From assembly GCA_964584025.1 (NCBI GenBank), contig CAZOYE010000001.1, positions 138,401 to 202,400 of the forward strand: DNA of 64,000 nt. Direction: 5' to 3'. Positions 1-64,000 of the stretch are shown here, piece by piece. A model generated the notes under the pieces. That model was not told the origin of the DNA, made no database searches, and worked only from the letters and a program-made list of their open reading frames with translations. How positions within the stretch are numbered: the first letter of the stretch is position 1; the number at the start of each line of letters is the position of its first letter. The position numbers were made by a program, and so were the translations under genes. This DNA comes from an uncultured Ignavibacteria bacterium. Lineage in GTDB: Bacteria > Zixibacteria > MSB-5A5 > CAIYYT01.

Positions 1-697
1 CATTGATGCCGAAGAAAGCGGCGAGATCAGGATGAGACTGCAGAATATCTTCTGCCGTGCGCATCGCCTGATCCTTGACGCCGCGACCGGTAAGTTTTGC
101 CGCGATTTGGATCCCCGGTGTCGCAGCGATCTCAGCCTCGAAACCGCTGACGCGCTGAATGACCGATTCCACTTCCGGATGATCGATGATCGCCACCTTG
201 CCCTGCCCGCCCAGCGCTTCAGCCAGTGCTTGTGCCGCCAGGCGGCCTCCGGCAACATTGTCGGAGGCTACGTGCGTCACGACCTTGGCATTGTCCGCCA
301 GGCAGGCGATATCGGCGGTGAAGACCGGGATGCCGGCGTCATTGGCTGCTTGAATCGCCGTGCCAATCGAGCGCGAGTCGCAGGGACTGACGACAATCGC
401 ATTCACCTTCTGCACGATGAAGTCCTGCAATTGATCCTTCTGACGGGCAACGTCAAATTCGCCTGCTGTAACCAGCAATTCGTAGCCATTGGCTTTGGCC
501 GCTTCCAGCATTCCCGCTTCCAGATCCTGGTAAAACGGGTGTGTGCGAGTCAAGAGGCTGACGCCGATCTTGATCTTGGCGGCAACAGGTTGACCTTCCT
601 GTTGTGCTGCGTCATTCTTGCCTTTTCCGCAACCCGACAATGACAGAGTGAGCGTCGCCAGAACCACGGCGAGCATCGTGCGAAGATGTGATTTCAT
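1..697 (-). CDS. ABC-transporter periplasmic sugar-binding lipoprotein (RbsB-like, periplasmic-binding-protein type I fold); C-terminus runs off the window
   Basis: My own minus-strand translation from ATG 697-695 reads MKSHLRTMLAVVLATLTLSLSGCGKGK (signal peptide plus lipobox LSGC). It continues KIKIGVSLLTRTHPFYQDLEAGMLEAAKANGYELLVTAGEFDVARQKDQLQDFIVQKVNAIVVSPCDS...IPVFTADI...VASDNVAGG. The gene is missing from the ORF track because it is open at the window edge. The listed + ORF 32..643 is its antisense shadow. Confidence 0.8.
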   Translation of the reverse strand, partial: MKSHLRTMLAVVLATLTLSLSGCGKGKNDAAQQEGQPVAAKIKIGVSLLTRTHPFYQDLEAGMLEAAKANGYELLVTAGEFDVARQKDQLQDFIVQKVNAIVVSPCDSRSIGTAIQAANDAGIPVFTADIACLADNAKVVTHVASDNVAGGRLAAQALAEALGGQGKVAIIDHPEVESVIQRVSGFEAEIAATPGIQIAAKLTGRGVKDQAMRTAEDILQSHPDLAAFFGIN

Positions 698-860
698 TTT
701 GGGACCTCGACTATTTCCGGGTCAATGTCGCGACCGACAGCCCGGCGCCGGTTAGCATTCTTTCGGGAGGTAATATATCTGGAGATGTAGCCGCGAGGCA
801 ATGTAATACGGAAGGTCTAATTTCGGGAATTCCGCGCCTGTTTTGGCGCGCCGCGGCCGA

Positions 861-1694
861 CTATTTCGTGGTGGTCGTGGTTTTCTGCACCAGCTCGCGC
901 AACCGATCGCGCAGCGCCCCGCGCCGATTCCGGCTCACAGCCTGTTCGGAGCCGTCCTTGAGAATCACGTAGCACTTGCCGAGGGCCGCCAGACGGAATT
1001 CTTTAATCGACCTGAGGTTGACAATCGTCGTTCGGTGGATGCGGAGAAACGTCGATGGATCGAGAGAATCTTCGAGGGCGCCAATCGAGGAATAGAGCAT
1101 GTAGCTCCGCCCCCGTGCGTAGATCTGCACGAAGTGATCGACGGAACGAATCCAATCGATGTGGGAGACCTCGATCGAAATCGAGTGCCGTGCCGACTTG
1201 ACAAAGACTCGCTGAAGGAACCCGGGGTTGTGCGGCGTTGGCGGCGCAGGCTGAGACGTGTGATCCCAGTACTGCAATAGCTCCCGGATACGAGGCGCCT
1301 GCCGCTGTCCGGGCGGCCGCTGCAATTCCTGCCGCAAGCGCGAGAGCGTCTGCGCCAGTCGTTCGCGCCGAAACGGCTTCAGCAGGTAATCAAAAGCATG
1401 ATACTCGAACGCCTTGACGGCATACTCATCGTAAGCGGTCACAAACACCACGGTCGGCGCGGCTTTGCCCAGCCGCTCGAGAACGCCAAAGCCATCGTGC
1501 TCGGGAATGCGAATGTCGAGAAACATGATGTCCGGATGCAGCTTGTTGACTGCGGCGATCGCCTCACGGCCGCTGGCGCACTCCCCGACGATCTCAAAAT
1601 CCGCTTCTCCGGCCAGGAGCTGCACCAGCAGTTCCCGCGCCGGCTTTTCGTCGTCAACGACCAGGGCGCGGATTGTATTGACCGAGCTTGACAT
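861..1694 (-). CDS. LytTR-family response regulator (CheY receiver + LytTR DNA-binding domain)
   Basis: ORF track 861..1754, trimmed to ATG 1694 (MSSSVNTIRALVVDDEKPARELL), which has GGGAG upstream. Receiver motifs are VVDDE, DIMFLDIRIPEHDG and VVFVTAYDEYAVKAFE. The LytTR part reads ISIEVSHIDWIRSVDHFVQIYARGRSYMLYSSIGALEDSL...FLRIHRTTIVNL. Confidence 0.85.
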   Translation of the reverse strand: MSSSVNTIRALVVDDEKPARELLVQLLAGEADFEIVGECASGREAIAAVNKLHPDIMFLDIRIPEHDGFGVLERLGKAAPTVVFVTAYDEYAVKAFEYHAFDYLLKPFRRERLAQTLSRLRQELQRPPGQRQAPRIRELLQYWDHTSQPAPPTPHNPGFLQRVFVKSARHSISIEVSHIDWIRSVDHFVQIYARGRSYMLYSSIGALEDSLDPSTFLRIHRTTIVNLRSIKEFRLAALGKCYVILKDGSEQAVSRNRRGALRDRLRELVQKTTTTTK

Positions 1695-2847
1695 CACTCG
1701 CCGACTCCCTTTCCAGTCTTGACCATGGTAATACCAGTTGCACGGCGAACTCACCGTTCGCTTCTTCGACCTTTATGAATCCTTCCGTACCGTCGTAGAG
1801 ACATTCGAGGCGCTCGCGCAGGTAGAGCAGCCCGCGTCCGCCGTTCTCCGATTCCATCGGCTCGCTGCGGCCGATCGGGTTGACGACTTCGAGGTGCAAC
1901 CAGTCATCACTGCGATAAGCCTTAATCCGCACCCAGCCGGCGCCGTCGCAGGTGCCGTACTTCACGGCGTTTTCCACCAGCGGCTGCAGGATCAGGCTCG
2001 GTACTGCTGCGTCGAGGCACGATTCGTCCACCTCGTATTTGGTGTCCAAGGCATCGGGAAAGCGCCGCGTCATCAAGTTGAGATACAATCGCGCAAATTC
2101 CATCTCTGCGGCGAGACTTACGAACTGCTCGTCGCTGCGGTCGAGACTCAGCCGCAGCAGGTGCGCAAGGTCGGCAAGCGTGTCGTAAGCCAGCGATTTG
2201 CGGTCGCTCAAGACGAGCGAAGAAATCGTATTCAGAGTATTAAACAAGAAATGAGGCTGCAACCGTCCCTTGAGGCGCTCCAGTTCCGCCTCGACCAACT
2301 GCGTCCGCAATTGTTCGGCTTGCCGCTCGCGCTCGGCAAGACGACGGTGGTACGATACCGTGTGCTCAAATCCGACCACCACCCAAAACGCCAGAAAATA
2401 CCACGTCGAGTGCATCGTGATCATGAAGTCCCAAAGCTGGCGAATTCCGTAACTCGTGGGTTCGCTGATGACGGACAGCACCACAAACGTGTAGCCAAGA
2501 ATATAGGCAAGAGTCAAGAGGATGCCGAAGGCAGTCAGCACGGCGGCGTTGCGCAAGCGAAAGCCGACTTCAAGACGAAAACGCGCTGCCACCGCAAACA
2601 TGAGCGGAACGAGCGCGCCCCAGAGCAACCAGACGCCGCTCTTAGCAGCGACCAATTCCCACCACGTGTAGGGGTAACTTCCCTGCGGGAAAAACCACCA
2701 ATGCGTCGCCGACCCCAGCGCGACTACGAGCCAGAGCCCAATCGCCGTTAACCAGCGCAGGACCCGCGATGGCAGCAACCGGCGGTAGAGCTCCAGAGCG
2801 GCGCTGCGCCTTTCGTTGGGATCGATAGAATAGGGGATCTTGTCCAT
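1654..2847 (-). CDS. LytS/YehU-type sensor histidine kinase (multi-TM sensor + His_kinase + HATPase_c)
   Basis: ORF track. The N-terminal half is hydrophobic. It is followed by the signature LQPHFLFNTLNTISSLV and the ATPase motifs LILQPLVENAVKYG and GRGLLYLRERLE. The gene overlaps the downstream LytTR regulator by 41 nt, forming a two-component operon. Confidence 0.85.
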   Translation of the reverse strand: MDKIPYSIDPNERRSAALELYRRLLPSRVLRWLTAIGLWLVVALGSATHWWFFPQGSYPYTWWELVAAKSGVWLLWGALVPLMFAVAARFRLEVGFRLRNAAVLTAFGILLTLAYILGYTFVVLSVISEPTSYGIRQLWDFMITMHSTWYFLAFWVVVGFEHTVSYHRRLAERERQAEQLRTQLVEAELERLKGRLQPHFLFNTLNTISSLVLSDRKSLAYDTLADLAHLLRLSLDRSDEQFVSLAAEMEFARLYLNLMTRRFPDALDTKYEVDESCLDAAVPSLILQPLVENAVKYGTCDGAGWVRIKAYRSDDWLHLEVVNPIGRSEPMESENGGRGLLYLRERLECLYDGTEGFIKVEEANGEFAVQLVLPWSRLERESASDVKLGQYNPRPGR

Positions 2848-2916
2848 ATCAATTTAAACGAGAAAACACCGGCGATTGTCTAACGAAATTCACGGTCGTC
2901 CCGCCACATCCACAAG

Positions 2917-2944
2917 AACCGGTGGCGGTCCTACGCCACCGGTT
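2917..2944 (-). terminator. 11-bp GC-rich hairpin downstream of the FG-GAP gene (possible terminator, weak U-tract)
   Basis: The arm aaccggtggcg (2917-2927) pairs perfectly with cgccaccggtt (2934-2944) around a 6-nt loop. It lies about 40 nt past the stop at 2985. The flanking T-run is poor on the minus strand. Confidence 0.35.
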
Positions 2945-2984
2945 TTGCGTGCTGAACGGTCTGGTGAGGAGACCGCTCATCGGC

Positions 2985-5024
2985 TTATGGGCAACTGGCG
3001 CAAGGCGCGGGGCCGCCGCCAAAGATGAATGTTATCAGGAACACGGCGTCGGAGATCGTCACGATACCGTTGCAGTCGGCGTCACCGGCGATCACCGGGT
3101 CGGGCGCCGGCCCGCCGCCGAAGATGTAGGTGATCAGGTAGACCGCATCCGAGATCGTGATGATGCCGTTGCCGTCGGCGTCGCCGCAAGTGTAGTCGCA
3201 GGCATCGCCAACACCGTTGCTGTTCGAATCTTCCTGACCCGGGTTTGAGACATCAGGGCAGTTGTCGCAGGCATCGCCGACACCATCGCTGTCGGAATCC
3301 AGTTGGTCGTTATTGGCGTCTGCCGGACAATTGTCGCAGGCATCACCGAGGCTGTCGGCATCGGAATTGGCCTGTTCATGGTTTGAGACGCTCAGGCAAT
3401 TATCACAAGCATCGCCGATGAAATCGCCATCCGCATCCGCCTGCGAAGCGTTGGCGACCGACGGGCAATTGTCCAGACAACCTACGCCGTCGCCATCGCC
3501 GTCCTCACAACTCTCGATGAACGTCAGCGTTTGGTTGATTCCTACCATCGTAGTATCGAAGACAATGCCCGACGGCCACTCAATCCGCAGTGCTTCGACC
3601 ACCGATGCGTCCTTCAGGCCGAAGTGAACTTCAAACGAATTGTGCCCCAGGAAGGTGTTTTGTGCCGAGATGTCGCGCGTCTGCCAGACCGAGTCGCCGT
3701 CGATCGTCGCCTTGATCCAGACCCGTGCACCGATTGCCGCCCAGTTCGACTTCTGCCCCACCAGCTTCAGCTTGAGCCAGCCATTGGCGCCGGCGTAATC
3801 GTTGCGCAGGAGAAGACGCTTGTTCGCTCCGGAAGCCACCGCGAAGATGTCCATGTCACCGTCGTTGTCAATATCGCCGGCGGTGCCGCCCGATCCCTGC
3901 TGGCTGGTAGTGACATGATCGCCCATGAAATCGCCGAAGAACGTCCCGCCCGCGTTGCGGTAGTACTTATTCATGCCGATGTTGACCGTATAGCAATCCA
4001 GGTCGCCGTCGTTATCGAAATCTTGCCAGATTTGCGACAGCGACACCGTCTGATCGTCAACGATCTCCTCGCCGCCCACTTCGGTGTAGGTTCCGCCGTT
4101 ATTGACATAAAGGTCGTTGCTGCGCAAGCCGATGGCCACGCCGCCCCAGTTGGTGCGGTAGGCGTCCAAGTCCATGTCGTTGTCGATATCAATCCAATTC
4201 CACACCTGACCATCGCCCGGGTCGTTCGCGATCGGCGCCTGCAAGATGCGTTCGAAACCAGGGACTCCGGTCTCGATCAGCAGATTCTTGTAAAGATCAT
4301 CCAGTCCAGAAACCGACGAGGCCGGGCCGCTGCCGATGAAGAAGTCGAGGTCGCCATCGAGATCGTAATCGGCCCAGTTGCCGGAGGTATACGGCTTGAG
4401 CCCGGTAACGATAACGCCGGTGTCGATCACCTCGAAGGCGTAATCGGGCGGGCCCTGGTTACGGAGCATCCGGTTCGGCCGTTGCGGGTTGCCGACGAAT
4501 CCCGTGGGAAAGGTGATGACCAAATCAACGTAACCGTCGTCGTCGTAGTCACCCCAGGCCGGGCTCCAGCCGCGCAGGTCGGTTGTCCCCATCAGACTCG
4601 CCGAGACCTGGGTAAACGTCTCGTCGCCGTTGTTCTTATAGAGGGCGCTTCCGCCGGTACCCGCCAGAAGGCAGTCAAGGTCACCATCGTTGTCGTAGTC
4701 TGCCCAGGACGTTCCCAACGCGAAGAAGGTCCCGGTTGTGATCGGCGTGTTGGTAATGCGAGTAAATCCTCCCGCGCCATCTCCTTTGTAGAGCTTGGTT
4801 TGGTTCGGATCGACAACAACCAGGTCGAGATTCCCGTCATTGTTGTAATCGACGAACGCACACCCGGTGTAGGTTTGGTTGGTAACGTCGGAAACAACCG
4901 GGTTGCCGGCATCAGTAATTCTTGTGAATGCCGTCTGGGCACCGGCCGGTACTACACCGACCAGGCAGATGGCGGTAACCACGAGGGCGATCGGGACAAA
5001 TCGCTTTAGAGTAAGGTGGCGCAT
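2985..5024 (-). CDS. Secreted FG-GAP/VCBS-repeat protein with UnbV/ASPIC-like domain, thrombospondin type-3 repeats and C-terminal twin dockerin-like module
   Basis: ORF track 2985..5096, trimmed to ATG 5024 (MRHLTLKRFVPIALVVTAICLVGVVPAGAQ signal peptide, AGGAG upstream). It has repeated DYNNDGxLD / DYDNDGDLD / DFDNDGDLD / DIDNDGDMD FG-GAP calcium loops. The UnbV-like stretch is WLKLKLVGQKSNWAAIGARVWIKA...FLGHNSFEVHFGL. Five DxDxDGxGDACDNCP TSP3 units follow, and the protein ends in the twin-dockerin tag. Confidence 0.85.
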   Translation of the reverse strand: MRHLTLKRFVPIALVVTAICLVGVVPAGAQTAFTRITDAGNPVVSDVTNQTYTGCAFVDYNNDGNLDLVVVDPNQTKLYKGDGAGGFTRITNTPITTGTFFALGTSWADYDNDGDLDCLLAGTGGSALYKNNGDETFTQVSASLMGTTDLRGWSPAWGDYDDDGYVDLVITFPTGFVGNPQRPNRMLRNQGPPDYAFEVIDTGVIVTGLKPYTSGNWADYDLDGDLDFFIGSGPASSVSGLDDLYKNLLIETGVPGFERILQAPIANDPGDGQVWNWIDIDNDMDLDAYRTNWGGVAIGLRSNDLYVNNGGTYTEVGGEEIVDDQTVSLSQIWQDFDNDGDLDCYTVNIGMNKYYRNAGGTFFGDFMGDHVTTSQQGSGGTAGDIDNDGDMDIFAVASGANKRLLLRNDYAGANGWLKLKLVGQKSNWAAIGARVWIKATIDGDSVWQTRDISAQNTFLGHNSFEVHFGLKDASVVEALRIEWPSGIVFDTTMVGINQTLTFIESCEDGDGDGVGCLDNCPSVANASQADADGDFIGDACDNCLSVSNHEQANSDADSLGDACDNCPADANNDQLDSDSDGVGDACDNCPDVSNPGQEDSNSNGVGDACDYTCGDADGNGIITISDAVYLITYIFGGGPAPDPVIAGDADCNGIVTISDAVFLITFIFGGGPAPCASCP

Positions 5025-5275
5025 GCTCCTCTCCTTTAAAAGGGATAGCGGCTGGAATTGAAGACCATCGGGGGCGATCATACTGGTGCCATTCAACGGT
5101 CGCGAAAATTCGTTGTACTCAGGCTCTGAGACGAGCGGTGTTGCGCAATGGTCAATCGGATTACGCGAACGGCAAGGTTTGATTCGTAAATGGTCATTTC
5201 CGCCCGCGCGATTGGGCTTGATTCGCGCGCCGGGATCGCTAACTTGGACTCGGAGTCATTTATTCAGGAGCCGAC

Positions 5276-5788
5276 ATGGTATCGAATCAATCCCCGCTCA
5301 GCGACGCTCTGCTCAAGGCTGCCATGGCCGAGCGTGAAGGGCACAGTTTCTATATGATGGCCGCCAACACGACGCAGGACCCCAAGGGCAAGGCCGCTTT
5401 CGAGCAACTCGCTCATGAAGAACTCGAACACCTGGGCTTCTTAAAGAGTCACTACGATTCTCTGCTGCAGACCGGCAAGTTGAATCCTACCGCCCGCCTC
5501 GGGCAGGGCACAGCGTTTTCGGGGAGCTTTCCGATCTTCACTGACAGCATCAAGCAGCGTATCCGGGACGCACACTTCGAGATGAGCGCACTGGCGATCG
5601 GCATTCAATTGGAGCGCGACGCCATCAAGTTCTATCAGGAACTGGCGCAGACGGCTAGCGAACCTGAAGCCCGCAAGTTCTTCAGCGAACTGGCAGATTG
5701 GGAAGCGGGCCATTACAATGCGCTGTTGCGTCAGCAGGAAGAGCTAAAGGGCGAGTACTGGTCCGGCGCCGGGTTCTCGCCGTTCTAG
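5276..5788 (+). CDS. Rubrerythrin/ferritin-like di-iron protein (no rubredoxin domain)
   Basis: ORF track. It is a four-helix-bundle-type protein with two E...ExxH pairs: EREGHSFY...EELEHLGF and LERDAIKFY...ADWEAGHYNAL. Confidence 0.7.
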   Translation: MVSNQSPLSDALLKAAMAEREGHSFYMMAANTTQDPKGKAAFEQLAHEELEHLGFLKSHYDSLLQTGKLNPTARLGQGTAFSGSFPIFTDSIKQRIRDAHFEMSALAIGIQLERDAIKFYQELAQTASEPEARKFFSELADWEAGHYNALLRQQEELKGEYWSGAGFSPF

Positions 5789-5973
5789 GCCGGTACCGCG
5801 ACGGCGAAAAGACATGGCCCATCACCTCATCGTGGGCGGTATCGCCGGCCTTAAGCTTCCCTCCCCCGCTACCGATAATTCCTAACAAATCTGCAGTTGC
5901 GGCACTTGCGCTGTAATCATATACTTTAGGGATCGCTATTGTCCCACCAAAGGTCGGGACTCCGGTAGGAAAC

Positions 5974-6402
5974 ATGAAACTCGAGGCGACCGACAGCATG
6001 GCCGGTTATTCCGATACCCCCCTGATTAACAAACTTGGCATCAAGTCGGGTCTCACGATCCGCCTGGTCAACCAGCCCGATAATTATCTGCGCCTGATCG
6101 GCAAGTTGCCGAGTGACGTGACGATCGTTGATGCGCGCGCCAAAACCGCCGACTTCATCCACTGCTTTGCGACCCAGCGTCCGCGCCTGGCGGCGCTCTT
6201 GCCGCAGTTTCTCAAGCAACTGACCAAAGACGGCATGATCTGGATTTCCTGGCCGAAGAAAACCGCCAAGGTGCCGACCGATTTGACCGAGGACGTCGTC
6301 CGTGAAGTCGCCTTGCCGCTTGGATTGGTCGATGTCAAGGTCTGCGCTGTCGACGATTACTGGTCGGGACTCAAGCTCGTAATTCGCAAAGAAAATCGCT
6401 AA
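5974..6402 (+). CDS. DUF3052-like conserved hypothetical protein
   Basis: ORF track. GYSDTPLINKLGIKSG...MIWISWPKKTAKVPTDLTEDVVREVALPLGLVDVKVCAVDDYWSGLKLVIRK matches my recollection of the DUF3052 family consensus. The antisense ORF 5926..6507 is judged spurious. Confidence 0.6.
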   Translation: MKLEATDSMAGYSDTPLINKLGIKSGLTIRLVNQPDNYLRLIGKLPSDVTIVDARAKTADFIHCFATQRPRLAALLPQFLKQLTKDGMIWISWPKKTAKVPTDLTEDVVREVALPLGLVDVKVCAVDDYWSGLKLVIRKENR

Positions 6403-6505
6403 ATCGCCGGTATTGACGCCTCTCCGCGCCCGTTGACTTCCACCCGGACGGTCGGTATCTTTTCTCCAGTTTTGACTTATTGACAGACATTGGAGAGAAT
6501 TCGCC

Positions 6506-8473
6506 ATGCCGCAGACACTCGTCGAGAAAATCGCCCAGAAATTCGCCTTCGGACTTGAACCCGGCCACGAGGTTCACGCCAGCGACTACATCTCGATCAA
6601 ACCCGCTTACGTCATGACGCACGACAACACCGGCGCTGTGATCCCGAAGTTCAAGTCGATCGGCGCAAAGAATGTCTTCAACCCGCGTCAAGTGGTCTTC
6701 ACCCTCGACCACAACGTGCAGGACACCGGTGAAGACAATCTCAGGAAGTACGGCAAGATCGAGGCCTTTGCCAAAGAGCACGGCATCGACTTCTATCCCG
6801 CCGGGCGCGGCATCGGACACCAGATCATGTGCGAAGAGGGTTACGCCTGGCCCGGCACGCTGGCGGTCGCTTCCGATTCGCACTCCAATATGTACGGCGG
6901 CCTTGGTTGCCTCGGAACGCCGATCGTGCGCACCGATGCCGCCGCGATTTGGGCGACCGGACGCACCTGGTGGCAAGTCCCGCCCGTCGCCAAGGTCGAG
7001 CTGCGCGGCAAACTGCGCCCCGGAGTTACCGGCAAGGACGTGATCGTCACGCTCTGCGGACTGTTCAACAAAGACGAAGTCCTCAATCACGCCGTCGAAT
7101 TTGCCGGTGACGGTCTGAAAGCCCTATCGATCGACGAGCGCCTCACCATTGCCAACATGACCACCGAATGGGGCGCGCTGGTGGGGCTCTTCCCGATCGA
7201 CGAAGTCACCATCAAATGGCTGCGCGCGCGCGCCGACTATGTCGCCAAGCGCGGCTTGCAGGGTGTGCCCTCGGATGCCGACGGCGCTGGCACACAACCG
7301 CGCATGAATCACAAGCGCATCGACGAACTCGAGAGGAATATCCCGATCGCCGACAAAGGCGCCGCCTACGCCCGTGAACTCTATCTCGAACTCGATTCAG
7401 TGCAGCCACACGTCTCCGGCCCGAATACCGTCAAGGTGATGAATTCCGTTGCTTCGATGCGCGCAAAGAAAGTCGCCATCCACAAAGCATATCTCATGTC
7501 GTGCGTAAACGGCCGCATCGAAGACATCGCGCAGGCCGCGGCCGTTGCACGCGGCAAGAAATTCGCCCCCGGGGTAAAGTTCTACCTCGCGGCAGCCTCC
7601 TCGGAAGTGCAGTCAGAATCCGAGCGGCGCGGTGACTGGAAGGTACTTGTCGATGCCGGCGCGATCGTGCTTCCCGCCGGTTGCGGTGCGTGCATCGGTC
7701 TCGGGACAGGGACGCTCGAGGACGGCGAAGTCGGCATCTCGGCCACCAACCGCAATTTCAAGGGTCGCATGGGCTCGCGAGAATCGCAGGCGTATTTGGC
7801 TTCGCCGGCGGTGGTGGCAGCCTCGGCGATTGCCGGACATATCGATCTGCCCGGCGGCAACGGTGAAGGCAAACCGATCGGCGGCGTGTCCGGTACTCCC
7901 GCTAAGCCTTCTGCGCCAGGCAAGGTAACGATCATCAACGGTTTCCCGGCGCAGATCGAGGGCGAGTTGATTTTCTGTCATCAGGACAATCTCAACACCG
8001 ACGGCATCTATCCCGGCAAGTACACCTACATCGACGATTTCACGCCGGAGCAACAGGCTTCCGTCGTGATGGAAAACTACGATCAGGAATTCGGCAAGAT
8101 CGTCAAGAAGGGCGACGTGCTCGTCGGCGGCTTCAACTTCGGGACCGGCTCGTCGCGCGAGCAAGCCGCAACTGCCCTGAAGTATCGCGGAATCGCGTTG
8201 GTAGTAGCGGGATCGTTTTCAGAAACCTACAAACGCAATGCGCTCAATAATGGCTTTCTCGCTGTCGAAGCGCCCGAACTCGTCAACGACTTGAAAAAGC
8301 AGTTTGGCTCAGACAAACTGACCGTCAAGACCGGCATCGCCGCGAAGGTCGACTTCGCAAACTCGAAGATCGTCGCTTCCGGCAAAGATTACCCGATCGG
8401 CCCGGTCGGTATCGCCGCCCAGGAACTGATACTCGCCGGCGGCCTCGAAGAGTGGGTCAAGGGGAGGTTGTAG
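6506..8473 (+). CDS. Aconitase-family hydro-lyase, fused large + small (swivel) domains (homoaconitase / isopropylmalate-isomerase-like)
   Basis: ORF track, 655 aa. Motifs seen are [18 protein letters not shown], the Fe-S ligand regions MSCVNGR and [20 protein letters not shown], and the small-domain stretch [15 protein letters not shown]. Substrate specificity cannot be decided from the sequence alone. Confidence 0.85.
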
Positions 8474-8798
8474 GGGGGGATTAGAGGCATGATTGGGAAG
8501 AGACGACAAGCAGAAATGGAAAGAGCGAAAAACAAGTTTGAGAGGATCGTTGCTGATTTGTTCATCGATTGGTACAATGCCCGCACTGGTCATAGCCAGT
8601 AGGTCAAATCCCGTCTCTCCTCACACCGCCTCGATCCGCCTGTTCCCGACAGACGTGCGTCTTCCGCACCGATATTCCGTGATGCAGGGATTTGACACCT
8701 GACTTGCACCTGTTCCGTCATCCGCCCGGGCAGGCGAACCCGGCCCCTACGGTGCTGCCGTCCTTGCGAGGTGCGAACGACTCGCTGTCCACAAACCC

Positions 8799-8828
8799 TG
8801 GATCCCCGCCTGCGCGGGAATGACATTC
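8799..8828. repeat. REP-like palindromic unit CTGGATCCCCGCCTGCGCGGGAATGAC (copy 1 of 3)
   Basis: The same roughly 26-nt unit, with inverted repeat CCCGC-N4-GCGGG, occurs at 8799-8828, at 28822-28847 (opposite orientation) and at 58649-58675. All three copies are intergenic. Confidence 0.6.
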
Positions 8829-8960
8829 AGCGCAACTTCCGCCTGCTCAATCTCGTAACCTAAACTGCCCAACCGTATGCGATTAAACGACGCAAGCCTC
8901 ACTGCGTCTCATATTTATTGGTAACCGATTACACAATTATCCTGACACAAGGAGAACCCG

Positions 8961-10442
8961 ATGCAATTTGTCAAGGCTCGCCGCGGCGCCGTCCTCGCGC
9001 TGGCGCTGTTGACACTCGCCGCTCTCGGCTGCAGTTCGACGCCGGTCGACGACGGTAAAGTCCCGATCACGACCAATTCCGACAAGGCCAGACAGCTCTT
9101 CGTCGAGGCGCGCGATCTCAGCGAAAAACTGCGCGGCAACGAATCTCTGCCGCTGCTCAAACAGGCGGTCGAACTCGACCCCGATTTTGCCCAGGCCCAC
9201 CTCTTGCTGGCGCAGGTTTCAGCCACGCCCGGTGAATTCTTCGCTGCGCTCGATAAGGCGCGCAACACCGCCGCCAAGGCCAGTCCCGCCGAGCAATTGT
9301 TGATCCAGGCCACCGTCGCCGGCGTTAATGGCGACCAACCGAAGCAGGAGGAACTTCTCAAGCAACTCGAAACCGCCCGTCCCACCGACGAGCGCGTCCA
9401 CACGCTTCTCGGCAACGTCTATTTCGGCCAGCAGCGTTGGGAGGATGCCTCCCGCCACTACATGCAGGCCGCGGCAATTGCGCCGAATTACTCGCCGGTC
9501 TACAACCAACTCGGCTACGCGCACCGATTCAATAACCGCATGGATGAGGCCGAAGCCGCCTTCAAGAAATACATCGAGCTGACTCCGACCGACCCCAACC
9601 CCTACGACTCGTATGCCGAATTGCTGATGAAGCTCAGCCGCTTCGAGGAGTCGATCGCGCAATACGAGAAGGCGCTTAAAACCAACGCCGATTTCCCGCC
9701 CTCGTATTTCGGCATCGCCAGCAATCTCAATTTTATGGGCCGTCATCAGGACGCCCGTGAAAAATTGCAGCAGTTTCTTGATCAAGCCAAGAACGACGGC
9801 CAACGCCGCGCTGCCTATGCCGGCATGGCGATCTCGGCGATCGACGAAGGCAACTTCGAAGCTGGTCTCGACATGCTGCACAAGATGTACGACATCGCCG
9901 CCGCGAGCAACGATTACGCCGCCATGTCGGGGGATGTCAACCTGATGGGCAATGTCTTGCTGGAAGTGGGGCGCTACGCCGACGCTCTCCAGCGCTTCCA
10001 GGAAACCGTTGACTTGCAGGCCAAGGCGGAAAACAACTCCGAGCGTCTAATGGCGCTCGCGCAGCTCAATTTCCATTACGATGCCGGCCGCGTGGCCGCG
10101 CGCTCCGGCGATCTGGAATCGGCTAAGCAACATTTTCAGACTTACCAGGCAGGCGCCGAGGCCAACCAGAACACTTTCCAGATCTGGGCAGCGCACCAAC
10201 TCGGCGCGATCATTGCCCTGCAGGAAAAGAACTGGGATCAGGCTATCTCCCATCTCGGCCAGTCGAATCCGCAAAACCCGTACAATCTCTGCTTGATGGC
10301 TGAGGCTTACCGCGGCAAGGGCGACACTGAACGCGCCGAGCACAGCTTTCAGGAGGCCTTTACCTACAACTCGGTAAACAATCTCAACCAGTCGCTGGCG
10401 AGACAGCGGGTGATCGCCCTGACCGGGAAGGTCGGAGCATAA
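8961..10442 (+). CDS. TPR-repeat lipoprotein
   Basis: ORF track. AAGGAG lies upstream, and the signal peptide with lipobox reads LALALLTLAALGCSS. Multiple TPR-like A/Y/L helical pairs are present (AQAHLLLAQV, YNQLGYAHRF, DSYAELLMKL and others). Confidence 0.8.
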   Translation: MQFVKARRGAVLALALLTLAALGCSSTPVDDGKVPITTNSDKARQLFVEARDLSEKLRGNESLPLLKQAVELDPDFAQAHLLLAQVSATPGEFFAALDKARNTAAKASPAEQLLIQATVAGVNGDQPKQEELLKQLETARPTDERVHTLLGNVYFGQQRWEDASRHYMQAAAIAPNYSPVYNQLGYAHRFNNRMDEAEAAFKKYIELTPTDPNPYDSYAELLMKLSRFEESIAQYEKALKTNADFPPSYFGIASNLNFMGRHQDAREKLQQFLDQAKNDGQRRAAYAGMAISAIDEGNFEAGLDMLHKMYDIAAASNDYAAMSGDVNLMGNVLLEVGRYADALQRFQETVDLQAKAENNSERLMALAQLNFHYDAGRVAARSGDLESAKQHFQTYQAGAEANQNTFQIWAAHQLGAIIALQEKNWDQAISHLGQSNPQNPYNLCLMAEAYRGKGDTERAEHSFQEAFTYNSVNNLNQSLARQRVIALTGKVGA

Positions 10443-10472
10443 GTGAACCGCCAATCCTTCATCCCCAAACGC

Positions 10473-10497
10473 GAGGGCGAGCCACCGGCTCGCCCTC
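10473..10497 (+). terminator. Rho-independent terminator between convergent TPR and vWA genes
   Basis: The stem gagggcgagcc / ggctcgccctc (10-11 bp) is followed on the + strand by the T-rich stretch acagctttcccctttgtttc. It starts 31 nt after the stop codon of the TPR gene (TAA 10440-10442). Confidence 0.55.
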
Positions 10498-10585
10498 ACA
10501 GCTTTCCCCTTTGTTTCACCGCCAGGTGATGCCCTCTTTCATCCGGTCAGTGGCAGCCTCCAACCACTGAAGGATTCTTGAGCCA

Positions 10586-12613
10586 CTATTCGCCCTTCAG
10601 GCCGAGCGGCTCCCCGTTGAGATTGCGTTCCTTGTCCTTGCGCATGCGGTCGGCCTTGGCAATCAAGTCCATCAACTCGATGACCTGATCATCCGGCCGC
10701 TGCCGTTCCACCGAGCGCGCCACTTCCAGCACGTCGCCAAGAGCGCTGCCCTTGGCCCAGTAAGAACTGCGCATGATCTCTGAGAACTCCGCCGCGGCCG
10801 CCGCCAAGCGGAAATCCGCCGAGGTCTCTTCGAAACTGCGGCGCAGGATTCTCCGGTCGATCCGTTCGGAAATCTCCGTCACGGTAAAAGTCTCGGGGTG
10901 CTTGAACCGCACGTAAATCGTACCGATCTCGCTGCTGGCAGCGTCCTTGCGCAGCTTGATTTCGTAAAGCGCGGTCACCTTATGCCCCGACCCGATTTCG
11001 CCGCCGTCTTCCTTGTCGTCGCGGAACTTCTCGTCGGCGACATCGCGGTTTTCATAGCCCAGCAGCCGGTAGCGCTCGACCGCGTTGGGATTGAAATCGA
11101 CCTGGATCTTTACGTCCCGCGCAATCACCTGCAGCGCGCCGGTGAGGTTGTCGCGGAATACCCGCTGTGCGTCTTCCCAGGTGTCGACATATGCATAGTA
11201 GCCGTTCCCCTTGTTGCCGAGCTTTTCCATGAGGACGTCGTTGTAGTTGCCCATGCCGAATCCGATGGTCGAGAGCGTAATCCCCTTGTCCGCATACTGT
11301 TTGATCGACTTGAGAATTTCTTCAGCCCCGGTCTGTCCGACATTCGCCACGCCGTCCGAGCAGAGAATCACCCGATTGATCTTACCTGTCTCGAACATCC
11401 GGTCAGCCATCTGGTAACCCAGACGAATTCCCGCCTCGGCATAGGTCGAACCGTTGGGATAAAGCTGCTCGATCGCGGCGATGATTGTCTCGCTGTTCGC
11501 AATCGAAGTCGGCTCCAGAATCGTCCACGCCTGGCTGCCGTAGGCGACAATACCGACGCGATCACGCGGATTGAGTTGGTCGACCAGCATCCGCAAGCTG
11601 CGCCGCACCAGGCCCAGGCGATTCTCGGAGGCCATCGAACCCGACACATCAACAACGAACACGAGGTTTGCATCGAGCCGCATCTTGGGATCGACTACTT
11701 TTCCAGCGATGCCGATTTTGAGAAGCTGGTAATTCTGCCCAAACCGCGAGGGCGCCGCTTCCAGTTCAACTGCGAACGCGCGATCGTGCGGGTGCTGATA
11801 GTCATACTTGAAGTTATTGACGAACTCCTCGACGCGGATTGCTTCCTCAGGCGGCAGATTGCCGTCGTTAAGGTAAGCCCTCGCCATCGTGTAAGCGGCA
11901 TTATCGGTGTCAATTGCGAAAGTCGAGAGGTGATCATCATCGGTATCGATAAAGGGATTAACGCCGTAATTCTTGAAGAACATGGCATCCACCGGTTCGC
12001 CGTTTGGCGGCGTGGTACCGCCATGCGCTGGCGGCGGATAGCACCCACCCGGAAGCACTGCTGGTGGCGGCGTTCCGCAGAAACCGAGGGGAGAAGGCTT
12101 CACGCGCATGCGCTGCTCTTTCTTTGGCGCGACAGACTGGTAAGGAACGCCGAGAGCATCTTGCGCGTTCGTGACCGGCATGTTCTTGATATTCTCCGGT
12201 GTAATCTGCCGCAGGTTAGCGGTCTCGGTAATCTTGAGTAGGTCTCTCTCAGCAACGACAATTTGCGCATCGGTCTGGATAAGCGATTCCTCGAGCGCGA
12301 AATCCTGCTGCGTAGTTGAATTGGGCGACACCGTCAATTCCACGACCCTGACTGATGTATATCCCGTCACTGAAGCCGTTAGCGCGTACTTCCCCGGCGG
12401 TACATTGATGATTATGTACTCCCCGAGCGAATCCGCCTGCGCGCCGATGGTTGTGCCGTCGATAACAACGACCGCCGATGCAATCGGCGCCTTCGTCATC
12501 TTGTTGATCACTTTTCCGCGGATTTTGCCGGTCTCGCCCGACATCACTTGCGAGGCTACCACCGCCAGTAGCCAGACTGCTGCGATTGCAGCCGTCAGAA
12601 GGAAGCGTTTCAT
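10586..12613 (-). CDS. von Willebrand factor A domain protein (YfbK-like: vWA + DUF3520-type C-terminus) with N-terminal CarboxypepD_reg-like module
   Basis: ORF track 10586..12658, trimmed to ATG 12613 (MKRFLLTAAIAAVWLL, GGAGGA upstream). The N-terminal module reads GKIRGKVINKMTKAPIASAVVVIDGT...PGKYALTASVTGY. The vWA MIDAS region is LVFVVDVSGSMASENRL, and the C-terminus reads YRLLGYENRDVADEKFRDDKEDGGEIGSGHKVTALYEI. Confidence 0.85.
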   Translation of the reverse strand: MKRFLLTAAIAAVWLLAVVASQVMSGETGKIRGKVINKMTKAPIASAVVVIDGTTIGAQADSLGEYIIINVPPGKYALTASVTGYTSVRVVELTVSPNSTTQQDFALEESLIQTDAQIVVAERDLLKITETANLRQITPENIKNMPVTNAQDALGVPYQSVAPKKEQRMRVKPSPLGFCGTPPPAVLPGGCYPPPAHGGTTPPNGEPVDAMFFKNYGVNPFIDTDDDHLSTFAIDTDNAAYTMARAYLNDGNLPPEEAIRVEEFVNNFKYDYQHPHDRAFAVELEAAPSRFGQNYQLLKIGIAGKVVDPKMRLDANLVFVVDVSGSMASENRLGLVRRSLRMLVDQLNPRDRVGIVAYGSQAWTILEPTSIANSETIIAAIEQLYPNGSTYAEAGIRLGYQMADRMFETGKINRVILCSDGVANVGQTGAEEILKSIKQYADKGITLSTIGFGMGNYNDVLMEKLGNKGNGYYAYVDTWEDAQRVFRDNLTGALQVIARDVKIQVDFNPNAVERYRLLGYENRDVADEKFRDDKEDGGEIGSGHKVTALYEIKLRKDAASSEIGTIYVRFKHPETFTVTEISERIDRRILRRSFEETSADFRLAAAAAEFSEIMRSSYWAKGSALGDVLEVARSVERQRPDDQVIELMDLIAKADRMRKDKERNLNGEPLGLKGE

Positions 12614-12749
12614 TGATTTCCTCCGTTTTTCAGGTTGATTCTTCTTCCTTGCACTCAATACAGCCTGAATGCGCGGATATTCCCATCATGGCGGTGAATC
12701 TGTTTGTGAATGGCGGATCAGGACTTAGCTATTGAACCGTGACACCTCC

Positions 12750-13244
12750 TCATTTGCGCAGGATGTCATAAACGTCGCCGCTCGGCATGTAACGAATGTG
12801 TTCGGCAGTAAGCTGATACATCGATTGAGTTTCGTATATTCTTAGCCGCCAGTTTGCACGTGGAACTATTGGACAGCCATCGATAACGATTATCGTTTCC
12901 TCCAGACAGAAAGTCACCCAACTCGTGCAAGCCGCCGCAACTTCAACGCCTTCAACAGCCACAGACCTATAGCCTGCAGTTGCGCCAACTACCGTGTACA
13001 CACCTGCTGTCAGACCGCAAATACAAAATACTCCTGAAGTATCAGTTTGGCAGCCTTTGGTAGTGCCTGCGAGGTACACAACAGCAAACGGGATTGTGCT
13101 ACTCGTATCCGCGCTGGTCACCTTTCCGCAGATACACCCTACTCCTGTCGAGTCCTTCGCTGCGAGTGATACCGCACCCTGCAGCAGCAGGCAAGCGAAC
13201 AGCAGAGCACAAACTCCGCGCACGACAACCTCCTGGCGTAACAT
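12750..13244 (-). CDS. Small secreted Cys-rich CarboxypepD_reg-like protein (free-standing paralogue of the N-terminal module of the downstream vWA protein)
   Basis: ORF track 12750..13388, trimmed to ATG 13244 (MLRQEVVVRGVCALLFACLLLQGAVSLAA signal peptide). It continues ICGKVTSADTSSTIPFAVVYLAGTTKGCQTDTSGVFCICGLTAGVYTVVGATAGY and ends with a plug-like stub, QLTAEHIRYMPSGDVYDILRK. Confidence 0.6.
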   Translation of the reverse strand: MLRQEVVVRGVCALLFACLLLQGAVSLAAKDSTGVGCICGKVTSADTSSTIPFAVVYLAGTTKGCQTDTSGVFCICGLTAGVYTVVGATAGYRSVAVEGVEVAAACTSWVTFCLEETIIVIDGCPIVPRANWRLRIYETQSMYQLTAEHIRYMPSGDVYDILRK

Positions 13245-13439
13245 TCCAACTACTGTGAATCCCCCAAAACTCACAGATACTTCCCATTTCCATTGTTCGA
13301 ATAGCTCGTGTGTCGCAACGAAGCCGGTGGGCTGGCCTCTATCATCCTGACGCGTCACCTTGTGCCGGCGTTCAATCCCAAAAAACACTTTGCCGCAAGA
13401 TTTCTGATTCGGTTCATTCGTACCACTATCGAGACCATT

Positions 13440-13649
13440 ATGTCGCCGTTTTTCTCAAAGTCCGTCACCAACATCGGCGTGCGCGAATGCCGCCGCCGCG
13501 AACGCGTCTCGCTCGTCGCTTTCGTCGCCACGATCATCATCTTTCTGGCGCTGAAGGTCTACGATGTCAGCCGCGGCTGGTACATTCCGCTCTTTCTGTC
13601 CGCCTTTGCAGCCGTTCTTGGCCTGCTCCAGGCGCGCGAAAAGACCTGA
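13440..13649 (+). CDS. Small 2-TM membrane protein ending at an in-frame TGA; the same frame stays open for 54 more codons to 13811
   Basis: This lies in the frame of ORF 13308..13649, with ATG at 13440: MSPFFSKSVTNIGVRECRRRERVSLVAFVATIIIFLALKVYDVSRGWYIPLFLSAFAAVLGLLQAREKT*. After TGA 13647-13649 the frame continues ALLAMRGRRNFDQGEEVIINSEELAQVRSNAFRINWLALGISMAFTLLTFFLA* (a third TM helix). See the findings. Confidence 0.45.
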   Translation: MSPFFSKSVTNIGVRECRRRERVSLVAFVATIIIFLALKVYDVSRGWYIPLFLSAFAAVLGLLQAREKT

Positions 13650-13866
13650 GCGCTTTTGGCGATGCGCGGTCGGCGCAATTTCGATCAGGGCGAGGAAGTC
13701 ATCATTAACTCCGAAGAACTCGCGCAGGTTCGCAGTAATGCCTTTCGGATCAACTGGCTGGCTCTCGGAATCTCGATGGCTTTCACGCTCTTGACCTTCT
13801 TCCTCGCCTGATCGATCAGCCCCTTTCTCCTTGCCGCAGCGCCTGAAGCGCCTATCTTTTTCCACC

Positions 13867-14652
13867 ATGAAAGATGTTTTCGAAATCCTTGCTTCGCACC
13901 GTTCGATCCGGCGCTACAAGAGCGATCCGATCCCAGAAGATCTGCTCACTCGCATTCTCGATTCCGCGCGCCAAGCGCCGACTTCCTCGAATCTGCAGAC
14001 TTATTCAATCATTGTTGTGACCGATCCGTCAAAGAAGGATAAACTGGCGGGCTATTGCGGCAACCAATCCTATGTCGCCGGCTGTCCCGTATTTCTCGCG
14101 ATGTGCCCCGACTTACGTCGCATTGAGCGCGTCTGCGAACTGCGTGGCTACCAGTTCACCGATCGCTATATCGAGATGATGATGGTCGCCGTCGTCGATA
14201 CGGCGCTGGTCGCCCAGAACATCGTCGTTGCCGCTGAAGCTTCCGGGCTCGGCATCTGCATGATCGGCGCCATCCGCAATAACCCGGCGCAAGTCAGCGA
14301 TCTGCTCAAGCTGCCCGAGCGCGTCGTTCCGCTGATGGGGATCTGCCTCGGCTATCCCGATCACGAGCCGATGATCAAACCGCGCCTGCCGCGCGAACTC
14401 GCCGTCCATCGCGAAGAGTATCGCGACGACCATCTCGCCGACTTGATCGCTGACTATGACCGTATCATCAAGGCTACCGGTCTCTACGAGGGCGATAAAC
14501 GCAAGATCGCAGCCCCCGATGGCCGCACGATTCCCGATGACGCCTATAGCTGGAGCGAGCACTCGGCGCGCCGCGCGGCGACCACGAATCCCGCTTCGTT
14601 GCGCGTTCACCTGCGCGAATTCCTTGAAGCAAAGAAGATCGGATTGGGTTGA
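13867..14652 (+). CDS. Nitroreductase-family NAD(P)H-flavin oxidoreductase (NfsA-like)
   Basis: ORF track 13831..14652, trimmed to ATG 13867. The sequence reads MKDVFEILASHRSIRRYKSDPIPEDLLTRILDSARQAPTSSNLQTYSIIVVTD...GICMIGAIRN. Confidence 0.85.
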   Translation: MKDVFEILASHRSIRRYKSDPIPEDLLTRILDSARQAPTSSNLQTYSIIVVTDPSKKDKLAGYCGNQSYVAGCPVFLAMCPDLRRIERVCELRGYQFTDRYIEMMMVAVVDTALVAQNIVVAAEASGLGICMIGAIRNNPAQVSDLLKLPERVVPLMGICLGYPDHEPMIKPRLPRELAVHREEYRDDHLADLIADYDRIIKATGLYEGDKRKIAAPDGRTIPDDAYSWSEHSARRAATTNPASLRVHLREFLEAKKIGLG

Positions 14653-14667
14653 AGTCGACGAAGAGTC

Positions 14668-16041
14668 TTAGCTGATTTTCTGATAGACGCGCCACGCCTG
14701 CTTGACGCAATCATTCAGCCCGATGCCGTAATAAGCGTTGCTGGCGAGATGAAGTTGCCCGAGCGCTTTCAACTCCCCTTCCACAACATCCATAACCGCA
14801 CGGTGACCGATGTGATACTGGGGTATCCCGTATTGCCAGCGGTAGACTTTCACCGTCTCCGGCCTGCCGCTAATGCCCATGATCTCCGCCAGATCGTTTG
14901 ACGCCAGTTCGGTGAGTTTGGTGTCATCCAGCCTGATCGAGTCATGATCGCCGTCCCCGCCCAACATCGTGCGAAACTGCACCTTCCCCTGAGGAGCACG
15001 GTCGGCGAATATCGACGACGTCCAGATCGATCCCAAGATCCGCCGCCCCTCTTTCTGCGGCACCAAGAACCCGAATCCTTCCACTGAACGCTTCACTTGC
15101 GAGGCATCATAGCCAAGGCAGACAACCGCAATCGGCGCATACTTGATACGACCGAGCGCTTCGTGCAAGGTTGGCGAGAGGTTCCTGACGACGTCGGCAG
15201 CGACATACGAAGGAGTTGCCAGGACGATATGCCTTGCCTCAAGCGTAGTTCCGTCGGCAGTCGCGACGCGCAGGAATTCACCCGATCGGGTGATAGACTT
15301 CAGCGGACTGGAGCATTGGATAGAGTCTCGATACAGCTCTTCGAACCGCTCAATAATTCGGTAAAGCCCGCCGCGAAACGAAGTCAGCCAACCGCCCGGT
15401 CCGGCCGGCCCACCGCTCTTCTTCCCGGCCGCGCGTGCCGCTTTCGCCTTGGCCATCATCGCCTTGAACAACGAGCCGTGCTCGTCCTCCATCTCGCGCA
15501 TGATCGCGAAGCACGATTGCAGCGAAAGCTGTGAGGCTACCCCGCCATAGACACCAGACACCATCGGCTGCACCAGATAGTCTGCGGCCTCCTGCCCGAT
15601 CCGCCGCTTGGCAAAATCGTAAATCGATTCGTCGATTCCGTCCGACCGCGGCTTCGCCCAAGGTTCTCGCATGATGCGCAGCTTCCCGCGCCAACTGATA
15701 ATATCCGCCATCAGGAACTTCGGCGGCGACATCGGCACCGGCCGTAGTCTTCCCCCTCGCAGGATAAATCTCGCATTGACGCTCTCGTTGGCGCGCTCGA
15801 GTTGATCCTTGAGCCCCAGTTCCTCGCAGAGTTGCAGCGTCAGAGGCTCGCGATCCAGAAATCCGTTCGGACCCCAGTCGAAACTGTAGCCGTCGATCCC
15901 GTCTGTACCGATAGTTCCCCCGAGACGCGGTTCAGCTTCCAGGAGTCTGACTTGAAGATGCGGCTTGTGGCGCCGCAAGTAGTGCAGTGTCGCCAGGCCG
16001 GAGATTCCTCCGCCAGCGATGATTACATCATACTTTGACAT
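14668..16041 (-). CDS. hemY: Protoporphyrinogen/coproporphyrinogen oxidase, FAD-dependent (HemY type)
   Basis: ORF track. The FAD fold reads MSKYDVIIAGGGISGLATLHYL, and the protein is HemY-length at 457 aa. It is the last gene of the haem operon and overlaps hemH by 14 nt. Confidence 0.85.
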   Translation of the reverse strand: MSKYDVIIAGGGISGLATLHYLRRHKPHLQVRLLEAEPRLGGTIGTDGIDGYSFDWGPNGFLDREPLTLQLCEELGLKDQLERANESVNARFILRGGRLRPVPMSPPKFLMADIISWRGKLRIMREPWAKPRSDGIDESIYDFAKRRIGQEAADYLVQPMVSGVYGGVASQLSLQSCFAIMREMEDEHGSLFKAMMAKAKAARAAGKKSGGPAGPGGWLTSFRGGLYRIIERFEELYRDSIQCSSPLKSITRSGEFLRVATADGTTLEARHIVLATPSYVAADVVRNLSPTLHEALGRIKYAPIAVVCLGYDASQVKRSVEGFGFLVPQKEGRRILGSIWTSSIFADRAPQGKVQFRTMLGGDGDHDSIRLDDTKLTELASNDLAEIMGISGRPETVKVYRWQYGIPQYHIGHRAVMDVVEGELKALGQLHLASNAYYGIGLNDCVKQAWRVYQKIS

Positions 16042-16981
16042 CAGCGATCACCGCCCTTTGCACCAGCTTCGCCAGAATCACGCCAAAACGCCGGTCGTCG
16101 TTGAACATCGGCATCCGGCGAATCCGCTCGCCCTGTTGGGCGCCCACGATTTCTTTCAGCTGCAAATCGATCTCAAACAACGTCTCAATATGATCGCAGA
16201 CAAAGGCGATCGGCACGATGAAGAGTCCGCCAGCACGTTCGCCTAACAATCGCCTGGTCTCGTCGATCGTATCGGGACCAACCCATTTCACCGGCCCGGT
16301 GCGGCTCTGAAATGACAAAAAATACTCGCGCTTGCCGGCCGCCAGCTGGGCGGTGCGCCGGATCTGATCAACATACGGGTCGCCTTCGTCGACGAACTTC
16401 TGCGGCAGCGAATGTGCCGAGAAGAGCAGAGTCTCGTCCTTGCGGATGTTCGCTTCGATGTAATCGTGCAACAGCGCAATGTACTCGGCATCGTCATGAA
16501 ATTCCCTGATCCACTCCGTCTGTACGTGCGGATGTTTTTTCAGTTCCGCTTGCGCAACGGCGAACGACGATCCGGTTGTTGCCTTGCTGTACTGCGGATA
16601 GAGCGGTAGAAACACCAGTCGGCTAAGTCCCTGCTCGACCGCGCTTGCGATCGCCGTGGGAATTGCGGGCCGCGAATAGCGCATCCCGACAAAGCACTTG
16701 ACGTCCGGCATGGCCTCATGAAGCTCGGCTTCGATATGACGCGCTTGCGCCTCCGTCCACTTCAAGAGCGGCGAGCCGCCGCCGATGCGGCTGTAGTTGT
16801 GCGTCACCTCCGGCGTCCGTCGCTTAGAGATCATCCGCGCAAACGGCTTCTGAAAGAGCGCGCCGCCTGGTAGCCGGATGATGTGACGATCCGAAAAGAT
16901 GTTGAAGAGATATTCGGGAATCTCAGCGGTCGTGGCCGGACCGCCCATCGCCAGAAGTATGACTGCTGTCTTATCCTGCAT
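16028..16981 (-). CDS. hemH: Ferrochelatase
   Basis: ORF track. Motifs are AVILLAMGGP...EIPEYLFNIFSD..II, LFLPLYPQYSKATTGSS, LLFSAHSLP and FVCDHIETL. Confidence 0.9.
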   Translation of the reverse strand: MQDKTAVILLAMGGPATTAEIPEYLFNIFSDRHIIRLPGGALFQKPFARMISKRRTPEVTHNYSRIGGGSPLLKWTEAQARHIEAELHEAMPDVKCFVGMRYSRPAIPTAIASAVEQGLSRLVFLPLYPQYSKATTGSSFAVAQAELKKHPHVQTEWIREFHDDAEYIALLHDYIEANIRKDETLLFSAHSLPQKFVDEGDPYVDQIRRTAQLAAGKREYFLSFQSRTGPVKWVGPDTIDETRRLLGERAGGLFIVPIAFVCDHIETLFEIDLQLKEIVGAQQGERIRRMPMFNDDRRFGVILAKLVQRAVIADVKV

Positions 16982-16992
16982 GGCCGCGGCTC

Positions 16993-18384
16993 TCAGATTG
17001 TGCGGGAGAACTTCACGCCCCGGGCTTCGCCGTTTTCATCCAGATAGGCGTCAAACGTCATCGCGATGTTGCGGACAAACGTCCGTCCCACCGGCGTGAT
17101 CTGCAGCCCGTAGTCGTCGAAGCTCATTAATTGGTCGGCGAGAAACGGATCGAGTCGCCCGTGCTCTTTCGCAAAGTAATCGCTATAGCGAATCTCGAAA
17201 AGTTGCTCCAGCGCCTGGTAGTGCAGGCGGAAATTGCACATCAGTTGGCTGATCACGTACTGGCGAATCAGGTCGTCCTGCGAGAGGTTCATTCCGCGAT
17301 AGACGGCGAATTCCTGCTCCTTGATCGCCTTTTCGTAGCTGTCCAGTTTGGAGGTGTTCTGGAAGAACGCGTTGTTGACGTAGCCGATCGCCGACATGCC
17401 GAAACCGATCATCTCAGGCGCGCTCTGAACGGTGTAGCCCATGAAATTGCGGTGCAAGCGACCGTCCTGCTGCGCCAGCGAGAGTTCATCTTCCGGCAGG
17501 GCGAAGTGATCCATGCCGATCTGTCGATACCCCGCCTTCGTGAACTCCGCGACGGCAGTGGCAAATAGCTGATACTTCACTTCGGTCGCGGGAAGCTGAA
17601 GGGAGTTAATCACCGACTGGTGCGGCATGTTCTGCGGTAAGTAGGCAAACGAATACATCGCCACGCGATCGGGACGCAACGACAGCGCTTTGGCAATCGT
17701 CGCGGCGAACGAATCGACGTTCTGCTTCGGTAAGCCGTAGATCAGATCCAGGTTGATGCCCGTGAAACCCAACTGCCGGCCCTTCTCAAGAATATGCTGC
17801 ACCGATTCAAACGACTGCACCCGCCCCATCGCTTCCTGCACCTGCGGATCAAAGTCCTGCGTGCCGATCGAGAGGCGGTTGAAGCCTGACTGGGCGAGAA
17901 ATTCCAACTGCTCGTCGGTTGTCACGCGGGGATCAACCTCGATCGACTTCTCGCAGCCTGCGGCAAACTCGAACTTGGCGTCGATCGCACTAAGAACGAT
18001 CTCCAAGCCACGGCAATCCAGAAACGTCGGCGTTCCACCGCCAAGATGCAACTGGCTCACCCGGCGGCGCGCGCCGAGAAGAGCGGCTGTATTCTTGATC
18101 TCCGTCGTGATACTGGCGACGTAGCTGTCGATACGCTCTTTGTGTTGGGTGACAACCGTATTACAGCCGCAGTAGAAGCAGCGTTTCCGGCAAAAGGGAA
18201 TGTGACAATACAACGCCAGCGGCGTGTCTTTCCGCGCGGCGGCTGCACCAAGTGCCGTGCGGTACTGCGCGACACCGACCTCCGCCGACCAGACCGGTAC
18301 GGTGGGATAACTGGTGTAGCGGGGTCCCGGACGGTCATATTTCCGGAGCAGTTCGATGGGGATGCGCGTGAATGACTCTGCCAT
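16993..18384 (-). CDS. hemN: Oxygen-independent coproporphyrinogen III oxidase (radical SAM, HemN type)
   Basis: ORF track 16993..18390; ATG 18384 gives MAESFTRIPIELLRKYDRPGPRYTSYPT. The full four-cysteine HemN signature YCHIPFCRKRCFYCGC (CxxxCxxCxC) and the length of about 460 aa argue for true HemN rather than HemW. Confidence 0.9.
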   Translation of the reverse strand: MAESFTRIPIELLRKYDRPGPRYTSYPTVPVWSAEVGVAQYRTALGAAAARKDTPLALYCHIPFCRKRCFYCGCNTVVTQHKERIDSYVASITTEIKNTAALLGARRRVSQLHLGGGTPTFLDCRGLEIVLSAIDAKFEFAAGCEKSIEVDPRVTTDEQLEFLAQSGFNRLSIGTQDFDPQVQEAMGRVQSFESVQHILEKGRQLGFTGINLDLIYGLPKQNVDSFAATIAKALSLRPDRVAMYSFAYLPQNMPHQSVINSLQLPATEVKYQLFATAVAEFTKAGYRQIGMDHFALPEDELSLAQQDGRLHRNFMGYTVQSAPEMIGFGMSAIGYVNNAFFQNTSKLDSYEKAIKEQEFAVYRGMNLSQDDLIRQYVISQLMCNFRLHYQALEQLFEIRYSDYFAKEHGRLDPFLADQLMSFDDYGLQITPVGRTFVRNIAMTFDAYLDENGEARGVKFSRTI

Positions 18385-18386
18385 GT

Positions 18387-19412
18387 TCAAACCTGATTGC
18401 GGAATTTCTTTACCGTCTGGATCATCGCCTCGACGGAAGAGAGCGGCGTTTCGGGCAGGATCCCGTGGCCAAGATTGAAGATGAAGTTATTATGACGGCT
18501 GAGACTGTCGAGGATTTCCTGGGTACGTGACTTGACAACATCCGGCTTATCGAATAACACCGTCGGATCGAGATTGCCCTGCACCGATTTGCCGTTGAGG
18601 GCGCTCGCGGCCGTCGCCAGCGCGATACGATAGTCGACGCCGATGACTTCGCAATCGATCGCTTTGATGATGTCGAGATACGGCGCCACGTTGTTGACGA
18701 AGAGGATTCGCGGTACGTTGTGTTTCTTCACGGCGGCGAAGATTCTCTGATTCGGCTGCGCCGACCACTGGCGGTAATCCTCGTGGGAAAGAATTCCGCC
18801 CCAACTGTCAAACAGCTGCACAGCGTCGGCGCCGGCATTGATCTGCTCTGAAAGGTAGTCCGCTACCGAGTCGGCCAGCAAATCAATCAGTTGTCGGGCC
18901 GCATCGGGATAGCGATGGATGAATTGTTTGGCTTTGTCGAACGTCTTCGAGCCTTTGCCCTCGACCAGGTAACAAAACAACGTAAACGGCGAGCCGGCAA
19001 AGCCGATCAGCGGCGTTTGGGGTAAACGCTGCTTGATTTCGTCGATCCCCGCCAGCACAAACGACAGATCACGCTGTACGTCGCAACGATGCACCCGGCC
19101 GACGTCCTCTGGCGTGCGTATCGGCTGAGCAATCAGCGGCCCGCCCTCCGGAAAGCTGACCTGAACGCCCATCGGTTCCAACAACGTCAGGATATCCGAG
19201 AATAAGATGGCCGCATCGAGATTGAACCGCTCCACCGGTTGCCGAACGACTTCAGCTATCAGTCGCGGCGAACGGCACAGTTCCTGAAACGAGACCTTGC
19301 TGCGCACCTCCTGGTACTCCGGGAGATAACGGCCGGCCTGACGCATGATCCAGATCGGAAGCGGCCCGTCGTTCTGGCCGTAACAAGCGCGGATAAACGG
19401 GCTGTCTTTCAC
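18387..19412 (-). CDS. hemE: Uroporphyrinogen decarboxylase
   Basis: ORF track 18387..19505, trimmed to GTG 19412, which overlaps the hemL stop as GTGA. The sequence reads VKDSPFIRACYGQNDGPLPIWIMRQAGRYLPEYQEVR. Confidence 0.9.
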   Translation of the reverse strand: MKDSPFIRACYGQNDGPLPIWIMRQAGRYLPEYQEVRSKVSFQELCRSPRLIAEVVRQPVERFNLDAAILFSDILTLLEPMGVQVSFPEGGPLIAQPIRTPEDVGRVHRCDVQRDLSFVLAGIDEIKQRLPQTPLIGFAGSPFTLFCYLVEGKGSKTFDKAKQFIHRYPDAARQLIDLLADSVADYLSEQINAGADAVQLFDSWGGILSHEDYRQWSAQPNQRIFAAVKKHNVPRILFVNNVAPYLDIIKAIDCEVIGVDYRIALATAASALNGKSVQGNLDPTVLFDKPDVVKSRTQEILDSLSRHNNFIFNLGHGILPETPLSSVEAMIQTVKKFRNQV

Positions 19413-20725
19413 GCCCACGTATGCGCCTCGCTCTGGATCGCCTGACCCAGGACATTCGCTGCCTGCATGAGGAGTTCTTCGGTGTGCGCCGCAGAGAGGA
19501 AGCAAACCTCATAGCCCGAAGGCGGCATGTAGATGCCCTGCAGGAGTATCTTGTTGTGCAGTCGATTGTAGTGGCTGATGCCGTCGGTCGAAATCGCGTG
19601 TGCCGCGCGCGGCAACTCCGGCTGGAACACAATCCAGTAGATCGAGCCGACGCCGCCGACCGTTACCTGGCTGTCGCGGAAATACGAGGTCAGTTGGCCG
19701 ACGAACTTGCGATTCAGGCTTTCCAAACGCTCGTGAATCTTGCCGTCCGCAAGTTTCTTGAGCGTTGTCAATCCCGCCGACATCGCGACCGGATTGCCAG
19801 ACAGCGTACCGGCTTGATAGACCGGTCCCAGCGGCGAGAGCTTTTCCATAATCTCCGCGCGGCCGCCGAAGGCACCCACTGGCATGCCGCCGCCGATAAT
19901 CTTTCCGTACGTTATCAAGTCGGGGCGAATTCCATAGTAAGCCGCCGCACCGCCCATGCCGATGCGGAACCCGGTAATCACTTCGTCGAAGATCAACAGC
20001 GCACCGTGCTTTTCGGTCAGAGCGCGCAGCAGGCGCACATAATCGTGTCTTTGAATGAGCAGCCCGTTATTTGCGGGAATCCCCTCGATGATCACCGCCG
20101 CCAATTCATCGCCATGCTTTTTGAAGAACTCCTGCAGCGAATCTTCATCATCCAGGGGCAGCACCGCTGTCTTGCTCGTTATCGCTTCCGGTACCCCGGC
20201 TGACGACGGCTCGCCAAACGTCACCAGCCCGGAGCCAGCCTTCACGAGCAAATGGTCGCTGTGGCCGTGGTAGCAGCCTTCGAATTTTAAGATCAGGTCG
20301 CGGCCGGTGAACCCGCGCGCGACGCGAATCGCCGACATCACCGCCTCGGTTCCGGACGAGACAAAGCGAATCTTCTCCACGGCCTCGACCGTCTTGACGA
20401 TGAATGACGCCAGTTCATATTCCAGCTCCGTCGAGGCGCCAAAGGTCATTCCTTTTTCGACCTGCGCTTTGACGGCAGCGACGATATCGGGATCGCCGTG
20501 TCCGAGAATCAGCGGTCCCCACGAATTGCAGAAGTCGAGGTACTTGTTGCCGTCGACGTCGTAGAGGAAAGCGCCTTCACCTTTGGCGATGAAGCGCGGT
20601 GTTCCGCCCACCGATCGAAACGCTCGCACCGGCGAGTTGACGCCGCCCGGAATCACTTCCGAAGAGAGCTCCATCAGGCGGCGCGATTTCTGGTGGTCGA
20701 AAACGACCTTAGAGATGCCAGCCAT
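19409..20725 (-). CDS. hemL: Glutamate-1-semialdehyde 2,1-aminomutase
   Basis: ORF track. It reads VIPGGVNSPVRAFRSVGG, with class-III aminotransferase motifs and the PLP-lysine region LITYGKIIGGGMPVGAFGG. Confidence 0.9.
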   Translation of the reverse strand: MAGISKVVFDHQKSRRLMELSSEVIPGGVNSPVRAFRSVGGTPRFIAKGEGAFLYDVDGNKYLDFCNSWGPLILGHGDPDIVAAVKAQVEKGMTFGASTELEYELASFIVKTVEAVEKIRFVSSGTEAVMSAIRVARGFTGRDLILKFEGCYHGHSDHLLVKAGSGLVTFGEPSSAGVPEAITSKTAVLPLDDEDSLQEFFKKHGDELAAVIIEGIPANNGLLIQRHDYVRLLRALTEKHGALLIFDEVITGFRIGMGGAAAYYGIRPDLITYGKIIGGGMPVGAFGGRAEIMEKLSPLGPVYQAGTLSGNPVAMSAGLTTLKKLADGKIHERLESLNRKFVGQLTSYFRDSQVTVGGVGSIYWIVFQPELPRAAHAISTDGISHYNRLHNKILLQGIYMPPSGYEVCFLSAAHTEELLMQAANVLGQAIQSEAHTWA

Positions 20726-21686
20726 TCTTGAGAATGTCCCTGAGATGATAGGTAAGAATTATCGAGGCACCGGCGCGTGTGATCGCCGTGAGATTTTCAA
20801 GCGTCATCGTCTTTTCGTCCGCCATTCCGGCCTGCGCCAGGAGCTTCACTGCCGTGTATTCGCCGGAAACGTTGTAGGCGGCGATTGGCAAACTCGAGTT
20901 CTCCGCGAAATCCGAAATGATGTCCAGGTAGGCCAGCGCCGGTTTGACCATCACGATGTCCGCGCCTTCGGATTCGTCAAACTCCAGTTCTCGCAGCGCC
21001 TCGCGGCGATTGCGAAAATCCATCTGGTAACCCTTGCGGTCACCTTTGCCGGGCGCCGAGTGCGCCGCTTCGCGGAAGGGGCCGTAGTAAGCCGAAGCGT
21101 ATTTCGCCGAGTAAGCCAAAATCAGCGTCTGACTCAGACCTTCCTTCTCGAGCGCCAGGCGAATCGAGGCGATCCGCCCATCCATCATGTCGGACGGCCC
21201 GACGCAATCGCAGCCCGCCTTGGCGAGCGCGACCGCCATTCGCGACAAGACGGCAACCGACTTGTCATTTTCGATTTCGCCGTCGATCGTCAGTCCGCAG
21301 TGGCCGGTGTCGGTATAGGCGCAGAGGCAGACATCGGCGCTCACGAAGAGCGACTCGCCGAATTTCTGCTTCAAGTCCTTGCAGGCCCTGATAACCGGGT
21401 TCTTGTCGTCCCAGGCGGTTGAAGCGAGTTGGTCCTTGCGCTCCGTGACGCCGAACAACATGACTTTATTGACGCCGATCTTGGTGTCGATCGTGATCGT
21501 GTCGATCAACTGGTCGACTGATTCGCGGAAGATCCCCGGCATGCCGTTGATCTCTTCGCGGACACCGCTGCCGTCGGTTACGAAATACGGTTGAATCAGC
21601 CCCTTGATATCCAGGCGCGTCTCAGAAGCCAAATCGCGGATGACGGCGTTGCGCCGCAACCGGCGCGGGCGAAAGGCGCGCTCCAC
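20709..21686 (-). CDS. hemB: Porphobilinogen synthase (delta-aminolevulinate dehydratase)
   Basis: This is the C-terminal 325 codons of ORF 20709..22175. The start is set at GTG 21686 (VERAFRPRRLRRNAVIRDLASETRLDIKGLIQPYFV), 1 nt after the hemD stop. The upstream part of that ORF is out-of-frame overlap with hemD. Motifs are MVKPALAYLDII and YNVSGEY. Confidence 0.9.
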   Translation of the reverse strand: MERAFRPRRLRRNAVIRDLASETRLDIKGLIQPYFVTDGSGVREEINGMPGIFRESVDQLIDTITIDTKIGVNKVMLFGVTERKDQLASTAWDDKNPVIRACKDLKQKFGESLFVSADVCLCAYTDTGHCGLTIDGEIENDKSVAVLSRMAVALAKAGCDCVGPSDMMDGRIASIRLALEKEGLSQTLILAYSAKYASAYYGPFREAAHSAPGKGDRKGYQMDFRNRREALRELEFDESEGADIVMVKPALAYLDIISDFAENSSLPIAAYNVSGEYTAVKLLAQAGMADEKTMTLENLTAITRAGASIILTYHLRDILKNGWHL

Positions 21687-21687
21687 T

Positions 21688-22386
21688 CTACAAATACTCC
21701 AGGACCGTGTTGACGTCCGCCTGTTTGAGCACGACGATATTGCGCCAGCGGTGACGCTCCATCTCGGCAGCGGTCGTGTTGCCGATCGCCAGCAGTTTCG
21801 CCTGCGGACTGCCGAATTGGCGCTGATAGGCGCGCACCATCGAGGGGGCAGTGAATAGAATCGCGTCGTTGCGCTTGATCCGGGCCATGACCTGCGGATC
21901 GATGCTCCGCTCCACCGATTCGTAACACGGCACCGAGTAATACTTGTAACCGCGCCCGAAAAACAGCGGCGCCGGATCGTATTCGACGTCGCGCGCGCGC
22001 GCGTACATGACAACTTGCTTATTGTCGGGGTAGTGCTGAATGAACTCGGTAAACAATGTCTGCCCGTAAGAATCTGACGGCTGGAACGAGGCTTCCTTCT
22101 CCCACTTGCGCAGCGAGCTGTCGGTGCGAGCGCCGACGACGGCAAAACGCGTTTTGTCGGAAAGCTCCAGATCAAGTTCGCTCAGCCGCAGGAAGAACGA
22201 GGCGACCCCTTGCGCGCTCGTAAAGAACATCCAATCGATATCCTTGATCTCCAGCCCACGCGGCCAGTCAAACTGCAGCGGCACGATTTCCATTAGCGGC
22301 AAGGGCACGACTTCGATATTTCGTTCGGCGGCCTTTTGCGTCAATTCGGTCAACTGGCGCGCCGGTCGGGTGACGACAACTCTCAT
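21688..22386 (-). CDS. hemD: Uroporphyrinogen-III synthase
   Basis: ORF track. It reads MRVVVTRPARQLTELTQKAAERNIEVVPLPLMEIVPL...WMFFTSAQGV...ILFTAPSMV. The size, the position between hemC and hemB, and the 4-nt overlap with the hemC stop all fit. Confidence 0.75.
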   Translation of the reverse strand: MRVVVTRPARQLTELTQKAAERNIEVVPLPLMEIVPLQFDWPRGLEIKDIDWMFFTSAQGVASFFLRLSELDLELSDKTRFAVVGARTDSSLRKWEKEASFQPSDSYGQTLFTEFIQHYPDNKQVVMYARARDVEYDPAPLFFGRGYKYYSVPCYESVERSIDPQVMARIKRNDAILFTAPSMVRAYQRQFGSPQAKLLAIGNTTAAEMERHRWRNIVVLKQADVNTVLEYL

Positions 22387-23297
22387 TGTGCCCCCCGCTG
22401 CAACATCAAGAACGCCTCTTCGATCAGGCTCGCGATATTGGCTCCCTTGACCTCGGCCCGCGCCAGACCATTCCAGCGCCCCTCAACCTGCTGTCCCAAT
22501 ATAGCCTTCAAATGGTATTCCCCGTTTCTCCTGTCAGACCATACCCCGAGCGGCAATGAACAGCCGGAATCGAACATCTTCAATAATCCGCGCTCTAACT
22601 CTGCCTGAAGCATTTCGTCCTTGGATCCAAGTTTTGCTACGATGTTTTCCACGCGCGGGTCGCGGTCGCGAATTTGTATCCCCAAAATGCCCTGGGCCGG
22701 AGCCGGCAGAAAAACCTGCGGATCAAGCTCGACAACTTCCAGATCAGACAAATCCAATTGCAGACGCTTCACCCCGGCGCACGCCAGGAGGATCGCGTCG
22801 TATTGACCTTCACGTAACTTACGGACTCGCGTCGGTACGTTTCCGCGCAGATCCTTAATTTGCAACTTTGTCTGGTGGAAGGCAACCTGACATTTGCGTC
22901 TGGCCGAACTTGTGCCGATCACGCCGCCATCCCGGACGGGAAGAACACCGCTTCCAATTCGCGCTTCCTTGCGAATCAAGAGCATCTCCGCGCGGTCGGC
23001 GCGGTATCCGGCAGCCCCCAGCTTGAGGCCAGCCGGTTGGCTCGTCATTAGGTCTTTGAGCGAATGGACGGCCAGGTCGATTTCGTTCTTTAGCAACGAG
23101 TCTTCTAACTCCTTGGTAAAGAATCCCTTACCTTCCATCTTGTCGAACGAAACGTTGTCGATCTTGTCGCCGGCAGTGTGGATGATCTTGATTTCAACAT
23201 CGCAGCCGTGCTCGCGAATCAAGACGTCCTTGATGAAATTTGCCTGGTAGAGAGCGAGATCAGACCCCCGCGAGCCAATAATCAGTTTTTCAGTCAT
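22383..23297 (-). CDS. hemC: Hydroxymethylbilane synthase (porphobilinogen deaminase)
   Basis: ORF track. It reads LIIGSRGSDLALYQANFI...IIHTAGDK...GKGFFTKELE..LL..EIDLAVHSLKD...RGNVPTRVRKL. It overlaps the hemA stop by 4 nt. Confidence 0.9.
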   Translation of the reverse strand: MTEKLIIGSRGSDLALYQANFIKDVLIREHGCDVEIKIIHTAGDKIDNVSFDKMEGKGFFTKELEDSLLKNEIDLAVHSLKDLMTSQPAGLKLGAAGYRADRAEMLLIRKEARIGSGVLPVRDGGVIGTSSARRKCQVAFHQTKLQIKDLRGNVPTRVRKLREGQYDAILLACAGVKRLQLDLSDLEVVELDPQVFLPAPAQGILGIQIRDRDPRVENIVAKLGSKDEMLQAELERGLLKMFDSGCSLPLGVWSDRRNGEYHLKAILGQQVEGRWNGLARAEVKGANIASLIEEAFLMLQRGAQ

Positions 23298-24553
23298 ATC
23301 GCGTTTTTGCGGCGGCGGAGCTCTGAAAGGTCGATTTCGTCGGAGAGATTGGCCAGTTTGTCCGAAAGCACCTTGGCCGGCTGGTACGCGGAATTGGCAA
23401 TCAGCTTGGTCACGAGGCGATAAACTGCGTCCTTTTCTTCGTCATTGAGCGAGGTCACCTTCTTCGCGAAGAGATCGTCGAGGGCGCGCTTGGCTAATTG
23501 CATCGATTCCTGAAAACTATCAGTGAAGATCGGCTTGAGCGAAACCTCGATGCGGTCGGACATATAGACATTTACTGCCTCGCGCACGATTTCGTTGGCC
23601 TTTCCCGTCTCGATAAATTTCTGCCGCAGATTGCTCGAACATCGTGATCGCAGATAGGCGATGTCAACCAACCGTACTTTCTCAGAATCCCCGAAAGTGC
23701 TGGAAAAGTCTTTCGGGATCGCCAGGTCGATACATACCACCGGAGTCTTCTGCTCCGGCAGCCGCTCGAGAAAATTCTGGTCGAAGATCGCCTCGGTGGC
23801 AGCCGTGGCTGATACGATCGCATTAACCTGCGGCGGTTCGGCAGTGAATTCGTCGAGTGACATCGCTCTTCCGCCAAACTGCTCGACAAATCTCGTTGCC
23901 TTCTCAAGAGTCCGATTGACAAAGAGAATCTCGCCCCGTTTGTGGTCGATGATATAGCGCGCCAGCTTGATGGTCATTGTGCCGGCGCCAATCAGGGCAA
24001 TCAGCGAGCTTTCGTTGCAAGTGGAGGCCAGCTCATCTGCGGCCAGGGAAGCCATCGAGACCGAACCGCTGCCGACCGCCGTTTCGCGCTTGACCTTCTT
24101 GGCGACGACCAGCGCCTCTTCCGAAATATCCTTCAGCGCGACCCCCGCCAGACCGGTCGCCAGGGCTTCCATGTAAGCTTCCTTGTACTGCCCGGCAATC
24201 TGCGCCTCACCGACGACCAGCGATTCGAGCGAGGCGGTCGTGCGAAACAAGTGCGCAACTGCCTCTCTGCCTGTGTAATGATAGAAGTCGTTGGGGAAAA
24301 ACCCGAATCCCTGCTGTCCGCGGAAAAAGAAGTCGATCAATCGGTGCAGCAACTTCGAGCCGCCGAATCGTCCCGAGGAGACATAGACAAATTCGACGCG
24401 ATTGCACGTTGACAGGTAGATCAGTTCATCGAGCGATAAGTGATCTTTCAACCGCTTAAGCGTCTCCACGCGGCTGTCACGATCGATCGTCAGATGCTCA
24501 AGCAGCTTGACGTTTTGCTGCCAGATTGATGTCCCGATGATCCCAAATTCCAT
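23294..24553 (-). CDS. hemA: Glutamyl-tRNA reductase
   Basis: ORF track. Motifs are YLSTCNRVEFVY, LESLVVGEAQIAGQ and the NADPH-binding stretch ALIGAGTMTIKLARYI. It is the first gene of the operon. Confidence 0.9.
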   Translation of the reverse strand: MEFGIIGTSIWQQNVKLLEHLTIDRDSRVETLKRLKDHLSLDELIYLSTCNRVEFVYVSSGRFGGSKLLHRLIDFFFRGQQGFGFFPNDFYHYTGREAVAHLFRTTASLESLVVGEAQIAGQYKEAYMEALATGLAGVALKDISEEALVVAKKVKRETAVGSGSVSMASLAADELASTCNESSLIALIGAGTMTIKLARYIIDHKRGEILFVNRTLEKATRFVEQFGGRAMSLDEFTAEPPQVNAIVSATAATEAIFDQNFLERLPEQKTPVVCIDLAIPKDFSSTFGDSEKVRLVDIAYLRSRCSSNLRQKFIETGKANEIVREAVNVYMSDRIEVSLKPIFTDSFQESMQLAKRALDDLFAKKVTSLNDEEKDAVYRLVTKLIANSAYQPAKVLSDKLANLSDEIDLSELRRRKNAI

Positions 24554-24674
24554 ATCTACCTATACTCACCTAAGACTATCGTCTTTCGTTGGGCTGAAGT
24601 TAAAGAAAACTCGACTTCTATTGTCATATAAGTGTCACAGCTTGTGAAAAAAGTAACAAGACACACATTGTCTT

Positions 24675-24704
24675 TAATTAGCACTAACTAACGCAGATTG
24701 TCAA
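24675..24704 (-). promoter_or_regulatory. Candidate sigma-70-type promoter of the haem operon
   Basis: On the minus strand I read TTGACA (24704-24699), an 18-nt spacer, then TAATTA (24680-24675). It sits in an A+T-rich gap about 120 nt upstream of the hemA ATG. This is a motif match only. Confidence 0.3.
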
Positions 24705-24925
24705 GAAGACGTTGCGATCTGCCATTACTGCATTGTTACATAACATCTTACAACGGACTCTGTGCTTCGCGATCCAACTCTCGTGATTATTGCCTCAGGC
24801 ATTCCTCGCGGACTATTCCGACCATATTCGGTCGGTATGTTCCTGAGTTCACAAGATCATTGGAGCTGACTCAATTTCTTTTGTCGACTTGCCAATATGG
24901 AAGGCGGACGCCGGCCTGTGATCCA

Positions 24926-24959
24926 CCAAACCAGAAGCGGGAGTCTGCCGACTCCCGCT
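24926..24959 (-). terminator. Hairpin after the M28 peptidase gene (possible terminator)
   Basis: The stem agcgggagtc (24936-24945) / gactcccgct (24950-24959) has a 4-nt loop and lies 29 nt past the stop at 24988. The minus-strand tail UCUGGUUUGG is only moderately U-rich. Confidence 0.35.
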
Positions 24960-24987
24960 CTTGCCACACACTATCTTCTCTTCTCAA

Positions 24988-26898
24988 TCACGGACACGCG
25001 GCGCACGGCACAGCTCCGCCCCCAAAAATGTAATTGATCAAGTAGACAACATCGGAAATCGTCGTCACGCCCGTGCAGTCGACATCCCCGCGCTCGTCAG
25101 GATCAGGGGCCGGACCGCCGCCAAAGATGTAACTAATGATGAATACTGCGTCCGACACCGTAACGATCCCACTGGCGTCGGCATCCCCGCACAGAAAATC
25201 GGGGTCGGTAACGACTATCCACACGCTCTGCGTATCGGCGCTTGGCGGCAAGCCGGCGTCTAGGACCGCGATAGTGAAGTAGAAGGTAGCCTTGTAGCTC
25301 GGTGTGCCAGCCAGGATTCCCGCCGGGCTCTGAAACTCGCAGCCAAACGGCAGGTCACCGCCAAAGAACGACCAGCTAAACGGCCCGGTCCCACCGACAC
25401 ACTCAAACTGGTAATTGTAAGGTTCGCCGAAGTACGCATCCGGAAGCCGGGTCGCTGTCACATGTACCTTGCCGTCGCAGAAATCACCGATCCCGTCGCC
25501 GTTTTCATCCTCCTGGCCGGGATTCGGGTAGTCCGGGCAGTTATCGCAGGCGCTGCCGATCAAATCACCGTCAGGATCTTCTTGCGCCGGATTGGGGTTA
25601 AACACGCAGTTATCCTGCGTATTGAGCACCCCGTCGTTGTCGAAATCGCCGCCGTTCGCCACCGCATAAACCATGGCCAGCGAAGCACGCACCATCCGGT
25701 TCATGTATTCAAAATTCATGTAGCTGGTGCTGTCCTGCGGGCTGTGATAGACGTACGAGAAGATGTCCTCGATGATGAACAGCGCATCGTAACCATTCTG
25801 CGTGAACGGATAGTGGTCAGACCCCGAGCTGTTGCCGCTCAAGTAGCCGGTGATACCAAAGCTGGCCTGAGCGATGTTGGACCACCATTGCGCATAGAAC
25901 GGATCTGTGCCGTGATACACCGTTGCGGCATTGGAGTTGTACAGGAATGCGATCATGTCCATGTTGTGCATGACAAGTATCTGATCGCCCCGCGCCGCAG
26001 CACCATTGGCGTAGTGATATGATCCGTAGAGTCCAAATTCTTCAGCATCAAACGTAATGAACTTGAAAGTCACTTCGGTCGGCGTGTCGGCTAACGCCCG
26101 CGCCATTTCGAGCACGCCGGCCGTGCCGGAACCGTTGTCATCCGCCGCCGGTGAATTGTAGACGCCGTCATGATGCGCCCCTACGATAATCTCCAGGTCC
26201 GGATACGTCGTTCCGACCTTGACGCAAACGACATTGTAGCAGTTGTTCGTCTGGCCGTTGAAATACTGCTGCCAGCCGTCGAGATAAACGGAGTCGTAGC
26301 CAAAAGACTCAAACTTAGCTTTTATCCAGTCGCGCGCCAGGTAGATACTCGGCGTTCCGGCCAGCCGGCGATAGTAGCTCTGCAGCTTAGCGACGTACGA
26401 GTAGAGCGAGTCCTGCGAAATCGTCCCCAGCAACGATTCCAGAGCCGCAGAACTTGGCTGTGTTCTCGGAGCTGCCGTGCGCGCTTCGCGATAAGTAATC
26501 CGCAGCGTCGGCGGCAAAGCCATCAGAGAGGGAGTGAACTCGCTGCCCGGGTCGTAGCCTCCGGGCACAAAGAACAAACGCAAACCGCCTTCCTGAAACA
26601 CCAACTCGAACCGTGAGACGTTCTCATCGGTGGTGCGCAAATCGAGGGCGAGCTCTTCGCGGTTGACGTCGGTGAAAATCTTGACAGACTTCAATCCGGA
26701 ATCGATTAATTGCAAGGCCTGCTCCTGATCGACCAAAACCAGATAGCCGTCGCTGCTCTTGACGACGGCATCGAGTTTGAGTGATTGCAGTACTCGAGCG
26801 GCCCCAGCATCGCTGATCGTAACCTTATACAAATCAGCACCTTGCAAGACACAGGCTGTGAGGACGATTATAGCAGAAAGAAGTAGCAAACGTCTCAT
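24988..26898 (-). CDS. Secreted M28-family aminopeptidase with TSP3-like repeats and C-terminal twin dockerin-like module
   Basis: ORF track 24988..26979, trimmed to ATG 26898 (MRRLLLLSAIIVLTACVLQG). M28 zinc-site motifs are VGAHHDGV...ADDNGSGTAGVLEMARAL, FITFDAEEFGLYGS and GSDHYPF. Then come DNCVFNPNPAQEDPDGDLIGSACDNCPDYPNPGQEDENGDGIGDFCD and the tag. Confidence 0.85.
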   Translation of the reverse strand: MRRLLLLSAIIVLTACVLQGADLYKVTISDAGAARVLQSLKLDAVVKSSDGYLVLVDQEQALQLIDSGLKSVKIFTDVNREELALDLRTTDENVSRFELVFQEGGLRLFFVPGGYDPGSEFTPSLMALPPTLRITYREARTAAPRTQPSSAALESLLGTISQDSLYSYVAKLQSYYRRLAGTPSIYLARDWIKAKFESFGYDSVYLDGWQQYFNGQTNNCYNVVCVKVGTTYPDLEIIVGAHHDGVYNSPAADDNGSGTAGVLEMARALADTPTEVTFKFITFDAEEFGLYGSYHYANGAAARGDQILVMHNMDMIAFLYNSNAATVYHGTDPFYAQWWSNIAQASFGITGYLSGNSSGSDHYPFTQNGYDALFIIEDIFSYVYHSPQDSTSYMNFEYMNRMVRASLAMVYAVANGGDFDNDGVLNTQDNCVFNPNPAQEDPDGDLIGSACDNCPDYPNPGQEDENGDGIGDFCDGKVHVTATRLPDAYFGEPYNYQFECVGGTGPFSWSFFGGDLPFGCEFQSPAGILAGTPSYKATFYFTIAVLDAGLPPSADTQSVWIVVTDPDFLCGDADASGIVTVSDAVFIISYIFGGGPAPDPDERGDVDCTGVTTISDVVYLINYIFGGGAVPCAACP

Positions 26899-27173
26899 GG
26901 CAGACGACTCCGTGTTAAAGAACACCCCCTCCGAAGTATCATCGACAATATACGCCATGACGCATTTTTGTAAAGACACATTGTCGATATTGGAGTCCTG
27001 GCTCCACTACGTCGCGGAATGGAAATGTTCTCAGCCGCAGCGGTCTTCGCGGCCGCATCGAACCTCGCATTGCAGCCATGACGGCTGGAATTTCCTGTTG
27101 CATCCCTTTGTTGATTTCATATTTTCCCGCGTTACCGTGCTGAGGTCGACGACTTTAGACAAAGGAGTTTGAG

Positions 27174-27734
27174 TTGAACTTCGTACCGACAAAGATTTTC
27201 TTAACCAAGGGTGTGGGCCATCATAAAGAGAAGCTCGCCTCATTCGAGTTGGCGCTGCGGGACGCCGGAATCGCCTACCTCAACCTCGTCAACGTTTCGT
27301 CGATTTTTCCACCGCACTGCAAATTGATTACGCGCCGCGAGGGACTCAAGTATTTCGAGCCCGGCCAGATCGCCTTCTGCGTTATGAGCCGCGATGCCAC
27401 CAACGAGCCAAACCGTCTCGTTTCCGCTTCGATCGGCTTGGCGATGCCGAAGGATAAATCCAAGTTCGGCTATCTCTCCGAACATCATGGCTTTGGCCAA
27501 ACCCAGAAATTCTCCGGCGACTATGCGGAAGACCTCGCCGTCCAGATGTTGGCCACCACGATGGGTCTCGAAATCGACCTCGACAAATCGTGGGACCAGA
27601 ACAAAGAGCAGTGGAAACTCAAAGGCGAAGTAGTTTACTCGCGTAACATCACGCAATCAGCCGAAGGCGACAAGAACGGTCTCTGGACGACCGTCATCAC
27701 CGCCGCCATGCTGATTCTCGACAACGACGAATAA
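27174..27734 (+). CDS. pdaD: Pyruvoyl-dependent arginine decarboxylase
   Basis: ORF track; TTG start with AAGGAG 7 nt upstream. The sequence [45 protein letters not shown] is the typical PdaD N-terminus, including the SS self-cleavage region. Confidence 0.85.
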
Positions 27735-27755
27735 CCATCTGAAGACGGGACGGCC

Positions 27756-28733
27756 ATGAGCAACGGCGAAATCACCAGGTTCCTCAAGCACCACTATCGC
27801 CATTTTAATGCGGCGGCGATGATTGATGCCGCCAATGCCTACGTGCATCACCTCGAAACCGGCGGCAAGATGATGGTCGTGCTGGCCGGCGCCATGAGCA
27901 CTGCCGAGCTCGGCCTCTCTCTTGCCGAGATGATTCGCCGCGACAAAGTGCATATCATCAGTTGTACCGGCGCCAACCTCGAGGAAGACCTCTTCAATCT
28001 GGTCGCCCACGATCACTACGAACGCGTGCCGCACTATCGCGATCTGACGCCGCACGATGAACAGGCATTGCTCGACCGTCACCTCAATCGCGTGACCGAC
28101 ACCTGTATCCCGGAAGAGGAAGCCCTGCGCCGCTTGGAGAAGGTCCTGCTCGACGAATGGCTCAAGGCCGACAAGGCCGGTGAGCGCTATTTTCCGCACG
28201 AGTTTATGTACAAGATCATCCGCTCCGGCGCGCTCAAGAAACACTATCAGATCGATCCGAAAGATTCCTGGATGATCGCGGCCGCCGAGAAGAATCTCCC
28301 GATTATCGTCCCCGGCTGGGAAGACTCTACGATGGGCAATATCTATGCCGCGCACTGCATCGAGGGCGACATCAAGAACGTCCACACCGTCCGCACCGGT
28401 ATCGAGTATATGACAGATCTGGCGGAATGGTACACCGCCACCACGAAAAATTCGACGATCGGTTTCTTCCAGATCGGCGGCGGGATCGCCGGTGATTTTC
28501 CGATCTGCGTCGTGCCAATGCTCCACCAGGATCTGCAACGCACCAATGTCCCGGTTTGGGGTTACTTCTGCCAGATCAGCGACTCGACCACCAGCTACGG
28601 CTCTTATTCCGGCGCCGTCCCCAACGAGAAAATCACCTGGGGCAAACTCGGCATCGACACGCCGAAATACATCATCGAATCCGACGCTTCCATCGTCGCC
28701 CCGCTGATGTTCGCCATCGTGCTGGGGTGGTAA
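27756..28733 (+). CDS. Deoxyhypusine synthase-like protein (bacterial homologues are associated with homospermidine synthesis)
   Basis: ORF track. The sequence NAAAMIDAANAYVHHLETGGKMMVVLAGAMSTAELGLSLAEMIRRDKVHIISCTGANLEEDLFNLV...GGGIAGDFP is typical of the DS family. The 470-aa antisense ORF 27657..29069 is judged a shadow. Confidence 0.85.
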   Translation: MSNGEITRFLKHHYRHFNAAAMIDAANAYVHHLETGGKMMVVLAGAMSTAELGLSLAEMIRRDKVHIISCTGANLEEDLFNLVAHDHYERVPHYRDLTPHDEQALLDRHLNRVTDTCIPEEEALRRLEKVLLDEWLKADKAGERYFPHEFMYKIIRSGALKKHYQIDPKDSWMIAAAEKNLPIIVPGWEDSTMGNIYAAHCIEGDIKNVHTVRTGIEYMTDLAEWYTATTKNSTIGFFQIGGGIAGDFPICVVPMLHQDLQRTNVPVWGYFCQISDSTTSYGSYSGAVPNEKITWGKLGIDTPKYIIESDASIVAPLMFAIVLGW

Positions 28734-28821
28734 GCACAGCCTACTCGCGCAAGTTGGCAAGACGATTTGCTTCTCTGTTACTAAGATCATTCTACGAGGA
28801 ATAGATACGAGGTATAGAAAT

Positions 28822-28847
28822 GTCATTCCCGCGCAGGCGGGAATCCA
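28822..28847. repeat. REP-like palindromic unit (copy 2 of 3, inverted orientation)
   Basis: GTCATTCCCGCGCAGGCGGGAATCCAG is the reverse complement of the unit at 8799-8828 and 58649-58675. Confidence 0.6.
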
Positions 28848-29107
28848 GTGACTACCCTCGGCATCAATTTCACCGGAGTTGCGGCAGTTCTTGATTTCGC
28901 GCAATTCGCCGAAAATCCGTGATGTTTGCGGTCTCTGAGCGCGAAATTGTGAACTGCCGCCCTCACTTCGCTTCAGTGCCCCACCGCCTGCGAAGCGTCC
29001 CGACGCAGGAGGGATTGCGGTGGAATTGTCATTCCTTCCCCAAGCAAAAATCGCCGCCGATGTCTCCACCGACGGCGATCCGATGTCGAGTCTGTTGTCG
29101 TTAAACT

Positions 29108-29887
29108 CTAAAATACCGAAGCAAAATCAATCAGCTTCTCTTCGTCAATCAAGCTCACCGCCACGCATTCATGCGTTTCACACTCCCAGATAACATACTG
29201 GAATTTCGGACAGGAGCCGGCGAAGAGGGTCTTGCCATCGTGTTCAATGCGTTCGAAGTGCGACTTGTCGATCGTGTTCTTATCGAGCACAAATACCGAG
29301 ATGGCATCTCCCTTATAAGAGTAGTCGAGGTGCACCCGGTCATGATTATTGACATGGGCAATCGCCGCGCCCGCCAATTGGAACTGGCCGTCGGTCGCGG
29401 GAGCAAACAAATCGTCCGGCATCGCGCCGATGTGCTGCAGCGCCGCTTTGACCTCCGACGGATCGTGTGATTGCACGATGTACTGCATCACGTGATCGAG
29501 GCACTTGCTGTGCTCGTGCGCAAACGGATAGACCGCCTCAAGCACCGAGCCTTTCGATGAAAACGGATTGATCAAGATCAGCGCCACCAGCGCCGCCGCG
29601 GCAATCGGCAGAAACAAATACAGCACATTGCGGCTGCCCGCGGACGCCGCGCCACCCTGCTGGTCGATTTTGGCAATCTCCACCAGGATTCGCTTCTTCA
29701 ACTGGCTCGTCTCGCACGGCGAGTTGACTTTGCCGGCGATGACGCGATTGAATTGCTCTTCAAGATTGTATTTGTGGAGACAATCGCTGCAGTGTTCGAG
29801 ATGCTTTTGCAGGTCCTGACGGTCGGAGGCAGTCAGCTCTTCGTCAAGGTAGTCGTACAGCTTGGCTAATACTTCACGGCAATTCAC
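29108..29887 (-). CDS. Anti-sigma factor (zf-HC2 zinc finger, one TM helix, extracytoplasmic domain)
   Basis: ORF track. The N-terminus [44 protein letters not shown] carries the H-x3-C-x2-C motif. The TM helix is [18 protein letters not shown]. It overlaps the ECF sigma stop by 4 nt. Confidence 0.75.
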
Positions 29888-30471
29888 TGTTCCGCTTGTT
29901 CCTTTGCACGATCCTTGTCATTCGCATACTCCCAGAGCAGCTTCTGCAGGATCTTGCGCCCGCGGTGAAGTCGCGACTTGACGGTTCCAACCTGAATTCC
30001 CATGATGTCTGCAATCTCCTGGTAGGCAAAACCCTCGTTAAAGGCCAGCACCACCACCATCCGGAATTCTTCCGGAAGTTTCTCGATCGCCGCGACCACG
30101 TCGCGGTCGATGATCTTGTTGAAAAAGTCCTTCTCGGGATCGCTGCTCTCGGCAACCAACCCCGGCAACTGCGTGTGCATCACGCTGTCGTCGATGTCAT
30201 CGAAGGAAACGCTGGTTGACTCTTTCTGTCTCGCCCGGTAGTTGTTGATAAACGTGTTGGTCATAATCTTGAACAACCACGCCTTGGCATTGGTGCCTTT
30301 CTCGAACCGGTCGAAACTGCGGTAAGCCTTTAACAACGTCTCCTGGACTAGGTCCTCCGCATCGGAAGCGTTCTTGGTCATCCGGAGCGCCGTCCGATAC
30401 AGCGCATCCGTATGCACCATCGCTTCTTGCTCGAATTCGCTTTTCAGGCTCTTGGCTTTGTTGCGAAACAT
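29884..30471 (-). CDS. ECF-type RNA polymerase sigma factor (sigma-70 regions 2 and 4)
   Basis: ORF track. Region 2 reads [40 protein letters not shown]. Region 4 reads [42 protein letters not shown]. Confidence 0.9.
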
Positions 30472-30658
30472 GTTGTCGGTATCTAATGAACCAAGAGCCG
30501 TTTGTCAATAGGAACACCTGTCAGGCCTATCTGTTCCCGGTCGCCGCCCCCTTTTTTCGTGCCCTTTCTGTAGACTGAATCGGGCAATGTTATCCCCATC
30601 TCTCCGCCCCAGCCGCGATCCTGAAGCCGCTCCAATGTGAAACGGCAGCAACGGCGCC

Positions 30659-30687
30659 TTGACATAGGGGATTACGTGGTATATGTT
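30659..30687 (+). promoter_or_regulatory. Candidate sigma-70-type promoter for the secreted twin-domain protein
   Basis: I read TTGACA (30659-30664), a 17-nt spacer, then TATGTT (30682-30687), about 65 nt upstream of ATG 30754. This is a motif match only. Confidence 0.35.
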
Positions 30688-30753
30688 CAGACTGTCGAAT
30701 CATCGAATTTTGAGCACCGTACGCGACGTGAGCAGTCGTCTGGAGGGCTTGTT

Positions 30754-31857
30754 ATGCGATTCCCGTCCCTGGCATTATTGGCTGCGGTTCTTTTTGCCGT
30801 ATGCCCGGGCCGCCTGCCAGCGGAAGATTCCGGTTCAGAAGCGGCGGCCCGCAAGTGCGAGAGCGCCCATGAGGTCACTTTCTATCCCGGCATAATGGTT
30901 CTGCAAATCGAGGGACTGTCCACCTGCGGCCATATTGACGACTACAACGCTACCTGCCTCGGAAGCTATGACAATGGTGAAGATTACATGATCCGGCTTG
31001 AAGTGGAAGCGTTCATGTTCGCGATGATCGAATTGGACCCGCATGGGACGGCCTGGACCGGAATCGCCCTCGACGACGTCTGCCCCCCGGACGGCGACTG
31101 TTTGGCCATGAGCACCAAGACTTCCGGAGTGCCGCACTATACCCCGCCGGTTATGCTTGAACCCGGAGTCTACTACATCATCGTCGATACCTGGCCCACC
31201 CCCTATTGCATTCCTGAATTTGATGTCACCATCAGCGAGGTCTTCTATGACCCCTGGGGAGTTGACTGCGACCTCCCCATCGGTTTCGGAACCATTACCC
31301 CGGCCGTGCTCCCTTATACTGAAGGTCCGTTCTCGACCGCGGGTTCAGGTAACCAGTACACAGCCACCTGCCTGAGCGGCTACGATCTCGGTGAAGATCT
31401 GTTCTACTCTTTTGAGCTTACCAGTGCCCTGGGACTGAATTTCACTCTTGATCCCGGACAGGTTGCCGGCAGCGCCTTTCTGATCAGTTCTGACTGTCCC
31501 GTGGGCAGCAGCTGTATCGCTTCCGCAACCAGCAATCTCGCCGACCCGTTCGGAATCGAACAACTCGTGCTCCCTCCGGGAGAATACTATTTAATGATCG
31601 ATACCTGGTCGACCTCGACTCCGCTCACCAATGCCGTGCTTACTATCGAGTTCGCCTACCTCTGCGGCGATGCCGACGGCAGCCAGGTGATTAGCATCTC
31701 CGATGCGATCTACGTCATCGGCTACATCTTCGGAGGTGGACCTCCGCCGGTGCCGCTCCGGGCCGGTGATGCGGATACCAACGGCATCGTAAACATCTCC
31801 GATGCCATCTACTTGATCAACTACATCTTCGCCGGCGGTCCGCCCCCGTGCTCCTAA
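30754..31857 (+). CDS. Secreted protein with two PPC-like (pre-peptidase C-terminal-like) domains and C-terminal twin dockerin-like module
   Basis: ORF track 30637..31857, trimmed to ATG 30754 (MRFPSLALLAAVLFAVCPG, GGAGGG upstream). There are two roughly 130-aa internal repeats: YNATCLGSYDNGEDYMIRLEV...PGVYYIIVDTW, and YTATCLSGYDLGEDLFYSFELT...PGEYYLMIDTW. The tag follows. Confidence 0.75.
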   Translation: MRFPSLALLAAVLFAVCPGRLPAEDSGSEAAARKCESAHEVTFYPGIMVLQIEGLSTCGHIDDYNATCLGSYDNGEDYMIRLEVEAFMFAMIELDPHGTAWTGIALDDVCPPDGDCLAMSTKTSGVPHYTPPVMLEPGVYYIIVDTWPTPYCIPEFDVTISEVFYDPWGVDCDLPIGFGTITPAVLPYTEGPFSTAGSGNQYTATCLSGYDLGEDLFYSFELTSALGLNFTLDPGQVAGSAFLISSDCPVGSSCIASATSNLADPFGIEQLVLPPGEYYLMIDTWSTSTPLTNAVLTIEFAYLCGDADGSQVISISDAIYVIGYIFGGGPPPVPLRAGDADTNGIVNISDAIYLINYIFAGGPPPCS

Positions 31858-31890
31858 AAAAATGGCGCCGGAGTCAGTAACCCGGCGCCA
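31856..31890 (-). terminator. Rho-independent terminator of the kinase/NtrC-type operon (between convergent genes)
   Basis: The 9-bp stem tggcgccgg (31863-31871) / ccggcgcca (31882-31890) is followed on the minus strand by U7 (A-run 31856-31862). Confidence 0.55.
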
Positions 31891-31926
31891 GCGCACACCA
31901 CTTTTGAGGTATCGCGTCTCCTGCGA

Positions 31927-33288
31927 CTATTCCTTCACGATGTTGAACTTTTTCACCTTGCGCCACAGCGTTGTTCGCCCGATCCCGAGCTTGCCGGCTG
32001 TCACCGAGTAGTTCCAGCGGTTCTCGCGCAAGCTGCGCACGATATGCTCTTTCTGCATATCTTCGAGCGAGGTCGTGTCGCCGGGCATTCCCGGGCGATC
32101 GCCGCGCTCTTCCCGCTTCGGCATCGGCTTCATGAGGAAGAGATTCTCAACATCGATAATCTCACTGACCGAGAGCGCCACCGCGCGCTTGATCGTGTTT
32201 TCCAGTTCGCGGACGTTCCCCGGCCATTCGTGGCCCATCAATTTGTCGCCCGCCGCCTGGGAGAAGCGCTTCATGGCCTTGTTGAAATGCTCGCAGTACT
32301 TCGCCAGGAAGTGTTGCGCCAACGGCACGATGTCCTCGCGTCGCTCCGCCAATGACGGCAGATGCAGCGAGATCACGTTGAGCCGGTAATAGAGGTCTTC
32401 GCGGAACTTCCCGCGCGCCACCATCTGTTCGAGATTCTTGTTCGTCGCGGCAATCACGCGCACGTTCGTCTTGAATGTCTCGTTCGAGCCGACCGGCCGG
32501 ATTTCTTCTTCCTGAAGAACGCGCAACAGCTTGGCCTGCAGCGATGCCGAGGTATCGCCGACTTCATCGAGAAAGATCGTCCCGCCGCCGGCCTCTTCGA
32601 ACAGGCCCTTCTTGTTGGCTGTCGCCGAAGTGAATGCGCCTTTAACGTGTCCGAACAACTCTGATTCCAACAGCAGTTCCGGCATCGCCGAGCAATTGAT
32701 GGCGACGAACTTGCCCTCGCGCCGCGGAGAATTGTTGTGGATCGCCTTGGCAATCAGCTCCTTGCCCGTTCCCGAATCGCCGGTGATCAGCACGTTGATT
32801 TCCTGCGACGCCACCTGCTTGATCACGTCGATCACGCTCTTGATCGCTGGCGAGGAGCCGATGATCGCGTCAAAATTGTAGGTCTCCGCAAAGGCGAGTT
32901 TCAGGTGCTTCAACTCGCTCTTCATTTTTTTCTGCGAGAGTGCCTTTTCAACCGTCAACAGCATCTCGGCTTCATTGAACGGCTTGGTCATATAATCGAA
33001 CGCGCCGGAACGCATTGCCTCAACAGCGGTATCAACCGAGCCAAACCCGGTCAGCATGATCACCTCGGTCTCCGGCATGACGCGCTTGGCGGTGCGGATC
33101 ACGTCGATCCCGAGTCCGTCAACCAATCGCAGGTCGGTTATTACCAAATCGAAGAACTTCTTTTCGAGCCATTCCTGGGCGGTAGCGGCTGTAAACGCGC
33201 ATTCCACCGTATGTCCATGGCGCGCCAGGAGCAGTTTCAGCGCATTGCAGAGATTGCGATCGTCATCTACAATCAACAAGCTGGGCAT
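31927..33288 (-). CDS. Sigma-54-dependent response regulator (receiver + AAA+ sigma-54 activator + Fis-type HTH; NtrC family)
   Basis: ORF track. The receiver reads LLIVDDD...DLVITDLRL. The Walker A is VLITGDSGTGKE, the GAFTSA loop reads VKGAFTSATANKKGLFEEA, and other motifs are IFLDEVGD, RVIAATN and ELENTIKRAV. The C-terminal HTH reads AGKLGIGRTTLWRKVKKF. Confidence 0.9.
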   Translation of the reverse strand: MPSLLIVDDDRNLCNALKLLLARHGHTVECAFTAATAQEWLEKKFFDLVITDLRLVDGLGIDVIRTAKRVMPETEVIMLTGFGSVDTAVEAMRSGAFDYMTKPFNEAEMLLTVEKALSQKKMKSELKHLKLAFAETYNFDAIIGSSPAIKSVIDVIKQVASQEINVLITGDSGTGKELIAKAIHNNSPRREGKFVAINCSAMPELLLESELFGHVKGAFTSATANKKGLFEEAGGGTIFLDEVGDTSASLQAKLLRVLQEEEIRPVGSNETFKTNVRVIAATNKNLEQMVARGKFREDLYYRLNVISLHLPSLAERREDIVPLAQHFLAKYCEHFNKAMKRFSQAAGDKLMGHEWPGNVRELENTIKRAVALSVSEIIDVENLFLMKPMPKREERGDRPGMPGDTTSLEDMQKEHIVRSLRENRWNYSVTAGKLGIGRTTLWRKVKKFNIVKE

Positions 33289-33311
33289 GGGTCATTCCTT
33301 TCCAGAATCTA

Positions 33312-34448
33312 TCAACATTTATTCAACTCGTTGCCGAGGGGTATTGCGATCGTAAACTCCGCTTCGCCGTGCACGCAGCGATGGCGGATCGTGCCGCCGA
33401 GCAACCGCGCATAATGCTGCGCAATCGAGAGCCCCAGGCCGGCCCGGCTGGTCTTGGTCGTGAAAAACGGTTTGAACATGCTGTCCGACACGTAGGTCGG
33501 CAGATCGCCGCAGTCGTTGCGGAACGACATTTCGAAATAGTGGTCGCGATTCGCCACATGGATCACGAGGCGGTGCCGCGCGCTGGCTTCGAGACCGTTC
33601 TCCACAAGTTCGTTCAAGATGAAGGCATACAGCGTGCGGTCAGTTTCGATTGCCACTTCGCGCTCCAGACCTTCGATTTCGATCTGATTGCCGTTGATGG
33701 CGGCGTAACGCTGCAGGATCGAGCGCAGGATCGGCGCCACCTCGACGCGGGCCAAGCGCACCACCAGTGGACGCGACAAGAGCACGAAGCGGTCGATCAA
33801 ACGCCGCTGCGCTTCCGTCGCCGACTCGATGATTCCGAGCAACATCGCGGCATCGGCGCCGGCTTTGTCCGCCAGCATCTCGTTCAGCTGGCTTGCGGCC
33901 GTCACTGTCGCACCCAGGTTGTTGCGCAACTTGTGCACGAACGCCGATAGCAAATCGTCCGGAACACTGGTCGGTGCCAGGGCTGCACGGACAGCGCTGC
34001 CGCTGTCGGAGGTCGCTTCGGCAGCTTCGGCCTGAAAACGGTTGTTCAGGGAAGCGAGCAAGTCGCTGAGAGTGACGTGGACGGTATCAAGAATCGCCTC
34101 GCGCGCCGTCGTTGAAAGTTCCCCTAATGTCGGCGTCAGCACGAGGCGGCGCTCCTGGCCACGGCTCTCAAAATGGACATCGAGCAGCGAGCTCGCGTCA
34201 GCCTGTTCAGAGTCGGTCGCCGGAGTTTGCAGCTCGATCCCGGCGACACGCAGGAGCGCGCCGCAGCGGTGATCGATGGCCGTTGCTAACTCTGACTCGG
34301 ACAAATGTCGCGCCAGACCACTGATCAATTCGCTCCAGTCAAGTCGTTGCGAGTCTGAAGCAACTATGCGCTCTTCTGCCGACAACATTGTGTTCAAAGC
34401 GGTACATCCTGTTTCCGGTTGGGGTTTCATCCGTGAACCGAAGTTCAA
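33312..34448 (-). CDS. Cytoplasmic sensor histidine kinase (HisKA + HATPase_c, no TM segment seen)
   Basis: ORF track. The H-box is FVHKLRNNLGATV, the N-box is LNELVENGLEA, and the G-box is GLGLSIAQHYARLLGGTI. It lies 23 nt upstream of the NtrC-type regulator. Confidence 0.8.
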   Translation of the reverse strand: MNFGSRMKPQPETGCTALNTMLSAEERIVASDSQRLDWSELISGLARHLSESELATAIDHRCGALLRVAGIELQTPATDSEQADASSLLDVHFESRGQERRLVLTPTLGELSTTAREAILDTVHVTLSDLLASLNNRFQAEAAEATSDSGSAVRAALAPTSVPDDLLSAFVHKLRNNLGATVTAASQLNEMLADKAGADAAMLLGIIESATEAQRRLIDRFVLLSRPLVVRLARVEVAPILRSILQRYAAINGNQIEIEGLEREVAIETDRTLYAFILNELVENGLEASARHRLVIHVANRDHYFEMSFRNDCGDLPTYVSDSMFKPFFTTKTSRAGLGLSIAQHYARLLGGTIRHRCVHGEAEFTIAIPLGNELNKC

Positions 34449-34577
34449 TATTTTTCATATCGGAACAGGCTGACAAACCTTGAGGGACAAAAGGCGGAAA
34501 ATCTTTTCGAGTGACGGCGGTCGACTTCTGAGTTGAGATGGTGCAGACTGAAACGGTCATCGGGAGGTGGCTGCCCC

Positions 34578-34617
34578 AAAAAAGAAGCGCGGTGATCTGT
34601 GTGATCACCGCGCTTCT
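34578..34617 (-). terminator. Strong rho-independent terminator after the ppiD-like gene
   Basis: The 15-bp perfect stem agaagcgcggtgatc (34583-34597) / gatcaccgcgcttct (34603-34617) is followed on the minus strand by UUUUUU. Confidence 0.7.
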
Positions 34618-34640
34618 AACTCCTGCTCTTGCGCTGGAAC

Positions 34641-36461
34641 CTACATGGTCTCGCCGAAAATCACCTTGCGGTTATCCTCGATGTCGGCCTTGTTGATCAG
34701 TTCCGTAAACCACTTGTCCCAGAAAGCGCTTTGTGCTGTCTGCAACGCCTTGGTCCGCAGCGTATCGCGCTCGGCGGCGAAGCCGTCGAGGCTGGCGGCC
34801 GTGCGTTCCTTGAACTCGATCACGGCGGCGCCATTATTCGTCAGCACCGGCTGCGAAAACCGCTTGCCTTCCGAGAGCGAAAACGCCGTACCGATCAAAG
34901 TCGCGTCATTACCCATTCCCGGCAACCGCCCGCTGCGGGCAAAGAACCCAGACTCGACGACCTCATGCCCCGCAGCCTTAGCGGCATCAGCCAGCGAACT
35001 GCCCGCCATGACGGAACTGTGGATGCGCTGCGCGACTGCCAAGGTCAATTGCCGCTGCCGCTTGTCGATCAGTTTGCGGGTAATGATCGGGTAGACGTCT
35101 TCGAAGGCTGCCAAACCCGCCGGTTTCAGCCGGTCCTTGCGCACGAGATAGAATGCTTCGCTACGATCGATCAGTTCCGAGAACGAGCCGTCGGAGGCTT
35201 CGAACAGGAACTTCTCCAACATCGCGTCCTTGCCGAAACTGCCGATCGGTTGGTCGCGGCCAACCTTGCGCTGAGTCTCCTGCGTGATTCCGAGTTCCTT
35301 CGCCAGGGTCTCGGCGTTCGTAGCGTTTCCTTCAGACTTCAGCCGCATCATCTTTGCTTCGAGCGACTGCACCGTGCCTTCCGACATCTCGGGGCGGAAC
35401 AGGATATGCGAGGCTTCCACCTCCTCCAATTCATTGGTCTTGCGCTGGCCTGTGCGGTAGATGATATGGTAGCCAAATCGCGTCTTCACCGGCACCGAGA
35501 TATCGCCGTCGCTCATCGCAAATGCCGCCGAGTCGAACTCGCGCACCATCGCGCCACGGGCGAAATATCCCAGCGCGCCGCCCTTGCCCTTGCCCGAAGG
35601 ATCTTCCGTGTACTCATTGGCCAGCGTCGCGAAATCGCCCCCTTCGTCGAGCAGCTTCTTCACCTGGTTCGCCTTCTCGAGCGCGACGGCGAAATCCTCC
35701 GTCGAGGCTTCCTTGCTCAAGCGAAACTGGGTGTAGTAGACCTGCTCGGCTTCACGAAACTCGTCCGGGTTATCGTTATAGTAGCTGCGCACTTCGTTCG
35801 AGTCGATCTCGTTCGCGCCCACGGGGAACTTGGAATATGGCACCAGCGCGTAATCGACGCGGATTCTCTCGTTGTCGCGCAAGTACTGCTCCTGCAGTTC
35901 GCCGTCCGAAACGCGCACCATCGAGGTGACATATTCCTGCAGCTTGAATGTCGTCAGCCGGGGTCTGACCAGGGCTTCCACCTGCCGCCACAACTCGGCG
36001 TACTGCGGGTCGCCCATCGCCGAAAGATACTTGTTGTAGTCGAATTGGCCGTTCGTCTGGAAGACCTCGATCTGCTGCACTTCCTGCGGCGGGAAGCGGC
36101 GGATGAAATCGACCACTTCAGCGTCGGTCAGTGTAATACCCAGCTTTTCGATCTGGTCCTGTTGCAGGTAGCTGTTGACGAACTCGTTCCAGGCCTGGCG
36201 GCGCGCATTGCGATAATCAGACTCGGTAAAGTCCTTGTCCGGCGTCCGCTGCCGCTCCTGGTCGATAAACTGCTCGGCGAGCGCCCCGAAGTTCTGCAAC
36301 GGTATTTCGCGGCCGTTAACCTTGCCGACCACGTTTGTGGCCATGCCGCCGGCATTGCCGCCGCCGATATCCATACCCCAGGCGAAGATGATTGTGCCCA
36401 CAAACGCAATCACCAGTATCCAGATGATGATCTGCGTGTTATCCCGTAAGACTTGCATCAT
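34641..36461 (-). CDS. ppiD: Membrane-anchored periplasmic chaperone / parvulin-type peptidyl-prolyl isomerase (PpiD/SurA-like)
   Basis: ORF track. The N-terminal anchor is IIIWILVIAFVGTIIFAWG. It has a SurA_N-like helical region and a parvulin core, EASHILF...GGALGYFARGAMVREFDSAAFAMSDGDISVPVKTRFGYHIIY. The equal-length + ORF 34629..36449 is its antisense shadow. Confidence 0.8.
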   Translation of the reverse strand: MMQVLRDNTQIIIWILVIAFVGTIIFAWGMDIGGGNAGGMATNVVGKVNGREIPLQNFGALAEQFIDQERQRTPDKDFTESDYRNARRQAWNEFVNSYLQQDQIEKLGITLTDAEVVDFIRRFPPQEVQQIEVFQTNGQFDYNKYLSAMGDPQYAELWRQVEALVRPRLTTFKLQEYVTSMVRVSDGELQEQYLRDNERIRVDYALVPYSKFPVGANEIDSNEVRSYYNDNPDEFREAEQVYYTQFRLSKEASTEDFAVALEKANQVKKLLDEGGDFATLANEYTEDPSGKGKGGALGYFARGAMVREFDSAAFAMSDGDISVPVKTRFGYHIIYRTGQRKTNELEEVEASHILFRPEMSEGTVQSLEAKMMRLKSEGNATNAETLAKELGITQETQRKVGRDQPIGSFGKDAMLEKFLFEASDGSFSELIDRSEAFYLVRKDRLKPAGLAAFEDVYPIITRKLIDKRQRQLTLAVAQRIHSSVMAGSSLADAAKAAGHEVVESGFFARSGRLPGMGNDATLIGTAFSLSEGKRFSQPVLTNNGAAVIEFKERTAASLDGFAAERDTLRTKALQTAQSAFWDKWFTELINKADIEDNRKVIFGETM

Positions 36462-36827
36462 GGCGTAGCTATTCCTCCGTACATAATACTACCAAAACTT
36501 ATAGAATATATCATCGGCACCCGTTCCGACAAGTGGAATCTTGGCTGGTTATTACCCCCGCGGCCGCTCTCATTATGTCCCACCTGTCAGGTCCCAAAGC
36601 GCAATCGCTGTAGGAATCACCCTGTCCAGTAAGCGGTTACACCAATCCAGCCGGCATCGTGACCGCCGAGCACGATCATTGTACAACTATTTCCACCTTT
36701 GCGACCAAGCAGTTGGCGGTACTCGCATTCGGATTCCGCGCACACCTCCTGGGCCTCCCCCAGTTTTTTTCTTGACCAAATCGCGCCAAAGTCCGTATCG
36801 TGATTCAGATTAAGTCGTGGGAGGGTC

Positions 36828-37439
36828 ATGGAGTATTCTGCCCGAAAAGGCAAGGTCTCTATGCAGGGGGAGCAGTCTGCCTCTGAAATTGAGACCACAG
36901 AAGTGGCCTCTGGCGACACCAAGATCGGGCATGACTTCGCGCGTCAGGCAGCCATTTTGATCGACGCCGGCGAATTGGATGTCGCCTACGACCTGCTTCA
37001 AGCGGGGATTCGGCAATACCCCAATTACGCCAACGGGCTTCAGGTGCTCGGTGACCTCTATATTCGGCGGGGCAAGTCGGTATCGGCCACCTTTGCGTAC
37101 TTGGAGGCGCTGAAGCGCGATGCCGACAACCCGCTGACGCTGGTGAAACTCGGCGATCTGTTTCGACACGCCGGTCAATTGGCTGAAGCGCTGAAGTACT
37201 ATCTGCAGGCTGCCCAGTTGGAACCTGGTTCCCCCGGCGTAACGGCGCGTCTGGAGGAACTGGGGCGGTATCAGGAGTCGGTCGATCGGCCCGAACACGA
37301 GATTCTCTGGACGGAAACTGCAGCCGACCTTTATGCCCAACAGGGGTATAAAGACAAAGCGCGCGCAATCTACGCTCGCCTGCTGCAGGACTCCCCGGGC
37401 AATCCCCGGCTCTACGAAAAACTGAAACTGTGTGGTTAG
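36828..37439 (+). CDS. TPR-repeat protein
   Basis: ORF track; GGGAGG lies upstream. TPR pairs include YANGLQVLGDLYIRRGKSVSATFAYLEALKRDADNPLTLVKLGDLFRHAGQLAEALKYYLQAAQLEP. Confidence 0.7.
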   Translation: MEYSARKGKVSMQGEQSASEIETTEVASGDTKIGHDFARQAAILIDAGELDVAYDLLQAGIRQYPNYANGLQVLGDLYIRRGKSVSATFAYLEALKRDADNPLTLVKLGDLFRHAGQLAEALKYYLQAAQLEPGSPGVTARLEELGRYQESVDRPEHEILWTETAADLYAQQGYKDKARAIYARLLQDSPGNPRLYEKLKLCG

Positions 37440-37445
37440 GAGCTT

Positions 37446-38516
37446 ATGCAAGGACGGATCAAGAAATTACAGGCGCTGCTCAAGGATAGCAATCTCGACT
37501 GCCTGCTCGTCAGCGAGTTGTCGCAGGTCAAATACCTTTGCGGCTATTCCGGCTCAAACGGATTGCTCGTCGTCTTCACCAATGAAGCGCACTTCATCAC
37601 CGATTTTCGCTACAAGGCGCAGGTGCGCTCTGAAGTCAAGGGCGCCAAAATCCTGATCGCCCAGCGCGAGCTGTACACCGAAATCCCGAAAATCAAACGG
37701 CTGCTCCAAAAGAACCTTCGTGTCGGCTACTTGGAAGCTTACCTGTCCGTCAAGAATCTCAACATGATCCGCGCGCTGCTGCCGCAAGCGCTGTTGGCAC
37801 CAACCGGCGGTATGGTCGAAGCGCTCGCTTCAGTCAAGGAACCCGACGAGATCAAGAAGATTCAGAAAGCCGTCGATATCGCGGATGTCGCCTTCGAAAG
37901 AATCCTGCAGATTATCAAGCCCGGCGTGCGCGAAAACGAGGTCGCCGCGGAACTCGAGTATCAGATGAAGATGCTCGGCTCCGAGGACCCGTCGTTCGAG
38001 ACTATCATCGCCTCCGGCTATCGCTCGGCGCTGCCGCACGGGCGCGCCTCCTCGAAAATCATCAAGAAGGGGGAATTCGTTACGCTCGATTTCGGCGCCA
38101 TCTATGGCGGCTACCATTCCGACATCACGCGCACGGTGGTGGTCGGCAAGGCTTCGGCACAACAGAAGAAGATTTACAACCTCGTCCTCAAGGCGCAAAT
38201 CGCCGGAACCAAAAAGGCGCGCGCCGGTTTGAAAGGGTCGGCAGTCGATAAACACGTGCGCGATATTATCGCCAAGGCGGGCTACGCGAAAAACTTTGGC
38301 CACGGCCTCGGCCACGGCATCGGGCTGCTGATTCACGAAGAACCCCGCTTGTCGCCGCTGTCGGACACGGTCTTACAGCCGGGGATGGTCGTGACGGTCG
38401 AGCCCGGAATCTATCTTGACGGCTGGGGCGGTGTGCGGGTGGAAGATGATGTGGTGATTACCAGAAACGGTTGCCGCGTAATGAATCGCGCGGACAAGTC
38501 GTTGCTGGAGCTTTAG
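37446..38516 (+). CDS. M24B-family Xaa-Pro aminopeptidase/dipeptidase
   Basis: ORF track. The creatinase-like N-domain is followed by metal-ligand motifs FVTLDFGAIYGGYHSDITRT, HGLGHGIGLLIHEEP and VVTVEPGIY...GGVRVEDDVV. Confidence 0.9.
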   Translation: MQGRIKKLQALLKDSNLDCLLVSELSQVKYLCGYSGSNGLLVVFTNEAHFITDFRYKAQVRSEVKGAKILIAQRELYTEIPKIKRLLQKNLRVGYLEAYLSVKNLNMIRALLPQALLAPTGGMVEALASVKEPDEIKKIQKAVDIADVAFERILQIIKPGVRENEVAAELEYQMKMLGSEDPSFETIIASGYRSALPHGRASSKIIKKGEFVTLDFGAIYGGYHSDITRTVVVGKASAQQKKIYNLVLKAQIAGTKKARAGLKGSAVDKHVRDIIAKAGYAKNFGHGLGHGIGLLIHEEPRLSPLSDTVLQPGMVVTVEPGIYLDGWGGVRVEDDVVITRNGCRVMNRADKSLLEL

Positions 38517-38576
38517 TTTTTGCTGGAAAACTCGATAAACAGGAGTAGGGTTGATTCAACCCGGTCATAGAACGTA

Positions 38577-39098
38577 ATGAGAGAATCAACTATCCGGAAA
38601 CTGGTGAAGTTGGTGGAATCGTCGGAAATCGAGTCGCTCAACATCAAAACGATGTTCAGCAATGTAACCATCGTCAAGCGTAGTACGACCGGAACCAACG
38701 GTAACGGCCACGGCTCGACGATCACGATTCCCAAAGCGCAGGTGGCGCCGACCTTGCCGCCGCTCGAACCGGCCGCCGCAGTGCCTGTCGCTGCCGCTCC
38801 GGTCGCGCCCAGCGCGCCGCAGCCTGTCGCCGCTCCGCCCGCCGTGGCGGCTCCGGCAGGCAAGGAAATCAAGTCGCCTATGGTTGGGACCTTCTACACC
38901 TCTCCTGAGCCCGGCGCACCCGCGTTTGTTGACGTGGGCCAGCGGGTCACGAAAGGCCAGACGGTCTGCATCATCGAGGCGATGAAACTGATGAACGAGA
39001 TCGAAGCGGAATTCGACGGTGTGCTGATTCAGCGCATGGTCGAAAACGCCTCCCCGGTTGAGTTCGGTCAGGTGCTTTTCCTCGTCCAGCCGGCGTAG
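38577..39098 (+). CDS. accB: Acetyl-CoA carboxylase biotin carboxyl carrier protein
   Basis: ORF track. It starts [18 protein letters not shown], has an Ala/Pro-rich linker, and carries the biotinyl-lysine motif [15 protein letters not shown]. Confidence 0.9.
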
Positions 39099-39157
39099 GC
39101 GCGCGTACTCCGCCCGCAGCACCAGCAGGATTCCGGAACAACCATAAGGAGTGACCG

Positions 39158-40267
39158 ATGAACCTGCGTGACATGCTGGTGGAGATGCAGCATCAAGCTG
39201 CCTCCGACCTGCACCTGCGTGTGGGGATCAAACCGACCCTGCGCGTCCACGGCAAACTGGTCGTCATCAATACCGACCCGATCTCCAAGGAGTCGATGAC
39301 CGAAATCGTCTCCCAAATTCTTTCTCCCGAACAGCAGAAGCGATTTGCCGCGCGCAGCGAAATGGACCTGGCCCTTTCGGTCACCAAGCTCGGCCGTTTC
39401 CGTATCAATCTTTATCGCCAGCGCGGTACTCCCGGCATCGCGATCCGTGCCGTCAACACGCTGGTGCCGTCCTTTGAGGACCTGAATCTACCCGAAGTTA
39501 TCTCCGATCTCTGCGAAACCCGCCGCGGTTTGATCATCGTCACCGGCACCACCGGTTCCGGCAAGTCGACCTCGCTGGCGGCCGTCATCGAATACATCAA
39601 TTCGCACCGGGCGGAAAACATCGTCACGATCGAAGACCCGATCGAATACATCTATCGCGACAAGAAATCGATCATCTGCCAGCGCGAAGTCGGCGCCGAT
39701 TCCGAGAGCTTCGCTGCCGCACTGCGACACGCCTTCCGCCAGGACCCCGACGTCATCCTGATCGGTGAAATTCGAGACGCCGAGACGATGGGTATCGCCC
39801 TCGCCGCCGCCGACACCGGCCATTTGGTGCTCACGACGCTGCACACCATGAACGTGGTCGAAACCATCAGCCGTATCATCTCCTTCTTCCCGCCGCACCA
39901 GCATCAGCAGATTCGTCTGCTGCTGGCCGGCACCATGAAGGCGATCGTCTGCCAGCGTCTGCTGCCGCGCGCCGATATGCCGGGCCGTATCCCCGCCGTC
40001 GAGGTCGCCGTCACCACTGGCGCCATCCGCGATTGCATTATCGATCCGATCAAGACCTCGTCGATTATCGAGTTTATCGAAGCCGGCCAAGTGCAGTACG
40101 GCATGCAGTCGTTCGACCAGTCGATCATGAAGCTCTATCGCGCCGGCCACATCACCTACGAGGATGCCATGCGCAACGCTTCGAACCCCGACGACTTCGA
40201 TCTTCGCGTCAAGGGTATTACCAGCTCCTCCGACACTTCCTGGACCACAATCCAGGGCACGCATTAG
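39158..40267 (+). CDS. pilT: Type IV pilus retraction ATPase PilT
   Basis: ORF track. Motifs are ASDLHLRVG, the Walker A GTTGSGKSTSLAA, DPDVILIGEIRD, LVLTTLHT and AIVCQRLLP. Confidence 0.9.
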   Translation: MNLRDMLVEMQHQAASDLHLRVGIKPTLRVHGKLVVINTDPISKESMTEIVSQILSPEQQKRFAARSEMDLALSVTKLGRFRINLYRQRGTPGIAIRAVNTLVPSFEDLNLPEVISDLCETRRGLIIVTGTTGSGKSTSLAAVIEYINSHRAENIVTIEDPIEYIYRDKKSIICQREVGADSESFAAALRHAFRQDPDVILIGEIRDAETMGIALAAADTGHLVLTTLHTMNVVETISRIISFFPPHQHQQIRLLLAGTMKAIVCQRLLPRADMPGRIPAVEVAVTTGAIRDCIIDPIKTSSIIEFIEAGQVQYGMQSFDQSIMKLYRAGHITYEDAMRNASNPDDFDLRVKGITSSSDTSWTTIQGTH

Positions 40268-40301
40268 TTCGACCACAGTTTTTGTATATCTGCAATTCAA
40301 G

Positions 40302-40334
40302 AGCGGCGCACCATCCGGTGCGCCGCTTTCGCTT
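40302..40334 (+). terminator. Rho-independent terminator after pilT
   Basis: The 11-bp perfect stem agcggcgcacc / ggtgcgccgct has a 4-nt loop and is followed by ttcgctt. It starts 35 nt after the pilT stop. Confidence 0.65.
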
Positions 40335-40875
40335 CAAACCATGGATTGTTGCGTCAGGTCTTCTCGCGCCCACTGAAGCCGGGAAGAACCGCTCCTTCGA
40401 ACCGCGAGGCGACCTGACGCTCTCCAGATTCCATCCCTTCTGCGGTCGTCATTGCGAGGAGCGAGCGTACCCCCGGCAGAAAATCGCACGCTGCCGCGAC
40501 GAAGCAATTCCTTCCCCCACTTCGCCTTCCTCTCTCCGCCTTCCAAATGCGATTCACGACCCCATTCCTCTTGTCATCGATTCTCGCCGCGAAATCCGCT
40601 TTCGAACTCAGACGCTAACAACCTCGCCCTCATCAACATCGCTCCGATTACGGCGCGATTTTTGTAGCGATTCACTCGATAAATCCAAGTCCGGGTATTA
40701 GTAGAGGGACGAATGTAGCCGCAGGGCCCGGCCTCGCGGTGAAGGCTGCGCAAATCACAGGCGCTCGCCCGGTAGTACTGCAACAGGTGAGCGCTCACAA
40801 CTCCGCGGTTTGTGATTGACGCCACCCGCTGTTCGTTCCTCGAAGCTCGATCGATCGGGCGCTCAGAAATGAGCT

Positions 40876-40917
40876 AAAAGCGCCGAAGGCGACCCGAGTA
40901 ACACCGGATCGCCTTCG
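40876..40917 (-). terminator. Probable terminator after the DUF4397/T9SS gene
   Basis: The 9-bp stem cgaaggcga (40884-40892) / tcgccttcg (40909-40917) is followed on the minus strand by GCGCUUUUAGC. It lies about 70 nt past the stop. Confidence 0.45.
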
Positions 40918-40987
40918 ACCGAAACGTAAACAAAGGAAGTGAGATGATTCTTTAACGCTCGCACACAGGCGGGCAAATCGCAATTCG

Positions 40988-43492
40988 CTACTTCATCAAA
41001 ACCATCTTGCGCTGCTCGCTGAACCCGTCAGTCTGCAGGCGATAGAAGTATATCCCCGAAGCCATATTGGCGGCATCAAACGTCACCTGGTGCGCGCCGG
41101 CCGCCATCGGTCCGTCAACCAGCCGCGCCACTTCCTGCCCGAGAATGTTGTAGACGCTCAACGTCACCGGCGAGCTCTTCGGCAACGCGAAGGAAATCGT
41201 CGTGGTCGGGTTGAACGGATTCGGATAGTTCTGGCTCAGCGCAAAGTCGGTCGGCAAAGCCGTCGCACCCCGCTCAAGCTCTTCGATCTTGCCTTCCGTC
41301 AACTCTTCTTCATCCGCAATCGCAACGATCGCACTCGGCGCCACCGCCGGCAAAGCGACCACCGCGCCATTCGGCAAAGCCGCATACAGCCCGAACGCCG
41401 GACCGTTGTTGTTGGCCGCCGGATTCAGGAATCCCGAAGCGAACACTACGGCCGCGCCGCCACCCAGGCCGCTGAGATCGGCGGTGAACGAAGCCACTCC
41501 CGTCGTGCTGTTGCCCGGGGTAACGGTCAGGGTGTAGTTTCTCGCAAAGAAGAACTTGTAGTTGGAAAACTCACCGTAGGTCAGGTCATTGACGGCGCGA
41601 TAGGTGAAATTGCCGAGACGCGCAAAGACGTCAACGGTCGGCGCATCGGTCGCGCCATGGAATACGATCAGGTTGACACCTAAACGCGAGCGGCCCTCTT
41701 CGAGAACGCCATCAACCGGGAACAGCTTGAAGCCGATATCCTCGCCATCCGGGTTGGCCGCAAAGCCGGAACCCAGAATGCCATTGGCGATGGCTACGTA
41801 AGTCTGATTCGCTTCGAGCGTCACTGGGATCGTCGCGATCGCCTGCGCCGAGGACGAGCTATTGCCCGGAGCGATCTGGAGATTCAACTGAACTCCGGCC
41901 GGCACATCGATAAACGGCGTCGCCGTGCGGAACGCGAAGTTGTCGATCAGGGGAGTCGCGCCATCGTTAACATAAACATCAACGACCGACGCAGCCGGAT
42001 CGGCGGCGTTGTGAATCACCTGCAAGCGAGCGGTCGCCTGATAGGCAGGGAAGGCCACGACCGTGCCATTCGCCAGCGCTGCAAACAACCCGAACGCCGG
42101 ACCATTGTTGTTGGCCGCCGGGTTCAGGAAACCTGAAGCGAAGACGACCGCCGAGCCGCCGTTCAGCCCGGTCAGATCCGCTTCAAACGAAGCCACGACC
42201 GTGTTGTTGTCGTCGCCGGGAGTGACATCGAGAACGTACGTTCGCGGAGCCAGCGAAGCGTAGCCGCCGAAGTCTCCGTACGAGGCATTATTGACAACCG
42301 GACCAAACGGCCAGCCGCGCGCAACGATGTCAACGTTCGGCGCATCGGTGGCGCCGTGGAATCCGATGACATCCGTGCGATAGAACCAGGAAGCGCGCTC
42401 GCGAATGCCGTCCTTGGCAAAGAGGCTGAAGCTGATGCTGCGGCCATCGGGATTCGCGGCAAAGCCGGAACCGAGAACGCCGTTGGCAATGGCGACGTAG
42501 GTCTTCCCGTCTTCCAGCGTCACCGGGATCGTCGCGATCGCCTGCGCCGACGACGAGCTGTTACCCGGCGCAATCTGGATGTTCAACTGGACACCAGCGG
42601 GAACCGTGCGAAATTCGGTGGCTTCGCGGAAATCGAAATCGTTCTCGAAGAGATTATCGTTAACATAGATATCGACTGAGGCCGCAGCCGGATCAGCGGC
42701 ATTGTGAATCACCTGCAGGCGCGCGGTCGGCACGACCACGGGCAGAGCCGCGACAGCGCCGTTCGGCAGCGCCGCAAACAGGCCGAAAGCCGGGCCGTTG
42801 TTGTTGGCGGCCGGGTTCAAAAACCCGGAGGCAAACACGACGGCAGCGCCGCCCTTGAGACCATTGAGGTCGGCTTCGAACGAGGCTACCACCGTCGAGG
42901 CATCATTGCCGGGGGTCACGTCAAGAATGTACTTGCGCGCCGCTACGGGGCGATAAGCGCTGAATTGGCCATACGTAAGATCATTGAAGAGCGGAGTCTT
43001 TCCACCCTTGCGGATGCGCACGTCAACGGTCGGCGCATCGGTCGCGCCGTGAAAGGCGATTAGATCAACGACCTGATTCCAGTTGGCCTTCTCGCGCAAG
43101 CCATCGCGCGCGAATAACTGGAAACTGATCGCTGCGCCGTCAGGATTGGCGGCAAAACCGGAACCCAGGACGCCGTTGGCGATCGCAACATAGGTGCGAT
43201 TAGCGGTCAGCGTCACGGGGATTGTGGCGATTGCCTCCGCCGAGGAACTCGAGTTGCCCGGAGCAATCTGGACATTCAATTGAACGCCGGCCGGTACAGT
43301 GCGATATTCGGTAGCCTCCCGGAAAGAAAAATCATCTTCAAAAAGTGCGTCATTAACATAGATGTCGACGACGGCAGCCGCCGGATCGGCAGCGTTGTGA
43401 ATCACTTGCAGGCGCGCATCGGCGGCCTGCGCTACCACGGGCAGGGCGAACACGGTCGCCAGAAGCACCGCCAGAAATCTCAGTTTCAACAT
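40988..43492 (-). CDS. Secreted protein with three tandem ~230-aa DUF4397-like repeats and a T9SS-type (Por secretion tail) C-terminal sorting domain
   Basis: ORF track. The signal peptide is MLKLRFLAVLLATVFALPVVAQA. Three units begin ARLQVIHNAADPAA..VD.YVND (aa 26, 257, 488) and end ASGFLNPAANNNGPAFGL.AAL.NG. The C-terminus FALSQNYPNPFNPTTTISFALPKSSPVTLSVYNILGQEVARLVDG...ASGIYFYRLQTDGFSEQRKMVLMK is a typical T9SS CTD. Confidence 0.85.
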   Translation of the reverse strand: MLKLRFLAVLLATVFALPVVAQAADARLQVIHNAADPAAAVVDIYVNDALFEDDFSFREATEYRTVPAGVQLNVQIAPGNSSSSAEAIATIPVTLTANRTYVAIANGVLGSGFAANPDGAAISFQLFARDGLREKANWNQVVDLIAFHGATDAPTVDVRIRKGGKTPLFNDLTYGQFSAYRPVAARKYILDVTPGNDASTVVASFEADLNGLKGGAAVVFASGFLNPAANNNGPAFGLFAALPNGAVAALPVVVPTARLQVIHNAADPAAASVDIYVNDNLFENDFDFREATEFRTVPAGVQLNIQIAPGNSSSSAQAIATIPVTLEDGKTYVAIANGVLGSGFAANPDGRSISFSLFAKDGIRERASWFYRTDVIGFHGATDAPNVDIVARGWPFGPVVNNASYGDFGGYASLAPRTYVLDVTPGDDNNTVVASFEADLTGLNGGSAVVFASGFLNPAANNNGPAFGLFAALANGTVVAFPAYQATARLQVIHNAADPAASVVDVYVNDGATPLIDNFAFRTATPFIDVPAGVQLNLQIAPGNSSSSAQAIATIPVTLEANQTYVAIANGILGSGFAANPDGEDIGFKLFPVDGVLEEGRSRLGVNLIVFHGATDAPTVDVFARLGNFTYRAVNDLTYGEFSNYKFFFARNYTLTVTPGNSTTGVASFTADLSGLGGGAAVVFASGFLNPAANNNGPAFGLYAALPNGAVVALPAVAPSAIVAIADEEELTEGKIEELERGATALPTDFALSQNYPNPFNPTTTISFALPKSSPVTLSVYNILGQEVARLVDGPMAAGAHQVTFDAANMASGIYFYRLQTDGFSEQRKMVLMK

Positions 43493-43685
43493 TGTTCTCT
43501 CTCCTCCTGTTTTTCTCCGCTCTCCGCGGATCTGTTACTGTTACTGTATCAAGTTTGATGCTGCCCTTCGGCACTGGCCGCTACGGGCGATGTATCTGCT
43601 CGAAACAGGCGGACACCGACGACAGAAGTCGATCGTGGAAGCAAGGGTAGAGTCGAACGGTGCCCGGTCTGCTTCAGCTCGGTCA

Positions 43686-44258
43686 TTATGACTTTTTATC
43701 TTCCTTGGGAAGAATCACGGTATCGATAACGTGGATTACGCCGTTCGAGGTCGCAATGTCCGTCTTGACCACCTTGGCGTTATCAATCATTACGCCGTCC
43801 TTGCCGACAACGACCTTGGCACTCTGGCCATTGACCGTCTTGGCTTCGCTGAGCTTTACAACGTCAGCCGCCATCACCTTGCCCGCAACGACGTGGTAGG
43901 TCAAGATGCTGGTCAACTTTGCCTTGTCGTTGAGCAGGGCTTCGACAGTGCCCTTCGGCAGCTTGGCGAAAGCCTCGTCTGTCGGGGCGAAGACAGTGAA
44001 GGGTCCTTCACCCTTGAGTGTCTCGACCAATCCTGCCGCCTTCACCGCGGCCACCAGCGTGTTGAAACTGCCGGCGGAAGCCGCCGTTTCGACGATGTCC
44101 ATCGCCTTCTGCGTCGCGCTGGCCTTCATAATCTCACCTGACTTCTTCGATGACGCTTCTGCCTTATCACTGGCGCAATTGTCCGCCAGCAGCGCCTGGC
44201 TGCCGGTCGTCGCCATCAGGGCGAAGGCGACGAGCAGGGCCGAAATTCTCTTTTTCAC
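43686..44258 (-). CDS. Fasciclin (FAS1) domain protein, secreted
   Basis: ORF track. The signal peptide is [22 protein letters not shown]1 motifs are [43 protein letters not shown] and [13 protein letters not shown]. Confidence 0.85.
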
Positions 44259-44356
44259 GTTTGTCCTCCTATTGCTTCTATATGTCTGTTTTCTTGATTT
44301 TCAGTGACGCCGGACAGAGAGAGCTCGGTCCGCCGTATGCGCTTGTTTCTATCCGC

Positions 44357-44572
44357 TTAGGCGGTCGCCATTCCCCAACGACGCTGGATCGCCTTGAATC
44401 CAGCGGCTTGGTAGACGGCGGATATACCGACCAGCGTGTAAACGATCTTCGCGAGTATCGTGCCGTCTCCCAGAAGAGTGGCGACGAGGTCGAAATTCAG
44501 CAGGCCGACCAAACCCCAGTTCAGTCCGCCCACGATGAGCAGGACTGCGACGATGACATCGAGTGTTTTCAT
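44357..44572 (-). CDS. DUF378-family small membrane protein
   Basis: ORF track. The sequence MKTLDVIVAVLLIVGGLNWGLVGLLNFDLVATLLG...IVYTLVGISAVY carries the GGLNWGLVG signature. GAAGGAG lies upstream. Confidence 0.75.
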   Translation of the reverse strand: MKTLDVIVAVLLIVGGLNWGLVGLLNFDLVATLLGDGTILAKIVYTLVGISAVYQAAGFKAIQRRWGMATA

Positions 44573-44791
44573 TTTCTTCTCCTTCTCTCTTAATATTTCA
44601 GTTTCTTAATTCTTACTATTTGTCTCACTTCTGTCTATTAAACATCTGGACATATCAGCTAGTTTTCGTGTCTAACTTCTGCTTGTTTATGTTCTGTCTA
44701 AGTTTCGTAGCATTAATGCAGGGCAATTTAAGTGGTGATTTGACAAAGAATTGAGCCGTGGGATAAGAGCAATCCACGGAATTGGAAGCGC

Positions 44792-44828
44792 AAAAAAAGA
44801 GGTCCGGATGACAAAAAATCATCCGGAC
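44792..44828 (-). terminator. Rho-independent terminator after mscL
   Basis: The 10-bp stem gtccggatga (44802-44811) / tcatccggac (44819-44828) is followed on the minus strand by CUCUUUUUUU (A-run 44792-44798). Confidence 0.7.
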
Positions 44829-44888
44829 TTCGAAAGGAGATCGCTCAACAAACCATTGAGTTCGAGGAGCGAATTCGCCGACGTTTGT

Positions 44889-45287
44889 CTATCGCTGGCT
44901 GCGCAAGGCGTCGCGAATCTCGGTGAGCAGGGTTTCTTCCTTGCTCGGAGCCGGCGGAGCCGCGGGCGCTTCCTCTTTCTTGCGCTTGAGTGTGTTCATG
45001 GCTTTGACCACCATAAATATCGCAAACGCCACGATGATGAAGTCGACCACGGTTTGGATAAACTTGCCGTACGACAAGACCACTGCCGGAGCTTCCGCAG
45101 TTGCCGCCTTCAAGGTAATCGCCAGGTTGCTGAAATCGACACCACCCAACAGGACGCCGAGCGGCGGCATGATCACGTCACCAACGATCGATGTCACGAT
45201 CTTGCCGAAGGCCGCGCCGATGACGATACCGACCGCCATGTCGACGACGTTGCCCCGCATCGCAAATTCTTTGAATTCCTTGAGCAT
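44889..45287 (-). CDS. mscL: Large-conductance mechanosensitive channel
   Basis: ORF track. The sequence reads [44 protein letters not shown]...[23 protein letters not shown]. Confidence 0.9.
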
Positions 45288-45396
45288 AGGACTCCTTCCG
45301 TAGAGACAGGGTTATCTACAAAACTTCAATTGCGAACTGTTACAGAGAGCCTGAGTATCGAACCAGATAATGGAGAGAAGAGGGTGATTTGTCAAA

Positions 45397-47103
45397 TCAG
45401 AATTTGTTGGTGATCGGCCAACGGCGATCCTTACCAAAGGCCCGCGGCGTGATCCGCGCGCCCGGCGGCGACTGGCGGCGCTTGTACTCGGCGGCGCCAA
45501 CCATGCGAATGACGCGATGCACGATCTTCGCATCGAATCCGGCCGCCACGATTTCCTGCTCGTCGGTGTCGTGCTCGACATAGAGCCGCAGGATTTCGTC
45601 GAGCACTTCGTACGGCGGCAGCGAATCGGTATCGAGCTGGTTGTCCTTCAATTCCGCGGTCGGCGGCCGCTTGATGATTTCTTTCGCGATCGTTTCACGC
45701 TTGCGGTTGAGATGCTTGCTGATCCTGTACACCAAGGTTTTGGGAATGTCTTTCAGCACCGCGAAACCACCCACCATGTCGCCGTATAGCGTCGTGTAGC
45801 CGACGGCCGCTTCCGATTTGTTAGAGGTATTCAGCACCAGCGCGCCGAACTTGTTGGAATACGCCATCAGCAAATTGCCGCGAATGCGCGCCTGCAGATT
45901 CTCGCCGGTCAGTCCGCCGGTGCAGTCGCCGTAGACTGGATTCAACAGTTCGGCGTAGTCGTCGATCAGATCACCGATCGACAAATCATCCATTTCGACG
46001 CCAAGCAACTTGGCCTGCCTTGCTGCGGCGCGATGCGAAAGATCCGAGGTAAACTGCGACGGCATAAACAGCAGGTGGACATTCTTCTTGCCCAGGGCTG
46101 CGACCGCAACAGCCGACGTCAGCGCCGAGTCGATTCCGCCCGACATGCCGATCACCACGCTCTTGAATCCGTTCTTGCTGACATAGTCGCGCGTTGCCAG
46201 CACTAATGCCTGGAAGACTTCTTCTTCTTCCGGGAGACGCTTGGCGACCTTGAGCTTTCCGGATCGACGCGCTGTTGCCGCCTGCGTTTCGACTTCGGCG
46301 TAGCGGATCGGAAACTGCTGATTGGTGTTGGCGCCGGCGCGCTTGAGCAGGTCAAACGTTGCGCCGTTCGGCCTGGGGCCTTCGGCGATATCGACTACCA
46401 GCAATTCTTCGTTGAACAACTCCGCGCGGGCAATCACCTTGCCTTTAGGGTCGATCGCCAGCGATGCGCCGTCAAAGATCAGTTCGTCCTGCCCGCCAAC
46501 CATGTTGCAATAAAGCACGTGGCACTTGTTGCGCAACGCGCGGTCGCGCAGCATCTCGATGCGTTCTTCCGCCTTGTGCACGTGGTAGGGCGAGGCGGAG
46601 ATATTGAGGATCACGCGCGCACCGAGAGCGGCTTGTTGCTCGGTGATTCCGGGGCAGATCCAGATATCCTCGCAGATATTGATCCCGACCAGTGTGTTGC
46701 GCAGCCGCAGGATCGGCATTTCGGAGCCGGGCTGGAAATAGCGCTCTTCATCGAAAACGCCGTAATTGGGCAACGCGACCTTTTCATACGACAACAGCAG
46801 CTTGCGCTTGTTGATTACCGCCGCCGAATTGAAGACGCTGGTGCCCTCCGAACCCGCCCAGCCGCAGACTATCGCCGGGCCGTTGCCGCGCGCGATCAGT
46901 TTGTTGAGATATTCAAGATTGGCTTCGACGAAACTGCGATTCAGCAGCAAATCTTCCGGCGGATAACCGCAGAGCGACAATTCCGGAAACGCCACCAGGT
47001 CGCATTTGAGTTTGGCGGCCGACTCGACGTAAGCGAGAATCTTGGCAAGATTCCCCGCGAAATCTCCGACCGTGGGATTGATTTGTCCTAAGGCGATGCG
47101 CGT
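45397..47103 (-). CDS. nadE: Glutamine-dependent NAD+ synthetase (N-terminal CN-hydrolase domain + NAD synthase domain)
   Basis: The ORF track gives 45397..46995 (GTG). However, the same frame upstream encodes the conserved nitrilase-domain N-terminus (T)RIALGQINPTVGDFAGNLAKILAYVESAAKLKCDLVAFPEL, back to stop TGA 47136-47134. There is no ATG, GTG or TTG in between. ACG 47103-47101 sits where ATG is expected, with AGGAG 10 nt upstream. The synthetase motif is VIGMSGGIDSALT. The 5' end is therefore uncertain (46995 is the minimal canonical start). Confidence 0.85.
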   Translation of the reverse strand, partial: TRIALGQINPTVGDFAGNLAKILAYVESAAKLKCDLVAFPELSLCGYPPEDLLLNRSFVEANLEYLNKLIARGNGPAIVCGWAGSEGTSVFNSAAVINKRKLLLSYEKVALPNYGVFDEERYFQPGSEMPILRLRNTLVGINICEDIWICPGITEQQAALGARVILNISASPYHVHKAEERIEMLRDRALRNKCHVLYCNMVGGQDELIFDGASLAIDPKGKVIARAELFNEELLVVDIAEGPRPNGATFDLLKRAGANTNQQFPIRYAEVETQAATARRSGKLKVAKRLPEEEEVFQALVLATRDYVSKNGFKSVVIGMSGGIDSALTSAVAVAALGKKNVHLLFMPSQFTSDLSHRAAARQAKLLGVEMDDLSIGDLIDDYAELLNPVYGDCTGGLTGENLQARIRGNLLMAYSNKFGALVLNTSNKSEAAVGYTTLYGDMVGGFAVLKDIPKTLVYRISKHLNRKRETIAKEIIKRPPTAELKDNQLDTDSLPPYEVLDEILRLYVEHDTDEQEIVAAGFDAKIVHRVIRMVGAAEYKRRQSPPGARITPRAFGKDRRWPITNKF

Positions 47104-47424
47104 AAGTGCTCTGCTCCTGTTGTCCGCCGATGTTCAGGCGGCGTCAGCAATTAATACGCGATTTTCCCGATTGCAAGGGGAATGGGGGGTGATTAGCGGA
47201 GTAGGTCAAGACCCGCAGCATCGTCGACCAATCGCGGCCGGGAAATGGAGCAAGTTCGATTACAGTAGCGGAGTTGCCCAAGACGAAGGGTCTTGACGGT
47301 GCAGTGTCAATGTGAGCGCAAACGTCAAATCCCTTCGGCATGCTCGATCAGCTACGCCACTCGAGATTGAACGACACACAATGTAGTTCTGCGGTCAAGA
47401 AGATCGGGATTTGACCTACGCTGA

Positions 47425-48582
47425 CTAAGCACGAGATTTCCCGGGCTTATCTGGCTGTTCAGGCAGTGAGAGAATGGGCTGACCGACTAGCTTCAGGAAT
47501 TGCATGTTTGCGGCAGCGCTGCGTATCAAACTGACCGCATCGATTGTAGCTTGGTCGATTGGGCCATCTTCTTGTTGAGAATCTATCGACTCTACCCTCA
47601 CTTCGATGTTGAACCCGCGGTCGATTCGATTAGCAAGTTTGAAGAGGGAAATTCTCACTGCATTTCTAAGCTCATTCAGTCGGGGGGCATTTTTCTTCTC
47701 GTGATACTTTGTCATTATTTCATCAGCAATGCTATCAATTCCATTTGCCATTAGGTTGTTTGCGTGGTCCTCGATTCCCTTTGCGTTTTCTTCAGGAACG
47801 CCTTTAGATTTCAATTCAGAGTGTAGCTTTCTGATTTCAAGGAGATTCTTGTACAAAGCGACTATTCTCTCAATTGCCAACGCAACACAAGCTGCGTAGG
47901 GTGCAAGCGCCTGCAAGTACACAAGCAATTCACTCGAAGATATCGCCCTAATCTTCAGATCGTCTTTCTTGCCCGTAACGACTTCCGAAAACGTATTCAA
48001 GATGAAGCTCAAGTGCTCTAATTCACCGCACAATCCGTCAAGCTGGTTGTTTACCTCACGCCTAGGAATCAACAACCCGATCTCACATTGCCCCGGTTCT
48101 AGTTTCTCATTCCCAATCCTGAAGTGCCGAAGAGAAAAAATGCACTGCTCAGTAGCCTTCTTGAACTCCTGTAGCTCTTTGAGTATCATCTGAAGCTCGT
48201 CGGCAGCCACCGCCGGCATGATTTGCCTAGACTCAATTATCGCCGTAACTTTCGCTCTTAGGGCGTTGCCGAAGAGCTCCGCGCCTCCAATCTCGTCAAG
48301 AATCAGTCTCCAGCCTGGACTGAAGTTATTGCTTTCCGCTTCGTTCAGCGCAGAGAAAAGGGAACTCAGATTTTGGGTTAGTCTCTGTTGCTGTGACGGA
48401 TCTCCACCCGTCATTGCTTTTAGAGCATTAACGACCTCTTGAAGTCTGTTTACGATTCCCCGGGTGTCGATTTCGTGCTTGAGAGCGCTAACAATTGCGT
48501 GAAGTCTTTCTGCATTCAATTCAGTTTCCCTCCTATCGCTGGTTACTATCGGATAAGCAGGCGCATCGCCGTCGTGAATCAC
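47425..48582 (-). CDS. Orphan hypothetical protein, predicted largely alpha-helical and soluble (A+T-rich islet gene 2)
   Basis: ORF track (GTG 48582). An alternative TTG at 48509 has a strong AGGAGG 9 nt upstream. I recognise no family motif, P-loop or catalytic signature. Composition is clearly more A+T-rich than the neighbours. Confidence 0.6.
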   Translation of the reverse strand: MIHDGDAPAYPIVTSDRRETELNAERLHAIVSALKHEIDTRGIVNRLQEVVNALKAMTGGDPSQQQRLTQNLSSLFSALNEAESNNFSPGWRLILDEIGGAELFGNALRAKVTAIIESRQIMPAVAADELQMILKELQEFKKATEQCIFSLRHFRIGNEKLEPGQCEIGLLIPRREVNNQLDGLCGELEHLSFILNTFSEVVTGKKDDLKIRAISSSELLVYLQALAPYAACVALAIERIVALYKNLLEIRKLHSELKSKGVPEENAKGIEDHANNLMANGIDSIADEIMTKYHEKKNAPRLNELRNAVRISLFKLANRIDRGFNIEVRVESIDSQQEDGPIDQATIDAVSLIRSAAANMQFLKLVGQPILSLPEQPDKPGKSRA

Positions 48583-48635
48583 TCGTGTTGCAGGCTGATG
48601 ACTAAGTGAGTCGAAGCTAAGTAGCGAACTTCCAA

Positions 48636-49310
48636 TTAGTTCTCAATCTTTGCTGTGCGAATCGTGCCACGGTGCCAAAACCCTCCTCGATATGTTCTGC
48701 CCAGAAAGGCTATTCCTAAACATGTTAGAACTGAGAGTGAAGTGATTGCGACGTAATACCAATTCACGGGAAGAGACCAGTCAAAGCTTGGCAAGGCATA
48801 GAACAGAAGGATACACCACATGATGGTAACAAACAGACTTATGAGTTGATTAATCTTCGACACTGAGAATGGCGTCGGCCCACCCAACAAATGCAGACCC
48901 CGTTCTTTCAATGAAGTAGGGCGACTTCGCTCCAATACTACTTTATAAAGTGGGCCTTGGACTGGATCTTCGAGCATGTCTACGTGGTACTCCCAATTTT
49001 CCTGCCAGAACTTACTTCCTCGATTTGCGCACAGCCAGCCAAAAGAGAATACGACTCCCAAGCAGCACAGCAACACGGACAGATCATTCTTCTTATCAGA
49101 TTGAGAAGCTTGAACTGCAATGAATCCAGCGAGTGCTGCCGCGATAAATGTCCAGAAATAGCTGGCACGCCTCCAGTACAACTCGATCTCGAACTTTCGT
49201 ATGTCCAATGCACGACTAAGAGCTCTGGCGTTTATCGACTGGTCGCAAGAAGGATCACCCTGAACAAACTTCGACCGATAATCACCATCCGAGAATTCTG
49301 TTGTAGGCAT
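48636..49310 (-). CDS. Orphan 4-TM membrane protein (A+T-rich islet gene 1)
   Basis: ORF track; ATG 49310 with GAGGGTGG upstream. A cytoplasmic N-terminus is followed by YFWTFIAAALAGFIAVQA, LSVLLCCLGVVFSFGWLCA, LISLFVTIMWCILLFYALP and WYYVAITSLSVLTCLGIAFLG. I cannot make a confident family assignment. Confidence 0.65.
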   Translation of the reverse strand: MPTTEFSDGDYRSKFVQGDPSCDQSINARALSRALDIRKFEIELYWRRASYFWTFIAAALAGFIAVQASQSDKKNDLSVLLCCLGVVFSFGWLCANRGSKFWQENWEYHVDMLEDPVQGPLYKVVLERSRPTSLKERGLHLLGGPTPFSVSKINQLISLFVTIMWCILLFYALPSFDWSLPVNWYYVAITSLSVLTCLGIAFLGRTYRGGFWHRGTIRTAKIEN

Positions 49311-49410
49311 GCTTAACCACCCTCATTGATTGGACGACTCCCCATTGACACCATAATGTCGCATGCAAGCTCCCCGCTGTCAACCCCCTTCATGTCCACA
49401 TTTATTCCCC

Positions 49411-49827
49411 CTATCGACAATACTCCGGCGCTGGTCCTGACGAGAAGATGTAAGTAATCAAGAATACCGCATCCGAGATCGTGATCATGCCGGAGCAGTC
49501 GGCGTCGGCGGCTTGAAGATTCGACGGCGCAGGACCGCCGCCGAAAATGTAGGCGATCAGAAAGACCGCATCCGAGATATTCACGAAGCCGTTGCCGTCC
49601 ACATCGCCCGCGGCGTAGTTGCGCAATCCCTGGTCGGCAAGAAATCCGGAAACGACGCGGCCGGAGAACCCCGCGACGTTCTGGCCGATGATCGAATCAA
49701 GCCGCAGTGCCCCTGAGGCAGCGCGGCCGGAACCGGCGGCGCCTGCCTGGTGACGCGAAGCGGCGGTGAGAGAGACGGCTGAAAGGGCAGCGAGCAGCAG
49801 CGCAATGATGACAGTCTTCATGGTCAA
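49411..49827 (-). CDS. Small secreted protein consisting of a signal peptide, a short linker and the twin dockerin-like module
   Basis: ORF track. The signal peptide MTMKTVIIALLLAALSAVSLTAA and a roughly 50-aa Gly/Ala/Ser-rich linker precede the tag GDVDGNGFVNISDAVFLIAYIFGGGPAPSNLQAADADCSGMITISDAVFLITYIFSSGPAPEYCR. The start overlaps the upstream stop by 4 nt. Confidence 0.7.
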   Translation of the reverse strand: MTMKTVIIALLLAALSAVSLTAASRHQAGAAGSGRAASGALRLDSIIGQNVAGFSGRVVSGFLADQGLRNYAAGDVDGNGFVNISDAVFLIAYIFGGGPAPSNLQAADADCSGMITISDAVFLITYIFSSGPAPEYCR

Positions 49828-51452
49828 TACTGCGTTCGAATGTATACCACCTGCAGCGCACCGTTACTGAAATCCACCACACCCGCAGAGAGCGCTGTCG
49901 AGCGGACGTTGCCGTAAATCGTAATCGTAGCGGCCGAAGCGACCGGGATGACATCCGAAATCGAAATCACCGTATTCATGCCGACGCTGGCGGTCGGTGA
50001 AGAGATGCGCGCCTCCCCGTAACGGCCGAATCCGGAAGGTGTCGTCGAAATCGACATCTGCGCGATCTCGTTGCCGCCGAGGTTGGCCGTGCCGTTCATG
50101 AATACCAGCAGGAATCCCGCAGCCGGAGCGTCGATCGTCGCTGTCATCCAGGTGACGACGGTCGTGCTTACCGAAACCAGCGTGCCGCCGGTCGTGAAGG
50201 CCAAGCCGGGTTCGTCCGAGGTCTTGGTGGCGTCGATGATGTTGTTCACGATATGGCGTTCGATGATCGAGTTGCTAGCGATATCCGCGCCGGTAAGCGA
50301 CTCGTCGACCACTGTGCTGCCGCTCACCGAATTGGCAGCCAGGTCGGCGCCGGTGATGGTGCCGTCGGAAATATGATAGCCGGCGAGCTGCGCGGGACCG
50401 ACATCATTGAAACCGATCGAGGCATTCTTGATGTCGACGCCCTGAATCGTCTCGTCGGTAATCATCGCGCTGGTGATCGCCAGTCCGGAGAGATGTACTG
50501 ACTCGATCGATGCCGGGGCAATCTTGGCGCCGGTGATAGTCGAGTCTTCGAGATCGACGGCGGTCAATGTGCCGTCGGTAATGTTGGCGCCGGTGAAGGC
50601 GGAAGAGGCCAGGTGCTCGGCGGCGATCGTGCCGGAAGCGATCTTCTGCCCCGTAATTGTCGAGTCCTGCAGGTCGGCGGCCTGAAGCGAGCCATCGGCG
50701 ACGCCGGTCGAATTGACCGCGCCGGAACTGATGTGGCGCGAGGCAATCACGGAATCGGGCAGCTTGGGATCAGTGACGGAGGCGTCAGCAATCTTTCCTG
50801 ATGTCACCGCACCGTCGGCGATCTTTGTTGAAGCAACGCTGCCATCAGCGAGATCGGCGGTTGAAATGCCGCCATCGGAAATCTCAGAAGAGTCTACTTC
50901 AACAGCCGGTAAGCGCTCGGGAGCAATTACACCAGTCGCAATCTCGGAGGCGTCCAGAGTGAAGGGCCGATGCGCCATCGGATCGTTTTCGTGCGTAGAA
51001 ATCTTTTCGTCAACCAGCGCGCTGTCGGCGTAGTGCGAAGCCGGAAAGCCTTCCAGGGCGAGCGCGTTGCCGGCGATAAAAGAAAACACCGCCGAACCGA
51101 TCATGTGGCGCGGCGAAAATTCCGGTTCGCTTTCGAAGGCAATGCCGAGCCAGAGCGGCGAGTGATTAAATAGCGCCGGCGAAAACGGCACCACCGAACC
51201 GAGATAAGCATGCATTAAGCCGTCCGTTAATGTCACGACTTGTGTCTCGGTCCAGAGGGCGGCGCCGAAGGTTGAATCGTTGTAGATTGAAAAGGTAATG
51301 CTGTAGCTGCCGTCGGCGTAGGGCGCGCCGGTTGAGTCTTTGAGACTTCCCTGATAACTCAACACGGGATTGATCGCGGCCGCGACGGGGCTGGCCGGAA
51401 CGCAGAGATTAGCGATGATCAAACATAGAGCGCCGATAACAAACGATCTCAA
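49824..51452 (-). CDS. Secreted fibre/adhesin-like protein with about 21 tandem decapeptide repeats
   Basis: ORF track; TTG start with GGAGG 4 nt upstream. The signal peptide is MRSFVIGALCLIIANLCVPASPVAAA, and the N-domain reads LSYQGSLKDSTGAPYADGSYSITFSIYNDSTFGAALWTETQVVTLTDGLMHAYLG. The decapeptide units run DGSVASTKIA DGAVTSGKIA DASVTDPKLP ... DGTITGADLA, and the protein ends in a globular C-domain. Confidence 0.75.
   Translation of the reverse strand: MRSFVIGALCLIIANLCVPASPVAAAINPVLSYQGSLKDSTGAPYADGSYSITFSIYNDSTFGAALWTETQVVTLTDGLMHAYLGSVVPFSPALFNHSPLWLGIAFESEPEFSPRHMIGSAVFSFIAGNALALEGFPASHYADSALVDEKISTHENDPMAHRPFTLDASEIATGVIAPERLPAVEVDSSEISDGGISTADLADGSVASTKIADGAVTSGKIADASVTDPKLPDSVIASRHISSGAVNSTGVADGSLQAADLQDSTITGQKIASGTIAAEHLASSAFTGANITDGTLTAVDLEDSTITGAKIAPASIESVHLSGLAITSAMITDETIQGVDIKNASIGFNDVGPAQLAGYHISDGTITGADLAANSVSGSTVVDESLTGADIASNSIIERHIVNNIIDATKTSDEPGLAFTTGGTLVSVSTTVVTWMTATIDAPAAGFLLVFMNGTANLGGNEIAQMSISTTPSGFGRYGEARISSPTASVGMNTVISISDVIPVASAATITIYGNVRSTALSAGVVDFSNGALQVVYIRTQY
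50217..50960 (-). repeat. Intragenic 30-nt (decapeptide) tandem repeat array, degenerate, about 21-24 units
   Basis: A period-10 pattern, D/S-G/S-x-[IV]-x-x-x-x-[IL]-x, is read from the translated protein at about aa 165-412. It explains the cluster of spurious overlapping ORFs listed between 50071 and 51033 on both strands. Confidence 0.7.
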
Positions 51453-51786
51453 TGTGACCTCCGAGAGGAAGAGGTGGTGTAGCTGTAAAGACCTTGAAGA
51501 CCTGGTAAGCTAATATACTACGAAGCGGCGATTTTCCAAGGGGTTTGTGGGGTGGACGACCGCCACAGGTCCTGTAGCGGCGGGGCTTGTCCCCGCCTCG
51601 CTTAGACTCGCCTGTACGATAATCGCTTGATTTGCAGTACCTTCGGAAGGAGCGCGCGCCACCGTTTGCCTCGACGCACAATCAGAATCGCCGCTTCCCG
51701 GTCGAATCCAGTAGTGTGACTTGCCCGAATTCACAATTCGCAAGCCCTGCTCGTCACTAAAGTGGAAAAGAAATTCAAGATTTCCC

Positions 51787-51821
51787 TTGACAGGATTGGT
51801 AGGGGGGGGGGGGGCTATCTT
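51787..51821 (+). promoter_or_regulatory. Candidate promoter TTGACA-N23-TATCTT whose spacer contains a G13 tract
   Basis: TTGACA lies at 51787-51792, the G run at 51802-51814 and TATCTT at 51816-51821, about 70-80 nt upstream of the first start codon (51890/51899) of the + strand operon. At the assembled tract length the spacer is 6 nt longer than the 17-nt optimum. Confidence 0.35.
51802..51814. repeat. Homopolymeric G13 tract
   Basis: Counted directly: a-ggggggggg (51802-51810) plus gggg (51811-51814). It is the longest homopolymer I noticed in the window. Confidence 0.95.
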
Positions 51822-51898
51822 GCGCCAACAACATCGGAGGGCTCGATGCAAAGGGAAACGAAGTTCAAGAAAACCGAACGCCAAAGACGGTGGGGCAG

Positions 51899-53038
51899 AT
51901 GAATAATCGGCTGGTGTACACATTGCTGGTTCTCACCGTCGCCTTTTCGATTCTTCTTCTTCCCGGTTGTGAGTACTTGGATGACGTAATCGCCCTAGCG
52001 GGTCTCATCTACGTTATTCTGGACAATACTTCAGAAGATCGACCGGGTGATGAGCAGAAAACTGAGGATCCTGATATCGAAGTCGAAGAGGAGGCACCTT
52101 GTCAGTGCAGCGGCGAAGGCGGGTTAGCGCGAATCACTATCAGGGCGGGAACTAGTCTCACGCCGAATCCGCAATACTGTTTTATCAGACTCAGAGGCGG
52201 AGTGAATTGGGTCAGCGCACCCCAGGCGTTCGGTCCAGGAGCGAACATTCTTGAATTCTCGAACATGCCAACAATCGATGCTGACTGCGAATTACTTGCG
52301 TGCGTGACAGCGGATTACGCCATTGCGGCAAGTGGCAACTCCGACGCCGTCGCTTTTTTGTCGAAATCATACATTTCCGGTATCATTGCGGCGGAATGGA
52401 AGTCGACAAACATCGAGTACGATTGTATGAGTGGATATGACATCCAGGGTGGGGTCAATGCACAGGGTTGTTCCGAGCTTCAGATCTATGTCGAGATGAA
52501 ATATCGCTCGGCCAAGATCTGTCCGATCGTAGAACCTGACGAGATCAATATTCCACCGCAAATTTACACCTCATGGGAAAGCTTACATCTGTTCATCCTG
52601 GAGCATTGGGAACTGAAGTTTGATCAGTACAAAGATGATCCTTCGTGGGCATTTGATTTCGGAGTAATGGCAATTCAAACATGTGCCAATCGTCAGTCAT
52701 ATCCCTACCCACTCGAAGACGATGCGATTGGCTGGACATTGAGCTATCCTGGCCAGTCAAACGGAAAACGCGGAGCGGCGACGCTCATCTTCGTTCAAGA
52801 TGTTCGGAATCTAATTGCCGATGCAGACGAATTGGAGGCGTGTCACTGGGACGTAGCACATGAATTTGGGCACTTGATAGGCGGAGTTTCTGACTATACA
52901 GCGTGTCCCAATTGCCACAGCAGTGGAAACTGCCTCATGAATAACATCTCTTTTGACCAATACTACCGGCTGGTAGATCAGACGAACCGCTTCTGCGGAA
53001 GATGTAACTCAAACCTCAAAGCTCATTCATGGTTATGA
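51899..53038 (+). CDS. Lipoprotein with C-terminal archaemetzincin-like (HExxH + Cys4) metallopeptidase motif
   Basis: ORF track 51890..53038; ATG 51899 gives MNNRLVYTLLVLTVAFSILLLPGCEY (lipobox LPGC). The C-terminal region HEFGHLIGGVSDYTACPNCHSSGNCLMNNISFDQYYRLVDQTNRFCGRC has the pattern HExxHxxG ... C-x2-C-x5-C-x-M-x18-C-x2-C. This is close to the published archaemetzincin (M54) signature. Confidence 0.65.
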   Translation: MNNRLVYTLLVLTVAFSILLLPGCEYLDDVIALAGLIYVILDNTSEDRPGDEQKTEDPDIEVEEEAPCQCSGEGGLARITIRAGTSLTPNPQYCFIRLRGGVNWVSAPQAFGPGANILEFSNMPTIDADCELLACVTADYAIAASGNSDAVAFLSKSYISGIIAAEWKSTNIEYDCMSGYDIQGGVNAQGCSELQIYVEMKYRSAKICPIVEPDEINIPPQIYTSWESLHLFILEHWELKFDQYKDDPSWAFDFGVMAIQTCANRQSYPYPLEDDAIGWTLSYPGQSNGKRGAATLIFVQDVRNLIADADELEACHWDVAHEFGHLIGGVSDYTACPNCHSSGNCLMNNISFDQYYRLVDQTNRFCGRCNSNLKAHSWL

Positions 53039-53052
53039 TGGTAGAGAGGAGG

Positions 53053-53985
53053 ATGAAGATCATGAGCTGGTTCTTACAGACTCGGACAGCCCGGATCGTA
53101 TCTGCAGCCGCCGTAAATCTGCTTCTGCTGCTTGCACCGTCCACTCTTTTCGGTAATTCTGAAGAGAATTCGCTTCGTGACCTGTACATCAACTTCCGAG
53201 CCGAGAAGACCGTGTTGATGACAGCTGAGCCGATCTTCTTTACCGGAGAATGCGAAAATCGAGGCAATTCTGAAATAAGGTACAGATACGATGACTTGTG
53301 GAAGATTCGTATTGTCGATGCCGACGGCAACGAAATGCCCTTTCGGGGCAGAGAGATAATCAAACACTACACCCCCAAGTACGACCAAGCGGGCAGCCTC
53401 ATAGACACTCGTCTGCGACTGTTTCCTGGCAACAGCGGCCCACTCGGTGAAAAGTGTATTAGCGACGAGTTCGGCAATGGACAAGGTGGCTTCGATCTTT
53501 ATCTTCCGCCAGGAGAATACCGGGTCTTTCACAAGATCTGTCCGTCCGACACTATCCTTCTGACAGTAAAGGACCCAGTAGATTCGCTCGAGTACATCGC
53601 TATGCGAGAGCTGACATCGGCGATCGACAGCACTTATCGCCGGCTCGGTCGGTCATCGCAGCGATTGAAGTTCTACGAAGAGTTCTATGAGGAATTCCGG
53701 AACACTATCTACGCTCCCCGTGCTTTGCGAAACCTTATAAGTATTTCACCCATAGAAGTGCCCGAATACAGCGAGTCCAAACGTCAACACTACGTACGTG
53801 AATTGATCACTCGCTTTCCAGAGTCTCAGTTCAATTTCAACGCAATGATCAACTTGAAAATAGAGTACGTGCCCGCAGCCGCCCGCCTGAGCTTTGCCCA
53901 GGCGCTCAGAACCCTGAGGAAACACTTGATCAATCTGGCTCAGCGAGACGAAGCCGAGCAATATGCCCGCGAGCTTGAGAAGTGA
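53053..53985 (+). CDS. Secreted hypothetical protein (beta-rich N-half, helical C-half)
   Basis: ORF track 53029..53985. Likely starts are ATG 53053 or 53062 (MKIMSWFLQTRTARIVSAAAVNLLLLLAPSTLFG signal peptide), after GGAGG. I recognise no family motif. Confidence 0.6.
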   Translation: MKIMSWFLQTRTARIVSAAAVNLLLLLAPSTLFGNSEENSLRDLYINFRAEKTVLMTAEPIFFTGECENRGNSEIRYRYDDLWKIRIVDADGNEMPFRGREIIKHYTPKYDQAGSLIDTRLRLFPGNSGPLGEKCISDEFGNGQGGFDLYLPPGEYRVFHKICPSDTILLTVKDPVDSLEYIAMRELTSAIDSTYRRLGRSSQRLKFYEEFYEEFRNTIYAPRALRNLISISPIEVPEYSESKRQHYVRELITRFPESQFNFNAMINLKIEYVPAAARLSFAQALRTLRKHLINLAQRDEAEQYARELEK

Positions 53986-56462
53986 GCAGAACGATGATCA
54001 AGTTTCTTGCGGTCTTTTTCGCACTGATGGCAGCTGCCGTTTCCGCGCTCACCCTCGACAGTGACCAAGCGCTGCAAGACAAAGGTCGCAGCTTCGCCAC
54101 CTCGCTCGACGGCACATCACAATTGCATCATCTCGTGGCGCTCTTGCAGAGGAGCATCCAGCAGGCCGATATTGACCTGTTGCTGAATCTCTTTGTCACG
54201 GATATTAGCGAAGATCAATCGTCATACTTCTCCTCCGAAGTGGTTGAACCGCTAATCGAGCGGCTTGGCTACAGCCCCGGACCGCCGCAAGGCTGGAGAC
54301 AAACTGATTTTTCCGACTTTTGTCTCTATGTTGATTCAGTTTCCGTGGTGGACAAGGCAGGAACACTTCGAGTCAACTGCTCGTGGAATTCTGGCGACAA
54401 CAGGAATGCGTTCAATCTCGCTGTGTCCTGCACGGGATTTCGCTGGCACCTGTCTTCGCTCGCTGACGTGCTGACCTTGATCGACAGTTACAGCCAGTCT
54501 GGAAGCGACGGGCGTGCGATTGCCGAAGAAGGTGGCGTACGCAAGTCCAGTCAAATCGCAATTGCTGAAGCAAATCAATCCGATCTGATGCTGAACCAGG
54601 TGAGTTTTTGGCAGACTCCGTCTGTGCCTCGCGTCACGCGCCACGCTTCTCGTACCAGAGTCCAGCAAGGTGTCGATATGTTTGGCTGTGCAACCAGTGT
54701 CAGCACGTATATCAACATTCATTCTCCCGACTTCACGCATGACCTGATGGCGGTTACTGACGAATGTTGGCGCAGGCTGATCGTCATGGACGACGCCTCT
54801 GAATACATGGTAGGCGTCGGCCGACGCGGTTCGAGTAGCACTCTTCACGACTTCGCAGCACCTCAGGGCCTTGAATTTATGGGGTCCGGTTTTCTCTATG
54901 TCACCGAGGACTATAACAACAGAATCAAGGTCATCTCGTTGAACGCTGCGGGTAACGACAAGCTATATCTATTCAAGATCATCAGCCTCCCTGAACTCAA
55001 TCGTCCGATGGATCTCGACGTCACGCTGCCTGGTGTCGGTGGTGAACGCTTGATTTGCGTCGCCAACTCGGGTGGAAACAACATCCTAATCCTTGAAGAC
55101 CGCGAGCCCGGTAACGGCCATGTCGAAGCGGTGCTGAGTTCTAGTTCTGGGTCGGTAGGCGCGTTCGTCGCACCGACGTCGGTGGCATTTGGTCGCGATC
55201 CATTGACCGGCGAGAAAAACAGCTCGGTTTTCTTTATCGATTCCGGCGGCAAGCGCATCGTCAAGAAACCCTATTGGGATGCGGCCACCCCCTGCATAGC
55301 CTTCACCGACTTCACAGACCCACACACTAACGTGTCATCCATCGGTGTCGATAACAAGGGCGAGGTTTGGGTGACCGACAAAGGACTCGGCAAGATATAT
55401 AAGTTCACGAGCCAACTTGTGCCGATCGCGCAACATGGGTACGCTGGCTCTGAGATAGGCGAGTATCAGCATCCGACTTCTATCTCGTTTACTCAGGGCT
55501 GGGACCAGTGGAATGGCCAGCCGCTTTCCAACCTTGGCGAAGTCGTACTCACCGAGGATTGGGCGGATTCGACCGGCATCCGCCGCCTCGTTCCGGGCAC
55601 GGAAATTTTCGACGAGTCGATCATCTTCCGCCCGCGCACGGTGGGCGGGCAGCCGGCGGTCGTTCATGGCGAGTACTTCATTTCCGGTTATTCAAACATC
55701 ACCGAGGAATTGTTGTCGCCTTCCGGCGTGGTCTTGGAAACCCATCAGCGCTTGATGTCGCCCTCCGGCCCGCAGACTTACTGGTTCAATGTCAATCCTG
55801 CCTGGCCGCTCGGAACCTATCAGGTGCGGATCACTGTCGCTTCGATCTATACCAACTCCAATACCGATCTGACGACGTTGTCGGTCGTGGTCGACAACTC
55901 GATCATGAATCAGCCGCCGGTCGTGACCAACATCTGGTTTCCCGATGGTGATACCTGCTTCGTTTTCTATGTGTCCAAATGGGTGCGCGTCGGCGCCTAT
56001 GATCCTGATGGCGAAGTCGTCGGTTTTACTGCCTCAGTGTCTCATCCGGGACTGGGCGAGGTGCTTGAGGTTCGAGGAGATTCTATTAGTGTTGTTTCTC
56101 AGCACAGCAGCGTCGGTGTACCGTTCGCGACATGGACGTTCTTGCGCGTTCAGGCAATTGACAACCAAGATGCAGCTTCTGCAGTCTACTCGTTGAATTG
56201 CTCGGAGATCACTCAGTACACCGCAGGCCAATGCCCCTGCACCTGGCAGGTCGGTGATCCCGACTTCAACCATATCGTGAATATCAGTGACGCTGTCTAC
56301 CTGATAACATATGTCTTCGGCGGCGGCCCGGCCCCGCGGCCAGTGCAAATGGCGGGCGATGCCGACTGCAATGGCATCATTACGAATTCCGATGCCGTGT
56401 TTCTGATTACGTTTCTCTTCGGCGGCGGCCCGGCTCCGCAATGCGATTGCTACGCCTACTGA
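53982..56462 (+). CDS. Secreted NHL-repeat beta-propeller protein with Ig-like region and C-terminal twin dockerin-like module
   Basis: ORF track; GTG 53982 overlaps the upstream TGA as GTGA. The signal peptide is MIKFLAVFFALMAAAVSALT. NHL-like blades are YVTEDYNNRIKVISL, ICVANSGGNNILILED, VFFIDSGGKRIVKK and VWVTDKGLGKIYKF. The tag is at the C-terminus. Confidence 0.8.
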   Translation: MSRTMIKFLAVFFALMAAAVSALTLDSDQALQDKGRSFATSLDGTSQLHHLVALLQRSIQQADIDLLLNLFVTDISEDQSSYFSSEVVEPLIERLGYSPGPPQGWRQTDFSDFCLYVDSVSVVDKAGTLRVNCSWNSGDNRNAFNLAVSCTGFRWHLSSLADVLTLIDSYSQSGSDGRAIAEEGGVRKSSQIAIAEANQSDLMLNQVSFWQTPSVPRVTRHASRTRVQQGVDMFGCATSVSTYINIHSPDFTHDLMAVTDECWRRLIVMDDASEYMVGVGRRGSSSTLHDFAAPQGLEFMGSGFLYVTEDYNNRIKVISLNAAGNDKLYLFKIISLPELNRPMDLDVTLPGVGGERLICVANSGGNNILILEDREPGNGHVEAVLSSSSGSVGAFVAPTSVAFGRDPLTGEKNSSVFFIDSGGKRIVKKPYWDAATPCIAFTDFTDPHTNVSSIGVDNKGEVWVTDKGLGKIYKFTSQLVPIAQHGYAGSEIGEYQHPTSISFTQGWDQWNGQPLSNLGEVVLTEDWADSTGIRRLVPGTEIFDESIIFRPRTVGGQPAVVHGEYFISGYSNITEELLSPSGVVLETHQRLMSPSGPQTYWFNVNPAWPLGTYQVRITVASIYTNSNTDLTTLSVVVDNSIMNQPPVVTNIWFPDGDTCFVFYVSKWVRVGAYDPDGEVVGFTASVSHPGLGEVLEVRGDSISVVSQHSSVGVPFATWTFLRVQAIDNQDAASAVYSLNCSEITQYTAGQCPCTWQVGDPDFNHIVNISDAVYLITYVFGGGPAPRPVQMAGDADCNGIITNSDAVFLITFLFGGGPAPQCDCYAY

Positions 56463-56656
56463 TGCACTGACTGTCACTCGCACAGGCACAGCAGACTTCT
56501 CCTCGACTGTGACTTCCCGGTCACAGCAGGTCACACATTTAGATTTCAGCGAAAATCTAATCCCCTCAATTTCAGCCACTTAGGTTTTGGCACACGCTTT
56601 GACTCTTCTTTCCGGCAGAAAGTACAGAAACCGGAGACATCGGAAGGAGAGCCAAT

Positions 56657-57817
56657 ATGCTCAACAAAATCAAATTCGCAGCCGGGCTTGCCGCCCTCAC
56701 CACGCTGGTGGCCCTGATCTTAGTGTTCAGCCTCAAGAAGAAGGACACGCTTGAACCGCAACAGAACACGCTTCATGAAGACTTCATCCCGCAGGTTGAA
56801 CTCGCTAATTCCGTCGCCGACGAGCCGGAGGATGGACGCTTTGCGCCGGAAGATCATCCGCTTCCCGAGCAGACGCCGTATGACGAATTGACCGACCAGC
56901 CGCAACTTTCGATCGGCGAGGGATTGTCGGTCGAAGATATCGCGCTGCTCGATTCGCTTGATTTCGGCAATGTCCGCGACGTGGCGCTTGATGACGAACG
57001 CGCGTTGATGGCGACTGCCGGCGGCGTGCTGGAGTATTACCTCAGCGACTCGTCATTCACGCTTTACAGCTATCCGCACGAGCTGGTCAACCACGACTGC
57101 TATGCGGTGCACGCCTTCGACAACAACATTCTCGTCGGCACCGAGCGCGGTGTGTACCTGATCAATGCGATCGGCCTGGTCACGCGCGTGTGGGAAGAGA
57201 TCGACGACACCGTGACCGTGATCAAGAATTTCGACGGTTGTTTCTATGTCGGCACGCGCAACGAGGGGCTATTCGAAGTCAACGGCGAGCTTGTGGGCAA
57301 TATTCTTCCCGACAAGCAGATCGTCGATGTGTCGTCCGATCAGTTTGCGCTGTGGGTGGCGACTGCGGAAGACGGACTGCTCTACTTCGACGATAACGGC
57401 TGGCACGAACGCTATCTCATCACCAATCGCGAGGCGTTCGCGCATGTAACCGCGCTGGAATCGGCGTTCGGCAAGTTGTTCGTCGGCACAACGACGGGGC
57501 TGTTCATCTACAACGGCCACAACTGGCAGCATCTCGACGGCAGCGATTACCTCTTCCAGGAGCACGTCACTGCTCTGGCGGCGGGCAAGAGCTACATGTA
57601 TATCGGCACAGCAAAGGAGGGCGTCTTCGCCTACTACGAGGGCTGGATTTCGCCGCTCGACTGGAGCGATGATCTGGAAGTGACCTCCCTCGATGTCAAA
57701 GGGGGCAAGTATCTCGTGGGGCGCAGTCAAAGGGGTGCCATTTTGGCAGACCGCAAAGGGGAGCTGGAACTCCTCCCGCTGATCAAGCAGACCATGGCCA
57801 TGCTCAGCAGCTTGTAA
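56657..57817 (+). CDS. Membrane-anchored protein with two-component-regulator-propeller-like (Reg_prop) beta-propeller repeats
   Basis: ORF track; GGAAGGAG lies upstream. The N-terminal anchor is AAGLAALTTLVALILVFSL, followed by an acidic linker. Repeated blades read ILVGTERGVYLIN, FYVGTRNEGLFEVNG, LWVATAEDGLLYFDDNGW, LFVGTTTGLFIYNGHNW and MYIGTAKEGVFAYYEGW. Confidence 0.7.
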   Translation: MLNKIKFAAGLAALTTLVALILVFSLKKKDTLEPQQNTLHEDFIPQVELANSVADEPEDGRFAPEDHPLPEQTPYDELTDQPQLSIGEGLSVEDIALLDSLDFGNVRDVALDDERALMATAGGVLEYYLSDSSFTLYSYPHELVNHDCYAVHAFDNNILVGTERGVYLINAIGLVTRVWEEIDDTVTVIKNFDGCFYVGTRNEGLFEVNGELVGNILPDKQIVDVSSDQFALWVATAEDGLLYFDDNGWHERYLITNREAFAHVTALESAFGKLFVGTTTGLFIYNGHNWQHLDGSDYLFQEHVTALAAGKSYMYIGTAKEGVFAYYEGWISPLDWSDDLEVTSLDVKGGKYLVGRSQRGAILADRKGELELLPLIKQTMAMLSSL

Positions 57818-57841
57818 GCAATCACGCTTGATTGGCGCAGA

Positions 57842-57878
57842 AGAAACCCGGGCCGAAACGGCCCGGGTTTCTTGTTTG
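57842..57878 (+). terminator. Strong rho-independent terminator ending the 51.9-57.8 kb operon
   Basis: The 13-bp perfect stem agaaacccgggcc / ggcccgggtttct has a 5-nt loop and is followed by tgtttg. It starts 25 nt after the stop. Confidence 0.7.
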
Positions 57879-57890
57879 ACGATGTATTTC

Positions 57891-58061
57891 GTAGGTCGGG
57901 TTCCGAATTCCGCGCGAGAGATTTCTGGGATGAGATGTTCAGGAATCCGCGGAATGAGAAGCCCGACGTTTTCTTGGTCATGTATAGGAGGGTGTCGGGT
58001 TTCTCGCTGCTGTGAGTCTTCTCAAGAACGAAGTGACAGCAGCACTCGGAACCCGACCTAC
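57891..58061. repeat. 171-bp element bounded by perfect 16-bp terminal inverted repeats (MITE-like)
   Basis: gtaggtcgggttccga at 57891-57906 is the exact reverse complement of tcggaacccgacctac at 58046-58061, enclosing 139 bp with no credible ORF. Confidence 0.45.
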
Positions 58062-58102
58062 AAAAGGCACGTCAGGATCGCTACGGATCCTGACCTACAA
58101 AA

Positions 58103-58561
58103 TCACAGTGCCTTCTTCAAGATCGCGATCTGTCCGGCGTGATAGAGGTTGTGCTGGATGACGCCGTGGATCAGGAAATAGAGGTTGTAGTCGCGGCCGG
58201 GAACGGGTGCCAGAAGTCTCTGGTCGTCGAGGGCGGCGACGGCATCGCGGAGTTGCTCGTAAGCGTCGCGCAAGCTGCGGACGGCTTTTTCCCAGGCGGA
58301 CTTGCTCGTATCCGAGACCGGCGGCCAATCCTGCTCGTCCGAGAGTTCGACGGCCTTGCCGCCGATGCGTGTCCTGACGGCGCCTTGCCACGCGGCGATG
58401 TGCAACGTGAGTTCCCAGATAGAGTGGGCGTGATAGATCGGTCGTGCCGCCGCTGATTTGGCATCGACGCCGGCCAGCAATTCCATAACCGCCGGGCCGT
58501 GCCAAGCCTCACCGAACATCGAACGATGCAACTGATCGACGATGCGATTGACTTCGCTCAT
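58103..58561 (-). CDS. DinB-family (DinB_2, four-helix-bundle metal-binding) protein
   Basis: ORF track. The sequence IVDQLHRSMFGEAWHGP...SIWELTLHIAAWQ...FLIHGVIQHNLYHAGQIAILKK carries the typical His triad. Confidence 0.85.
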   Translation of the reverse strand: MSEVNRIVDQLHRSMFGEAWHGPAVMELLAGVDAKSAAARPIYHAHSIWELTLHIAAWQGAVRTRIGGKAVELSDEQDWPPVSDTSKSAWEKAVRSLRDAYEQLRDAVAALDDQRLLAPVPGRDYNLYFLIHGVIQHNLYHAGQIAILKKAL

Positions 58562-58648
58562 TGTGGCTCCTTGAGATATGATTAGTACACAGAGTGTACG
58601 AGTTTGCCGGAAGGAGGGAAATCACATTTTACGGTGTCAAGGCGAACC

Positions 58649-58675
58649 TGGATTCCCGCCTGCGCGGGAATGACG
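58649..58675. repeat. REP-like palindromic unit (copy 3 of 3)
   Basis: The unit reads CTGGATTCCCGCCTGCGCGGGAATGAC; see 8799-8828. Confidence 0.6.
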
Positions 58676-58742
58676 GCCCCATTCAGGTTGTAGGTCAGGA
58701 TCCCTGCGATCCTGACGCGAAGCCAATCAAGATCTGAAAAAC

Positions 58743-58799
58743 GTCAGGATCGCAGGGATCCTGACCTACAGGTTTGCGGTGCGTATGGCAGAAGGCAGT
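58743..58799. repeat. 57-nt direct repeat, copy A (palindrome gtcaggatc-gcag-ggatcctgac + ctac + ggtttgcggtgcgt.tggcagaaggcagt)
   Basis: It matches copy B (58878-58934) at 55 of 57 positions. The 27-nt palindromic head also occurs inverted at 58690-58716 and as a variant at 58071-58098. Confidence 0.85.
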
Positions 58800-58877
58800 A
58801 TCAGCAGCGGCAGGTCTCCAGCAGGGATGTTAGCAAGACAAGCCTGTATTCGATCAGAGACCTGCCCTACTATTGTT

Positions 58878-58934
58878 GTCAGGATCGCAGGGATCCTGAC
58901 CTACGGGTTTGCGGTGCGTTTGGCAGAAGGCAGT
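58878..58934. repeat. 57-nt direct repeat, copy B; its distal part encodes the last ~11 codons of the EamA gene
   Basis: See copy A. The EamA-family CDS ends at 58901 inside this copy (…AELPSAKRTANP*). Confidence 0.85.
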
Positions 58935-59824
58935 TCGGCAATAATCATGGCGGCAAAGATCAGCAGGCCGCCAAGTGCGCTGCGAAGAATGAATGTCTCG
59001 CCGCCGAGAGTCCAGGCGAAAATCGCCGCGAACACCGGTTCGAGCGTGAAGATCAGACTGACGCGAAAGGGCGAGGTCATTTTCTGCGCGTAGAGCTGGA
59101 TCACGAATGCGCTGATTGTCGGGAAGAGCGTCAGAAAGATGATCGTCCACCAGGCAGAGGGACTGGTAACCTCGAGCGGGAGGTCGAGTATGACCGCGGT
59201 CACGAAACTCAAGATGCCGACGAAAATGAACTGCTGACAACTGATGACCATCGGATCGCGACCGGCCTTGATGTACTTGTCGCAATAGAGCAGGTGCAGC
59301 GCGTAGAAGAGGGCGCAGACCAGCGTGATCAGATCGCCGAAATTCATGCCGTGGATACCGCCGGTGAGAAACCAGAGGCCGACGACGCTGAGCGCAATCG
59401 CGAGATACTCCCAGCGTGACGGGAATTTCCGAAATAAGAAATAAGCCAGAAGCGGCACGAAGACAACGAACAAGCCGGTAATAAATCCAGAGTTCGCGGC
59501 GGTGGTGTATTTCAGCCCGATGGTTTGCGGCACGTACAGCAGCCAAAGAATGATTCCGAGAATGATGCCGTCGCGCAGACCCGTCAGCAGCGATTCGCGC
59601 CGCAGGAGCAAATAGACGGCCAGAAGAATCCCAGCGATCAGGAAGCGATAACCTACCAGCACGACGGGATCGACGGCGGCGATAACATCCTTGACGATGA
59701 AGAACGTCGCGCCCCAGATGGCAGCGGCGTACAGCAGGCCAGTTTCGGCGAGCAGGCGCGATTTGCGGGAGGCGGGAAAAGTGTTCACGCAGTTATGAAT
59801 GAGGAACTCCGGCTGATTTGGCAA
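58901..59824 (-). CDS. EamA/DMT-superfamily transporter (10 TM)
   Basis: ORF track. There are two EamA halves, the first reading LLYAAAIWGATFFIVKDVIAAVDPVVLVGYRFLIAGILL, and the protein is hydrophobic throughout. Confidence 0.85.
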   Translation of the reverse strand: MPNQPEFLIHNCVNTFPASRKSRLLAETGLLYAAAIWGATFFIVKDVIAAVDPVVLVGYRFLIAGILLAVYLLLRRESLLTGLRDGIILGIILWLLYVPQTIGLKYTTAANSGFITGLFVVFVPLLAYFLFRKFPSRWEYLAIALSVVGLWFLTGGIHGMNFGDLITLVCALFYALHLLYCDKYIKAGRDPMVISCQQFIFVGILSFVTAVILDLPLEVTSPSAWWTIIFLTLFPTISAFVIQLYAQKMTSPFRVSLIFTLEPVFAAIFAWTLGGETFILRSALGGLLIFAAMIIAELPSAKRTANP

Positions 59825-59930
59825 GGCCGACTTCAGGCCGTAACCAGGCGCAAAAACGCGGCGGCAAATTTCTTGACAGAGAAGACGATATTGATATATT
59901 GACGCGCAACATTTTGCGTTGTGATTAGAC

Positions 59931-60003
59931 TCCCCGGTAGCTCAGTCGGTAGAGCAGCTGACTGTTAATCAGCGGGTCGCTGGTTCGAGCCCGGCCCGGG
60001 GAG
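59931..60003 (+). tRNA. trnN: tRNA-Asn (anticodon GTT), CCA not encoded
   Basis: Folded by hand. The acceptor stem is tccccgg/ccgggga, the D-arm gctc-agtcggta-gagc, and the anticodon arm gctga-ctGTTaa-tcagc. The variable loop is gggtc, the T-arm is gctgg-ttcgagc-ccggc, and the discriminator is g. Confidence 0.9.
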
Positions 60004-60182
60004 CTTTTTATTGGCAAAGGCGGGGAGAGGGCGAGAGTTGCGGAGTCGGGCCAACGAATCTCGACTTGACAAATCCACAAAATCTACTAATTTTTCGGCC
60101 AGCAGGATTATCTGCCGCCCCATCCAGCCGATTCAGACAATACGGTCGATCCAGCGACGAAAACGAGTACGGAGGAAGAAAC

Positions 60183-63100
60183 GTGTTCCGCGAAACTCTC
60201 CACCGGGCATTTCCGAGACTGCAGGCTCTCGCAGTTATCGCGCTGCTCGCGATTACAACTGCGGCAGGTCGCGCGATCGACGAGCTCCCGGCGGCGTCAG
60301 ACGACTTCGAGCTTCCCGAAGGCACTCGACTGGAGATTCGTGACCCGGGGACCGGGGTTACATTACGGGAGTATCAAAGCGGTGTTACTGGGGCGCAGCA
60401 GGACGCGCGAGAGTCGCAAGCCCATCGATGGTGGACACGAGAGGCGATCGTCGCCGCCAGAGTGCGCCGTGCCGAGCGTCACGAGTATTTCTTGCAGACG
60501 ACTGCCCGGCTGCAACGCGGTCTGGCGACGCAGGAAGTCTACGACCGGCTTCGGCGCGACAGCGAGCATCTCCTAAAGCGCTCGCCGCAGACTGTTTTCA
60601 CGGTGACTGAAAGCGGCGACATGCCGGACACGAACTTGCTTGACGGCTTGCACAGCCCGGCGACACTAAGGTCGGCGGTTCAAAACGCGAACCTGACGCC
60701 GGAGGTTGACGAAATTCAGTTTGCCGTGTCGAGTGTACTGATCTCGAGCCTTTACGGGGCGATTGTCGCAAACACACCCGTGATGATCGACGGCGATCTG
60801 GGAGGCGGCGCCAAGGCTGAGATAATCGGCGAAGTCGTTGGTTCGATGCCGACCGGGCTGTGGTTCCAGAACGGCGGGTCGGTGATTCGCAACCTCGAGA
60901 TGCACAGCGGCAACAACTCGGCGATCGCGCTACTGGCGAACGGGGGCAACGCCAACGTGGTCCAGGGCTGCGAGATTCACAACTGGGAAGGTCCGGGTAT
61001 CAACTTCAATTTCTCCAGCAACAATCTCATTGGCGGTCTTGGCTTGGGAGAGGGCAACACTATTTTCAACCTCACCGGCACCGGCGGCAACGGCATCTCG
61101 ATGATCCTGACGAGCAATAACAACGTAATCGTCGGCAACTACATCGGCACCTCCGACGGAACGACGGCGGCTCCTAACAGCCGTAGCGGGGTCTTCAGTG
61201 AGTCGTCTTTCAATCGGATCGCGAACAACCTCGTCTCGGGAAACGACTGGTATGGAGTTTACCAGTCCTATGGCTCGGATACGGCGCGCGCCAATGTGGT
61301 TGAATTGAACTTGATTGGAACGACAGACAACGGCCTGGGTGCGCTGGGCAACGGCGGGACGAGCGGCTACGGCGGAGTTCAGTCCTCGTTTCGCAATTCC
61401 CAAGATACGGTACGCAACAATGTTTGCAGCGGAAACAGCGGTTACGGGATCGGTACGGGTTCGGTCGAAGTCGTGATCGAAGACAACATCGTCGGACTGG
61501 ACATTGACGGTACGGCTGCCCTGCCCAACGGTTACGGAGGGATCTCACACAGCCGCAGCGGCGTGATTCGCCGCAATCTGGTGGCAGGAAACACGGGAGC
61601 TGGCATCGCCCTCGGGGGCAATTGCCGGGTGATCGGCAACGTCATCGGAGCCGACGACCCGGCCAAGTCGACGGTCGGCAACTCGGGCGTTGGGGTGAAT
61701 GCAAGCGGCAACGGGGCGACGATCGGCGGGCCGGAGCCGGGCGAGCGCAATATCGTGAGCGGCAATCTGGGCGGGGGTATTCGAATCGTCGGCGCGACGG
61801 TCAAGAATGTGGTCGTTCAAGACAATTTCGTCGGAGTAGATTCGCTCGGAAACAGCGCCATCCCGAACGGAGGCTTCGGTATCGGCATAATCAATGGCCC
61901 CGATTCCAATCGCATCGCCCGCAACGTAGTGGCGGGCAACGCCGGGCACGGAATCCAAGTCGGGGGATTCGCCAACGCGACGACAACCTTTTGGGCCGAA
62001 GGAAACCTCGTGTACGCGAATCTCGTTGGCGTCGGCGCCGACGGTACCACAGCGCTGGGTAATGGCGGACACGGAATCAACAGCTTCCTGAGCCGCGGAA
62101 ATGAGATCGGTCGGGCCGACTCCGGAAATGTGATTGTAGCAAGTGACTCCAGCGGCATCGTCCTCTGGAATGCCCGGCAGAATTTCATTTATGGCAACCA
62201 CGTGGGGACGCTTGTCGCAGGCGTGGCCGGATACGGTAATGCCGGGCACGGGCTCCTGTTCGTCGACGCCGACCAGAATGACCTCGGCGGCGTGGCGACA
62301 CTGCGCAATGTGATTGTCGATAACGACTCGTGCGGATTGGCGATGTACTCGAGCGCCGCGAATGTCCTGGTCGGCAATCTTGTCGGCGTCAATGAAGCGC
62401 TGGAAGCTCGCGGCAATGGCTTGCAAGGAATATTGTTGGTCGACTCCGACAGCAATGCTATCGGTGGATCGGGATCGGTTGCGGGAAACAGCATCGCCGG
62501 TCACGACTCGGCCGGAATCGCCCTTTACGGGACATCCAGAGAAAACACGATTGTCGCGAACTCCATCGGTGTCGTAGCCGACACGTTACAGCCCCCGCTC
62601 GGCAACCGGATTGGCATCCTGATCGAAGGTGGCAAGCTTAACCACGTCGGCACCGAAGCCGCGGAGATTCAGAACGTCATCGTGGGGAATCTCGAAGCCG
62701 GTGTCTTGATTGCTGCAGACTCCAATTTCGCCCGCAACAACTACATCGCGCTCACGATCGATGACGGCACAGATCCGAACGGGGCGGGCGATGGAATCTT
62801 GATCGCCGGATTTGACAACCGGATCGGCGGAGCTTATCCCGAAGCCACTAATACGATCATCAATAACACGGGTACCGGTATCTGGGTGGAGTACGGCGAG
62901 GGCAATACGATCCGCGGTAACCTGATCCATGACAACGGTCGGCTCGGCATCGACTTGATTCCCAGCCCCGGTGTCACGAAGAACGATTCGGGCGATGTAG
63001 ATACCGGCGCCAACGAGCTCCAGAATTTCCCGATCATCGATTCTGCCAGGGTCTTTAACCAGCAGACGACGGTCTTTGGCCACGTCGAATCCACCGACGA

Positions 63101-64000
63101 TACCGCTGCGCTAATGATCGAATTCTTCCTGACCGAGGACTGCGATTCGAGCAAGTACGGCGAGGGCGATACGTTCCTCGACTCGTTACCGGTGTTCGTC
63201 GTGTTTGGGCGCGCCGATTTCAGTCACACCTTTGCGCAGGAGTTTGATTCAACGCGCAAATTGACGATGACGGCGACCAACGCGCGGGGATCGACATCCG
63301 AGTATTCCGGCTGCTGGCCGGCGAAGGTGCTGGAGCTCGTTGATGATTACAGTGAGTACATCCCGGAACGGTCGTTTGAGTTTACCAAGATGCAGCACGA
63401 CATTCCGGTCCTGACAGAAACGCCGCTCGGGGAGTACAGCAGCGATAACCAGGGCCTGATCTACCTGGGACAGGAGTTTGTTGACGAGGTTGACTCGCTG
63501 AAGATCAGCAAGTTGCAGTGGGAGCAAACCAGCCCAAAACGGCCGACGATTCTCCCCGTTGCCTACCGCGTCTGGCTGGACAACGGAAAATTCGACAGTT
63601 CCAACAGCGATCTGTACTTCACCGAATTGGATTCCAACTACCATCAGCGGGTGGAGCTGAACCACACGACGATCAAGTTCAACCTGTTGACCTCGATCGA
63701 ATGGGATGTTTCGCGGGCCTATGTTGATTCGCTCAAGCAGATGTTCCGCTATGCAGCGAATTTCCTGTACGATATCGGTGACGGCCAATTGGCACTGGAT
63801 TCAGTAATGATTGTGGACGAGAAGCTGGCCTGGAATTCCTGCGATATCCGTCTGCGTGCGAGCAATGACCAGTGGCCGGAAGCTTACACCAAAGGCCTGT
63901 TGAGCGCGGAGCCGATCAAGGCTCTCTACATGCCGCGCGAGCACGGCGGCACCCGGGAGACAAACAGGCTTCTCTCGGCAATCAACAACCCGCCGCAGCC
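60183..64000 (+). CDS. Giant secreted right-handed parallel beta-helix (PbH1) repeat protein, more than 1272 aa, 3' end off the window
   Basis: My own translation from GTG 60183 (GGAGG 8 nt upstream): VFRETLHRAFPRLQALAVIALLAITTAAG (signal/anchor). It continues LHSPATLRSAVQNANLTPEVDEIQF, followed by dozens of units such as N.I.GN...G..GNGG.GI. and a QNFPII motif. There is no stop in this frame to the window end, so it is absent from the ORF track. The many minus-strand ORFs at 60.9-63.8 kb are shadows. Confidence 0.8.
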   Translation, partial: MFRETLHRAFPRLQALAVIALLAITTAAGRAIDELPAASDDFELPEGTRLEIRDPGTGVTLREYQSGVTGAQQDARESQAHRWWTREAIVAARVRRAERHEYFLQTTARLQRGLATQEVYDRLRRDSEHLLKRSPQTVFTVTESGDMPDTNLLDGLHSPATLRSAVQNANLTPEVDEIQFAVSSVLISSLYGAIVANTPVMIDGDLGGGAKAEIIGEVVGSMPTGLWFQNGGSVIRNLEMHSGNNSAIALLANGGNANVVQGCEIHNWEGPGINFNFSSNNLIGGLGLGEGNTIFNLTGTGGNGISMILTSNNNVIVGNYIGTSDGTTAAPNSRSGVFSESSFNRIANNLVSGNDWYGVYQSYGSDTARANVVELNLIGTTDNGLGALGNGGTSGYGGVQSSFRNSQDTVRNNVCSGNSGYGIGTGSVEVVIEDNIVGLDIDGTAALPNGYGGISHSRSGVIRRNLVAGNTGAGIALGGNCRVIGNVIGADDPAKSTVGNSGVGVNASGNGATIGGPEPGERNIVSGNLGGGIRIVGATVKNVVVQDNFVGVDSLGNSAIPNGGFGIGIINGPDSNRIARNVVAGNAGHGIQVGGFANATTTFWAEGNLVYANLVGVGADGTTALGNGGHGINSFLSRGNEIGRADSGNVIVASDSSGIVLWNARQNFIYGNHVGTLVAGVAGYGNAGHGLLFVDADQNDLGGVATLRNVIVDNDSCGLAMYSSAANVLVGNLVGVNEALEARGNGLQGILLVDSDSNAIGGSGSVAGNSIAGHDSAGIALYGTSRENTIVANSIGVVADTLQPPLGNRIGILIEGGKLNHVGTEAAEIQNVIVGNLEAGVLIAADSNFARNNYIALTIDDGTDPNGAGDGILIAGFDNRIGGAYPEATNTIINNTGTGIWVEYGEGNTIRGNLIHDNGRLGIDLIPSPGVTKNDSGDVDTGANELQNFPIIDSARVFNQQTTVFGHVESTDDTAALMIEFFLTEDCDSSKYGEGDTFLDSLPVFVVFGRADFSHTFAQEFDSTRKLTMTATNARGSTSEYSGCWPAKVLELVDDYSEYIPERSFEFTKMQHDIPVLTETPLGEYSSDNQGLIYLGQEFVDEVDSLKISKLQWEQTSPKRPTILPVAYRVWLDNGKFDSSNSDLYFTELDSNYHQRVELNHTTIKFNLLTSIEWDVSRAYVDSLKQMFRYAANFLYDIGDGQLALDSVMIVDEKLAWNSCDIRLRASNDQWPEAYTKGLLSAEPIKALYMPREHGGTRETNRLLSAINNPPQ

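Follow-up and report, generated by a model that had tools for sequence, protein, structure and literature searches.

Within the window, the whole 64-kb stretch of DNA analysed here, exactly five open reading frames (ORFs) share a C-terminal module of 64-70 residues, attached to cargoes that are otherwise unrelated. The first-pass annotation of this DNA had proposed one common C-terminal module on five proteins, and the translated ORFs end exactly in the sequences that it quoted. The five tagged genes, and one further secreted protein used for comparison, are as follows.

2985..5096, minus strand: cargo gene 1, probable start ATG 5024 (MRHLTLKRF..., signal peptide); FG-GAP_3, UnbV_ASPIC and thrombospondin-type Ca repeats
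24988..26979, minus strand: cargo gene 2, probable start ATG 26898 (MRRLLLLS..., signal peptide, lipobox-like LTAC); Peptidase_M28 and TSP_3
30637..31857, plus strand: cargo gene 3, probable start ATG 30754 (MRFPSLALL...); cargo without a Pfam match
49411..49827 (ORF) and 49411..49821 (protein), minus strand: tag-only gene, 136 aa from ATG 49821
53982..56462, plus strand: cargo gene 5, probable start ATG 53994, giving the 822 aa of the public-assembly call; marginal NHL match
40988..43492, minus strand: comparison protein, DUF4397 repeats and a T9SS type A sorting domain, without a cohesin

When read from internal ATG codons, all five tagged window proteins begin with signal-peptide-like N-termini. 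The tag-only protein consists of a signal peptide, a short conserved motif and the module; its 136-aa form is also the form called in public assemblies (Logan contigs), and it belongs to a recurrent family of 130-185 aa (relatives P0304, P0315, P0319 and P0324). Searches with Pfam and NCBIfam recovered the FG-GAP/UnbV/TSP3 and M28 cargoes named in the first-pass annotation, and its NHL call for 53982..56462 proved marginal (21.6 bits, cut-off 20). For 30637..31857 the twin PPC-like reading was not reproduced, Dockerin_1 being the sole Pfam family matched in that ORF. The T9SS-type C-terminal domain (CTD) assigned earlier to 40988..43492 is recognised by both Por_Secre_tail (E 3.7e-10) and TIGR04183 (45.2 bits, cut-off 23). 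Pfam detected no cohesin among ten secreted-looking window neighbours, and matched no family in the neighbours of 542, 382 and 318 aa.

The modules themselves are listed below; the coordinates first given for them took in the stop codons, and the modules proper end before these.

2988..3188, minus strand: module 1, 67 aa, CGDADGNG...PAPCASCP; HMM E 7e-39; Dockerin_1 27.7 bits alone; AF2 pLDDT 89.5
24991..25191, minus strand: module 2, 67 aa; HMM E 1.4e-36; Dockerin_1 25.6 bits
31663..31854, plus strand: module 3, 64 aa, without the loop-2 Cys and the second tail Cys; HMM E 8e-36; Dockerin_1 29.9 bits
49414..49614, minus strand: module 4, 67 aa, without C1 (the Cys before loop 1) and with a single tail Cys; HMM E 2.9e-38; Dockerin_1 44.0 bits
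56250..56459, plus strand: module 5, 70 aa, without C1 at -1, with Cys at -5 and -7; HMM E 1.7e-38; Dockerin_1 20.1 bits

An HMM built from the five copies matched the six-frame translation of the window exactly five times (E 7e-39 to 8e-36), the next match having an E-value of 3.3. Pairwise identity among the modules is 65-74%, and the earlier count of cysteines in them, before loop 1 in three, within loop 2 in four and near the terminus in all five, was reproduced. Identity at third codon positions is only 0.32-0.68, which rules out recent duplication or gene conversion as the source of the likeness. Because third-position identity is low, the similarity must be old and maintained at the protein level.

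Judged from its sequence and predicted fold, the module is a genuine type-I-like dockerin of two Ca-loop-helix repeats, as its description as dockerin-like had anticipated. In the five copies and in a column census of 186 modules, both repeats contain a loop of the form D1-x-D3-x-N/S5-G6...D12 followed by a helix, and these conserved ligand positions suggest that the module binds Ca2+. Four of the five isolated modules exceed the Pfam Dockerin_1 (PF00404) gathering score of 22.9 bits, with module 5 just under it at 20.1, and 61/75 relatives match the family at E<=1e-3. The AF2 model of the module (pLDDT 89.5) places helices at residues 20-32, 40-43 and 53-65, and the best 33 matches of this model in a Foldseek search of the PDB are all dockerins; TM scores of the dockerin matches are 0.64-0.77 and rmsd values 1.7-2.3 A, with 4uyp_B at TM 0.77 and rmsd 2.3. 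The likeness to clostridial type I dockerins (PF00404; PDB 4UYP_B, 1OHZ_B, 3UL4_B) extends to the duplicated loop-helix segment with its internal two-fold similarity, the pattern of Ca ligands (loop residues 1, 3, 5 and 12), a fold of three helices and the usual C-terminal position. Unlike them, the module has four conserved cysteines and GGPxP caps after both helices, and presents a hydrophobic I-S...I-N/T helix face where the clostridial domains present S-T...K-R; it is found on non-CAZyme cargo, in a diderm FCB host and at a far higher frequency per genome.

The tag is also distinct from two other C-terminal addresses. Sorting domains of the T9SS are beta-sandwiches that are cleaved on export. 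The type A domain (TIGR04183 / PF18962) resembles the tag as a C-terminal address on many unrelated secreted proteins of the same genomes, whereas the tag is alpha-helical in the AF2 model, is a predicted Ca-binding dockerin and is matched by the sorting-domain models in 0/5 cases. NCBIfam holds no tag-specific model. The nearest, dockerin_GC (NF041540, GC-type dockerin domain-anchored protein), likewise describes a lineage-specific C-terminal dockerin-like 'anchor', yet the tag is not a member, reaching only 16 bits (E 0.012) against a cut-off of 29.

Outside the window the tag is abundant, with 9,790 representative proteins bearing it at E<=1e-10 among 1.84 billion searched. It is concentrated in one lineage, Zixibacteria-like metagenome-assembled genomes (MAGs), as the first-pass annotation had supposed in calling the system lineage-specific, and these MAGs encode about one tagged gene per 13-19 kb, or roughly 5-8% of their genes. 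Besides the five tags of the 64-kb window, related loci spanning 1.25 Mb contain 98 tags that are not seeds, and 524 kb of loci selected by cohesin contain 27; in the same related-loci DNA, 173 ORFs carry the tag and nine a T9SS sorting domain. In 179/185 cases no more than 12 aa separate the tag from the stop codon. In one protein the module is internal and a T9SS sorting domain follows it, and arrays of up to 12 copies in tandem are found in more distant relatives. By a crude test, signal-peptide-like N-termini are present in 142/164 tagged ORFs (87%) compared with 36-43% of controls, an enrichment that had been expected of tagged proteins. In a census of 75 tagged proteins, TSP_3, FG-GAP, SBBP, He_PIG, M43, PAD_porph, S8 and beta-lactamase are the most frequent cargo families, and no glycoside hydrolase is among the 25 commonest Pfam families. 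The literature searched yielded no paper treating Zixibacteria and dockerins together.

The cysteines and caps to which the first-pass annotation drew attention are kept among homologues. Across the 186 modules of the census, C1 is retained in 144/186, the loop-2 Cys in 170/186 and the two tail cysteines in 161 and 157/186; the GGPxP cap after each of the two helices is strongly conserved, the two helices hardly vary across hundreds of paralogues and genomes, and the C-terminal end of the module is fixed as C-x-x-C-P. Among 317 distinct terminal modules, 220 have four cysteines, 42 have two and none has zero or one. In all 42 two-Cys modules one cysteine lies in the tail and the other is C1 or the loop-2 Cys, and wherever the loop-2 Cys is lost a single tail Cys is left. 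The distant tandem-array relatives hold strictly two cysteines per module, being either C1 and one tail Cys only, or the loop-2 Cys and an equal number of tail cysteines only. This co-loss points to two internal disulfides per module, and covariation supports the pairing of C1 with a tail Cys.

One of the two putative disulfides probably represents, in covalent form, the dockerin 'intramolecular clasp', in which a residue at position -1 to -3, before a conserved Gly, contacts a C-terminal residue and stabilises the Ca-bound fold (PMC3821032). This reading of the C1-tail pair follows from the placement of C1 at position -1 and from the joining of position -1 to the C-terminus in the known clasp. 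It weakens the earlier contention that a Cys before loop 1 lies beyond what canonical dockerins can account for. Known clasps are formed by stacking, hydrophobic or electrostatic contacts, and that study (Slutzki et al. 2013, PMC3821032) nowhere uses the word 'cysteine'. The module shares with the described clasp a residue at -1 and a partner position, here a Cys, after the last cap; it differs in the putative disulfide and in a second candidate staple, to loop 2. This loop-2-to-tail disulfide is geometrically unproven, since the tail of a canonical dockerin adjoins loop 1.

No cohesin was found in the 64-kb window, either by Pfam on secreted-looking ORFs or by cohesin profiles on six-frame ORFs, in agreement with the first reading of the sequence. 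That reading had also called the receptor unknown, a view that fails for the clade: the loci of the two related MAGs sampled best contain five cohesin-family ORFs, and cohesin-fold modules are encoded in many metagenomes too. In a large collection the family comprises 80 proteins, 36 of them with the Cys-dockerin tag, about 25 with PF18962 and seven with a precomputed PF00963 match; its named members come from Zixibacteria, GN15 and the FCB group. Most members score below the Pfam Cohesin (PF00963) gathering threshold of 24.1 bits. P0363 (38.4 bits) and P0139 (27.1 bits) exceed it, and P0128 (22.9), L039 (18.9), L136 (16.9), L012 (15.3) and L021 (14.9 bits) do not. A single-sequence jackhmmer search with CipA cohesin 2 gave E-values of 0.19-7 only, a lead; the profile of the new family matched PDB cohesin sequences weakly (E 0.008-0.12 over the first 60 residues), and hhalign against CipA cohesin 2 returned a probability of 50%. 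Because these profile and hhalign matches are weak, a fold search was needed to settle cohesin identity. The AF2 model of candidate P0128 (pLDDT 91.6) has cohesins as all of its best 50 Foldseek matches in the PDB (1g1k_A at E 6e-10 and TM 0.76; target TM 0.65-0.79). In their predicted structure, the candidate partners are cohesin jelly-roll beta-sandwiches.

The architecture of these proteins ties them to the tag and, apparently, to type IX secretion. T9SS sorting domains are found on 83/89 metagenomic cohesin ORFs, and some cohesin proteins end in a cassette of cohesin, second-type dockerin, X and T9SS sorting domain. A conserved protein of ~290 aa is a cohesin fused to the Cys-dockerin tag, and its gene has a conserved neighbourhood in four independent assemblies. 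The cohesin of P0363 is likewise fused to a Cys-type tag; P0363-like canonical cohesins were absent from all loci retrieved. Of four cohesin-dockerin proteins known only from Logan, none (0/4) came from SRR14787577-80, the samples with window-matching contigs. Cohesin ORFs are far rarer than tags (5 vs 173 in 1.25 Mb), and each of the 5 + 89 cohesin ORFs, drawn from a sample of 1.8 Mb of loci, encodes one cohesin. The first-pass annotation had held that clear cohesin scaffoldins elsewhere would make this a conventional cohesin-dockerin system. The cohesins found do move the interpretation towards an ordinary cohesin-dockerin pair, though as single-cohesin proteins only, with no multi-cohesin scaffoldin among the 94 cohesin ORFs in those loci.

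We therefore favour, with a probability of about 0.6, a reading in which the tag of the five window proteins is the disulfide-reinforced dockerin of a non-cellulosomal cohesin-dockerin display network. The window's own genome would then also encode cohesins, and the candidate partners would bind the tag specifically. The window proteins would be exported by Sec from a Zixibacteria-like (FCB-group) bacterium. In each module, one staple would join C1 at position -1 to a C-terminal tail Cys as a covalent clasp, a second would join the Cys of Ca loop 2 to the other tail Cys; each helix is followed by a Gly-Gly-Pro-x-Pro cap. The tag would most likely act as dockerins do, docking its diverse cargoes non-covalently onto cohesin modules. 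These cargoes, which account for about 5-8% of genes, are peptidases, beta-propellers and repeat proteins of an adhesin-like kind. Single-cohesin carriers with the T9SS cassette are presumably exported by the type IX system and attached to the surface, and the ~290-aa cohesin-Cys-dockerin fusion could be an adaptor or a polymerising unit.

Other explanations account for parts of this evidence. The near-constant extreme C-terminal position of the tag and its fixed C-x-x-C-P end would suit a C-terminal sorting or export signal, like the T9SS CTD or PEP-CTERM, read by a secretion or attachment machine and unrelated to the cohesin folds. The presence of the tag on hundreds of unrelated cargoes, its predominance over T9SS sorting-domain ORFs in the same DNA (173 vs 9), its great excess over cohesins and the lack of a cohesin in the window lean the same way. 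We nevertheless consider a mainly sorting role unlikely, since fold and HMM both identify a dockerin, the tag is fused to a cohesin in a conserved core gene, one internal module precedes a T9SS sorting domain, tandem arrays of up to 12 copies are unlike sorting signals, and a candidate machine was not found. The cohesin-free window is also compatible with a non-cellulosomal dockerin that has no partner, is stabilised by Ca2+ and disulfides, and binds surface glycan, EPS or mineral or merely stabilises its cargo. Dockerin-like modules without cohesins are recorded from many genomes (Peer et al. 2009, as cited in PMC8542988), and the cargoes here often contain Ca-binding adhesin-like repeats (TSP_3, FG-GAP). 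This seems improbable to us, given that helices near-invariant across hundreds of paralogues and genomes suggest one conserved protein interface, and that the tag is found together with cohesin folds and also fused to them.

The first-pass annotation raised the further prospect of anchoring through the cysteines, by intermolecular disulfides to a surface receptor or between tagged proteins. The loop-2 Cys and one tail Cys would lie at opposite ends of a canonical dockerin, and a head-to-tail intermolecular bond would also account for their joint loss. Even and balanced cysteine numbers within each module fit internal disulfides instead; C1 sits exactly at the known clasp position (PMC3821032), the tandem-array relatives keep strictly two cysteines per module, and AF2 models the tail within the domain at a pLDDT of about 80. 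Covalent anchoring thus appears very unlikely. Least credible is a conventional cellulosome degrading plant polysaccharide: dockerins and cohesins are both encoded, but the cargo census, with its lack of glycoside hydrolases among the 25 commonest families, largely rules this out, and the absence of multi-cohesin scaffoldins from the 94 cohesin ORFs and the presumed anchoring through a T9SS sorting domain instead of SLH or sortase speak against it too.

The display network might also take a more speculative form, a long shot in our estimation, in which tagged proteins dock on CTD-bearing cohesin carriers in the periplasm and cross the T9SS translocon as a complex. Cargoes would acquire their fold and their disulfides in the periplasm before docking, either on the carriers or on chains of the ~290-aa cohesin-dockerin adaptor, so that a few CTD carriers (about one per 140 kb) could display a tag proteome >10x larger. 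If true, this would be a piggy-back form of T9SS secretion not known before, by which one lineage sends the products of 5-8% of its genes to its surface.

Dockerins are common outside cellulosomes, and their function there is obscure. The present clade offers a well-defined test case: in each genome hundreds of secreted proteins that are not CAZymes bear one near-invariant, putatively stapled dockerin, the candidate cohesins are of three types, and cohesins show an apparent link to type IX secretion. If binding is confirmed, an uncultured phylum would organise much of its surface or extracellular proteome by cohesin-dockerin docking, and the way in which Sec-only tagged proteins cross the outer membrane would become a concrete question. 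A covalent form would also be added to the known clasps, and could help in engineering stable cohesin-dockerin pairs.

The closest precedent for the favoured display network is the published inference of a cellulosome-like system in the Cloacimonadota 'Ca. Stygibacter' (Williams et al. 2021, PMC8542988). There, signal-peptide enzymes including peptidases bear C-terminal dockerins, and a cohesin protein is attached via a T9SS sorting domain. The two cases have in common an origin in FCB-group candidate phyla, C-terminal dockerins and a cohesin protein with a T9SS sorting domain. 'Ca. Stygibacter', however, has a single scaffoldin of 3,755 aa, in which tandem cohesins are combined with CBMs, and a small set of dockerin enzymes, GH18 and GH57 among them, whereas the present system shows single-cohesin proteins, a cohesin-dockerin fusion and a very large tag repertoire; Cys-stapled dockerins were not reported there (PMC8542988). 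Non-cellulosomal cohesin and dockerin modules are also on record (Peer et al. 2009, cited in PMC8542988). Such pairs resemble the present one in their use outside cellulose degradation and in often having single cohesins, and differ in that those organisms hold few modules per genome, against a tag of proteome scale here. The Foldseek matches of the module and P0128 include structures of this kind, PDB 2XDH from Archaeoglobus and 2OZN/2JH2 from C. perfringens.

The 64-70-residue, Cys-rich tag that ends five proteins of the window belongs to the dockerin family by profile, loop motif and predicted fold, as the first-pass annotation had suggested; its binding of Ca2+ and of cohesin is a prediction. 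Translation recovered all five ORFs named in that annotation, each with the quoted module at its C-terminus (the coordinates take in stop codons), and an HMM of the five copies, run on all six reading frames of the window, matched just these five (E 7e-39 to 8e-36; next best match E 3.3). Four of the five isolated modules pass the gathering score of Pfam Dockerin_1, with the fifth just below it. In each half, the EF-hand ligand pattern D1-x-D3-x-N/S5-G6...D12 precedes a helix, SDAVYLIxYIF. An AlphaFold2 model of the tag (122 aligned sequences, pLDDT 89.5) places three helices in dockerin order, and its best 33 matches among solved structures are all dockerins, led by 4uyp_B (TM 0.77, rmsd 2.3 A over 72 columns). 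Two other assignments were rejected: no T9SS sorting-domain match from Pfam or NCBIfam falls on the tags, and the NCBI GC-type dockerin scores 16 bits against a cut-off of 29.

Over the module, identity to the first copy is 65-74%, and the remainders of the proteins (the cargoes) are unrelated. Third-codon-position identity between copies is 0.32-0.68, which rules out recent duplication as the source of this similarity and shows that it is kept at the protein level. Pfam and NCBIfam bore out most of the cargo calls made earlier, recovering FG-GAP_3 and UnbV_ASPIC with thrombospondin-type repeats in one protein, Peptidase_M28 with TSP_3 in another, and a marginal NHL match; the 'PPC-like' label for 30637..31857 was not reproduced. 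The same searches found the T9SS sorting domain previously noted on 40988..43492. Read from an internal ATG, all five tagged proteins begin with what looks like a signal peptide. By eye, the signal peptide of the M28 peptidase at 24988..26979 (-) ends in a lipobox-like L-T-A-C, and this protein might therefore be a lipoprotein.

Tagged proteins are concentrated in Zixibacteria-like MAGs. When 5.8 billion proteins were searched with the tag profile, there were 529 matches among those below about 1.8 times the query length (no more than 127 aa for the 69-aa tag), a limit that keeps long tagged proteins and large scaffoldins out of this list and of the cohesin list described below. Every named match comes from 'Candidatus Zixiibacteriota' or 'candidate division Zixibacteria', and a search of 1.84 billion representatives found 9,790 proteins matching the tag profile at E<=1e-10. 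A scan of one genome per species gave at least 536 tag matches; the best 80 are shared among about a dozen MAGs, each of which has many. Three density estimates agree on one tag per 13-19 kb, or ~5-8% of genes: the 64-kb window has 5 tags, related loci totalling 1.25 Mb have 98 non-seed ones, and loci picked on other grounds have 27 in 524 kb. This share may extend to whole genomes. In the 1.25 Mb of related loci, only 9 ORFs bear a T9SS sorting domain.

Enrichment of tagged proteins for secretion signals, raised as a check in the first-pass annotation, was seen in a crude test: 142 of 164 tagged ORFs scored positive for a signal peptide, compared with 36-43% of long ORFs that lack the tag, and several of the test-negative ORFs have obvious signal peptides by eye. 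The commonest cargo families among 75 tagged proteins are TSP_3, FG-GAP, SBBP propellers, He_PIG, peptidases M43 and S8, PAD_porph, PQQ_2 and beta-lactamase, with no glycoside hydrolase family in the top 25.

The features that the dockerin family had been held not to explain, the caps and the Cys positions, are conserved in these relatives. In 1.28 Mb of fetched DNA we found 186 tag modules, ending within 12 residues of the stop codon in 179 of 185 cases; their G-G-P-x-P caps are about 95% conserved, and the counts for the four Cys are 144, 170, 161 and 157 of the 186. Four Cys occur in 220 of 317 distinct terminal modules and two in 42, and none has zero or one. Every one of these 42 pairs a single tail Cys with either C1 (the Cys before loop 1) or the loop-2 Cys, and neither C1 with the loop-2 Cys nor the two tail Cys alone was found among them. 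Where the loop-2 Cys is absent there is always a single tail Cys, at the first tail position. Some distant relatives form tandem arrays of up to 12 modules in which each module has just two Cys, C1 and one in the tail; in another distant type, which lacks C1, the loop-2 and tail Cys are equal in number.

Because Cys are lost together and their numbers balance within each module, we infer two internal disulfides in the tag, one joining C1 to the tail and one joining loop 2 to the tail. C1 lies at position -1 relative to a conserved Gly, and in known dockerins position -1 and a C-terminal residue form a stabilising 'intramolecular clasp' (PMC3821032). Given this location, the putative first disulfide is best taken for a covalent clasp. 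More doubt attaches to the loop-2 staple, since the canonical dockerin tail lies near loop 1 rather than loop 2.

Variants of the module also occur. Three proteins (P0218, which is MBI4122260.1 from Parcubacteria, P0219 and P0225) have 8-12 tandem dockerin-like modules with a Cys pair in each; one such array, in a Parcubacteria MAG, is annotated 'peptidoglycan-binding protein', and the Cys-clasped type thus extends past Zixibacteria. Two ORFs from related loci (L001:16957-17988 and L013:8735-10201) each combine a divergent internal dockerin-like module with a canonical terminal one. A third, L017:3-1406, has a degenerate internal tag copy and, after roughly 230 further residues, a T9SS sorting domain, so two C-terminal 'addresses' can coexist in one protein.

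No cohesin was found among the secreted-looking proteins of the window scanned with Pfam, or in its six-frame ORFs by two cohesin-profile searches, and the earlier remark that the window holds no cohesin-like partner stands. The receptor, then considered unknown, now has candidates: related genomes encode cohesin-fold proteins, some fused to the tag. Starting from C. thermocellum CipA cohesin 2 (query sequence verified), jackhmmer gave weak pointers to two ORFs in related loci, both with a sub-threshold Pfam Cohesin match and a T9SS sorting domain, which have in common a C-terminal cassette of roughly 490 aa. Examples in the fetched loci are:

L021:13409-15619: cohesin, second dockerin-like type (Doc'), unfamiliar domain, T9SS sorting domain
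L039:4615-7281: the same four domains
L081-L160: the same four domains

Of 89 cohesin ORFs in 80 metagenomic loci, 83 have a single architecture, namely a variable Ig/PKD/LamG-like N-terminal region, one cohesin, Doc', a further domain and the T9SS sorting domain. Against PDB sequences, Doc' best matches type I dockerins (top 3ul4_B, E 9e-4); its paired 13-residue loops read GDLNLNG...ASDVNADG.... The N-terminal regions joined to the cassette differ greatly and reach about 2,000 aa.

An iterated cassette search added three cohesin ORFs from the related loci, all ending in the Cys-dockerin tag. The family has 80 members in a large protein collection among matches of at most 379 aa (218-aa query), of which 36 bear the tag, most being ~290-aa proteins composed of signal peptide, cohesin and tag. 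PF18962 falls on about 25 of the 80 and precomputed PF00963 on 7; named members are from Zixibacteria, GN15 or the 'FCB group'. An AlphaFold2 model of one ~290-aa member (pLDDT 91.6, pTM 0.83) has only cohesins among its best 50 PDB matches. By profile, P0139 exceeds the Pfam Cohesin cut-off, and P0363 joins a full-length Pfam cohesin (38.4 bits) to a Cys-type tag. The ~290-aa gene has the same neighbours in four independent assemblies (L080, L161, L162 and L164), in the order divergent POTRA/ShlB-like outer-membrane protein, response regulator, cohesin-dockerin gene, DUF899/AhpC and EamA, and therefore behaves as a conserved core gene.

A non-cellulosomal display network of cohesins and dockerins is the reading best supported by sequence and models. 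In it, cargo exported by Sec would bear the disulfide-stapled dockerin, single-cohesin proteins would be exported by the T9SS and probably also attached to the surface, and the small cohesin-dockerin protein could serve as an adaptor or chain-former. Three cohesin subtypes and two dockerin types would be available for pairing. Surface attachment by the T9SS is established in Bacteroidota, and we extend it to the cohesin proteins by analogy. Two points do not fit this network neatly: tags outnumber cohesin ORFs by about 35:1, and Sec-only tagged proteins would have to pass the outer membrane. The tag might instead be a sorting signal, a ligand-binding or stabilising module that has no partner, or a covalent anchor acting through its Cys; fusions of cohesin to the tag, tandem modules and balanced numbers of Cys make each of these less likely. 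The observation behind the first-pass annotation thus holds, and its interpretation as lineage-specific surface display or sorting holds only in part.

A display network of this kind is not a new kind of system. The closest published precedent found is an inferred cellulosome-like complex of Cloacimonadota, in which a tandem-cohesin scaffoldin with a T9SS sorting domain receives enzymes through their C-terminal dockerins (PMC8542988). NCBI already labels named relatives of the tag 'dockerin type I domain-containing'. Our literature search found no paper that names both Zixibacteria and dockerin, and no mention of Zixibacteria in the best-ranked cellulosome, cohesin and scaffoldin literature. 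Relative to the cited sources and NCBI annotation, what appears new is the conserved four-Cys and GGPxP architecture, the reading of the first putative disulfide as a covalent clasp, the use of the tag at proteome scale for cargo other than CAZymes, the T9SS cassette with its single cohesin and the conserved cohesin-dockerin fusion. The significance would grow if binding, or a tie to T9SS export, proved true.

Several smaller features of the window deserve record. The tag-only protein at 49411..49821 (-) is not an orphan, having relatives in a recurrent 130-185 aa family (P0304, P0315, P0319, P0324) built of signal peptide, a short motif (..GEQIxWQV..GG...FxLxGTxGQ...GYWQ) and tag. Its start region shares 4 nt with the stop of the gene at 49824..51452 (-), which suggests co-translation; that gene encodes a 542-aa secreted protein that has no Pfam family and a long run of ~11-residue 'ITDGxLTxxDL / SITGAKIA'-like repeats. 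At 29108..30471 (-), N-terminal sequences read by eye resemble an ECF sigma factor and a zinc-finger anti-sigma factor, a pair that lies divergently upstream of the tagged gene 30637..31857. Finally, a tRNA-Asn (GTT) occupies 59931-60004 (+), and identical 46-82 nt pieces are repeated at about 332-nt spacing in one related locus (L014) and occur once in another (L040).
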